Source: Macrostomum lignano (taxonomy: Eukaryota). Taken from it: a stretch of 64,000 nucleotides of DNA. Below are positions 1-64,000 of this stretch, piece after piece. Position 1 is the stretch's first letter. Each line of letters starts with the position of its first letter. Where the stretch lies: the NCBI GenBank assembly GCA_002269645.1, contig NIVC01000251.1, positions 310,001 through 374,000 on the forward strand. The letters are read 5' to 3'. The position numbers and the translations under genes were made by a program. The notes beneath the pieces were generated by a model, which was not told the DNA's origin, searched no databases, and saw only the letters and a program-made list of their open reading frames with translations.

Positions 1-2
1 TA

Positions 3-1946
3 GTCTGCTTAGGAGGCATCATCGCCCTATCTGTGAAGTCCCTATGGCTTGGTCACACAGAAGCCAGTTTAAAACGATTATGGAGTTTGTCGATAGCTCT
101 ACCGAGAAATCCGTTGGATCTGCTTCGAACGGCATTGCTACCGTTTTTATCAACAGCGGGCACTGGAATTATGATAGCACTAGGCAGCTATCGTTCGGCC
201 GGGGCTAACCCATTAGCAGACTCAGTTGTCATAGTAACCCTGACATTCCTGATCGGATCCGTCCTCACCATTTCAACTAGCGGATTAGCCGCAAATTATT
301 GCTTGACTAATTCGCAATCTGTCGGATTAAATAATCGAACGGTAGTTTGCAATCTAGACAAGCCCCAGTGTCCGATGGTGGCGCTCGATGGTGCGCGAAA
401 TTCCAGCTGCGATTTTCTAGCCTACTACGGAGCCGAGCGAGCCGAGAATGTAATCGAAGGCGCCAATCTTTACGCCCGATTGTTGGAAAGCTTGCCTAAA
501 AATCAAGTATCACCAACTGCTTGGCTTTGGTGTCTGCACTGCGTTCTAGCCTGGCTATGCTTAACCTATTTGCTAGTAAGAGCGGACACGTGGATACGCG
601 GCATTGGCGATAAGCTACAAGGCTGTAAAGCATTGCGCAATTGTCCGTGGACTTGCCGATTCGTAGCCGCTATAATCGTTTGTCCAGCAATGGCCTCTCT
701 TGCCTATTTAATGCAGCACTATCGTCGCACGATAAGCATCCGCGATGTCTATCAGTTGTCGACTGTACGCTGGCTTCCGCTACTCCTGGCCTCTTTAGCT
801 TGTTTAGCAATAAGCCACGGTTACGGCGGAGTTCGCTTTGTGAAAGAAATCGGCGGAGGTGCAGTGATGCGTCCTTGGTTTTTCGGCCTGATTGGCTTTG
901 TCACTCCGGCCCTGACCATAGCGGTTGCCGGGCTGAGAATGCACGTGTCAATAGCGGCGCTGCTTTGGCCGAACGGTGGCAGAGATGGCTACTATTATTA
1001 CGTTAGCAACAAATTGATTAGCAAGACTATGCACATACCAAACTACGCCAATCTAATACTAGCCGTGTCGGCATTTCTATTCTTATTAGCCGGCCTATTT
1101 ACTCCGCTAATCTGGCAGGGAATGTGCCGCAGGCGTCGATGCATAGATCTAGTACAGCCAACTAAGAGTTGGCATCGAAGTCAACAGCTTAACAATCAGA
1201 ATCATCAATCGCCAGAGCAGCAGCAGCATCAACAATCTGGTCAACAGTTTCATCCGCGTCGTAGTCGGCACAACTCCGACGATTCTAGCGCAAACGGCGC
1301 CGACGTAGTTCGCGATCTGGGCGCCACCACCATCGAAGAGTCGCCGATGCTTCATAGCATGCGACCTCAGCAGCATCAGCACTACACTATAGGCTACGGT
1401 AAGGCTGGAAATTCTGGTTCCGCCAGCGCAACGACGGCATCATCGGCTACGATGGACTATAGCATCCGGCATCATAATTATCCAGCGCATCAGCAGCAGT
1501 CAAGCGATCCGACCTCGGCTACAATGTCTTGGCCGCAGAGGCCACCAGTTGCGTCGGCAATGCCCGACGGAGGAGGAGGAGGAAGCGGTAGCAGCTACGG
1601 CACCGTCAGATTTCAAGGCGGTTCTCGAGCTCAAGAGCTACAAAGGACGCCTCCGGTGCAACAGTACTCAACTGCCACTTTGCCGAGCAACAACAGCAAC
1701 GCGTCGTCGTCGGCTGCGGCGGCGGCGGCTGCGGCAGCTAGCGGAGTGATTCGTTTCAACCTGAGCGAAGAGAATCCGACCATGACAAAGACGCTTAATA
1801 GAGGCATATTAAAGAACAAGCACGAAGCCTCGTTTAGACAGCAGCAGCAGCAGCCCGAAATGGTTCCGCTGACAGCTACTAACCACAGCGTAGCACGAAC
1901 CAATGCAGAGCGTCCGCAGCACAGAGGCAGCACAGAGATTTTGTGA
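3..1946 (+). CDS. Divergent SLC6 (sodium:neurotransmitter symporter)-like membrane protein, about TM5-TM12 plus long Q/S-rich C-tail; 5' end lies upstream of the window
   Basis: Frame is open from base 3 (VCLGGIIALSVKSLWL...), and the GTG at 33 is not a true start. Motifs resemble SLC6: FLSTAGTGIMIALGSYRSAGANPLADSVVIV ~ FFSLGxGFGxLIALSSYNxFxNNCYRDAxIV (TM6-7); SHGYGGVRFVKEIGGGAVMRPWFFGLIGFVTPAL ~ WxYGxxRFxxDIxxMxGxRPxxxWxxxWxFVTP (TM11-12). Family call is from motif recall, not a search. Confidence 0.7.
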   Translation, partial: VCLGGIIALSVKSLWLGHTEASLKRLWSLSIALPRNPLDLLRTALLPFLSTAGTGIMIALGSYRSAGANPLADSVVIVTLTFLIGSVLTISTSGLAANYCLTNSQSVGLNNRTVVCNLDKPQCPMVALDGARNSSCDFLAYYGAERAENVIEGANLYARLLESLPKNQVSPTAWLWCLHCVLAWLCLTYLLVRADTWIRGIGDKLQGCKALRNCPWTCRFVAAIIVCPAMASLAYLMQHYRRTISIRDVYQLSTVRWLPLLLASLACLAISHGYGGVRFVKEIGGGAVMRPWFFGLIGFVTPALTIAVAGLRMHVSIAALLWPNGGRDGYYYYVSNKLISKTMHIPNYANLILAVSAFLFLLAGLFTPLIWQGMCRRRRCIDLVQPTKSWHRSQQLNNQNHQSPEQQQHQQSGQQFHPRRSRHNSDDSSANGADVVRDLGATTIEESPMLHSMRPQQHQHYTIGYGKAGNSGSASATTASSATMDYSIRHHNYPAHQQQSSDPTSATMSWPQRPPVASAMPDGGGGGSGSSYGTVRFQGGSRAQELQRTPPVQQYSTATLPSNNSNASSSAAAAAAAAASGVIRFNLSEENPTMTKTLNRGILKNKHEASFRQQQQQPEMVPLTATNHSVARTNAERPQHRGSTEIL

Positions 1947-4169
1947 TCCCGTCAGTTACTCGTACAATATTAGCAGCATATTTGTGTTTCTTTGCGCGCC
2001 TGTCTTTATCCGTAAGTAACAAACAATTAGAATCGAATAGATAAATAATTCGAGTTATAATTCATTCTGATGCATGCTAGTTTTAACATGTTCTGTTTTG
2101 TTTTTTTTAAAACGCAACGATATGCTGCAGCCCGTTGTGTTATTAATTATTTAAAAACTTCAATGGCTTAGTCTATAAATGTTGTAAATTTGTTTGGTTT
2201 TATATGTGCATGTAGGCAAGTACACAAAGGACTTTTTAATAAGTAAATTCTATTATAACAATCATAGCTTCATTTTTAGCCTGAGTTTTAGTCATATTCA
2301 ATGATTTTATCTGTTAATTGATGTTATGTAATATACGTCCGAACATTACTATTGGATTTATGGTATTTGCAAAAAACAGACGAGACGAAAACAATATTTG
2401 TGTAAGACACAATTTTATTACCTTCTATCGCTTGAATATACCGTTTACACGCGAGCATTACATAATCTAAATGTATCTTAAGTGAAACATATACTTTGTT
2501 TTTTAAACCAACCAGATGATTTTTACGGAGTTTTATTGCAATAATTTGTTGCAAAAATATAAGAAATGTTTGCTATACTTTAATTCAGTAACAGTGACAA
2601 AAAATCTAACCATTTCACTTACCTCAGTTGGAAATGAAATTAACGCAAAACTTCGATTATAGTCTCTTGGCCTCAGACCAGTAGAATAACCGCCCCTGGG
2701 CAGAGCCACTACTTCAGAACTGTCAATCATGCCTGGGAGAAAAATTGAATTGTAAAAATGAATATATACGATATGCTCACTCACAAAAATACTCCGCGAA
2801 AGGGTCATTGAATTAAAATACAGAGTTAATGCGATACGACAGGGCAGCTTCTAGCGTATAGTTCTGCATTCAGGACAAAAGATAAACTGCGCCACTTAGC
2901 CCGCATCGCACTTAAAGCCTGATCCACTTATCATGATTATGATTATAATACGGTATTAACTGAAAAATATGTATTACAGAACAATTAATCAGAATAACTC
3001 TCTCTATAATTATCTATAGGAATTAAGTCTGGCCTTTTTAACAATATCTATTCTTTCTATCTCCAATCACAGTTTATCTCTCCCATCTCACTCAGTCTCT
3101 CTCTCTCTCTCCAATCTCATCCAGTCTCTCTCCAGTTTCGTCATTTCTCTCTAATCGCATTCAGTATTATCTCTCTACTATTTTTGTTACTTGCTCATTT
3201 TATTCAGCTTATCTCAAATCTCCTATCTCAAATAGGAGTTTCTTTTTCCTGTCTCTCCAATATTATCCAATATGTCTCTATCAATCAATCAATCTTAGTT
3301 GAACCAGAAGTCAGATTTTATTCCCTAATTATCGATTTAGAAATTCCCATCAACCAATTCGTACATGCAGAATCAGTCGAACAGAATCAAGCGAACACAA
3401 GCGAAAGGTAAATAAGAACTTTCTTCAGCGGGAGTCAAGGAGCCGTGCGAAAACGCGTCTTGGAAATAAAGTCCTACATCACACTTCGAAAAAAACTTCC
3501 CGAAAGTCCCCTTCCTGTGTCTTGTCTTGCTTCGCTGCTGCGCATCTCCCTCTCCCCTCTTGTCCCTTCAAGCCGTCTTCACTTTGAATCGCCCACCCGT
3601 TTCAGGGTGAACAACGGCCGTTTACGACCATTGCGATTGCAGCATATACAGTAATAAATGCCATCCAAACTCTACCGAAAAGTTCTGGGCGATAGAAATT
3701 TTCTGACAATGAAATTTATTAATATAATTATTAGGCGGAAATGCCTTTCAATTAAGCCAATTACGTACACATCCAATTGGCAGATTGGAATTACCTATTA
3801 GAGCAGAAATAATTGGCTATTGGAGGCCGTCAGATGCTAGCTGACTGTACAAAAAATCGTTGTGTATTACATATAATTACTTTGCAGGATTGGATCGCTC
3901 AGTGAAACGAAAAAAACTACGTGTGTGACAATTTGACAATTCAACACAGGCACAAAGTACAACTGCAGCATATTGTAAGCCTCTGAGTTCATTAAAACTA
4001 TCTGTTTGAAAATCACAGTATAATTTTTTTTACCTTTTTACTAAAAAAGGGAACCTCGTGATTATATTTTAAAAAATATAGGGCGTGACATCTCATGAGG
4101 ATCTTACTCTGAAATTTCAACAGAAAATCTTTCTCTCAAATTACACGAAAAGAATTGAAACAAGAGACT

Positions 4170-5120
4170 CTCACCAAGAGAATCTCACCTTCAAATCTCA
4201 CTAAGAGAAGCTCATCCTCAAATCTCACCAAGAGAATCTTACCTTCAAATCTCACCAAGAAAATCTCACCTTCAAATCTCACCAAGAGAATCTCATCCTC
4301 AAATCTCACTAAGTGAATCTGATCCTCAAATCTCACCAAGAGAATTCAAGAGAATCTCACCCTCAAATCTCACCAAGAGAATCTCACTCTCAAATCTCAC
4401 TAAGAGAAGCTCATCCTCAAATCTCACCAAGAGAATCTTACCCTCAAATCTCACCAAGAGAATCTCACCCTCAAATCTCACCAAGAGAATATTGACCTCA
4501 AATCTCACAAACAGAATCTCATCCTCAAATCTCACCAAGAAAATCTCACCCTCAAATCTCACCAAGAGAATCTCACCCTCAAATCTCACCAAGAGAATAT
4601 TGACCTCAAATCTCACAAACAGAATCTCATCCTCAAATCTCACTAAGTGAATCTGATCCTCAAATCTCACCAAGAGAATTCAAGAGAATCTCACCCTCAA
4701 ATCTCACCAAGAGAATCTCACCCTCAAATCTCACCAAGAAAATCTCATCCTCAAATCTCACCAAGTGAATCTGATCCTCAAATCTCACCAAGAGAATTCA
4801 AGAGAATCTCACCCTCAAATCTCACCAAGAAAATCTCACCCTCAAATCTCACCAAGAAAATCTCACCCTCAAATCTCACCAAGAAAATCTCACCCTCAAA
4901 TCTCACCAAGAGAATCTCACCCTCAAATCTCACCAAGAAAATCTCACCCTCAAATCTCACCAAGAGAATCTCACCCTCAAATCTCACAAAGAGAATCTGA
5001 TCCTCAAATCTCACCAAGAGAATCTCACCCTCAAATCTCACCAAGAGAATTCAAGAGAATCTCACCCTCAAATCTCACCAAGAGAATATTGACCTCAAAT
5101 CTCATCAAGAGAATCTCACC
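4170..5120. repeat. 27-bp minisatellite (AGAGAATCTCACCCTCAAATCTCACCA)n
   Basis: Tandem units visible directly; source of the spurious ISPRESHPQ / LVRFEGEI ORFs. Confidence 0.95.
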
Positions 5121-5746
5121 CTCAAATCTTGCCCCTAAATATCACCGAATCATACCAAGAGAATATTGCCTTAAAATGTCACTTTAAAACAGTGCCACTA
5201 GAGAATCTAATCAAAGCTCAGCAAGCATATCTCCGTCGTGAGAAAAAACAGAGCGGAATCCCCTACCCTAAGCGCATACCAGCCGCAAGCAGGAGAGTTT
5301 ATCCACGAAGGCAGATTTTTGAGCCCATCTAATTTATCACGTTTGTTTTCTTCCAACAGTAGCAGCAGCAATAGCAGCACGCCCCCTGGCAACACAAACG
5401 ACGTCCTTGACTTAATATTACTCGACGTTATGGATAAATTTACCAACCCCGGAGGCAAGATTGATTGCTAATGCTGAGAAACAATCATTCAGCCAAGTAA
5501 ACAGGACTCAATACTGTCACATGACTGCAGATTTTATATACTATAGTACATACTTCTACTAAAATAGTCAATCAATTTTAGCGTTAAAGAATAAAAAATA
5601 GAACAGCCAAAAAAGCGTTTTGAAGACCTGAACATGGAAAATTAATGGTTAGCCAAATGCAAGACGCTTGCAAAAAGTTTGAGTGGAAAGTCGATAATTT
5701 TGAGCTCAGGTGCATCTTTGCATGCTCACATCCGTAAGCGTACGCT

Positions 5747-5910
<164 letters not shown>

Positions 5911-7067
5911 ATTTTTAGTATATTTAGTTATAGAAAAATGATGATAGGTAGAACTGATAGAAGTGTTTCCAAGGGCAGCCAGCTTCAGAAAGTGAAAGGG
6001 CAGTTAGCAGCATGCGCGTGACCAAGAGCACGCAGCTTACCGGGTGAAAAGGGGGCAGCCAAGGAAAGTGACTGCCCCCAAACAGCCCCAGTAACTGCAA
6101 AGTCCCGAGCCCTTCACTTTAAGCTCCGAATCCCCCTCCTCCCTCATCTAGTAAGCGCGCGAACTGTTCAAGGCAGGCAGTAGTTAAGTGGAGCTTCGAT
6201 TTCAAACTCCTAATTATGCCGGTATCTTGGGACAAGGCGGACAGACAGACAGGCGGACAGTCTGTGAGAGGCAGGACAAGAGTGAGAGATCCTCAGAGGG
6301 CACGGAGGGACGCTGTAGGCAATTTGCATGAGAATGAGAAATGTGGAGAGAGAGACCATTGGCATCTCCCGTCAACTGATTCCCTCTGACTCTCAGAAAT
6401 CCCCAGGGAGACACTAGACTTAACTATAAGCGGGGTTTAGAAGATTCAGGCGTATTCGCAACGTACAGTAGTAGCACACATCTGTATATACATACACACA
6501 GATCTTGACAGGCGAAAACGAAAAGTAGCCAATTGACGAACTGTGGAGTGCATAGCGAGGCACTTACGTGTAGTAACTAACTGGTAGATTGTAGATAACA
6601 TGTGGACTGATTGCAAACAAACCATGGACTACTCGTACTAAAAAAACTATTAATATAGATTGGCGACTTTCTACAACTGAGGATTTACCATAGACAGTCT
6701 TAGCAAGCGTGAAGCGCGTATTGTGCCTGCCAGCTAAGAATGTCTATGGCCAAAAGACCAACAACTCAGTGCAATGTCAGTGGGTGGGCACTAGACGCCC
6801 AACTATAATTTGCCAATAATAACCATGCGAAATTGAGTATAGTTTAAAACTGTAGTAGGTATGACTGAGTGATTAAGTTCCAAAGAAAAAAACAATTATG
6901 TACGTGTACTTTTTTATTAAAACAGTCTATCATTTGTAGTGTATAAACATAATAACCATAATACTAAGAAGTTATTAAAAAGAAACTTGATAGTTAGCGA
7001 AATGCAAGACACTTGCAAAAATTTGTAGCAAGTCGATAATTTTGATCTCAGGTACTTCTTTGCATGT

Positions 7068-7447
<380 letters not shown>

Positions 7448-8149
7448 ATTATATTCAATTTTTTCTAATTGTCTATGGTAATTGACTGAGCTTTTAATAC
7501 ATAGAAAGAACCTCGTAGCCAACTCGGACCAGACGACATACCTCATGTTCATCCCCCTTGCCCTATGCCCTGTTTATTATCCTATTATCCTAACAAATAA
7601 CGGTTCTCAAGGGGCAGGTGTATTCAAAGATCATTCAGAGAACTAGCAAATTGATTAACTAATACGAAATACGAAATTTGCACACATTCCTAAACTAATA
7701 ACTATAGCAGATAGATTGAATAGGGAAGAGATGCAGCAGATCTGCGATTGCAATCGTAGTACTCCATAGATCATAGTGCATCACTAGAATTGTCCCCTTA
7801 GGCAAAAAAGCAAGTAGGCCATAGTACTGTATGCTGTATGCTGCAGTAGTGCTAGCACCCCAATAGGAATAAATAAGTTTATTAACTCCCCAGTGCAGTC
7901 ACTACGACCCTAATGAGATAAAACACGCAGAATTTAAATGCGCGAATTTGCTGTACCAACAAACTTCGTAAATTCGTACAGTCAAAGAAATCAAATTGAC
8001 TAGCAATCATACCTTATTTAAATTTTCTTAATACTGACCCGAATCACTTCTCATCTGAACAGACATTTGTCTGAATAAGTTTACATTTATTGTTGTATCA
8101 AGAACATTGACAAAGAATCAGACAGAAAGACAAGACACAAGACAGTTAC

Positions 8150-8530
8150 TATGGCAGACAATAAGAAAGTTACTAAGACAGACAATAAGACAGTTACTAA
8201 GGCAGACAATAAGACAGTTACTAAGACAGACAATAAGACCGTTACTAAGACAGACAATAAGACAGTTAATAAGACAGACAATAAGACAGTTACTAAGACA
8301 GACAATAAGACCGTTACTAAGACAGACAATAAGACAGTTAATAAGACAGACAATAAGACAGTTACTAAGACAGACAATAAGACAGTTACTTACACAGTTA
8401 CTACGGCAGCCTTTAAGACAGACACTAAGACAGACCCAAAGACAGACACTATGATAGAGACTAAGACAGTTACTAAGACAGACACTAAGACATACCAAAA
8501 GACGGACACTAAGACAGTTACAAGACAGTA
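8150..8530. repeat. 24-bp minisatellite (AAGACAGACAATAAGACAGTTACT)n
   Basis: Tandem units visible. Confidence 0.95.
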
Positions 8531-8543
8531 ACTAAGATAGATA

Positions 8544-8660
8544 GGGGCCGTACTATAAAGCTGTCGTAGCGTAAGTTTGAGCGTATGTTGGAATTTTTAC
8601 ACTGCGGAGATAGGAGCTAAGAACGATCTTATCTTACGATGGCTTTAAAGAACGGGTTTT
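8544..8660. mobile_element. Short MITE-like element with imperfect terminal inverted repeats (PIF/Harbinger-like ends)
   Basis: Left end GGGGCCGTACTATAAAGCTGTCGTAG versus reverse complement of right end AAAACCCGTTCTTTAAAGCCATCGTAAG. It interrupts the tail of the 24-bp array, which resumes (taagacagttact) after it. Confidence 0.5.
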
Positions 8661-9689
8661 AAGACAGTTACTAAAGGCAGACTCTAATGCAGACATTAAA
8701 ATAAAACACGAAGTCACTAAAAAGATACAGAAAGTACTTGAAACCGTAGTTGACCCTCACAGAAGCCAAATGAATTATTGCACAAACAAACCAACTAGCA
8801 TTTTTCTGCGGTGGACTATTTTGCAGACACTTCGAATCCAATACATCCCTATGCACTGTAGCCAAGTATTAATAAAAAGTGCACGGTTGGAATCGCCATA
8901 ATCTAATATCTCTCTCTCTCTCCATCGGTATTGAAAGACCAGACCACTTTGCGACTATACTAGGCTGCTTGACGACACAAAAGTCAAAGCGGATGTACAC
9001 CCTGTGTGAGCGTGTCGCATTGGATTTGCTCCCGCCACATCGGACTAACAAGTAACTAACCAACAAATCTACGTGTCAAACATTGCGATGCAACGTTTAA
9101 ATATGTCATGCCGGTACGTCCCAATTATGGAAAGATTTTTATAGCCAGCCCCAAGTTAACAACGGTCGGTCCGACTTCATTTTAGGCTTGGTTTTCTCAG
9201 GCGTTCGGTTAACCAGCAAAACTGGATTCATTGCACTCTGCGCCGTGTGTCTCTCCAATCTCTTCTCCCATTTTTCCTTCAGTCTCTCTCTCTTTCTCTT
9301 CCCTCCCCAAACCATCGCTTGAGTGAAAAGCCAGATCGATTTTGGTGCCATCAAAGCTCTCTCTCTCCTTCTCTCCCTCTTCTTTTGCTTTCGTTCTACT
9401 TCAAGGACTATGCAGTGAGGGGAGACATCCAAAGGTTCGGAGAGACACTTCTCGTTCGCCATTTGCATTCACACACTGAGGCGCTGTCTCTCTCTCTCTC
9501 TCTGCCTAATGATTACTGCTCAGAAAGAGCCAAAAAGGTATACTGAATATATAGAGACTAAAGATGGTGTTCTAAGGATCGATTTATTAGATAATATAGC
9601 TCAATCTACAAGAATATATATGAGATCTAATCTACTGTCGAAACTATAGGCTTAAAAAAGATCAGCAGTGATCTCTAATAGTCGAAATT

Positions 9690-10110
9690 TAGTCACGCTT
9701 CCACATCCTCATAGTGGGGCTTCAGTCTCACTTCCACATCCTCGTATTCGAGCTTCAGTCTCACTTTCACATCCTCGTAGTGGACCTTCAGTCACACTTC
9801 CACATCCACATCCTCAAAGTTGGGCTTCAGTCCCACTTCCACATCTTCATAGTGGGGCTTCAGTCTCACTTTCACATCCTCATAGTGGAGCTTCAGTCCC
9901 ACTTCCACATCCTTGTAGTGAAGCTTCAGTCTCACTTCCACATCCTCATAGTGGGGCTTCAGTCTCACTTCCACATCCTCATAGTGGGGCTTCAGTCACA
10001 CTTCCACATCCTCATAGTGGGGCTTCAGTCTCACTTCCACATCCTCATAGTGGGGCTTCAGTCACACTTCCACATCCTCATAGTGGGGCTTCAGCCACTC
10101 TTCAAGATCC
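9690..10110. repeat. 33-bp minisatellite (CACATCCTCATAGTGGGGCTTCAGTCTCACTTC)n
   Basis: Tandem units visible. Confidence 0.95.
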
Positions 10111-10744
10111 TCGGATTAAACAGTAGTCACCCCCACCAGATCGTCAGGCTGAGCTAACCACTCCCAAGCTGATTAGTAATAATTTGTTTGCATGTTACAG
10201 CTTGCTGTCCGGCCCAGTGTTTTGCTTACTAATGACAGGCCAATCTGTATAAGCGTGTTGACATGGCATGAGTCATCGAGCATGACATAAAATATTTCAG
10301 TGTGTCACTCTAGCCGAGAAAATGAGGAATATAATCTTGTCAAAGGAAGAGAAGTGCCACTGACCCAAATAAAGGATTACCAGATTCGTGCGTTATAAAG
10401 AGGCCTCACTGCTAGATACATATCTGTCTTATCTATCTGTCTAAACATAATCCTTCATCACAGCTAGGGGTATTAGAAACACTGACAGGCTATGCTTAGA
10501 GCCAATCCATGGTTATTCGTACTGACTGGAAACATATGGTGAATGTTATGCCAGCTAAAACGAATCTAATGCAGTACTAAAACAAAACGAGTTATCTTTC
10601 TCAACACAGAATTCTGCATTTTTGGCAGGACAGTTCTTACTGCGAGTACTTAAAATTTATAGGAATTTTCAATACAATTTATCTATCAGATTCAAATGCC
10701 TTATGAGAATTGAATCAATCGCTACGCTCCGAAATATTCAGTCT

Positions 10745-11395
10745 GGGTCTTCAGCCACTCTCCTAGATCCTCCTCAGTTGCTGGGTCTTCAGTCACCCTC
10801 CCAGATCCTCAGTTGCTGGGTCTTCAGCCACCCTCCCACATCATCAGTTGCTGGGTCTTCAGCCACCCTCCCAGATCCTCAGTTGCTGGGTCTTCAGCCA
10901 CCCTCCCACATCATCAGTTGTTGGGTCTTCAGCCACCCTCCAAGTTCTTCAGTTGCTGGGTCTTCAGCCACCCTCCCAGATCCTCAGTTGCTGGGTCTTC
11001 AGCCACCCTCCGAGATCCTCAGTTGCTGGGTCTTCAGCCACCCTCCGAGATCCTCAGTTGCTGGGTCTTCAGCCACCCTCCCACATCATCAGTTGTTGGG
11101 TCTTCAGCCACCCTCCAAGTTCTTCAGTTGCTGGGTCTTCAGCCACCCTCCGAGATCCTCAGTTGCTGGGTCTTCAGCCACCCTCCGAGATCCTCAGTTG
11201 CTGGGTCTTCAGTCACCCTCCCAGATACTCAGTTTGCTGTGCCAGCCTCCCAGATCCTCAATTGCTTGGCTTCCCAGATTCTCAGTTGCTGTGCCAGCCT
11301 CCCAGATCCTCAGTTGCTGTGCCAGCCTCCCAGATCCTCAGTTGCTGTGCCAGCCTCCCAGATCCTCAGTTGCTGTGCCAGCCTCCCAGATCTGC
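10745..11395. repeat. Compound minisatellite: 35-bp (CAGATCCTCAGTTGCTGGGTCTTCAGCCACCCTCC)n then 28-bp (CAGATCCTCAGTTGCTGTGCCAGCCTCC)n
   Basis: Tandem units visible; the unit switches near 11225. Confidence 0.95.
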
Positions 11396-12149
11396 AGTTG
11401 ATAGGCAAGCAGACTCCATTCCAGATCCATAGGTTATTTCACTTTCCACCGAAGTCTAGCTTGCTTAGCTATATAGCAACAGAAAAGTTTCTTCAAAGTT
11501 CACGCAAGTTTTCATAAGACTCAGTATAGATATGGTGCAGTTTGTATTCTTACACTAATATACATACTACTCAATCAACTCTCTCTCCCCTAAGGTATCA
11601 AATTCTCAATCGAGATTTTCTATACTAAAATCAACTTGTCTACTTTAGCTGAGCCGGGGGGGTGAGGAAGGCGGGTTAGAGAGAGGAGAGAGGAAAGGCA
11701 GAAGGGGGGGGGGACCATCTGACTTGACTAGCCAAACTGAGAAGCCAGCAGCAGTAGGAAGGAAAAACCAATTTTTGCTTCAAATTGAAGAGATCGGGCC
11801 TGCGGGATGGCCCCAGCAGTCTGGCTCTCCCTCTCTGCCCTTCTCTTCTTCGACTCGATTTGACTCAATCAGTTTAGCTGGCCTGAGTTCAGCAACGGAC
11901 ATGGCAACTGCCTCTGGCTAGTATATTTGCCAGTCTAAAAGCCTATGCCAATTAATGAAATTAGGCTTAATACATTGCTGCTTGTTTAGTTAAGTGCATT
12001 CGCTGCGTGAAATGCGCAGTGTGCGCAATTTGTTTGAGTCTGCTTAGGCATAGGCTGAATTTTTAATCCAATTCACACTTCTGAAGAAAATTGACTGATA
12101 AAAATATTCTGTAAGAAAAAGTACTATCTTAGATAGAAATAGGACACAG

Positions 12150-12805
12150 AAGGGCGCCAAAATAGGAGACCGAAATGCGCCAAAATAGGAGACAGAGAGG
12201 CGCTAAAATAGGAGACCGAAATGCGCCAAAATAGGAGACAGAGAGGCGCTAAAATAGGAGACAGAGAGGCGCTAAAATAGGAGACAGAAAGGCGCTAAAA
12301 TATTAGACAGAAAGGCGCCAAAACAGGAGACAGAGAGGCGCTAAAATAGGAGACAGAGAGGCGCTAAAATAGGAGACAGAGAGGCGCTAAAAAGGAGACA
12401 GAGAGGCGCTAAAATATTAGACAGAAAGGCGCCAAAACAGGAGACAGAAGCGCTAAAATATTAGACAGAAAGGCGACAAAACAGGAGACAGAAGCGCTAA
12501 AATATTAGACAGAAAGGCGACAAAATAGGAGACAGAAAACCGCCAAAATAGGACACAGAGAGGCGCCAAAATAGGAGACAGAGAGGCGCCAAAATAGGAG
12601 ACAGAAGGGCGCCAAAATAGGAGACAGGGGGTGCCAAAATAGGAGACAGAGAAGCGTCAAAAAAGAAGACAGAAAGGCGCCAAAAAAGGAGACAGAAAGG
12701 CGCCAAAATAGGACACAGAAAGGCGCCAAAAAGGACACAGAAAGGCGCCAAAACAGGAGACAGAAGGGCGCCGAAATAGGCGACAGAGGGGCGCCAAAAT
12801 AGGAA
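12150..12805. repeat. About 23-bp minisatellite (AAAATAGGAGACAGAGAGGCGCT)n
   Basis: Tandem units visible. Confidence 0.93.
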
Positions 12806-13429
12806 AAATGGATTCATTATTTTCAAACCCTAGTAACTGCGAACCCGCGTGTGGCGAACCAACCCAAACCCTCTCTTTTATCCTTAATCCTTTAAGACAT
12901 CGAACCGCATCAATCAACTGTGTGCCCCCTGCCCCAGAGGGAACGGGTGAGAAGCTGGCAGGATGGTGCGAAAGGAAAAAAACAGCTAGCTTCAAGGGAA
13001 TCGAAAATCTCAACTCGATCCTCTACTCAGGGATTTTCTCTCCGACCCTCCCCCCCCTCGCGACTCTTAAGGGGACAATTCTGCATCAATTTTCTTAACT
13101 AATTCCCAGCCTCTGACGGGGATTTAACACATCGCACACCTTTTAGCTAAAACGGTTGAAGCCATTAAAATATTATCGCTATATTACTAATGTTAATACC
13201 GACTTAGATTAAGTCCCAAATATCTAGAATATAAACCCTACATATGCTTAACGCTTTAGCCTTTACATTACTACATTTCCTTGTACTACCTACCTAGGCT
13301 GAATAGCTATACTTGCGGGTAGGAATCAGTGAACTAACGATATGTAGAGAATGCAGCGCAAAGCAAGTCTTATTAAGGCGAAATTCTTTGTTTAAATCAT
13401 GTAAATTTTATATGATTTTTTCTGCTATC

Positions 13430-13730
13430 GGGAGTTTCCGGTTTCGGGAAGTTTCCGGGTTTGGGGGAGTTTCCGGGTTTGGGGGAGTTTCCGGGTTTGG
13501 GGGAGTTTCCGGGTTTGGGGGAGTTTCCGGTTATGGGGAAGTTTCCGAGTGTGAGGAAGTTTCCGAGTTTGAGGGAGTTTCCGGGTCTGGGGAAGTTTTC
13601 GGGTTTGGGGAAGTTTCCGAGCTTGGGGAAGTTTCCGAGCTTGGGGAAGTTTCCGAGCTTGGGGAAGTTTCCGAGCTTGGGGAAGTTTTCGGGTTAGGGG
13701 AAGTTTTCGGATTTGGGGAATTTTTTGAGC
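13430..13730. repeat. 18-bp minisatellite (GGGAGTTTCCGGGTTTGG)n
   Basis: Tandem units visible. Confidence 0.93.
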
Positions 13731-14322
13731 TTGTGGAAACATTTCGAGTTTAGGGAGGCTTCCTGCTTCCAAAGCTTCAGCTTCTTCAGCAATAAAGATG
13801 AACTAACTAGTTACGAGTAAACTTGTAGCTAAAATTCTCATCCACATATTATATATCCACATAAGAGAAGAAAACTTAGCCGACCGTTGAAATCCCAAGA
13901 ATCCGAGAGATAATTCCCAGAGAAAAAAAACACAACACAAAAATACTAAGTTAGAAACAAGAAAATGGAGTGTACAAGAAGGACACTAGGAGCGTTGCCA
14001 AAAAAGATTCTTTGCATTCCTGGAATCATTTTACATGCACACGCATACATAGTCGAAGTTTTCAGATTTTTAAGAAACGCGCTCTGTGTTAGTGTCCCTC
14101 TTGACTGATTCGTCTACCTTATTCTTACTTTTTTGCTGCGCTAGTCTTTCAAGCATTGCATCATCACCCCGACGCCGTCGGGACCTTCAACAGATGGCAA
14201 CAGGCGATTATTAACACATTGTCATGAATTTCTCTGATATCACTGACCAAGCTTCAATTCCGGGAAATGGCTTGGCATTTCTACCGGTAAACAGATACTG
14301 TTTTCCCCCGAATCCAACACTG

Positions 14323-14505
<183 letters not shown>

Positions 14506-16346
14506 AAAAGGACACTGAGAAAAAAAATTTATCTACCTGGTAAAAATATGACATATCATTTTTGAAGCAGAAATTCATTTCTCCTCCTTTACTGGCTGAA
14601 ATAATTGATCCCTCCGTATTTCCCATTCGCAATCCAGATTGTCAAACTAATCTCAATACAGGCTGAGGCCTTTGGCCAAGCCAGCAGCAGGCCTTACCCC
14701 GATTTCATTGGATTTTTGACTCGCTTCTTTCATTCTTCCCTCCTTCCTTCCTTCCCTTCTGGCCGGAGTCGCTGATGAAGCCTAAGAAAGATATCTCCTC
14801 GCTATCAAAGCAGAATCCCTACAATGCATTTCCCCGTATCAGATATCCCATCCTATTCACAGTCAGCATTATCCCGTGTACCTGCTTCCTGCCATTAAAA
14901 AATTCTATATCATAGCTATCTAGAAATTTCATTTAGTATTTTTAATACAATTTTTAGTAATAGTGGATACAACATATTACACAACTATAAGGTAAATTGA
15001 CTCACCAATTACTCGATAGGTAACTTCGTGATTGTCTTTGAAAATTTTCTCTAATACAAGTGCCTAAAATTTAAGGAATGAAAAAGTGACTATTAATATA
15101 CACGAAATATATACATTACTATAAGTAGCTACGTAACGAAAATCTAATCCGAAAAAAAGTCGTGAATCATTCGAGATAACGGCAAATAAAGAAAGTTGAG
15201 ACGAGATTAAACACCCATGCACAGCGAAGAGTACAAATGAAATGGAATGAATCAACGAAAAAAAACAGATAAAAACTGTTTCGAACTTCGAATTAACTTC
15301 ACTTTCTCCTATAGCCTAGCTAAAATTACTTTTTACTGACGTCATTAAGGCTTGAATTAACATTAAAATACGCTACGAAAACTGACAAAAGGCAGCTGTA
15401 AAATTTTATTTCGTAAATGATTCTCGATACGAGTCGAATCGGATGTAATTAGTCTTGGCTTGAGCTAGTAGCCCCAATTAGTTTTCTCTCCCTGGCCATG
15501 ACGTCAGGTCCCAATATGGGCTGCTCGGGCTATATGCCCCTGGTAGATGTGCCCCCTATATTCAGCAGCAGAGCCCTTCCCTGGGCTGATCCGCGGGAGC
15601 CTCTGGCTACCCACCCTCGTTTAACAACAGCAATTACGTTAGTTGATGTATTGCAGTTAAAGGAAACTAATCTTATATTTGGGTTTTTCAGATAAGTTAT
15701 AGCTTTATCACTATATGAGTGTACGTACATATGATTTGTTATCTGTGAGATAATTCTATCTTTGATTATTTATTCTACAATATTTTTAATTGTACAACCT
15801 CCTAACCTTTTAATTTATTAATTGATGTTATTCGTTACTGCTACTACTAGCTTTCGATTTGCAAAGATAACATTGACGAATTTTATCGGTTACACCATAA
15901 AAGTCGTAAACTTTGAACCTAAATATAGGCTTAGTTTAGTTTTATTGAGATAAATAAACGTTTAGCTTTGGCTCAGCCACAAGAATCTAATAATAACAGA
16001 CTGAACTTGCGTGGCGGTGGTTAGTGTTTGGACTTGGCAAAAAGGGGGGTGGCCGGGTGGGTCCCGTGCGCGGCGAGCGCGTATGGAGAAAATTTTGGCG
16101 ACCCACTATATGGACGATGGGGTGGTGGGTGGCAGGGGGGAGGCATGTACACTCCACAAGAGTGTACACTGGCCAGAGTGAGGAGGAGGGGTTGGACAAA
16201 ACTGTACACTTGCGAGTTTATATTTGCCACTGGCCTGTCCTTTTTATTTGTTGTGTGGCTAAAACGCGAGAAAGCGAAGCTAGGCTAGTTAATAGGGAGA
16301 AGGCAAGAAGGCAGAAACTGGCGCAGACGATTCTAAGTATCGAAGA

Positions 16347-18510
16347 ATGCAACGCCCATTTGCGGACAGTTTCGAGTCAAGTTCGGAAGATTCGCGTCAA
16401 GGCGGCCGAGGAGGAGCCGTTGCCGGCGGCATCATACCGGGAGAATTAGCGCCGGGAGGTGGTACACCAGCAATTTCGGAGACTCAGCTAGGCTCACGTC
16501 GAACAATTGCCAATATAACAGCTAAAGAATGGGCATTTCTAGCCATCACTGGAGCAGGCGTACTAGCCGGAGCAGCATTCGCTATCTATTTTCTGGCAAC
16601 GAATGCGGCAGATATGAACTCGGATTTCACGCTGGCACTATTGCTATTGATGAATGCGGGATTTGCCGCGTATTACCTACTCGATGGCGTATTTACTGAA
16701 CGAGCCTACGAACTATTAGCCTTAGTAGGTACAGAAATCATGCTACTAGTTTATTTAGTGGCAAATTTTGTCTACATGAAAGGCTGGGAATCGCCGGTGA
16801 AAATTGCCCGACTAACAACTGCCGGAGTATTGGCGCCGCCGTCTGTAGCGCTTGGCATCATGATTATTTACGAGTACTTTTCGTCCGGAAATTTCATTTT
16901 TAGAAAGGTAAAAATACAAAAGTGAATCTTGACACTAGACAGGAAATGGATAGTAAAAGCAGACTATGAGATAAAAGTAGACAGGCTGGGAAATAGAAGA
17001 CAGGTAGGTAGAACGTAGAAGTAGGCAGATGGAGGAACAGAAGTAGACATCGGAATAGAAGTGGGAGATAGAAGTAGACACAGGTGGGATAGTAGACATG
17101 GGGATAGAAGTAGACACAGAGTGGGATAGAAGTAGACATGAGGATAGACGTAGACACAGGTGGGATAGAAGTAGACATGGGGATAGACACAGGTGGGATA
17201 GAAGTAGACACCGGTTGGATAGAAGTAGACAGGTGGGATAGAAGTAGACAGGTGGGATAGAAGTAGACATGGGGATAGAAGTAGACACAGGTGGGATAGA
17301 AGTAGACATGGGGATAGAAGTAGATAGGTGGGATAGTAGACATGGGAATAGAAGTAGATAGGTGGGATAGAAGTAGACACAGGTGGGATAGAAGTAGACA
17401 CAGATGGGATAGAAGTAGACACAGGTGGGATAGAAGTAGCCACATGGGTGAAATAGAAATAGACACGTGGGTGGGATAGAAGTAGAGACGTGGGTGGGAT
17501 AGAAGTAGACACGTGGGTGGGATAGAAGTAGACACGTGGGGGGTAGAAGTAGACACGTGGACGGGATAGAAGTAGACACATGGGTGGGATAGAAGTAGAC
17601 ACGTGGACGGGATAGAAGTAGACACATGGGCGGGATAGAAGTAGACACGTGAGGGGATAGAAGTAGACGCGTGAGGGGATAAAAGTAGACACATGGGCGG
17701 GATAGAAGTAGACACGTAAGGGGATAGAAGACTAGAAGTAGACACGGATGGAATAGAAGTACACATGGGGATAGAAGTAAACGCATAGATGGAATAGAAG
17801 TAGACATATGGGTGGGATAGAAGTAGATTTGGGAGGATAGAAGTAGACACAAGGGGAGTGAAGTAGACACATGGGAGATAGAAGTAAACGTGGGGGAGTT
17901 AGTAGACCCTTGGTGGTTATTAGCTAAACAAAAGATGAATTTCATAAAGTTACTAATAATTTATTAACAAATAACAATTTACTAATTAAAACAGGTGGGC
18001 GCCGACGCCAGCCTGCAGCGTCTGTGTCGCCGACTATTCGCCACCGAGAGTGTGATAAAATTCGACTTACAAAGCACTCTATCAGTTGTACTACTAATAG
18101 TAAAGAGTGGCGCATTCAGTCTGGCTGAACAGTTGGCTCTAGGCCTGGGCATCGGATTATCGTTGCTATGGAACGGATTAGCAATAGTAGCTATCAGATT
18201 AGAGAACTATAGCCTAACCATAATCCTACTAATCACTGGATTAATCCAGCCGGCCTACATGACTTTTGTAGTAGTGGCCAATGTTGATTTGTTAGTAGAC
18301 ACTAATAATACTTTTATACCGGCTAACGCGGATTTCTCCAACGCCTCGCCGAATGTGTCCTTGGCAACCTCGCTATTCGCGTTGGTATTAAGATTTGGCC
18401 TATTAGGTCTAATGCTGCTGGCTATGCGTAACTATGGCAACGGATTGCGAAGGAAACTAGTGCCGCCAATATTGAGAAGATTAACTAGAGGCGAGTATGA
18501 AAGCGTTTGA
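16347..18510 (+). CDS. Multi-pass (about 7 TM) membrane protein resembling the UPF0658/DUF7789 family; 2 exons, about 358 aa
   Basis: Exons 16347-16907 and 17995-18510; phase-0 intron AAG|GTAAAA...AAACAG|GTG. The join gives GNFIFRK/VGADASLQRLCRRLFATESVIKFDLQ, resembling the family motif IYKxIGADxxLxxMYxxYxxFxSLLKFD. Also AIRLEN...QPAY and NYGNGLR near the end. Family call is from memory. Confidence 0.82.
16935..17900. repeat. About 17-20-bp degenerate minisatellite (GGGATAGAAGTAGACAC) filling the intron
   Basis: Occupies nearly all of the 1087-bp intron 16908-17994. Confidence 0.93.
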
Positions 18511-18954
18511 CTTCAATAATTGAATTACTTATTAAACTCGAACTGACAATTTTATTCACTTACATCACACTATATTGTTGTAAATTTATTATTATCAGAT
18601 TTGATTTTTTAAGAAACCTTCATCATTGAAAGTCTTATAATACGTGTAATTTCATTCCACTTCCATTTTCTAATTACTCGTACATATTGTTTATAAATTA
18701 TTTTAGATTACAAAGTTCTGTGTCTTTTTAAGCGGTTTTTTTAATAGCCGGTGTTACAGAGTAAAGTATTAAATGACACAATAGGAACTACTATAAAAAT
18801 ATGTCAATTGATCCCATACTGATCTCATTGCACTATTTTACTACAATTATGAAATTTTCTACAATTCCAATACATTGTTCATTTTTCACTCCTTTTTGTT
18901 CAATACGTAAAAATACTACGCTGCAATCTGAGTAAACGGATCTAGGAGGGGGAC

Positions 18955-20845
18955 TGAAGATCCAGCAACTGAGGATCTGGGAGGCTGGTGGTCCAGCAAC
19001 TGAGGATCTGGGAGGCTGGTGGTCCAGCAACACAGGATCTGGGCCGCTGGCCCAGCAACTGAGGATCTGGGAGGCTGGCACAGCAACTGAGGATCTGGGA
19101 GGAGGCCCAGCAACTGAGGATCTGGGAGGCTGGCCCAGCAACTGAGGATCTGGGAGGCTGGCCCAGCAACTGAGCATCTTGGAGGCTGGCCCAGCAACTG
19201 AGCATCTGGGAGGCTGGCCCAGCAACTGAGCATCTGGGAGGCTGGCCCAGCAACTGAGCATCTGGGAGGAGGCCCAGCAACTGAGGATCTGGGAGGCTGG
19301 CCCAGCAACTGAGCATCTGGGAGGAGGCCCAGCAACTGAGGATCTGGGAGGCTGGCCCAGCAACTGAGGATCTGGGCGGCTGGCCCAGCAACTGAGACTC
19401 TGGGAGGCTGGCCTAGCAACTGACACTCTGGGAGGCTCAACCAGCAACTGACACTCTGGGAGGCTCAACCAGCAACTGAGACTCTGGGAGGCTGGCCCAG
19501 CAACTGACACTCTGGGAGGCTGGCCCAGCAACTGAGGATCTGGGAGGCTCGCCCAGCAACTGAGGATCTGGGAGGCTGGCCCAGAAACTGACACTCTGGG
19601 AGGCTGGCCCAGCAACTGACACTCTGGGAGGCTGGCCCAGCAACTGAGGATCTGGGAGGCTCGCCCAGCAACTGAGGATCTGGGAGGCTGGCCCAGAAAC
19701 TGACACTCTGGGAGGCTCAACCAGCAACTGAGACTCTGGGAGGCTGGCCCAGCAACTGAGGATCTGGGAGGCTCGCCCAGCAACTGAGGATCTGGAAGGC
19801 TGGCCCAGAAACTGACACTCTGGGAGGCTGGCCCAGCAACTGACACTCTGGGAGGCTGGCCTAGCAACTGACACTCTGGGAGGCTCAACCAGCAACTGAC
19901 ACTCTGGGAGGCTCAACCAGCAACTGAGGATCTGGGAGGCTGGCCAGCAACTGACACTCTGGGAGGCTCAACCAGCAACTGAGGATCTGGGAGGCTGGCC
20001 CATCAACTGACACTCTGGGAGGCTCAACCAGCAACTGAGACTCTGGGAGGCTCAACCAGCAACTGAGACTCTGGGAGGCTCAACCAGCAACTGAGGATCT
20101 GGGAGGCTCAACCAGCAACTGACACTCTGGGAGGCTGGCCCAGCAACTGAGCATCTGGGAGGCTGGTGGTCCAGCAACTGAGGATCTGGGAGGCTGGTGG
20201 TCCAGCAACTGAGGATCTGGGAGGCTGGCCCAGCAACTGACACTCTGGGAGGCTGGCCCAGCAACTGAGCATCTGGGAGGCTGGTGGTCCAGCAACTGAG
20301 GATCTGGGAGGCTGGCCCAGCAACTGAGCATCTGGGAGGAGGCCCAGCAACTGAGGATCTGGGAGGCTGGACCAGCAACTGAGGATCTGGGAGGAGGCCC
20401 AGCAACTGAGGATCTGGGAGGCTGGCCCAGCAACTGAGACTCTGGGAGGCTGGCCTAGCAACTGACACTCTGGGAGGCTGGCCCAACAACTGACACTCTG
20501 GGAGGCTCAACCAGCAACTGACACTCTGGGAGGCTCAACCAGCAACTGACACTCTGGGAGGCTCAACCAGCAACTGACACTCTGGGAGGCTCAACCAGCA
20601 ACTGACACTCTGGGAGGCTCAACCAGCAACTGAGGATCTGGGAGGCTCAACCAGCAACTGAGGATCTGGGAGGCTCAACCAGCAACTGAGGATCTGGGAG
20701 GCTCAACCAGCAACTGACACTCTGGGAGGCTCAACCAGCAACTGACACTCTGGGAGGCTGGCCCAGCAACTGACACTCTGGGAGGCTCAACCAGCAACTG
20801 GGGATCTGGGAACGTGGTGGCTCAGCAACTGAGGATCAGGGAAGC
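18955..20845. repeat. 28-bp minisatellite (CAGCAACTGAGGATCTGGGAGGCTGGCC)n, reverse complement of the 10.7-11.4 kb family
   Basis: Reverse complement GGCCAGCCTCCCAGATCCTCAGTTGCTG nearly equals the 11.3 kb unit. Confidence 0.96.
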
Positions 20846-21369
20846 TGCCACCCAAGTGTTAAGATAATTTTAGTATAAAACACATTTAGACGCACCGAAA
20901 CTCTACGATAAAAATAATGAAGCTGTCTTAAAAAAGCAGCTGGATGCCACGCGTAACATTACGAGAATTATTCAAGACTCAAAACAAAAAATGATTTATG
21001 TTTGGAAAAATCCTTGCACGACGTGAGTTGCAAACGATTAGTAAGATTAAACAAAAGAAATGGAAATTCACCGGAAGAAATCTATGGGACCCACTGAATA
21101 AAAAAATTCCATTCACTGACTGATTCTTAGCTTAGTTTCCAGTGCACAGGCAGATTGACTGGCAATCATTGCTTCAAATAAGCCTGCGCACGTTGTAAAC
21201 CAAAAAACGAAGCTGAAATTATAACAAAAATAATGTTCATATAAATAGATTCCTAATAAAAACAGAATTTTAATCTATCCAGTAACTTTGCATTTATACT
21301 TCAAATAGTTCACATGAGAATTCGTTTCTGCATGATCTGAACAGATTGTGAAGTTTATACTTGAACTAA

Positions 21370-22160
21370 CTTAATTTGACCTTAACTGACCTTTCTATTT
21401 GACCTCTTACTGATCTTACTATTTGACCTTAACTTACCTTTCTATTTGACCTTAACTGACCTTTCTATTAGAACTGAACTGATCTTTATATTTAACCTGA
21501 ACTGATCTTTATATTTGACCTCAACTGATCTTTATATTTGACCTCAACTGATCTTTATATTTGACTTTAACTGACCTTTCTGACCTTTCTATTTGACCTC
21601 AACTAACCTTTCTATTTGACCTCAACCAACTTTTTCATTTGACCGTAACTTACTTTTCTATTTGACCTTAACTGACCTCTCTATTTGACCTCAACTGATC
21701 TTACTATTTGACCTCAACTGACCTTTCTATTTGACCTCAACTGACCTTTCTATTTGACCTCAACTGACCTTTCTATTTGACCTCAACTGACCTTTCTATT
21801 TGACCTCAACCAACTTTTTCATTTGACCGTAACTTACTTTTCTATTTGACCTTAACTGACCTCTCTATTTGACCTCAACTGATCTTACTATTTGACCTCA
21901 ACTGACCTTTCTATTTGACCTAAACTGACCTTTCTATTTGACCTCAACTGACCTTTCTATTTGACCTCAACTGACCTTTCTATTTGACCTCAACTGACCT
22001 TTCTATTTGACCTTAACTGACCTTTCTGACCTTCTATTTGACCTCAACTGACCTTTCTATTTGACCTCAACTGACCTTTCTATTTGACTTAAACTGACCT
22101 TTCTATTTGACCTCAACTGATCTTTCTTCTTGACCTGAACTGATCTTTCTATTCAACTTA
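21370..22160. repeat. 23-bp minisatellite (GACCTCAACTGACCTTTCTATTT)n
   Basis: Tandem units visible. Confidence 0.93.
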
Positions 22161-22614
22161 AACTAACTCTGCATTCTGGCCTAAACTGAATTAGTCTTTT
22201 AAAATTCCTTCAGAGGTATTGTTAATACCATAGCATAAATAATTGACTCAATATCTCACCTTTTCCAGTTTCAGATCCCGGCGAATAATCGTTTTGCCAT
22301 GCGATTCTCATAAAAATAGTACAGCGCCAGTGATATGATCTCAACTTCTCAGCTTTAGAGTCGATTAGAGTTGAGCATAATCACCAACTGATTCTTGTAT
22401 CAAATTTGTACGCAAAAAACTTCCTCGTTTTAGTTGAAAAGTACCACAGTTTGAAGACATTGGCAGTCTTGTTTCTGCAGTGTATTGTTGGGTTTTGAGG
22501 CATTAGTAGACTGTTAATGATCAGTAGGTAAAATCAAGTCTTGACTGCAAATCTATTGAATTTAGTACACCGTAAACGGTAGAAGTGGGGAAAATTCCTA
22601 AAATCAGAGAAAAT

Positions 22615-23465
22615 GCACTTGCATAGTCTGAAGATCTGTGAAGGGTGCTTGAATAGTCTGAAGATCTGTGAAGGGTGCTTGCATAGTCTGAAGATCTGTG
22701 AAGGGTGCTTGAATAGTCTGAAGATCTGTGAAGGGTGCTTGCATAGTATGAGGATCTGTGAAGGGTGCTTGAATAGTCTGAAGATCTGTGAAGGGTGCTT
22801 GCATAGTCTGAAGATCTGTGAAGGGTGCTTGCATAGTCTGAAGATCTGTGAAGGGTGCTTGAATAGTCTGAAGATCTGTGAAGGGTGCTTGCATAGTCTG
22901 AAGATCTGTGAAGGGTGCTTGCATAGTATGAGGATCTGTGAAGGGTGCTTGCATAGTATGAGGATCTGTGAAGGATGCTTGCATAGTATGAGGATCTGTG
23001 AAGGGTGCTTGCATAGTATGAGGATCTGTAAAGGGTGCTTGCATAGTATGAGGATCTGTGAAGGGTGCTTGCATAGTATGAGGATTTGTGAAGGGTGCTT
23101 GTATAGTATGAGGATCTGTGAAGGGTGCTTGCATAGTCTGAGGATCTGTGAAGGGTGCTTGCATAGTATGAGGATCTGTGAAGGGTGCTTGCATAGTCTG
23201 AGGATCTGTGAAGGGTGCTTGCATAGTCTGAGGATCTGTGAAGGGTGCTTGCATAGTCTGAGGATCTGTGAAGGGTGCTTGCATAGTCTGAGGATCTGTG
23301 AAGGGTGCTTGCATAGTCTGAGGATCTGTGAAGGGTGCTTGAATAGTATGAGGATCTGTGAAGGGTGCTTGCATAGTATGAGGATCTGTGAAGGGTGCTT
23401 GCATAGTCGGATGGATCTGTGAAGGGTGCTTGCATAGTCTGAGGATCTGTGAAGGGAGCTTGCAG
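22615..23465. repeat. 30-bp minisatellite (GCATAGTCTGAGGATCTGTGAAGGGTGCTT)n
   Basis: Highly homogeneous tandem units. Confidence 0.97.
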
Positions 23466-24299
23466 AATGCCAGGATCTTTGGGGGTTATATAGTGTTTTT
23501 TTTGCCATACATACTACTTACAGCAGAGTAGCAATGTGTCTCACTAAGCAACCAGCTAAATAATGTAAAAAGTTGGAAAAGCAAGTATTCGAAACTCGTT
23601 GGGTGATTAAACATCAAAGTTATGGGCTATGATAATTTAGCGGTTATACGTAAAGGTCGGCTATATTTTATTTAGGCATGCTGACCTCGAAGCAGCTAAG
23701 AACTGATAAACAGAAAAAGGTTGGATCGTTACAAAAAGCGATTATGTGCGTTACAAAATTTATCGGAAAATATAAACTATTAGAAAAATTATTATCATGT
23801 CGCTACATACTACTTATATACGCAAGAAAAATATTATGAGAAAGATTGTGTTTGTTAAACTTTTCGGATAAAAATGCATTGTTTTATAACTTTTATTAAA
23901 TATTATTGCACTAATTATTACACATAAATTATGACTCCATATTGGAAGGTTGGAAAGTTTACTGGTAAAAACATAAGTTAATTTAAACGAAAAATCGCAA
24001 GCACCTTACTAAGAAATATTTCAGCTAATAAATGCCTTACAAACTAAATACATTTTGACTCCTAAAAAGTAGGATTATTAAATTATAGAAAAATAAAATT
24101 AATTTGACACACTTCATTGAATAACTACGAAACAATGACTATTATTAATAGCACAACAACAGATTTAATGAAAAAAGCAAAAAATAAGCGAAATATAAAA
24201 GACTAACCTTAAGTCCTCGACTTGCAGCAGCTGTTTAAAAAATAACCAATGACCTGTCTGCTTCACTTTAGATTTTAATAACATAGACTCATTACATAG

Positions 24300-25580
24300 T
24301 CCTCAGATAACCTTGACCCACTGACCTGCTTGACCTCAGATAACCTTGACCTACCAACCTGCTTGACCTTAAATAACCTTGACCTTCCAACCTGCTTGAA
24401 CTCAGATAAACTTGATCTTCCAACTTGCTTGACCTCAGATAACCCTGACCTTCCAACCTGCTTGACCTCAGATAACCTTGACCTTCCAACCTGCTTGAAC
24501 TCAGATAACCTTGACCTTCCAACCTGCTTGAACTCAGATAAACTTGATCTTCCAACTTGCTTGACCTCAGATAAACCTGACCTACCAACCTGCTTGACCT
24601 CAGATAACCTTGACCCACTGACCTGCTTGACCTCAGATAACCTTGACCTTCTAACCTGCTTGACCTCAGATAACCTTGACCTTCCAACCTGCTTGACCTT
24701 AGATGATAACCGTGACCTACCAACCTGCTTGACCTTAAATAACCTTGACCTTCCAACCTGCTTGAACTCAGATAAACTTGATCTTCCAACTTGCTTGACC
24801 TCAGATAACCCTGACCTTCCAACCTGCTTGACCTCAGATAACCTTGACCTTCCAACCTGCTTGACCTTAGATAACCTTGACCTTCCAACCTGCTTGACCT
24901 TAGATAACCTTGACCTTCCAACCTGCTTGACCTTAGATAACCTTGACCTTCCAACCTGCTTGACCTCAGATAACCTTGACCTTCCAACCTGCTTGACCTC
25001 AGATAACCTTGACCTTCCAACCTGCTTGACCTTAGATAACCTTGACCTTCCAACCTGCTTGACCTCAGATAACCCTGACCTTCCAACCTGCTTGACCTCA
25101 GATAACCTTGACCTTCCAACCTGCTTGACCTTAGATGATAACCGTGACCTACCAACCTGCTTGACCTTAGATAACCTTGACCTTCCAACCTGCTTGACCT
25201 TAGATAACCTTGACCTTCCAACCTGCTTGACCTCAGATAACCTTGACCTTCCAACCTGCTTGACCTTAGATGATAACCGTGACCTACCAACCTACTTGAC
25301 CTCAGATAACCTTGACCTTCCAACCTGCTTGACCTTAGATAACCTTGACCTTCCAACCAGCTTGACCTCAGATAACCTTGACCTTCCAACCTGCTTGACC
25401 TTAGATGATAACCGAGACCTACCAACCTACTTGACCTCAGATAACCTTGACCTTCCAACCTGCTTGACCTTAGATAACCTTGACCTTCCAACCTGCTTGA
25501 CCTTAGATAACCTTGACCTTCCAACCTTCTTGACCTTAGATAACCTTGACCTACCAACCTGCTTGACCTCAGATAACCTT
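24300..25580. repeat. 33-bp minisatellite (TGACCTCAGATAACCTTGACCTTCCAACCTGCT)n
   Basis: Tandem units, some 36-bp variants; lies about 200 bp beyond the plk1 stop. Confidence 0.97.
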
Positions 25581-25778
25581 GTCCTATTAGACCCTGTTGA
25601 CCCTGACATGAGAATCGACATAAAAAACAAAAATAGGTCAAATCGACAAAGGTAAATTAACTCGTATTGCAGAAAAACAGATTTTGAAATTGTTTAGCAG
25701 TCAAGAGAGAAAATACGAATAAGAAATCAAGCGCTCAAGTCGTCTAATTGTCGCACTGGAGTTGATAAAGTACACTCA

Positions 25779-28555
25779 CTACTTGGTTGTCGGGATCAGA
25801 GCGTCCGGGGCTTTCACCCGGCCATTGCCGCACAGCTCAGCCCGTAGCATCCGATCCAGCATCTCCTTAGCAAAATTGAGCCGCTCGGTGAGCGCCGCTG
25901 TCATGCCATGAATGGCCAGCAGCCGGAATCGATAAGTGGTGAACACTCGCTTCTCGTCAATGTAGGAGACGGCCTCCATGTTTGGGCACAAGATGATCTT
26001 GGTGTGGTCTTTGAAGAAGTTCAGCTGGGAAGAATAGTTGAGGGTAGCGTTGTTTTGAGCCGGGTTTTTTAGATATTAGTGAGCATAGTTGATAAAAATT
26101 TGTCATGCAGTAAGTCACGAAATATGTTACTCAATGAGTCACTGAATGTGTCACTAACCGAGTCACTGAATGTGTCACTAACCGAGTCACTGAATGTGTC
26201 ACTAACCGAGTCACTGAATGTGTCACTAACTGAGTCACTGAATGTGTCACTAACTGAGTCACTGAATGTGTCACTAACTGAGTCACTGAATGTGTCACTA
26301 ACTGAGTCACTGAATATGTCACTAACTGAGTCACTGAATGTGTCACTAACTGAGTCACTGAATGTGTCACTAACTGAGTCACTGAATGTGTCACTAACTG
26401 AGTCACTGAGTGTGTCACTAACTGAGTCACTGAATGTGTCACTAACTGAGTCACTGAATATGTCACTAACTGAGTCACTGAATGTGTCACTAACTGAGTC
26501 ACTGAATGTGTCACTAACTGAGTCACTGAATATGTCACTAACTGAGTCACTGAATGTGTCACAAAGTGAGTCACTAAATGTATCACTAATTGAGTCACTA
26601 AATGTATCACTAATTGAGTCACTCAATATGTTACTCAATGAGTCTCCCTAGATGATTCGCCTAATGAGTCACGAAGTGAGTCATTAAATGTGTCACTAAG
26701 TGAGTCACTAAAGTGAGTCATTAAATATGTCACTAAGTGAGTCACTAAAGTGAGTTATTAAATGTGTCATTAAGTGGGTCACCTTATGGGTCACCAAACG
26801 GTCACTAAATACCTGCTACAAAAAATGCTCACCTGCAGAATTCCGTTATTCAAATACATAACCATAGCGTGCTTGGTTCGAAACCAGGCTGACAGCACTG
26901 GCAATCTGGCAAACTTGTCAGACTCCTTCGGCGCCATATCCTGACCAGTAGTGAGCAGATGCTCCATCATGTAGGTGCGAAAATATTCCAACAGAAGCAT
27001 TTTCTTCTGCAGCTCGGCTGGCGGAGCTTCATTCTTGTTAAAGAATAACTCACGATTGTCTCTCTTATAGTACTGGATGTTCTGCTGATTGGCTGACAGA
27101 ATTAGTTTCGTACAGTCGTTGAACAGCACGCCAACGGAATTGTCGCACAGCTGATAGCCCAGACCGTATTTGTCGGAATAGTCGACCCACTTGCCAACCC
27201 AATAGATTGGGGTGCTGGCTGGGTCCTCAGCGTCCGACATCTGCTCCTTGCTTACCTGGCGAATGCGTTTAGATATGGGGATGCAACGGGTTTCAGTCTT
27301 GAAGAGAGTTGGTCCCCCATCTTCACAAATCCTTTATCTACAAGCAGGCCCCTAATCTTCACAAATCCCTAATCTTCACAAATCCCCTATCTTCACAAAT
27401 CCCCTATCTTCACAAATCTCCCATATCTTCATAAATCCCCCACATCTTCACAAATCCCTCCATATCTTCACAAATCCCCCACATCTTCACAAATCCCCCA
27501 CATCTTCACAAATCCCTCCATATCTTCACAAATCCCCCATATCTTCACAAATCCCCCACATCTTCACAAATCCCCCATATCTTCACAAATCCCCCATATC
27601 TTCACAAATCCCACCAGATCTTCAAAAATTCCCCATATCTTCACAAATCCCACCAGATCTTCAAAAATTCCCCATATCTTCACAAAGCCCCCCATATCTT
27701 CACAAATCCCCCATATCTTCACAAATCCCACCAGATCTTCACAAATCCCTCTAGATCTTCACAAATCCAAATTAAAAAAAACTCCTGAATGAGTAAAATC
27801 ATATTGTCTAAAATTACAAAAATCTCAAATAGGCCTTCAATAAACCAAACAAGTACTCACGGGCCCAGCTTGAGCAGTAGGACTAGCCAACAGAGTAGCC
27901 AACTGTTCGAATAGCATCTGCTGATTAACTTTATCAGTCTGCCTGCTAGGCAACAGCTGCCCATTGCTATTCTCTCGCGGTTGCAGCACTACAGCCGGTG
28001 GATTGTTGCTAGCCGCCTCGGAGAGACCAGCTTTACCAGCAGCATTAGTAGGCCGCACCTGGTCCTTCTTCTCCTGTTGCTCCTGCGGTCGCATCTCCTC
28101 GTCTTCGGCGGCGATAGCGCTAGTATTGCGAATATTACGCAAAGCCTGCCTAGCCGGATCGTCTAATCTTGGCGTTACGGTGAGCACAGACTCCGGTAGA
28201 GAGGGGAGAATTGGCTGCAAACTGAAGAACGGATCGTGCGGCATAGCGAAGACGCTTGGACGGAGCTGAGGCTGCGATTGCAGCATGGAACGGATGAAGG
28301 CGGCCACGACCGGGTTCAAGCTGCTGGGAATCTGCGGCCGGATTGGAAGAAGGAGTGAAATTTTTAATGATTTTACACCTATATGTATCGAAAAGAATGT
28401 AGCAATTGAAATTTGTCAACTTGATAATAGCATGTACGCAATTTATGACGACGATGAATTCAATCAATGCCGTTGTACATCATGTGTAGTCTGGAAGTCT
28501 GGGTGTTTCTGTGTGTCCCTGTCTGTCTGTCTGCCTCTCTGTCTGTCTGCCTCAC

Positions 28556-28605
<50 letters not shown>

Positions 28606-28642
28606 GGGAGCTTCTGTGTGTCCCTGTCTGTCTGTCTGCCTC

Positions 28643-28695
<53 letters not shown>

Positions 28696-30329
28696 TTGTC
28701 TGTCTGGGGAGCTTCTGTGTGTCCCTGTCTGTATGTAAAAATATTAAAAACTCATAATATATTAGTCTGACCTTAAAATTATTATTCTTAATCCGAACGT
28801 AGGTCTCCTTGAGCGAAGGCGATTCAAATGGCGGCCTGCCTACAACTAGGGTGTAGAGAATGCAGCCCAGAGACCAGACGTCCACCTCAAAGCTGTGACC
28901 CTGCTTGTTAAGCACCTCCGGGGCCAGGTAATTAGGCGTGCCGCACATTGTCTTCTTCTGTTCGCCGTCTCTGTTGACCTGCGTAGCCAGGCCAAAGTCG
29001 CCGATTTTCACCTGGATTGGGATATTTTTAACAGGTTAGCGACTGCCGAAAAAAACTGTTTTCAGACGCCAGTAAATCTCTCCAACCTATTTCTAATCCT
29101 ATTTTTCTAACACTGGTTCCACTACGGCAACCTTATCCCCTTCACAATCAATCCATCATTAACTTATTACGTAATCAAAAAATACTTCTTTAACACCGAC
29201 TCTACCTCTCAACCTACTTTCCCAACACCAACTCTACCTCTCAACCTACTTTCCCAACACCGACTCTACCTCTTAACCTACTTCCCGAACAGACTCTACC
29301 TCAACCTACTTTTTAAACGGACTCTACCTTTCAACCTACTTTTTCAACACTGACTCTACCTCCTCAAACTACTTTTCCTAACACTTACTCTATCTCTCAA
29401 CCTACTTTCCCAACACTAAAAATCTACCTGTCAACCTTCTTCCCTAACACTTACTCCCTTCTTCTCCAACACTGGCCCTACTACTCAACCTTCTTCACAT
29501 AACACATACTTTACCTCTCAACCTACTTTCCCAACAAAAAGTCTACCTCTTAACCTACTTTTTAACACTGACAACACTGACCCTACTTCTCAACCTACTT
29601 TTTAAACACTGATCCTACTACTCAACCTACTTCCCCTAACACTTACTTTACCTCTTAACCTACTTCTCTAAAATATAAAACCTACAACATAACCTACTTT
29701 TCTCAAGCAACAGCACTGCATCACAATTTACTTTTCTACCATCTGAATATATACTCCTAACGCAACTTTCAATATTTCAACTTACTCACCCATAGTTTAG
29801 AATTGAGAAACACGTTTCCCAGTTTGAGATCGCGGTGAATAATCTTGTTGCTATGCAGATACTGGCAGCCGCTGACAATCTGTCTCATAAAGTACTGAGC
29901 CTCAGGCACAGTGACCAGCTTTCGCCTACGATGCAGCTCCATCAGGGAACGCCTTGAGCACAGCTCCAACAAGATGTACATGTTTTCCTGATCGGCAAAA
30001 CTATCGTAGAACTTCACCAAATGTTCGTGCGACAATTTCCGATGAATCTCGATCTCCTGAATCATCTTCTCTTTCTGCGAGTCTTTAACTAGAAGCTTTT
30101 TGGACACGATCTTGCAAGCCAGGGTGCGGCAGTCGCTAGCATCTGAGCTAGTCACCTCGTAGCAGAAAGCGAAACCGCCTTTGCCAAGAAATTTGCCGCA
30201 ATTGTAAGAAATTCTACTTTGTGAGTTCACAATCACGGCCGGAATTGTGGGATTCTTAGCCCGCTGTGCTGCTGCGGCATCCGCATTAGCCGGTACTGCC
30301 TTTGATGTGATTGGCATTGCTGCTTTCAT
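25779..30329 (-). CDS. plk1: Polo-like kinase 1, 5 exons, about 639 aa
   Basis: Exons 30329-29790, 29011-28772, 28331-27861, 27255-26833, 26024-25779; all introns GT-AG, phase 0, all exon lengths multiples of 3. Motifs: [43 protein letters not shown]-box-like RQAL, polo box 1 [19 protein letters not shown], polo box 2 [11 protein letters not shown] (His/Lys pincer). Confidence 0.97.
26125..26790. repeat. 24-bp minisatellite (ACTAACTGAGTCACTGAATGTGTC)n in plk1 intron 4
   Basis: Tandem units, most containing TGAGTCA. Confidence 0.96.
27340..27765. repeat. About 19-20-bp minisatellite (ATCTTCACAAATCCCCCAT)n in plk1 intron 3
   Basis: Tandem units visible. Confidence 0.92.
28505..28735. repeat. 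(TCTG)n-based compound repeat in plk1 intron 2
   Basis: Direct observation. Confidence 0.92.
29195..29700. repeat. Degenerate about 30-bp repeat (ACTCTACCTCTCAACCTACTTTCCCAAC) in plk1 intron 1
   Basis: Recurrent CTCAACCTACTT core. Confidence 0.85.
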
Positions 30330-31258
30330 TTTACTGCTTTTAGTAGGATAATATCAGCTTGAACTTTGGATTACTTGTTGGAAATTTAAATCTGTGCCAG
30401 GGGGCAGCAATGTATAGGATTTTTTTATAAATTGGATTTTAGTTGAAACGCTTGGGCTGTACAACCCAGCACTTGTGCACACAAAACATTGGCTAGGGGT
30501 GAGAGGGGCTTGTTGTGCATAGTCCATATGAATGAGAATCAATCCTTTAAGACAGAATGTACATGCCTGAATATTAGAAAGTCAGGGCCACTGTTGACTC
30601 CATGTAAGAGACTCAGTACATGTTTATTCAGTATTGGCGCACTTGTAGTGTGCTCAGTAATCAGTAGAATGGGCAGAACTACCTTAGCACTAGTTAAACT
30701 TAAAGTTTAGAGTAGGATCCACACTGAGGTTTGTTTAGGGTTTAGGTTCTGGCCAAGATTTTGGTATTCAATTTATATAGACAGTCTAATTGTGACAATT
30801 TAATTTAATGGACATTTAATCTGGTATTCCTACCCCAAAAGAAAATAAATAAATATACTTAATGCATTAGCAGGAAAAATAATAAAATAAATATTTAATA
30901 AATTTTGGAACACAATATATAGATACTATAGATACATTGACAAGGATATATGGCTAACTTTGACCCTAGGAACATATCTACATAGGATCATAGAAATGCA
31001 ATTTTATAGTTCATTTAAGTTTCTTTTCTTAATTTCTTTTTGAAATTGACAACTTCTCAGTTTGACATATCACTAATATCATTAATGTAGAAATCAATTT
31101 TTCAAAATAAAGACATTTACTTGACTATTGATTAAGCTTTTAGAATTAACCTTTCTGCTAACCCTAAAGTAAGTATTTGGGCTTGTTATAACAGCTAGTA
31201 AAATATAATTAAAAATGATTAGATTTTTCTTATTTCTGAATATTTATTAAGAATACTG

Positions 31259-31360
31259 CTTAGGAAATCCTTGTATTCTTGGGAATCCCTAGGGGTCCCA
31301 GTTTAGGGCCCCAACATAAGTATGAGAGGCACCAATCTTTTAAGCTAGAGGGCACAAAAA
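31259..31360. repeat. About 100-bp dispersed direct repeat, second copy at about 34375-34470
   Basis: TTAGGAAATCC...GGGTCCCAGTTT.GGG..C.AACATAA.TATGA.A.GCAC.AA..TTTTAAGCTA.AGGG is shared by both sites. Confidence 0.75.
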
Positions 31361-34300
31361 CATGTGAAGGGGCAAAAAACCAAGATTAGAGGCACAAAAA
31401 ATGCATGTAAAGAGGTGAAAAATCAAACCTAAAGGTGAAAACTTAGTTTTTAGGAAGTGCAATTTTGATTGCAATATGTTTCATTAAGCTATTTTGAAAG
31501 GAAAGGGAGTAGCTACTTTTTTGGGAACTTTAATATTATCATTTTTTGCCATTTTATTTTTTTATAGCACCTTGGGATATAGCACTTGTGATTTAGATAT
31601 ATAGAATATTAGAAGATAAAGAGCATACCATCTTCAAATAAAAACTATTTTTATATTGATTGTTTTTAAGATAGCATAAATAGACTAAAGAAAAATTACA
31701 TTATACTCTATAATATATTATGAAATTTGGATATCTGCTTTTAAAGCCCCAAATTTCATGATTTTTATCACCTACAAGATAAACAGACTTGAAAAAAATT
31801 ATAGCTACAGATCAAAACGATTTTTTCAAATTTGCAAAAAAATGACACTTGGATCTCCATAGTATATTAAATTGATATTCAATTTTAAGTACTTTTGCTT
31901 GCTCTCTATCGTTAGAAATTGACATGCAATACTTCACCTAAGCACTAAGTGATTATCATAACTGAAACCAAACTCAAAGCTCTCTTTCAAGCATTCTTTC
32001 ATTTTAAGGAAGTCAGTTTGGTTCCCTTGTTTACTAGAAGTTTTCTATTTTATGTTTTATGTTTGTACTTTTATGTTTTCTATTTCATTTACTAGAAGGC
32101 ATTTTTATCTAGTAGCAATTAATGTATCAACTAGAAATGTTTATCTTTTTAACTCCTTTACCATTTAATATCCATTAGCAGAAATGTGTTGCCCCAAATT
32201 GTAGAAAATGGAAGTAAGAAGCTTTTCTTTTTAACCTATGACTTTAGATAAGACAATTATAATTATAAGAATACACATCCATATAAGCTTTTCTGAATCT
32301 GGTTTTCTATATCTGGTACCAAAACATCTGTAAGTATTTTTCACTCAAAGAATTTAAGAAAATACTACTTTTGCAATGGCAGTGCTCCATACACTAAGAA
32401 AGACAATTCTTTCAGATGTGGTACCTTTGTCTACTTATTTGCCAAAGGCATAATTCTTAGTAGGGAGCTACACTATAAGTGGCAAGCAAAGACTTTTTGA
32501 ATAGATGCACTGTTACATATAATATAGAAAATAATCAGCAACAATTCCATTCATAGTAGCTAATCAAGGTTTTTGTGCTATTTGTCAAGCAGAAAAGCTA
32601 CCAAAAGCAGTTAGTATAGCAACAATTGATTGAGTGAGTTGTAAAATTTGTTTATATGCTTATACATATAAATACCTCTCTGCCAAATAACTATCCATAT
32701 GCACTCACTTTTATTTTTATCTCTAGTATATGCACTACTAATAGATCAAGTGTTTTTCTTGTCTTGACTAGATCCACTGCATCTATGTATCTATAATGCA
32801 AGAAAAGGCAAACTTCTGCTGTTTAATCGGCATTAATTTACTCAATTGATTGACAAATAGCATACAATTCCATGGCTTAACTTTGTGCAGCAAGATGCAT
32901 GACACATGAAATTTTGATATATGTGGTAGGCCGGTCTACCACTGGGGTTTGGCAGCAGTTGGTAGCAATGCAATGCCTCCCATTGGTGGACTGCTTGACA
33001 TCATCCAACTGTTCCTTTGATTGATGTTTCCCATTCCCCTGGTTGATCCTACCATTGTTCCCCCAGCTAGTCTTTTCCCTGGTCCCATCCTTGTTTTAAC
33101 ATGTTTTGCCACATATCCACTACTGATTTTATTCTTTTTTCCCTTGTGTATTCCACCCGGTGTTCCCTTTTGTGTCCCACTCCCAGGAATTAGCCGAGTT
33201 TTGCATACAAATTTTTGCATGTTTAGTTTTAGTTTTCAACCCCTACCTCCCCCTTACTTTTGTTCTGGTTTTGTTTTGGACCGTAGCTAATCTCTCATTT
33301 GCTTAGTGCATAACCTTTATTTATTTCATTAATTGCTCTTGGTACTGTCAAATCTATTCTTGTTATAGCAAACTAATAATTAATAATAATACTTTTAGTA
33401 ATTCTCAGTAACTTTTTTAACTAGTGCTTATCCAGTGTTGATAATAAAAAGTGACGACAATATTTATTTACTTGTTCCTAATTAAAGCCTTTAGTTTCTA
33501 TTGAGTCATTTGCCTGCAGGGCATAAAACAACCATTTAGCTTTATCTCAAAGAAAGCTCTAAGGCCCTAGCTAAACGCATCAGTTTGTGCCATTTTTCCA
33601 GCTTTACGAGTGCTAAGACAATGTAGGTGGCAATTCAAAGTTGAACTGCCCCACCTAAATTGGTGTCAGCAACCAACCAATTTCAATTTAAATTTTTCTT
33701 ATTTTTTTTTCTTCTCTACCCCTGGCTTATGTAATTATTTATTTTAATGATTGACACTAAGAGTTAATTGAGGTTTACCAAAATAATTATTTATTTAGTG
33801 CAAATAAACTTTCAACTCAATATCAAATGTTACACTATTGTAATAAGACTATAAGGTTTTCTTTAAATAGTTTTTGAGTATAAAGCTTGGTTTCAATTAT
33901 GGTAATTATTTAAGTGTCTAGGTTAAGTATTGCATGTCAATTTTTACCAATAGAAAGCAAGCAATAAGTAATTGAAATTAAAATAATTGAATACATTGTG
34001 GAAATGGAAATATTATTTTTTTCTTGAATAGTTCTAGAACATGAAGCTTTGAGTTCAGTTTCAGTTATGATAATTGCTTAGTGTTGGGATGAGATAAAAT
34101 ACTACATGTTAACTTTCAATTATAAAGAGCAAGCAGAAGCATTTGAAATAAAATATCAATCTAATATAATATAGAAAAAATAAGAATATAAGTTTTTTTG
34201 CAAATTGTAAAAACTCTTTCTAATATATATATATATATATATATGATAGGCCTAGGCATAATTTTTTTAAAGTCTGTTTATCTTGTAGATGATATTTTTT

Positions 34301-35226
34301 TATAAAAATCCCAATATTTGATACATTAAAAGCAAAGATTTTTGTTATTTCTAAATATCAATCTTGCATATTGTTTAGGAAATCCCTGCATTTGGGGGGG
34401 GGGGGTCAGGGTCCCAGTTTGGGGCACTAACATAAATATGAAAAGCACTAAGTTTTAAGCTAAAGGGTAGGCCTACAAAACCTAATCAGCCTAACCTTGA
34501 GAAAAGAATTTCTTTATTATATAGACAAAGCTACATGCTTAATAAAGAAAGTAAACTTAAAAACATTGGCTATAGCAAAAAAAGTATTCTTATAAATACT
34601 TACAATTACAACCCCTTTATGCATTTTATTAGGTTAGGCTAACTTCTATAGGTAGGCCTATTATATTTACAAAGGTTCTGGCTATTTTGGTCAAGTAGAC
34701 CTATTAGATTTGTTTGATGATATACCATGTTCATAGTTCAGATTATATATATTAGAATATGCTAGGTTTAATGCCAAAAAAATCATTTGTATACTAGGTT
34801 TGTGCATCAATTTAAAAAATTGTCGTTTGACACAATGTATTTGCTATGTCATATATACCAGGATTACACTGAAATGGTAAGACCCTTGTTGTATGCCAAG
34901 AAATCCCAATAGGCCTATATATATATATCACTTTCCAAACTATGGATAACATATAAGATCTAGGCCTTAAGGATATAAAAAGCTATGGATGAGATGTTTT
35001 AGGTCCTAGAGAAAAGTCCCAATAAGCCTAGAATCTTTTGAGCCAAGCTCAGTAGAGTAGGCCTAATAGGCCTTTGGCCTAACAATAAATGTCAAATAGT
35101 CAAGTTGAGCTTGATGCTTGAGTAGCTTAGTTTATTATTATTAATGCCATAATGGCTATTATTCAACTATATGCAGATGTAGTAGGGCCTATATTCTGCC
35201 TATTCATAACTTATAAATAGCGTAAG

Positions 35227-35651
35227 CTGGGTTTTTGGGCCATATGGGGTTTTTTAGCCCCTTGAAAATCTTATTGGCAATTGGATTTTTGGCATCAAAT
35301 GCCAATCTAGCAACTTCATTTTTCCCATGCCAGTTGCCAATTTCAAAAAAATTATTTTGTAAATGTAATAAAAGTGCAATATAAATCAATATGATGGATA
35401 ATGATGGAATTGTTAGGCCCCCTAGTTTGTTAGGCCTATTGTTTGCAGCATAGATAGGCCCCCCTAGGCCTAGCAATCTTAGAATTGAGAGAACAAATTT
35501 CTGCTTCTCAAACATAGCCTTGGAAATATCCATCCTCAAGAATTTGGCTAGTTGCCAATTTGCAACCGAAAATAGCCATTGGCAACTGGATTTTGAGCCC
35601 CTAGGGCCAGTTGGCAACTGAGTCTGGATTTCCAATCTTTAAAAAACCCAG
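35227..35651. mobile_element. Candidate MITE with short inverted ends CTGGGTTTTT...AAAAACCCAG
   Basis: 10-bp terminal inverted match only; no convincing target-site duplication. Confidence 0.3.
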
Positions 35652-35929
35652 AGTGTCGGTACTGTCAATCAGAATGGGCATAAACCAAGCCACCAAGTTC
35701 TAAATTCTAATAAGAGATGGTTAGACACACGGAAACAGCACGGGACTGTTTGGCCTAGTCCTACTCCTACAGGGCTACAGCCTACAGGCTTCTACTATAA
35801 GATTATAATAAGGTACACTGTCACTATTTTAGGCATTACACCCAAATCTGTTTACTTTATGCAAGGCCTAGGGCTAGGGCTAAGCCTAAGCCTAGGGCTT
35901 CCAGTAGCCCGTTATGATTCTTCAATAAG

Positions 35930-36075
35930 AAAATTACGCGAAATTTGTGCAATATACAAAATTTAACGATACAATAGTTTTCGTTTGTACAGTGCAATCA
36001 TGATGCGATCTTGAAATCAACAGCTGGCAATAGTGCAGTTTCGTTCGCGAAATTATTTTTCGTTTGAATTTGAAA
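35930..36075. promoter_or_regulatory. Candidate cell-cycle (E2F/CHR-like) promoter, possibly for plk1
   Basis: TTACGCGAAA (35934) and TTCGCGAAA (36044) E2F-like sites and tandem TTTGAA at 36063 and 36069, where CpG-normal sequence resumes upstream of plk1. Short motifs in AT-rich DNA, so the assignment is inference. Confidence 0.3.
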
Positions 36076-39000
36076 GTTCGAAGCCAGAAAACAATAACAA
36101 CGATGTTTTAAACCATTCTAGCGACTGTGCCAGAGGCCAGAGCTCAATTCTGCTCTGGCAACAGCTCAATCCATCGACCCGTGCTTAATTTATGTAGTTT
36201 AAAAATCGCGACAGTACGTTAATACAAGTCACTCAGTAGTAGTTCACAACCTCACTACCTTAAAACTCAGAAAAAGGTATCCCGGGGACTTCTCCAAGTA
36301 AATATAACATTAGAGGTACTTGTTCAGTTTATGAATCAAATGCTACCTTACAATGTTTCAAAACCCTTAGTGCATTCACATGGCCGCCTGCTGGAAGTCC
36401 TTTAAATTGTGTTCGTGTTACAGAATTGAGTTTAATGATCAAAGAAATGTAAGCTGTGGTTAAATAAACTTCAATTTCCATGGGATGGTCGTGCATCCAG
36501 TCTGCAGGGCCGCAGACATCTGAGAAGATCGAATTGTTGCCATCTGGGCCATCCAGTCCGTGGCAGTCTGTGGCCGGTCATCGAACTACAATTGAATCAC
36601 TTTAAATGGGACGCGGATTGAATGACCATCAAAAAACAAGTCAGTATAGCTTTCTGAAAAGTCAGGTCGGGCGTCCGGTGCTCTAAGTCCGGTGCCATAT
36701 TCGAAATCTCAGTCGTCGTTGGATGAAAAACTCAAAAAATTACCACATGAAAATTGTTTTACATAGCCGGGAAACTATAGGATTGCCGACAGTTTATCTA
36801 TTTTAGGTGACTGGAATTGAGATTTCATTAATTTATAGTGATGAGGACGCACTTTTTTCCAAACTTCACGCTCGCACGTGGGCTCCAAACTTACTAGCCT
36901 ACCTAACAACAGGCTATAATGGGCATATATTTTCTTCTCTTTATGTAATTTTCCTAGAATTCATACTAGTTATATGATTTTGCCATACTTGCAGTTATAA
37001 TAACATAGGTGCGACTTTAGGGTCATAATTCATTGCTTTCGAGCTGGCCTGACAGCCACCTGCGCCTCACTCAATGCTGTGACTGACGCCATATGGTCTG
37101 AGAGGATGCGGGCTGTAGCTTTTTTCTCATCATTTTGACAGGCCATCAAGATTTATGAGGTCAATTGTTCGTGTTTACTCAAGCGTGTGACAGCTTTGAC
37201 AGCCATGCGTTTTACCCCTAAAAGTACGTTGGGATTAGCGATTAGCGATTTCTCTTCATTATCTTCACTTTCTACTTAATAATTAAGAGCTTCTAATGTA
37301 TATTTTTTCATTAATTTTTGTCATTCCTACGCGAAAGGTCATAAATCATTATATAGCAATTTGGAGTGATTTATCAGAAATCAGAAAGCCAATTCAGCTC
37401 AGCCAATCAGAAAATTCGGCGTGCGTTATAACAAATCGGCTCATGCAGCAATCAGAATCGGGGTGTTCCATTATAACAAATTACGGTCCAGTTGGCGGCT
37501 ATTTAAACCGGTGTTTTTGGCCCGCTCGGACTCAACTTCCTGCTCCGCCTCCTGGGACTTTGGCCTAACTTAGACCTCCCGGAGCTCGACCGTCGTCTCT
37601 TGATCCCCGGATCGCGACTTCCCCCATCATCGTCAAGGACGAATCCCCCCGGTCGTCAGCAGCGAACATCAAGGTTAAGATCATCACCTGCTAGCTATCT
37701 GCGAAGATTGTGACATCGGCATTATCCCGGGCCCTAAGAAGAAGCACTAAGCCGATTCGGTCACTGTGGATTACCTGGTCTCCGTCTCCGGCTGTTGAGT
37801 TTCTGATTGGTTGGGTGAGAGGCTACCTAGACTTGCTTTATTGGGCGATCCCTTATCTGCCCCCTATTTCAGTAGCTGGATTAGGCGCACACTTTTGCTC
37901 ATTTTGTTCAGTAGTGCTGTTACTGAGGCAGATATCACTTAATAATAATACTAATAATGTTCTGATACTCCGATCCAATCTGAAGTGTGAAGGGATTTAG
38001 TGAGAAGGTTAAATCTGACAGTTATTTTTATCGGTTTTATTTCTTTGTTCGCCGTTGGCTCAGATGAGTTAGTAGGCGCCGGTCGCAGTGGACCAATGGC
38101 AAGGCAGTTCTCAGTCGATCAATCTATCGAATCAGTTAGCGAAACTGCCAGTAGTGCAGAATCGGCGTCAGAGATGTACTTTGTGCACTCTAGGTTTGCC
38201 AAGCGGCTCGGGTAATGAATCATGCGGCCTCCGAAGTTCGAGTTAGTCTATCATCAGCGCTAGGAGAGGCTAGTTGACTCGTTGAAGGCCGAAAGTACAA
38301 TTCCTCGTATTTAGCAATGTAATAGTACATGTAGCTACCCCATAGTCTCGCCACTGCAAGAATCCCCTGCACAAGTCCCCTCTGTACCTGCATGGCCAAT
38401 GCGATCTAGTCCCAGCAGTGTCCCTTATCATCGGCTATGACTTCGAGATTGACAGCAAAAAGACACTAGTTGGCAGGTAAGTGCAAAGCCCCCTCTAGTC
38501 GGAAGCCCGATTTCGAAAGTTCCGGTTTGGTGAGCCAGAACGCACGGGCTGGTGGCAGCGGGTTAGTTAATCTGCGGATTAGCTATCTCTACCTTCAAAA
38601 TTCTACCTGCTTGTCTCTCGCTGTCCCTCTCTTAGCTATAGGACCTAGACTGCTCCCCACACGATCAAGCTACCATGGGGCTCTCGGGCCCTTTTGATTA
38701 AAACTTCACAATACGAGGTCATAGCAATCTGACCCACTTCTAATGTTTATATCTCTACTCAGCGCTGTGCTCTCTAATCTGCTCTCTACTCTCTTCTTCA
38801 ATTCTCTCCTCTCCTCTTCCCTTTTTTTCTCTTCTCTATCATTCTCTCTCCTCTCTTCTCTCCTTATCTCCTCTCTCCACTCTTTTTTTCTCTCCACTAC
38901 TCTCTGCTCCTTTATTCCCTCTCCTCTTTTCCTTCCTCCGGTCCATAGTCATGCTCATAAGTCCACTATCTGGCCTTTGAGGTAGAAAGTTTGCAGACCC

Positions 39001-39297
39001 CTGCCTTAAATGGTTACAGAAACTGATTTTAAAAAAACCAAAATCGCACAAAGAGTTTCACAGATCTCATTACATATTGTATACATATACCTCAGCACAG
39101 TCATTTGCATGATGGGAAATGGAATTATAAGGTGTTATTCAACGTACTGTCGGCTATGGAGATATGCTATTTTGTAGCTAACAATTTGTCCCAGTGTTTA
39201 AACTTACAAATTACGCAACACTCGCGGCAACATGCGTACTATAACATGTACACTTAAATCGTTCATTAAAATGTTTAATCCAGTTAAACTATTAATG

Positions 39298-39602
39298 CAG
39301 GGGCCTCGCCACTGGAAGAGGGACAGGGGGGACATGTCCCCCAGTAAAAGTTATATGGGGGGACATGTCAATGATTTGTCACCCCCACCCCACCTTTCTT
39401 GCCCTGTTATGAAAATCAATAATTTTGCTTCAGGGCAACAAAGTAGCGCCTTCAGCACCAAAATGGTGCCTGTACGGCGCCAACACGATCGCTGAAAACA
39501 CCGTTTCTGAGAATAATGTACATTTAGGAATTTAATCATGTACACGTACATGTAGAATTCTTGGCTTTGTCCCACACCATAAAATCCATGGCGACGCCCC
39601 TG
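39298..39602. mobile_element. Non-autonomous hAT-like MITE, 305 bp
   Basis: Ends CAGGGGCCTCGCCA and TGGCGACGCCCCTG are inverted matches (13/14). Flanks TATTAATG / CATGAATG look like a decayed 8-bp TSD. Confidence 0.7.
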
Positions 39603-40432
39603 CATGAATGAAAGGGAACTGATTTCGCTATTTAAAAGGATCTATACCATCTTTTGGTCTGAATCACTCTACACAACTTCTGAGCCGAATCCATCCGAAT
39701 CGAGTGACAGCGGGCATTTGGTGTTGAAGTGAAATCTTGCTACAGTGAGTTTCAGGAGCGTCGAACCAATTGAAAGTGTTTACTCCTTTAGCCCAAAGCC
39801 TAAAATCGATGGCCACGCCCTCGAATGGGCGCAATTGTCAAGTACATGTGACACAAGTCATCTGTACATGTACGAGTACGTTCGTACTTACAATAAAATC
39901 CGTACATTTTCAGGAGCACCAGAGGCTCAAAACTTCATCGGAAGGTACATACATGTACGAGCGTACACATTCATAATTTTCCAATCTTAGGTGCGATAAG
40001 TTCACGTGAGAATGGGCCGTAATTTGTAAATTAAAATATTTACTTGATGAGATAAATAAAGAGGTATTAGTCTTTACAAATATTTCCATTTTTAATCCAA
40101 CGTCCTGCTAAAGATCTTCGTTACGTCATATGAACAAAATTAGACAGGACAGTAGCGAAAAAGCGCGCTGGCATGAGAAGAGCAAGAATAAAAGTTAAAC
40201 CTATAAGTATGGACGAAAAATAAATTCTGGGGACAAAAACTCTGATTTTTTAAAAAAAATGGTGAGCTTTTAGGAAGGATGTTTGGAAATACGCTCGTAA
40301 TAAAGGATTTAAAGCATATGAAACTATAAGAGGAATTAATTTGGTTAAAAGTGGCCAACGTACAGATGCAGACTTCGAATAAACAGGTAGAAAACTCAGG
40401 GATATTGTTACGTTAAATTTTACGCTCTCGGT

Positions 40433-42557
40433 TCATTTAGGATTTAGGAATTTGTGCTTGAGCAGCTCCGACGTGTCTGCTCGCTTCTTCGGATCCCTCA
40501 CAATGCACCTTAGATAAAACTCCTTGAGGCCAACCGAGAAATTCCCTTCAATTTGAGGCATCTCCCTTTTCTTGTCGACCATCACTAAGGGAATTCGAAA
40601 ACCGGGCACGCTGGAATTCGGAGGCTTCATGTGCGTCATCTCGAACACAGTGCAGCCGAACGCCCACACGTCAGTCTTGATGGAGTAAGGGATCGATGTT
40701 CCGTCTTCGTCCATGAACAGCTCGGGAGCCATGAAGTGCCAGGTGCCTTTTGCCTGATTGCCGGTCGTAAGGCCGCAGGTGCCCATAAATTCCTTGGCTA
40801 GACCGAAGTCAATTAGCTTGATGACGCCATCGTGGGTGAGCATGATGTTGGAACACTTTATGTCCCTGTGCAGGATAGGTCCCTGCGGCTGACAATGCAG
40901 GAAATTAAGACCGCTGCAAATCTGCAATGTTAATATGGGCATCAAATGATCAATTGGAGTAGCGAATTTTAAGTTCACATTCAGCGAATTTGAAATTTAC
41001 CTGTCTTGAGAAATCCATCACGCCTGACTCTTCAATTGGTTTCTCGTTCTGTTTCATCAGATCAAGGAGGCTGAGGCCGGAGATGAGCTCAGTGAAGATG
41101 CAGAAACCGTCGGATGTGACTTCACACTTGAGGAACAGTACAATGTTGGGATGCTTGACTGTCTTGAGTATCTCGATGCCTCTCTGCTCCAGCTTTAATT
41201 CGTTCTTCTCTCTCCAGGCGTCGCCGCTAACTGGAATAACCTTGACGGCCACGGTCTGGTACCGGTCAGTGAGGGCTTTGAAGACTTTGCTGAAACCGCC
41301 CGCGCCTAAGAGCTGCGGTTTGTCGTCCTGTTTCACGAAGCTCCAGGAAGTGAATCCCGGATCCAGCGGCTTTGAGACTCTGTGAATTATCAATAATATT
41401 TTATACTAAAGAGACTAAAGAGAATTATGCAACAGTGTTAGGCCGATTCCTTTGGTTCCTGAGCACGGCACATTTGCACAAAGGGTATACAGAAGTTCTT
41501 ACTGTGCATTGTATTACATGTACAAGCCCCGGACCCTACTTGGAGATTGTTTATTAACCTAACAACGAGTAGCATCAAACTAAACTCACAAGCTTGGCGA
41601 GCTTTCAAATGTGTTGGTATCACCTAGCGTTTGGGAAGCTGGTGGCTCCGGCTTCGGTTTAACGACAGGTTGCGGAGGCGTCGGTTGAGCAGCTGGTAGC
41701 TCAAACCTTGGTTTAACAGCTGGTTTTGGAGGCGTCGGTTGAGTAGCTGATGACTCAAACCTTGGTTGAACGGCTGGTTGCGGAGGCAATGTTTGAGCAG
41801 CTGGTGGCTCAAACCTTGGTTTCACGGCTGGTTGCGGAGGCAACGTTTGAGCAGCTGGTGGCTGGTCAGCAGGTGGCGGCGTGGGCAACGGACGGGCAGC
41901 GAGCTGCGGAGGCTGAAGCAGAGAAGCTCCCGGCTGCCACTTTTGGCTGGCAATCCACTCCCGCTTACTGCTCTTCCATGGATTATTGCTGCCCTTCTCC
42001 ACCCAGTCAATCAGTGTTTCACCTTTGTTATTTCTTAAGCTGAACATCTCGGAGCCGAGGTGACTAGCAAGAAACTGAAGCGACTCCACCGGCTGCAGCA
42101 TCGCGGCCCAATGGACGGCTGTGTTACCTTCATCGTCAGGAATTGTGAGGCAGTCAGTGCCAAGCCTCTCAACTAGCCACCGGAGCGATGCATTCGTTTT
42201 GGTATTCTTAGCAGCAAAATGAGCCGCTTTATTTCCCAACACTTCAAAGAAATTGAGGCCGAGAAATTCTCTGGAGAACTCCAACCACGAGTCGTCTTTG
42301 AACCATGCCATCAGATGAATGGGAGTCCAACCGTTGCTGTTCCTGCAGGTCAGACAGCTCTCTCCAAGTTTTTCTGTCAGCGCCTTGAGGCACTCCAGGC
42401 TAACTGACCATCTGGCTACGTGATGGCTCACTGACTGCTTCAATCCGCGATATTTGAACTCAATGTTGCTATCGAGTCGAGCGCACAGTCGCTCCAGTTC
42501 CCTGCTGTTTTCAACTTCAAACGCTGCTCTTATCTTTCGTTTGGTAAAGTAGCTCAT
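40433..42557 (-). CDS. Gene A: ankyrin repeats, Pro-rich repeat linker, MAP3K/STE11-like Ser/Thr kinase; about 611 aa, true 5' end uncertain
   Basis: Exons 42557-41590, 41379-41001, 40921-40433; introns phase 2 (TT|GTGAGT...CACAG|A) and phase 0. ANK motifs GWTPIHL, GNTAVHW, GETLID. Kinase motifs [41 protein letters not shown] 42557 chosen by alignment with gene C. Confidence 0.9.
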
Positions 42558-45500
42558 TGCGTTGACTCCACTGTTTACAGCTAGTTGGTTTAGTTTGAGG
42601 TTTAGCGTTACTTCAAAAAACTCTGAATTATGTATATAAGCTTCTTCTGTAGCAATACGGATGCTATACATCGAACCTGCTGCTGTAAATGTCTCTCCTA
42701 CTGCACTGAGCACTGTACACTTGTGAGCAAGCAGGGCAGGCAATGCGAGCGCTTCTGTATGTCGTTTCCGAGGTTCTATTCAACCTGAGATGAAAAAACA
42801 GAGACGAAATTTGATAGAGAGAGAAGAAAGTAGCTCGTAAAAAATACATTCCATTGTTTTTTTCGAGACAGAGACTCTGCAACCTTCTTGCGCTCTGGTT
42901 GCTTAACGTAAACATCACTTGCTCGACAAGAGTTTTTTTAGCCTTTTCGAGCTACAAATGTGTTTAGAAAAACTGAAGGCATTATAGAAAGAGCGAATGG
43001 TTTTCATATCAGAGTTTGCCTACAAAAATATCTTTGATGGCTGCAGCTACATGTATCTGCAGTTATATAGAGTCTGTTACAGAGCCTACTACAGAAACTG
43101 CTACAGAGTATTTTAACAGTCTGAAAGAGCTCCTTCAGCTGTGACTATTTCTGTATCTGGCTTAATCAGAGGATAATCGAACATACTTTTAACATAATCG
43201 AAGACACTTCTACTTAAAATAAGGATGTGATTTTGGTTTTAAGGTTATATAACCTAAATTTAGATTTTCTCATCAGAGAAAATTTCCCTGTCCCCATGAC
43301 GTTTACCTCCATGACCTCTGTCCTCATGACCCCCTTCCCCATGACCTCTGTCTCTATGACCCGTTTCACATGACTCCTACCCCGATGATCTCTGTCCTCG
43401 TGACCCTTTTCCTTATGACCTCTGTCCCGGTAACAATAGATTTCAAATAATAAAAATTCTTAATTATCTGAGCTGCTGCAGATGCAGTTCTCAAGACGAC
43501 AGCACAGCTCTGCAACAATCAGCTCTGGCGTGAGCGCATCCGACTGTTCACACGCAGCCCATTCTCACCATTTCTGCAGCATGAGTTTTCATTCATTTCA
43601 CAATGTCTCAAAAAGCACTCCCAGTTCTCCATCGGCAGCTCAAGCCACACAATCTCACTGCACACCGAGGCCCTACAGCTTCCATTCTCAACTGAAATCA
43701 ACCGGCACCCCATTGGATAGGAGACAGCCAGCCAATCACAGCTCAGCCAGAGACAAGCACAGCTGACTTGACTCTGATTGGCTGGTCTGAGACTGCAGCT
43801 CTCAGGCCACCAGCATAAAGACGGTCCAACGAGCTGTCTCAGCACTGGTGACGTATTAAGCCTGGCCTAAGCCTCACCTTGGATGACGTGCTGGGCGAGA
43901 GTCTGGAGTGAAAGGCTGCTGAGTCTCTCCGACGCTTGTCCGGTAGTTGTGGTCGGGCCGAATGAATTCCTGCAACTGCAATTCAGACACTCAAGCTTTT
44001 TGTTCGCAACATACTACTGTTGCGCTTAAATGCAGCAGTAGCACCTGCAAAAATTATTTAAGTGGCAAAAGGTATTAAGTAAAGAAATTGATCGTTGTTC
44101 AGCAGTAGACAATTTTGAAACGTCAATATGAACCCTCGAGATAAGTTTGCCGACACAGACATACTTACCCAAGGTGCACTGCCCTGAGAATGAGTACACT
44201 CCTATGCCTTCTTTAGAAACTTCCTGGGGAGCCGTGAAACTGAAACACCCTGCAAGAAGTTTATCACAATAAATAGCTACTTGATCCAACCTAAACAGCA
44301 GACTTCTGAGTATTGTTCTCTAGCTGCTCAGGTGTCATCATGTGCGCCCTCGATTAAATTTATGAGTATCCTTTGGTAAGGAAAGCTTAAATAAAGCTGG
44401 ACTCTTTTTTATGGCTTGTGGCCACATGCCGGTATGTTGATGTGTCAGCAGCATATAGTACTCAGTGTCCCCATGCAAATCACAAGATGTGATCTGTCAG
44501 CAGCATTAACGTCCGTGATTTTCTAACCCCACTGGACAAGCAGGTTATTATACAAATGCTGGCAATAGAAAATTGCTTCGAGTTGAATTTAACTCTACAC
44601 GATGCTAATTGAACACACCATAGTGCTTAGGATGCATCCACGCCAACCAAACTCGAACAGAGCTCCATCAGGTGCACACTGATATTTCGATCCGCCACGC
44701 TCTGAAGGCCTCGTCCACCGAAATCTGAATTCTATACGGGATTTTTCGGGAAGTTTCTGTAATTCTCAGGATCTCTCTACTCCATTCAGTCTCGTAGCTT
44801 TGAGTCCTGTAACAGCGTGTCGAAATCTGTGATTGTTTCTATTGATTTTCAAACTCGCGCGCACTCGTCATTCATTGAAGGTTTCGACCGTAGAAGTTAA
44901 TAATTGAATTTCCAAATTCATGTATGGAGGGGAGTTTGTTTTTATTGAAAGTTCCGCAAGTTTTAAGATTTTTCGGTGCATAGAAAGTGTTAGTTTGTTT
45001 AAATCAAGGACTTCTTAAAACGCAGGACGTTACAATCGCGAATTTTTTAAAGTTGGGGGTAAAATGGAGTAGTAAATCAGGCTTGTAGTTTTACGAGCTA
45101 TTATTCAGCAACAAACAAAAATGTTCACCCTCTTTTTGGAAGAATTTCGTCCCTCAGTTGAGTGACGACAAAATCAATTCAACAGTTCGACCTCAGACTA
45201 ATGGTCAATGGGTAGTTGAAGGGTGGGACGCTTGCTGAGAACAAGTCCATTGGACAAGAGAGTCTATGTTTGAGGAAGAAGCGATTTCAGAACAGTCTAT
45301 TCACATGTTAGTTCACAAAATTCTGCCGAGAATAGAGTAGACATTTAGTCTGTTGCTGAGTATATATATACATTTCCCTTGTTCCTTATATATGTCTGTC
45401 TAGTCTTACTATGGTCATAATGGAACTCTATGGTCATAATAGCTCGTAGGCATGAGTTTCCGCGGGCAAAACTGACTGCAGTTTTGGCAAATTGGAAATC

Positions 45501-45831
45501 CCTGCAAAACAGAGAATTAGAAGATATAAGGTATAGTCTAACACATAACTTACGTGGTACAACTTTACAGTCTTGAAAAACTGAAATAAAATCGATGGCA
45601 AAAAAATTATGAGCGAACAACCAACCAAGACAACAAGGAAAGAAAATCTAGCACCAGTACAAAAATATTGAGTTGAGCAAAAAATTCTCAGCTGAAACTG
45701 TTAAATCATCAGGGCTCTCAAATCTGCTCCTAAAAATTGGTCTAATGAAGTTGACAGCAACTGAATTTGAATAGATTACGAGCTAGATCTAACATCTAAG
45801 ATAAATCCGAATTTTGACCGGGTAAAATTTA

Positions 45832-50725
<4,894 letters not shown>

Positions 50726-51053
50726 GGCAATGAGGATATGAAACTTGCATGGTCTAACCACATTGTAAAAAAGAGCAAATACAGTTTAGAAGGATGGATA
50801 TGATATTAGCCTCGTGGATAAATGATGGTTTGTGAATTCTACGCTTGGAGTTCCGTCCGTAGAAAGGAATTTTTTTAGAATTTGTTTAGAAAAACATTAT
50901 CATGGCCATTCGGAAACAAAAGGTTATTGACACATTTTGTATTTTTAGGAGATTATCAGATGTTTTAAATCACAACTGGTGTAATACTCGCGTATGAAAC
51001 CAATAAAATTCAAGTTCTTCCTCTGTAGGAAACCAATCAAAATCAATGAGGAG

Positions 51054-52912
51054 TCATTTTCTGTCGCCAAACAGTCCACCAAACTTTCTCTTTGAACTTT
51101 GCAACCTCTGATTAGTCAGGAACTCGTGCTTCATCAGCTCCTGGGCTGGCAATCTCTTCTTGCATTTGTTGGCGGTGCATCGGCGGTAGAAATCCTTCAG
51201 CTCTGCTGAGCAGCCTTCAGGCAGAGCGGGTGCTCCACTGCTTCTCAGTCGCTCCGGCAGAGTCCAGCTGTTCTTGTGCTCAGCAAAAGGCCGCCCACCA
51301 GTGGCCATCTGGAAGACTGAGCAGCCGAACGCCCAGATGTCCGACTCTCGACTGTACTTTGGAGTGTCGGAATCGTTTGGAGCGAGCAACTCCGGTGCCA
51401 TGAAGCTTAAAGTGCCTTTGGGCGAAGCAGAGGACGCTGAGATGTGACTGACTGACTGCTCCAATGTGACTGACAAGCCAAAGTCGATTAGTTTAATGAG
51501 CATTGTGTTCGTCAGTACAATGATGTTGGCACAGTTGAGATCTCTGTGGATTACAGATGGATCTCGGCTGTGCATGTAGCTCAGGGCGTTGCAGATCTGC
51601 AATCATAGAAATTACAGATTATTTAAGTTTATTGCAGTAATCAGATTGTGTCAGAAGTACTTTTTAGAAGTACCTGCTTGCTGAAATCTCGTATTTTGTT
51701 TTCATCCAGCGCTGTCTTATTGATAAAAGCTTCCAAGGTTTTTCCGTCCAGCAGCTCCATGAACACAACGACTGTGGCGGGCTCCGTCTTAGCAATGTAC
51801 AAGAACTTGACAATGTTGTCATGTTGCAGTTGACACAGGTTCTTCTCTCTTGAAACCACTTTTTCGATCGCATTGCTCACCAAGCCCTGTTCTGCACCGA
51901 GCTGCAGTGGCAGTCTGAGTGTCTTAGCAGCGCACGTGACGCCTCTGTCAGTGTGCACTTTGTGAACTTCGCCGAAGCCTCCCCTTCCGATGAGGCGAAC
52001 TGGATCCCAGCGCTCCCGAAATGGGCATCTATGATGGGGTTGAGACAATAAATTACGAATGAATAAGTATAAAACATGAACAAAAGGCAGCGCTTTTTAC
52101 TCGATAATGACAACTGCAGAGAGTTGGGCGGCGAGCGACTGAGCTCCCTGCGGCTGCTGACGCAGTTGGGCAGCGAGTGGCTGAGCTCCCTGCGGCTGCT
52201 GACGCAGTTGGATGGCGAGCGACTGAGCTCCCTGCGGCTGCTGACGCAGTTGGGTGGCGAGCGACTGAGCTCCCTGCGGCTGCTGACGCCCGGCAATCCA
52301 GGCCTGCTTGCTCTCTCTTCTGCTTGTGTTGGTGTCTTTCTCAATCCAGTCAATAACTGTTTCGTCCTCGCAGTTCTTTAGCTCAAAAATCTCCCATCCA
52401 AATTTGGCCAACAAGAACCTTAACGTATTTAGTGACTGATACCTGGCAGAATAATGAATGGCCGAGTTGCCGCGTCTGTCAGTGGCGACAAAGAACTCCT
52501 TGCCAAGCTCCGTTGCTATCCACCTTAGCGACGAGCTCGATTCTATGTTCGATTCGTTTGTAGCGGCATAGTGAACCACTGTCCCACCCGAGTTCGCTTG
52601 CAACAAGAAGCACTCGTTGCCTAAAATGTTTCGGCAAAGCTCCATCCACGATTCGTTCTTATACCTCGCCGCTAAGTGCACAGGAGTTTCTCCTGTACTG
52701 TTTCTGCAAGCCAGACATTCATCTCCGAATTTGTCTACCAGTTTTCTGAGGCAGAGCAGATCAACAGGATGACTGGCCACGTGATGCGCTAATGAAGCAT
52801 TCAGCGAGTATACCTGGAATTCGACGTTGCTATCGAGTGAATCGTATAAACTTAGCAATTCGTCGCTATCTTTCGCCACCAACGCCGATCGGAGCTTTGC
52901 TTCAATTTGCAT
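51054..52912 (-). CDS. Gene C: ankyrin repeats, Q-rich repeat linker, MAP3K-like kinase; about 569 aa
   Basis: Exons 52912-52101, 52028-51674, 51596-51054; introns phase 2 (GA|GTAAAA...CATAG|A, 72 bp) and phase 0. ANK motifs GETPVHL, GGTVVHY, GNSAIHY. Kinase motifs GRGGFG, CAAK, HRDLNCAN, IDFG, GTLSFMAPE. Confidence 0.9.
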
Positions 52913-53809
52913 ATTTGATTGTCCAATTTATTAAATCTTTCGCTGCAGTGAATGCTTTTGTTTTTTTATTTTTTTTGTCAAAGATAAATTTATGCTCTTT
53001 CTATACCTGTCGCTTCGTTGACAAGCTGACAAAAAGTACCGTGTGGAGCGTACAAAACTTAGAGCGCACGTTTGTGTCTGGCCATCTAGACCCTACAGTG
53101 TGAGATGGATAGAGTACGAGTAATAGCAGTATATTTAGTATATAAGATTTAGTATATTTAGAAGATAGTTAATGACGAAAATGATAAAAATGTCCGACCG
53201 ACGACCCTTTATAACACGGACCTAGCAAAGCGATGAAATGATGTCATGATGCTGTCAAGCAGTGCAGAGTAGTTTTTTTTGTGTAAATTAAGCATTCTTT
53301 TTTCTTACACAACATAGGGTTAAAAATGGGGGTAGAAATATTCGTGGAGTAGACAGAAGAATTAGCAGAGAAAAATGAAAAGCTCCATATAGGTTAAGAC
53401 TGGCTCATATCAATTTCGTACAGTTGTATATTGTCTACAAAAGAAACTATTTTTAGCAAGTAAGCAACAACAGAGAAATGTAATCAATATCACAAAATCA
53501 ACTCTAACTATCAGCCACAACGAGTGCATATTATTTCTGCTAATAAAAATCTACTTCTTTAAATGTAACTCTTCCGTCAAAAAACACAAAAATTTAATGA
53601 AGGAATCTCGCTATTAGTAGTATACCAAGTAAACATCATCGTTGTAGTCGCTTTTGCGTTTTCTTTCAAGGAAAAGTCGTTCGGAGCTTTTTGTGGAAAC
53701 TTCTTTGATTTTTATTAGGATTTTGTGCCAGAGAAGTAGACTGAAAGGTTGTGAGAGGAGTATGTGGATATAAAAAGATAAATGACCAAAAAATAAAAAA
53801 TACCCATCT

Positions 53810-53867
53810 CGAAATTCTTGCTTTTTTGGTTTTGTCCCCTATCCTGAAGTACATGGCGACGCCCCTG
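53810..53867. mobile_element. Right-end fragment of the same hAT-like MITE family as 39298-39602
   Basis: TTTGTCCC...ATGGCGACGCCCCTG matches the 39550-39602 end; no left end found. Confidence 0.6.
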
Positions 53868-54119
53868 ATGTACGTATACTATACACGTCGTTTGTATTCC
53901 ACAATACGAATGTATTGAATTTTAAGCCTCCGCAATACCAGGTAGACAATAGGATGGGGAAATAAATTTACAATTCAGCAACAAACAGTTGCTTCTGTCA
54001 CGTCGCATCTCCAGACGCTTCATTTAATAGTCCAACTAAGCGCGTGAGGGGTTGAATGCCTCTTCAATCTTATTTTTTTCTCTCTCTTCCCCTGTTCCGA
54101 ATCCGGGTCAGTCTGAGTC

Positions 54120-55655
54120 TCAACTTTTTCTACCAAATATAGGGACGTCGTTGCGCGGACATCCGAGAGGCAAGAAAAATCGCGTGGTTTTCGTACTTGA
54201 ACGAACGTTACTGGCACGCAATCGAGTGCTACTAGGATCTAATGTAATACAAAATACTCGTACGCTCGAGGTACGTCCCAATGTGTGACTTACCGCTGGA
54301 AATGTGCACGTAGGCATTTCGCTGTCCGAATGGTAGCCAGCTTCTTCATTTCTGTCAGCTGGAGCCTCGACGCCAGAGCTCTTTCTGTTGATGGCAGGAT
54401 TGACTGCTACGGCCGCCGCTGTAGCCATCCTGACTGGATGACGGGTAGCATATACAGCTCTCCCATCCCTTCGGTTGTTGCCAAGCAGGCGGAGACTCAA
54501 ATGCTGGGCAGAGACACGAGTTCGACGTTGCAAATCGAACAGGGTTCGCGTCGAATTGCGTCTGACCGCCCTGAGCCGACAGGCGTAAAGCAGTGGGTTC
54601 AAAAGTGTGTACGCGACCATGAGCAGCTCCAGGTAGTGGTCCAGCCTCTCGTGCTTCATCAAACTGTCCAATAGACTCTCGAGTTGGCGCCTGTTTTGAG
54701 CATGCAAGAAGTTGGTGGCAAACTGGGCGATGAAGAATGGCAGGAAGAGAGCGTAGAACTGTAGCAGGATGGCGATTGCAGTGAGCACTCCTCGTTTATT
54801 GTGCCGCTGCAGGCTCAGCGCTCGGTTGCTCCTGTTAAGCCGCATCACCCGGTAGATGGTGGCGATGATGCGGCTGTAGCAGAAGGTCACCGTGGCGCAG
54901 GAGGCAACAAACACCCCCAGGACAATCTGCAGGCTGTTGAAATTCACAGCGCTTCTACCGACACAGCAGAAGGCGGTGTTGAAACCGGCTTCAATTTCTT
55001 TACGGCAAATTCTGCGCAAGCTGAACAACTCTTCGTCATCTTGAACAGTTGAATTTGTATTGTCAGCGCTTGTCAGGCGCAATGTCAGGTAGCTGTGGTA
55101 TAGGACAGGCAGAAGACCCAACACGGCGGAGACAGCCCAGCTACCAACTAACAATCCACGCATGTACCGAACAATAAAAGCGGTTCGATAGGACAGAGCT
55201 CGATTAACGAATAGGTATAGATCGACAGCAATCAGGGTCAGAGTGAACAGAGTGACACTATGCGAAGATCGAAGGCTTTCTTGAGTCAGGTAGCTCAGGC
55301 AGAAACCTTGAGGTTGCTGCGAGACTTCAGAGGTTGCATTGAGGGACAGTTCCTGTGGGCTGGAAATATTACTAGACAGTCGAATTTTTATCGGGATGTA
55401 CTTTAAATCAACTCCTAGGCGACTGCTTTCCATGTGCTGCTTGAAGCTTAGGTCCGATATGACCAGCACAGCGGTGACAGCGTCCGTTAGAAGCAGGTGT
55501 CTTATCAACAGAAGATTGTAGATGGAGGCGCTGCTGACACAGCGAATGCCGCGCAACACGTAGAAGATCCAGGCGTTCAACAGGACGCTCAGGCTGCACA
55601 CTGCGAAAGAAGCGTGGCCTAAGATCTCGGGTTCCGAAGCAGTTGAAGCAGACAT
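54120..55655 (-). CDS. Intronless orphan class A (rhodopsin-like) GPCR, 511 aa
   Basis: Seven hydrophobic segments; TM1 N, TM2 LxxxD (LLLTD), TM3 Cys and IAVDLY, TM4 W, TM6 FLPF, TM7 NPLLY; long C-tail. Confidence 0.92.
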   Translation of the reverse strand: MSASTASEPEILGHASFAVCSLSVLLNAWIFYVLRGIRCVSSASIYNLLLIRHLLLTDAVTAVLVISDLSFKQHMESSRLGVDLKYIPIKIRLSSNISSPQELSLNATSEVSQQPQGFCLSYLTQESLRSSHSVTLFTLTLIAVDLYLFVNRALSYRTAFIVRYMRGLLVGSWAVSAVLGLLPVLYHSYLTLRLTSADNTNSTVQDDEELFSLRRICRKEIEAGFNTAFCCVGRSAVNFNSLQIVLGVFVASCATVTFCYSRIIATIYRVMRLNRSNRALSLQRHNKRGVLTAIAILLQFYALFLPFFIAQFATNFLHAQNRRQLESLLDSLMKHERLDHYLELLMVAYTLLNPLLYACRLRAVRRNSTRTLFDLQRRTRVSAQHLSLRLLGNNRRDGRAVYATRHPVRMATAAAVAVNPAINRKSSGVEAPADRNEEAGYHSDSEMPTCTFPAVSHTLGRTSSVRVFCITLDPSSTRLRASNVRSSTKTTRFFLPLGCPRNDVPIFGRKS

Positions 55656-57233
55656 GGATCTGGGGATACTAATTAATGGGGAAGATTGGTCAGATAATTA
55701 TATTGGCTTGTATGCGCACTGAAAAAGCATAAATATGACCCATTACCCACTAGTATACTTACCCCTATTGCTGTAGCAGTAACTGCAGTAACTCACAAGG
55801 CTTGAAGGAGAAATGGGAAGAATCGTCACGAATCGAGCTAGCGACTATGAAAGGTTTGAGGCTTCTTTGCATCCCTGTCTGGTCTCTCTTTCTTATTCGA
55901 AATGAGCTGGTTAGCTAAACCAAGTAATCCCATCTGTCAGCCAATGAGGAAGCTCTAGAAGCTGATGTAGGAGAGAACCAGATCCCTGTTTCCAATTAAA
56001 TGTAAGCCCCCGTGGATTTTCGGGAGAGATTTTACTTCAAGATTAGGGCTTTTCCTTAGAGTCAGGAAGCCGCTGATGAGGAAGGTACAAGGCGCCACTT
56101 TAATGAACTTGAGAATAAAGAAACATTTTTTCTGCAACACAAAAAATCGAAGCTCCTGATTCAGTTGTCATGTGGCAAACTGATAAATCTAAATAGCCTA
56201 CCAAAATGCAAGCTTCAAAGTTCTTCTGATTATTGCCCGGGTACACTTGCACCGATGAACAGTGACTGCGAATAGCTCTCCGTCAGGTGAGCCCAGCAGT
56301 AAATTCTCGCCTCACTCCCCGCTTCTGCGCAAAACCCACCAAATTGCACCCACCTCCCCACCATTTCTTCCCTGACCTTCTCCGTGTACCTAATCCCGAC
56401 TGGCTTCCTCATGCGTGCCCACCCCGTGTCAGTAACCATCATCAACTTTGAAAATATTGTATCTTCTTTCTTGATTAGACCTTTCGATCGTTGTACGAGT
56501 ACATGGGGGCTTAATCAGTGGTTCCAAAGAAAAATCAAACAAGCGTGCAATGGGCCTACAAAGTGTGACGATGTCGTTATACTATAATATCTTTTAGTTT
56601 CTATCTGATTTTTTAGTGTACTTAAATAGATTTTTTTAATAATTATGGGGGTAGGGGGAAAGCGCTTTAATGTTTTGTTATAGGAAAATTATGTCTATTA
56701 TTTCATCTACTGTTTTATTATTTTCGTTACCACTTTTTAAAGTTAGTATTGAAGGTTTTAGTGGATCAGTTTTGGCGCGGTTTTGAGTGCGGGTGTTTCG
56801 TGTTTTTGGTGTAGGCTCTTCCTCGCTCTCCTCGCGCTCGGCGTGTCTCCTTACCTTAGTCCAGTGATACCAGACAAGGCTATTTGAAATAATTTTGCTC
56901 TATAGGCTATAGCGCCAACCAAACCAATGTAGTGAGCCGCTAGTTTATTGTTAGGCGTCGCCCTTGTCAGCCGTTCCCTCGCCCTCCCTTTGGGTTGCTG
57001 TCTGCCGCTGGTCAGCTTCCCGCCCTCCTTTCGCTTGCCTGTTGCCCCCGTGTCCTTTCCGCCCTGTTGCGTTTCCGTTCTCAGCCCTCAGTCTCTCGAC
57101 TGTGGGCTGTCTCTGTTTCGCTCCCGTCCCGTTTTCCCTGTCTTGTGAGCAAGTCACATGACAGTTCTTGCGTTCTTTGAGTCTTAAAGTGCAGTAAACA
57201 TGTTTACTGCACTCGTTGGCCCTGTTTACCGGG

Positions 57234-57481
57234 TGAGTCACGTGCTTTCGGACCCTTCCCTTCTCTAAGGAGAGGAGTGACTCATGTTGCTAAAAATAGC
57301 AACTGAGTCACAGCCGCGTGTACTCTGGCCGGGGACCTCAAGTGACGTCAGTTCTAAAAATAGAACAAGTCACGAGGTCTTCCGCGCGCTTGTACCCTGC
57401 CCAAGACTCTCGAGTGACGTCAGTTCTAAAAATAGAACAAGTCACGAGGTCTGGAGCGTGGGAATTTCCCGGCTATAAATA
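57234..57481 (+). promoter_or_regulatory. LTR U3 promoter/enhancer: AP-1 x3, duplicated CRE-containing 39-mer, TATA box
   Basis: TGAGTCA 57234 and 57304, TGACTCA 57278; GTGACGTCAGTTCTAAAAATAGAACAAGTCACGAGGTCT at 57342-57380 and 57414-57452; TATAAATA 57474-57481. Confidence 0.7.
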
Positions 57482-57911
57482 GGAGCCCTCTCCCCCTTGT
57501 TTCCGTCAAGGAGTCTTCCTTCTGTTCAACCTCGAGTTCTACGTCCGCGTGTGACTAAGTCCCGAGTGTCCGAGTCTTTGCGCACATTGATTCTGTTCCT
57601 ATTGCTCCGACTGAGACCCGACCAAACCAATCCAAGTCTACGAGAGGCTAACTCAGCCCTCCCTGTACCATCCAAGCCCGGCAGGTGCTGCTGACGAGAC
57701 GCCTTATACGTTGAGCTGCAAATCTGCACGTCGTGCTGTGTTCGTTGACTTCATTATTTCGTTCCGACGGGAAGCTCACCTCACCGAAGGCCGAGACCTG
57801 AAGGAACTGGTGGCAGCACTACCTACGCTACTAAAGTTAAGAAGGCTTCTAAGTGAGAGGACGGAGCCCAAGTCACTGCGCTGTACAGCAGGACAACCAC
57901 AGGTACAACAC

Positions 57912-57931
57912 TGGTGACGCAGCGGTGGGAT
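57912..57931 (+). other. Primer-binding site, tRNA-Leu-like with a 2-nt insertion
   Basis: TGGTGACGCAGCGGTGGGAT versus TGGTGGCAGCGGTGGGAT, the recalled complement of the eukaryotic tRNA-Leu 3' end; one base after LTR-terminal CA. Confidence 0.7.
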
Positions 57932-58002
57932 CCGACTACGACACACCCAAGCCAACCGCTCTTTCGAGAACGACATCGGCCAGTAACTACTACGAGTTCA
58001 AC

Positions 58003-59175
58003 ATGTTCAACGAACGAGACGAGAGCCGGTGCAGCAGCCGGCTGGATCAGCACATCAGCAGCTCGAGGCCTGCGGCCACGGACGCCGCAGCAGCAGCAGC
58101 GATCAACGACTTTGGTCAGCAGCCAACGCCGAGGCAAGGTGCCAGAAGCGACGTGTCCGACGACCCGCCAGACGAGCTTCTGCCAGGCCTGGACAACAGC
58201 GGCCGGAACATCACGCACCAAGACGTCAGGACCATGATGGCAGCTCTGCAGCAGCAGATGGAGCGGCCTGTAAGTAAACAAGTTAAAATTGTGAAGTTTA
58301 CTCCAAGTCAGGACATTCACGTCTGGCTTGCCGCGTTCGAGCAGCGTTGCGAGATGGAGCGCATCGTCGACCCGTTCGAGATGAAGCAACACCTCATCGC
58401 GAGTCTTGATTTGGCTACTGCGTATCCTTCCTTGCTTGGTATGAATCTTCCGCGTTTCGCCAGCTACGAGGAGGTCAAGCAGCGTCTTATTGAGCGATTT
58501 GCCCGTCATGGTGGTGCTGATGAGTATCGAGAACTGTTGCGACGTCGTCAACAAGGCAAGAATGAGTCAGCAGAAGAGTTCGCTGACGCCCTGAGAACTC
58601 TGGGTGAACGTGCATATCCTCGAATGCATCCTGAAGACCGCGAGAAGGAGATTACTGATTAATTTCTTGCTGGTATCCGGACGACTCCAGATCTGCGCGA
58701 ACGGCTGTACTGGGTTCGCCCGAACAATCTTCTTGCTGCGATTCGAGAGCTACGACGACTAGAAGGCGCCAAAGAATTGGCGCACCGATCTGCTCAACCC
58801 CCGGTTAGGATGTTGGACGGGGAGGAGGACGGCGACCCGAAGCCCGACGTCACCGCCCAAGCCTTGCTGACTCTAACCGACTTGATTGAGAAACAGCAGC
58901 GAATGCTTGATCACCTGGTGCAGCGTGACCAACAGCAGGTAGCCAGTCCGCCAAAGAGAGCGATAATCTGCTATAGCTGCGGACAGCCCGGTCATCGCAA
59001 CACCCAGTGCCCGATACGCCAGAACCAGGGAAACGGCCAGGCGGAGAGCGACAACGGCACCGCCCTCCGCGAGGTCCAAGCCCAGGCTACTTGGCAGACT
59101 CCGAGAGGTCACCAGAAGAAGAGGATGTCGGCTGTGCAGGCGCCAATGCCCAGTCCGACAGTCGCTCGTCAGTAA
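58003..59175 (+). pseudogene. gag: gag with CCHC zinc knuckle, interrupted by one in-frame TAA
   Basis: ATG 58003; capsid-like WLAAFEQRC...QGKNESAEEFADAL; TAA at 58660-58662 within EITD*FLAGI; same frame continues to CYSCGQPGHRNTQC (58969-59010) and stop 59175. Confidence 0.88.
59028..59034 (+). other. -1 ribosomal frameshift slippery site G GGA AAC
   Basis: X XXY YYZ heptamer in gag phase just after the zinc knuckle; the -1 frame is open from here into protease. Confidence 0.8.
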
Positions 59176-62100
59176 GTGACGCGGAGTGTGGAGGTTTCGT
59201 GGACACCTCCCTGAATCAAAAAATCCATGCGCGTGAGGCCGATCCGTACGTCACAGGTCGAGTTGCGAGTCGAGAAGTCCCTTTCTTGCTAGACAGCGGC
59301 AGCCGGAAAAACTTCCTCGGTTCGTCAACCTGGGCCGCTATTAGACGCCGGATGCCTCGTTGTATTATATCGCATGCTATTCCCGATTGCGTAACTATGT
59401 ATGACGGGACGCAGCTCCCGCTTGCTTGTAAGGTGACCATCCCGGTGGAGTTCGGTGATGTCGTCGCGGACACCGAATTCCTCGTTACGGTCTCCGATTG
59501 TGAAAATTTACTTGGCGTATCATTTATGCGAGAGCACTGCCAGAACTTGGACTTCGCTCAAGGAATGTTGAAGTTTAACAATGGCGCGTGCATCCCCGTT
59601 CGCTATTCACGTCGTGAGCTTCAGAACTGCCGAGTGTACACCTCCGAGAAGTGCACCCTGCCGCCTAGAAGTTCAGCGCTGCTTGCCGTCAGACTGGATG
59701 ACGGCCACCCTGAGAATCGAGGATCGCCATCAATTGTCGAGCTGGTTAAGTCGAGGCTGCATCCCAGCTGCAACGCTCTGGAAGCAGCGCCTGCTCTGAT
59801 GACGATGCCTGAAGGTCGCGGCTACATTGAGGTCGTCAACACCGCCGACAGCGAGGTGTTCCTGCAAGCCGGTATCCGTGTTGGCGTTGCGACGCCACTC
59901 CGAACTGCCGACCTGATGTACTTGAGCGAGACGCCCGAACCTGAAGTGCGACACCTCCCGAAGAACTCTGAAGAGTCCAGCACAGCATGGCTAGATGAAG
60001 TCGAGATCAACAGCGAATTGTCCAAAGAACAACATCAAAGAGTGCGAGATCTACTAGTTGAATGTCAAGCGGCCTTCTCCAAGCACTCGCTAGACGCCGG
60101 CCTGACTCACCTGGTGACCCACGAGATCATCTTGAAGGACCGGACACCAGTCGCGCTACCACCGCGCCGAATCCCGCCTCATCTGAAGGACAAACTCGAC
60201 GCCCTGCTAGACGAGATGCTGGCGAAGCACATCATTCGCCCTGCCTACTCGAGCTACAATTCGCCAATGCTCATCGTGCCCAAGAAGGACGGCAACATCC
60301 GACTAGTCCACGACTTCAGAGCTCTCAATGACAGGTGTGTGTATCACCCGTATCCGCTCCCGCACATCCAGGAAACCTTCGCGAAGCTTCGTGGTGCTCA
60401 GTGGTATTCTAGCTTGGACCTTGCTCAAGGATTCTGGCAGATCCCGCTGCGCGACTGCGACCAGCACTTGACGGCATTCTCAGTAATCGACCGCGGCCAA
60501 TTCTGTTTCAACGTTCTACCGATGGGTCTCCACGATAGTCCCGGCAGCTTTCAGCGTTGCATCAATAAGCTCCTGGACGGCCTGACGCCAAAGACTGCGC
60601 TTGGCTACATGGACGACATCGTGGTGCACTCAGTGACTTTCGAGGAACAGCTGGATAACTTGCGAACTGTACTCCAGCGCATCATCGCAGCCAACCTCAA
60701 AGTGAAACCGAAGAAGTGTCATTTGTTCCTCAAGGAGCTGCATTATTTAGGTCACGTCGTGACTCCCGACGGCCTGAAGACCTGTGAGGACAAGATTGCG
60801 CAGATCCGTGATTGGCCCGTGCCACAGTCCGTTACTCAACTGAGACAATTCCTAGGCCTCGCCAATTACTACCACAAGTTTGTCGACGGCTACGCTGGAG
60901 TGGCTGCGCCGCTGCATGCCCTGACGCGAAAGGACATTGGCAGCTTGCGGCAGCATTGGACTCCTGAGCATCAGTTAGCGTTCGACACTTTGAAGAAGAA
61001 ATTGTGTTCTACTGAAGTTCTCGCTCTGCCTGAATTTAATTCTGATCCTGCTGTGAAGTTTGTCCTCGACACGGATGCCTCTGATATTCGAATAGGCGCT
61101 TGCCTTGGACAACTGCAATCCGACGGCGTCGAACGTCCAATTGCATTCTTTAGCCGTAAACTTCGCGATCCTGAGAAGCGCTACACGGTCACGAAAAAAG
61201 AGCTGCTTGCAATTGTGGACGCTATGCGACATTTCCGTCATTATTTAATTGGCAAGAAGTTTGAAGTTCGATCCGATCATCGGGCCTTACTGTGGTTACT
61301 GAACCAGACTCAGGCCACAGGTATTTTAGGCCGCTGGATCGAACGCCTAAGCGAGTTCCGCTTCCAGCTCAACCACCGCAAAGGCAAGGACCACGCCAAC
61401 GCTGATGCCCTGTCAAGAAGACCGGAGGCGCCGCCGATCTCCTTCGAGCATGGCCGACTGCTAGAGCAACCTGGTTCTACAGCCCGACCCGGTGACGACC
61501 ACGACCTGGAACCGGATTTGGACCCGACACCCGAGGCCACTGCCAAAGCAGCCCTCCAGAAGACAGTCCACTCTCGCTGCTTGGAGGCCAAGACTGACCT
61601 GGACGAAGACCTGGAAGCCACCGCGCCAGCAGCCTTCCAGCACGACGCCCACCGCTGCAGTCAACGCCTGGAGACCGGCCTGGACGACAACTCAGAGGCC
61701 ACTGCGACAACAGCCCTCTGCCGCGATGCCCATGCCGCCTACCGCAACTTGGAGACCAACCTGGACGAAGTCCTAGAGGCCACCGCTGACGCAGACCTCC
61801 TTGACAACGCCCAAGACTTCCGGTCTCGGAATCTGGAGACGCCCACGGACCAAGATTCAAAGGCCACCGCGCCAGCAGCCCTTCTGATGACGGCCCGCCA
61901 CGCAACTCCAGGCAAGCAATTTAACTACAACCCTTCCGAGCCTTTCGCTGAGATTTCTCGCCGTGTTGACAGAGGCCAGAATCTCGCGCCAGCTGCAAGG
62001 TCGAAGCTCTGTCCCCCGGGCCGACAGACAGCTGCTCATCGCCTGTGCGGAAAGTCGAGTCCCCCTTTGCGACACCGCCCAGTGCTGGAGAAGACTCACC

Positions 62101-64000
62101 CAATTTTGACGACGACTGAGCCGACGGCTACGGCTGCTCGCGACGAGGCGTGCTTCACGTGTTGCGTCCCGCCCTACAGCCAAGAGTCGCCTGTGCTATG
62201 CAGTGGAGGCATGCGCGCTGCTCCATCTGCGGAATCTTCTGTCATGAGAGCGATAAAGAGAACTTCGATTCGAGATCAACGGACGTACGCCGACGTTGTG
62301 AGACAAAGTCCCTCGGAGCGACCTAATCCTGACGCCGACAAGACGGTGCCGTGTGATCGACCTGGAGCCATTAAAGCGGAGACTGCGGGAATCCGGACCC
62401 CTCAGCCATGCCGCGCCGTGCTCTCTGATTTTCTGAAGCTGCCGATGACTCGCCAACAGTTCGTTGACGCCCAACGCGCTGACCGAGCCATCAGCTATGT
62501 GCTCAACCTGGTCAAGGACGAAGCCCCGAAGCCTGAGTTCGACGCCCGGTTGCGCCTGACGAAGGAGCAGCGGAATCTGCTCGGATACTACGAGAACCTG
62601 CAGGAGGACAACGGCCTGCTGCTGATTGACCTGTCCGATGGCCAGCAGCCGCCAAAGGTTGTTCTGCCTGAGGCCCTTGACGCCCAGGTGCTCCAGGAGC
62701 TCCACAGTTCGCCACTGTGTGGACACCTCGGCGAGACGAAGACGTTACTGCGGCTACGAGAACGGTTCTGGAGACCCGGATTAGCCCGTGCTACCAAGAC
62801 CTTCATCAGTAAGTGCCGCACTTGCCTTGAAAGTAAATCGCGACGGCGAGAGAGAGTTCCGGTCCAGAGCTTCCCAGTTTGCGAAGTTCTGGGTAGAATC
62901 CACTGTGATGTAGTAGGACCAATCGCGCAGAAGAGCAAGAGCGGTAACCGCTACATCCTGACCTTGTGCGATGCGACGTCGAAGTATCCATTCGCCTACC
63001 CGATGAGAAACCAGAAAGCCAAAACAGTCATCAAGCTTCTGCAGGAGCGCTTCATCCCTGAGTTCGGTGTACCATGCTGGATCCACACCGACCAAGGCAC
63101 CAACTTCACCGGCTCGGCCTTCAAGAAGTTCTGCGACCTGTTTGGCATTCGGCATACGACAACAACACCGTACAATCCAGCTTCCAATGGACAAGTCGAG
63201 AACCTCAACAAGCAGCTGAAGAGTGTCCTCACCTGTCTGCTCGAGCGCAACCACAACGACTGGGACACCTTCCTCCCGGCCTGTCTGATGGCTCTCCGCT
63301 CCAGCGTGCACCCGGTGACCGGCTTCACGCCTCACTACCTGGTGTTCGGCCGTGACTTCCGACTCCCGATCGACAACGCGCTGAAGAAGCTGCCCGAGTA
63401 CGCCGACCTGCCCGACTACGTCAAGGACTTCCAACGTCGCCTGGACGAGGCGACTGAGCTAGCCAAGGAGCGCCTGCATCTGCACCAGCAACTGCGAGAC
63501 GAGCACTATTCGAACCTGCCCGCCGCCAAGAAGCTTCAACCCGGTGATCTGGTCTTCCTCAACAATCCGGTGCTTGAACCGGACGAGGCGGCGAAATTTC
63601 ATCGACCTCGCAAAGCGCTGTACGAAGTCGTCGAGCCCAAGGGCGAGGTCGTCTACAAGATTCGACGGAGACTGCCCAACCCGAGAGCCAGACGAGACGA
63701 ACTAGTCGTCCATCGCCGGAACCTTCTGCTCGTGCCTGACGCTGACTACACGAGAACTTCGGACCCTGAAGTCGACAAACCGAAGAAACGCCGGCGGCCG
63801 CCTGACGTCCCCGACGGCGCAGGACCAGGGACCCTGACGCCAATCCCCGAGGACGACCAGGACGACCCCGACGATGACGATGATGACGGCTACGACGCAA
63901 GGCCGGCCTTCCGATGGCACTTCCGGCCTGTGGCGATCCCGGAGGTGCAGCCAGGAGGTGGACCGGTCACGACACCAGCGAACCAGGCAAGTGCACTTCG
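59028..64000 (+). CDS. pol: pol polyprotein (PR-RT-RNaseH-IN), uninterrupted to the window end
   Basis: Hand translation found no stop. FLLDSG protease (59283), LDLAQGFWQ and YMDD RT (about 60606), DTDAS and NADALSR RNaseH, HSSPLCGH...CRTC zinc finger, IHCDVVGP, HTDQG, NGQVE integrase triad. Confidence 0.95.

Follow-up and report, generated by a model that had tools for sequence, protein, structure and literature searches.

Three neighbouring genes of Macrostomum lignano, here called A, B, and C, are probably old and divergent members of a Macrostomum-restricted superfamily of ankyrin-repeat (ANK) kinases, in which kinase cassettes are exchanged between genes and the proteins would act as sensors coupled to an output. 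All three lie on the minus strand of the analyzed window of 64,000 nucleotides, and their exon boundaries were read straight off the sequence. They are predicted to comprise 3, 6, and 3 exons, respectively, with unbroken ORFs, canonical GT-AG sites, and matching phases (Table 1). The original prediction that the genes end in a common two-exon kinase module was borne out by the intron phases and junctions: the 3'-terminal module consists of a phase-2 intron, an N-lobe exon, a phase-0 intron situated after DFS(K/R)Q, and a C-lobe exon that begins with IC. The N-lobe exon is 355 nt long in both B and C, also as predicted, and 379 nt long in A. The intron separating the two lobes measures 79 nt in gene A, 444 nt in gene B, and 77 nt in gene C. 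In all three genes the cassette stands at the 3' end and closes with a stop codon.

Table 1. Features of the gene A, B, and C cluster; positions are those of the window.
Feature	Position	Strand	Description
Gene A exon 1	41590..42557	-	degenerate ankyrin array of the alpha class (N-cap, one double repeat, C-cap); Pro-rich linker
Gene A linker minisatellite	41637..41863	-	54 bp x 4.2; encodes 18-aa repeats
Gene A kinase N-lobe exon	41001..41379	-	379 nt; phase-2 acceptor; phase-0 donor after DFSRQ/GT; kinase clade I
Gene A kinase C-lobe exon	40433..40921	-	starts ICSGL; stop codon included
Beta-class (canonical ANK) relic	43454..44823	-	upstream region and exon 1; in-frame stops, internal deletion
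(TATC)170 microsatellite	49859..50537	.	~680 bp; directly upstream of the first recognisable exon of gene B
Gene B candidate Gly-loop/beta3 Lys exon of N-terminal TK/TKL-like kinase	49736..49841	-	GRGAFAKCW...FVPK; donor fits next exon (phase 2); acceptor phase 1
Gene B exon, N-lobe/hinge of N-terminal kinase	49322..49499	-	VKKRLAKEVETMGEL...RLRME; identical to model P0045 from MGELSQ on
Gene B exon, catalytic loop of N-terminal kinase	49089..49241	-	HRDLAADN; supported by P0045
Gene B large exon	47389..49004	-	N-terminal kinase DFG and C-lobe, helical-repeat region, three canonical ankyrin repeats; phase-2 donor GG/GTGAGT; confirmed by P0045 from 49004 onwards
Gene B C-terminal kinase N-lobe exon	46813..47167	-	355 nt; ends DFSKQ/GT; clade II
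Gene B C-terminal kinase C-lobe exon	45832..46368	-	starts ICSAL; HRDINCSN, DFG, APE; stop codon included
Gene C exon 1	52101..52912	-	alpha-class ankyrin array and Gln-rich linker; phase-2 donor GA/GTAAAA
Gene C linker minisatellite	52122..52289	-	42 bp x 4.0; encodes 14-aa QLRQQPQGAQSLAx repeats
Gene C kinase N-lobe exon	51674..52028	-	355 nt; ends DFSKQ/GT; clade II, early-branching
Gene C kinase C-lobe exon	51054..51596	-	starts ICNAL; HRDLNCAN, DFG, APE; stop codon included

The ORF of gene A is open upstream to 42779, and the Met chosen as its start matches the starts of the paralogues in the alignment. The first intron of gene A is in phase 2 and 210 nt long. The linker repeats of genes A and C are not related to each other. 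The DNA at 43.4-44.8 kb matches beta-class loci and was considered as a fourth intact member between A and B, but the protein-level comparison ruled this out: exon 1 is decayed and contains stops, and kinase exons are missing downstream. As this dead copy of the beta class sits between B and A, the cluster shows birth-and-death turnover. The kinase-like matches at 28.8-30.3 kb belong to a Polo-like kinase gene that is not related to the trio.

Gene B reaches upstream of 48965 and carries a further, N-terminal TK/TKL-like kinase domain (PF07714, 95 bits, profile positions 7-256) that was overlooked in the original prediction. It is 100% identical to the partial M. lignano UniRef model P0045, which confirms three of its exons. 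The candidate Gly-loop exon is not confirmed by P0045, and no upstream exon partner was found for it. An ORF further upstream (50725-50573, MAIIFRVEYDPEKL...) was considered as the 5' exon of gene B; it ends in a phase-2 GT donor and cannot be joined, because the Gly-loop exon needs a phase-1 partner. The microsatellite may be either intronic or interrupt the 5' end of the gene. As gene B combines a TK/TKL-like kinase, helical repeats, three canonical ANK repeats, and a clade II cassette, it is predicted to encode a dual-kinase protein. The homologue search with its N-terminal region returned only gene B's own copies and generic TKL kinases, mostly from plants. In the AlphaFold2 prediction of P0045, run with its two paralogues, the mean pLDDT was 38.6, and values of 60-82 were reached only at residues 330-450, which form helix pairs.

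In the Pfam searches, both Pkinase and Ank families were over threshold in genes A, B, and C. The C-terminal kinases scored 168-178 bits (cut-off 31.7) and covered profile positions 2-263 (PF00069/PF07714), and Ank_2 or Ank_4 was above its cut-off in all three pre-kinase regions, with 37-40 bits in A, 38 bits in C, and 60 bits in B. Repeats of the alpha class are degenerate, and their matches to the Ank profiles are weak. Neither the trio nor nine other members of the family gave a Pfam match to NACHT or NB-ARC. The G-loop, beta3 Lys, HRD, DFG, and APE motifs can be read from the translations of all three C-terminal kinases, as GRGGFG, CAAK, HRDINCSN, DFG, and APE in gene B and as GRGGFG, CAAK, HRDLNCAN, DFG, and APE in gene C. 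Since Asn stands in place of the catalytic-loop Lys in the clade II kinases (HRDxNCxN), their catalytic activity is only assumed. The best solved structures for the gene C kinase were ASK1/MAP3K5, MAP3K2, and WNK1 (about E 1e-26), closely followed by TLK2, SLK, PAK1, and DAPK2 (E 1e-25 to 1e-21). None of the 59 structure matches was to a TKL ANK-kinase (ILK, TNNI3K, or RIPK4/ANKK1).

On the evidence of homologue searches and trees, A, B, and C are members of a large, lineage-specific ANK-kinase superfamily restricted to Macrostomum. With gene C as the query, 47 M. lignano relatives were found. Conserved one-to-one orthologues across phyla had been named as contrary evidence, and outside Macrostomum the same query returned only generic kinases with an identity of 33% or less. 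In the full HMMER scan the top single-domain matches bearing a name were all from M. lignano and came from many separate 50%-identity clusters, and the first named non-Macrostomum match appeared at ~254 bits. Some high-scoring matches from outside Macrostomum (a bird protein, an oomycete kinase, and an ENA protein) were rejected as orthologues, as their scores come from several kinase domains per protein. Nearly all members tested contain ANK repeats and a kinase, with a caspase added in some (see also PMC11463336). The intron positions and phases of the cassette are kept in loci L001-L005 wherever a protein model shows the junction (P0003, P0002, P0017, P0009, and P0012). No description of the superfamily, its cassette structure, or the exchange was found in full-text searches of the literature.

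Neighbour-joining trees were built from 200-281 columns. In the kinase tree the superfamily was separated from the outgroup kinases with 100% bootstrap and divided into two deep clades, also with 100%. Gene A grouped with clade I (93%), while B and C fell in clade II, where B is nested nearer the crown than C. The N-terminal regions belong to at least three classes, alpha, beta (the canonical ANK), and gamma, and for gamma no relatives were found besides its own copies. The usual partner of a clade I kinase is an alpha-class array, as in gene A, and gene C joins an alpha-class array to a clade II kinase. The alpha-cap tree, which is weakly resolved, grouped A with C at a bootstrap of only 67%. 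On this basis gene C is a possible chimera.

The BLASTP comparisons between modules reproduced the similarities from which the original prediction had started. The pre-kinase region of C resembled that of A (39% over 265 aa, E 2e-59), with 39-42% identity between the two ankyrin arrays across comparisons, and the pre-kinase region of B had no significant match to either. The kinase of C was about two-thirds identical to that of B (66% over 297 aa, E 3e-145), and the kinases of A-B and A-C shared 37% and 35%. Taken with the common intron positions, these similarities are far beyond chance and reflect homology. The claim of recent modular recombination held only in part: cassettes do move within the family, but for the trio the word recent could not be kept, and judged by the divergence given below the module swap among A, B, and C is old.

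The movement of cassettes can be seen at the P0003 locus, L001. Over a stretch that starts upstream of the ATG and runs into intron 1, L001 shares 92-93% identity with L002 and L004, which have alpha arrays and clade I kinases, and this identity resumes ~190 bp beyond their stop codon. The stretch in between is 93% identical to L005, a canonical-ANK gene of clade II. According to this alignment, a clade II cassette has taken the place of a clade I cassette here, and the breakpoints lie within intron 1 and the 3' flank. Because the tract spans the intron and the 3' flank and the clade changes, we consider the event a cassette replacement and not a homogenisation of an existing homologue; it provides a clean, breakpoint-mapped case of exon-cassette replacement in an animal genome. 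Two UniRef-only models, P0010 and P0029, have a chimeric junction of the same kind. In L003, three tandem cassettes are spliced in frame, with a phase-2 donor just before the stop codon leading to the next phase-2 acceptor, and the junction reads ...EFFIV-S-PVFRDSW in P0002 and P0001. With the same intron phase at its two ends, the cassette can be inserted into a gene, or several copies joined, without loss of the reading frame. At the level of sequence, the ANK-kinase family thus demonstrably swaps its kinase cassette between genes.

In the explanation we favour, A, B, and C would be three old and divergent cytosolic ANK-repeat kinases, and every member examined would end in one ancestral two-exon cassette with a STE/MAP3K-like kinase. 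The cluster would have arisen by tandem duplication, and gene B would have obtained its cassette through at least one ancient event of fusion or exchange. As in the paralogue described above, cassettes would be replaced through recombination events located in intron 1 and the 3' flank. A recent construction of C (or B) in place, by recombination between the neighbours A and B, would also account for the discordant module similarities and for the pairing of A with C in the cap tree while their kinases lie in different clades, and exchanges of exactly this type occurred recently elsewhere in the family (L001). It is nevertheless very unlikely given the divergence. The kinases of B and C differ by a dS of 0.74, and their DNA could be aligned only over the two exons (75-78%), with unalignable introns and flanks. 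The kinase of B is nearer to paralogues on other contigs (76-80% aa identity, dS 0.35-0.42) than to that of C, and by raw identity the array of A is nearer to the clade I crown arrays (46-49%) than to the array of C (42%). In addition, a C-like and a B-like exon are joined in the paralogous model P0037, and therefore the C-B neighbourhood should be older than a later duplication.

It could also be that no shuffling took place within the trio, A and C having co-diverged from one alpha-array kinase ancestor and B owing its chimeric appearance to gene conversion of the kinase exons with clade II genes. The likeness of A and C indeed needs no chimera, because their arrays and kinases are about equally diverged, and the kinases of the clade II crown are so alike (dS 0.08-0.17) that concerted evolution is compatible with them. 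However, the whole pre-kinase region of B is without a homologue among the family members, so a fusion must at some point have joined it to the family cassette. Co-divergence would predict a split of {C, P0004} from the clade I arrays, which had a bootstrap of 5.6%, and the tract in L001 includes the intron and 3' flank and changes the clade. We therefore hold this scenario to be unlikely. Improbable, too, is a scenario in which the patterns reflect neutral turnover, with the three genes being duplicates that have lost their function and are decaying in repeat-rich surroundings. This would agree with the dead relic between B and A, the minisatellites within the linkers, the (TATC)170 array adjoining the first recognisable exon of B, an omega of 0.3-0.5 that is high for kinases, and the lack of predicted proteins for A and C in the database searched. 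The GenBank gene models of M. lignano are, however, based on RNA-seq transcripts and leave out those overlapping repeats (PMC5730564), so that the missing models are weak evidence. Against decay stand the unbroken exons with their GT-AG sites and matching phases, the intact kinase motifs, and the B-C omega of 0.31, which at the dS given above indicates long-term purifying selection. Nor can decay focus a dN of 0.6-1.0 on three codons per repeat at a dS of ~0.05-0.08, as was observed in the arrays.

These values come from young clade I paralogues, the arrays of A and C being short, with about one double repeat. For the whole ANK exon of these paralogues omega was 1.0-1.6, as compared to 0.3-0.5 for the kinases, and the entropy was limited to three of the 35 positions of each repeat, namely 3, 4, and 14, which correspond to the canonical ANK binding surface. 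Relative to the dS of all codons, dN at these positions gave ratios of 19 and 7, and 0.65 for the scaffold, with the hypervariable sites picked from the same data that were tested and the compared repeat pairs not being independent. The dN/dS comparison of ANK surfaces suggested by the original prediction, run on these paralogues, supports its interpretation. The number of repeats varies between the family copies.

Under the reading we prefer, the ankyrin array would bind variable ligands via the hypervariable residues on its binding surface and control the attached kinase, giving a receptor that combines sensor and output, similar to those that serve immunity or nonself recognition. Such a reading of the proteins is plausible; an immune-type role would be one among several that could fit binding arrays evolving this fast. 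Large size, lineage-specificity, and strong diversifying selection on a binding surface mark families of recognition receptors such as the fungal NLRs, to which the variable repeat number, the kinase and caspase outputs, and the module exchange can be added. To our knowledge, many of the canonical innate-immune receptors are missing from flatworms, and there is little information on flatworm recognition systems. The superfamily might, rather tentatively, be an unrecognised flatworm repertoire of cytosolic receptors for immunity or allorecognition, in which a DARPin-like variable ANK sensor is combined with a MAP3K-like kinase output, with or without a caspase, and new pairings arise by symmetric-phase cassette exchange. 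If so, animals would have an equivalent of the diversification of fungal NLRs, with a kinase in place of the NOD module. As transgenesis is feasible in the laboratory with M. lignano (PMC5730564), the receptor idea is directly testable.

Dyrka et al. 2014 (PMC4986451) described NLR (STAND) proteins of fungi whose ANK, TPR, or WD repeats are highly conserved. Like them, the ANK-kinase family has near-identical repeats within one protein, repeat numbers that vary from copy to copy, positive selection confined to few binding-surface positions, and sensor and effector domains variously combined between close paralogues. Internally conserved repeats are rare in metazoans (0.8%; PMC4986451). Unlike in the fungal NLRs, neither NACHT nor NB-ARC was detected, a protein kinase, in some members together with a caspase, forms the output, and the host is an animal; the likeness thus lies in evolutionary mode and not in membership.

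Ankyrin repeats and a kinase are likewise found in one cytosolic polypeptide in ILK and TNNI3K, whose ANK-then-kinase order is that of genes A and C, and in RIPK4/ANKK1 and DAPK1, where the kinase comes first. The structure matches of the gene C kinase, from which ILK, TNNI3K, and RIPK4/ANKK1 are absent, are led by ASK1/MAP3K5, MAP3K2, and WNK1, with DAPK2 and DAPK-related protein 1 among the lower ones (E 5e-21). The animal ANK-plus-kinase proteins are also conserved single-copy genes, while the M. lignano family is a lineage-specific expansion with hypervariable arrays. A further likeness is that a death-pathway protease is added in some of the M. lignano relatives. An M. lignano ANK-kinase caspase has been handled as a single odd caspase (PMC11463336); it resembles P0026, P0039, and P0145, which combine canonical ANK repeats, the family kinase, and a caspase domain, unlike genes A, B, and C, which have no caspase domain.

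The arrays also resemble DARPins in that the repeat scaffold is invariant and the diversity sits in the beta turn before G-x-T and at the residue following the AA motif. These sites match positions 2, 3, and 13, at which the 2003 DARPin library of Binz et al. was reportedly diversified. Unlike DARPins, the M. lignano arrays are natural, and their degenerate 35-aa repeats are of two alternating types, with the second helix and the loop off consensus.

Direct reading of the junctions placed the three neighbouring ANK-kinase genes A, B and C on the minus strand with canonical GT-AG introns. As the original prediction had proposed, each ends in the same two-exon kinase cassette: a phase-2 intron lies ahead of the N-lobe exon, which is 355 nt in both B and C, a phase-0 intron follows ...DFS(K/R)Q, and the final exon begins IC. 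In each gene Pfam detected ankyrin repeats and a complete protein kinase domain, and the kinase motifs and ANK-kinase architecture are intact. The similarities between modules that had been judged by eye were reproduced by BLASTP. The pre-kinase regions of A and C share 39% identity over 265 aa (E 2e-59), that of B has no significant match to A or C, and the kinases of B and C, estimated as two-thirds identical, share 66% over 297 aa (E 3e-145), as against 37% for A-B and 35% for A-C. An in-frame minisatellite lies in the linker of A and another, unrelated in sequence, in that of C.

Features of genes A, B and C in the window, and segments of the related M. lignano locus L001
Feature	Position	Strand	Size or match	Remark
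Genes A, B and C together	40433-52912	-		three genes
Gene A exon 1	42557-41590	-		junctions read from sequence
Gene A N-lobe exon	41379-41001	-	379 nt	junctions read from sequence
Gene A C-lobe exon	40921-40433	-		junctions read from sequence
Gene B candidate exon	49841-49736	-		first recognisable exon; phase-1 acceptor
Gene B exon	49499-49322	-		part of N-terminal kinase
Gene B exon	49241-49089	-		part of N-terminal kinase
Gene B large exon	49004 onwards, end 47389	-		junctions read from sequence
Gene B N-lobe exon (C-terminal kinase)	47167-46813	-	355 nt	junctions read from sequence
Gene B C-lobe exon (C-terminal kinase)	46368-45832	-		junctions read from sequence
Gene C exon 1	52912-52101	-		junctions read from sequence
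Gene C N-lobe exon	52028-51674	-	355 nt	junctions read from sequence
Gene C C-lobe exon	51596-51054	-		junctions read from sequence
L001 segment	9500/9785-11613		L002, L004, 92-93%	upstream region, ANK exon, 5' part of intron 1
L001 segment	to about 11985		L002, L004, 80-86%	further intron 1
L001 segment	12059-13469		L005, 93%	3' part of intron 1, both kinase exons, intron 2
L001 segment	13970-15135		L005 3' flank, 76-95%	3' flank of clade II gene
L001 segment	15550 onward		L002, L004, 92-95%	starts ~190 bp past L002/L004 stop codons

With gene C as query, 47 M. lignano proteins were found, and beyond these only generic kinases of at most 33% identity. In a full HMMER scan with a kinase profile, M. 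lignano accounted for all top single-domain matches bearing a name, which were spread over numerous 50%-identity clusters (two Logan entries are unnamed); the first named match from elsewhere was a snail RSK-like protein at ~254 bits. Conserved one-to-one orthologues across phyla, named beforehand as evidence against shuffling, were not seen in the database searches, and full-text literature searches did not find the family itself described. Nine more distant members were analyzed with Pfam: ankyrin arrays accompany a kinase in eight, a pair of kinases occurs in one, and kinase, ANK and caspase domains occur together in one; a published caspase protein resembles the caspase-bearing members (PMC11463336). 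Family members are often clustered. Locus L005 carries two on the same strand, 6.7 kb apart (14882-15819 and 21552-22525), and a single contig carries the genes for protein models P0009 and P0012, separated by 68 kb.

A neighbour-joining tree of 44 family kinase domains and four outgroup kinases (281 columns, 100 bootstraps) resolved two clades, each with 100% bootstrap. Clade I comprises A, P0025 and a tight crown of young paralogues (P0008, 9, 11, 12, 13, 20, 30, 32); clade II has many members, among them the early-branching C, P0004, and B, which nests with the crown group at 93%. The pre-kinase regions sort into at least three unrelated classes. The alpha class is found in A, C, all clade I members and a few clade II members, and is a degenerate ankyrin array in which a variable count of 70-aa double repeats stands between an N-cap and a C-cap. 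The beta class has canonical ankyrin repeats and is paired only with clade II kinases, and the gamma class is the gene B type.

The claim that A, B and C had recombined recently did not hold. The B and C kinases differ by a dS of 0.74 and a dN of 0.23, and in DNA alignments of the two genes only the two kinase exons align (75-78%), with introns and flanks giving no alignment. Against crown clade II kinases on other contigs, the gene B kinase has a dS of 0.35-0.42, and those kinases differ among themselves by 0.08-0.17. A and C have diverged to a similar degree throughout (identity 42% in the array caps, 39% in the whole pre-kinase region and 35% in the kinase), so common ancestry would suffice to explain their resemblance. 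Together, these values argue for an old trio. An array-cap tree paired A with C (67% bootstrap), and in it the kinase-tree split of C and P0004 from the clade I arrays received just 5.6%. The array and kinase histories are thus incongruent, but the resolution is too weak for calling C chimeric. In P0037, a paralogous copy, a C-like N-terminal stretch (first 29 residues, 96.5% identical to the end of the gene C N-lobe exon) is spliced onto a B-like exon; a C-like gene would thus lie upstream of a B-like gene there as well, and we infer that the C-B neighbourhood predates the P0037 duplication.

The only firm discordance in the window is gene B itself, which extends upstream of 48965, past the predicted model. 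Its exons there, including the candidate first exon, jointly code for a second, N-terminal kinase domain (95 bits against PF07714, nearly the entire profile covered) with the motifs GRGAFA, FVPK, HRDLAADN and DFG. The best solved relatives of this domain are EGFR, JAK, the plant receptor kinases SOBIR1 and BAK1, and Nek2 (E 1e-10 to 1e-16). The domain is separated from three canonical ankyrin repeats by a helical-repeat region, of which AlphaFold2 resolved residues 330-450 alone (pLDDT 60-82; overall 38.6). The reading frame is unbroken over six exons, and gene B is predicted to encode a protein with two kinases and a length of at least 980 residues. It is 100% identical to the M. lignano UniRef model P0045, which confirms the splicing of cassette intron 1 and of the three exons from 49499 downstream. 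In a homologue search, the gamma-class region had no relatives besides gene B's own copies, P0047 (93%) and P0037. The joining of this unique N-terminal protein to a family cassette requires that a fusion took place at some time. A (TATC)170 microsatellite (49859-50537, 96% purity) abuts the first recognisable exon, and may be intronic or may have cut off the 5' end of the gene. The sole ORF upstream was rejected as a 5' exon, its phase being incompatible with the phase-1 acceptor.

Elsewhere in the family, however, cassette exchange has occurred, and recently. P0003, encoded at L001, has an alpha array 85% identical to the clade I crown arrays, yet a clade II kinase. We compared L001 with two alpha/clade I loci, L002 (P0009) and L004 (P0012), and with the beta/clade II locus L005 (P0017). 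In this comparison no clade I kinase exons were left at L001, where the whole cassette has been replaced between a breakpoint in intron 1 (11985-12059) and a second one in the 3' flank. Mis-assembly is an unlikely source of the mosaic, since the UniRef-only models P0010 and P0029 have a chimeric junction of the same kind and GenBank models of M. lignano derive from RNA-seq transcripts (PMC5730564). At L003 (20125-23674), a single canonical ANK region is followed by three kinase cassettes in tandem, the final two separated by 1306 bp. These two look almost identical in their N-lobe exons, in intron 2 and at the beginning of the C-lobe exon. The cassettes are joined in frame via a phase-2 donor just 5' of the stop, giving the two- and three-kinase proteins P0002 and P0001; in this respect the cassette acts as a symmetric-phase module. 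In gene C and in each of the six clade II cassettes examined at L001, L003 and L005, intron 2 has a length of 77 nt.

The proposed dN/dS analysis of the ANK surfaces was run on clade I paralogues of A, the arrays of A and C themselves being short. In young paralogues, omega was 1.0-1.6 for the ankyrin exon and 0.3-0.5 for the kinases; the arrays are under diversifying change and the kinases under purifying selection. Across ten proteins (23 type-a and 24 type-b unique repeats), the aligned repeats are nearly invariant save two residues preceding G-x-T and one following an AA motif. At these three codons dN was 0.6-1.0, compared with a dS of ~0.05-0.08 over all codons, with ratios of 19 and 7 (scaffold 0.65), values to be read with the sites chosen from the same data and the repeat pairs not independent. 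Aligned to the ankyrin consensus, the variable positions correspond to the beta turn and first helix, where the ANK binding surface is formed, and are also the ones randomised in DARPin libraries. High internal repeat conservation, repeat-number variation, concave-surface selection and combinatorial domain architectures are also combined in fungal NLRs, and such internally conserved repeats are stated to be rare in metazoans (PMC4986451).

A sensor-output reading of the family is reasonable. The ankyrin array would bind variable ligands and thereby regulate the attached STE/MAP3K-like kinase, whose best solved relatives are ASK1, MAP3K2 and WNK1, and cassette exchange would pair sensors anew with outputs. 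The caspase links and the mode of evolution point to a possible role in immunity or nonself recognition; other roles may apply, such as reproduction, which is fast-evolving in the genus Macrostomum. A fast-evolving repeat sensor coupled to a signalling output is a kind of system already known; the interest of this family is that it is apparently undescribed and testable in a laboratory model. In the clade II kinases (45832-46368, 51054-51596, and L001, L003 and L005), Asn replaces the catalytic-loop Lys (HRDxNCxN; HRDINCSN or HRDLNCAN versus HRDIKCSN in gene A and clade I). Because the substitution is kept under purifying selection, it may be a sign of regulated or pseudo-kinase behaviour or of a changed mechanism, and clade II activity is putative.

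Between B and A, 43454-44823 (-) is a pseudogenised remnant of a beta-class member. What can be recognised of it is the upstream region and exon 1 (70-84% DNA identity to L003 and L005), with in-frame stops, an internal deletion and no kinase exons downstream. Exons of an unrelated Polo-like kinase gene (N-terminal kinase and polo-box-like exon, with a minisatellite in one intron) lie at 26791-30329 (-). The single-exon ORF at 54120-55655 (-), 511 aa long and 1.2 kb upstream of gene C, resembles a multi-pass membrane protein such as a rhodopsin-type GPCR, with NPLLY towards the end of the helical region. The G+C-rich block (56-60%) at 57800-63900 contains retroelement-like ORFs, one of which (58777-59175, +) has a CCHC zinc knuckle, CYSCGQPGHRNTQC; it is probably an LTR retrotransposon, a type abundant in the M. 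lignano genome. Long ORFs with many hydrophobic segments at 33-1946 (+) and 16347-18510 (+) are probably exons of membrane or transporter-like proteins. Tandem repeats make up about one-fifth of the first 27 kb, and long minisatellite arrays (4300-5200, 8100-8500, 9700-11500, 13300-13800, 16900-17950, 18800-20500, 22500-23500, 24300-25650 and 26050-26650) yield spurious repetitive ORFs on both strands.
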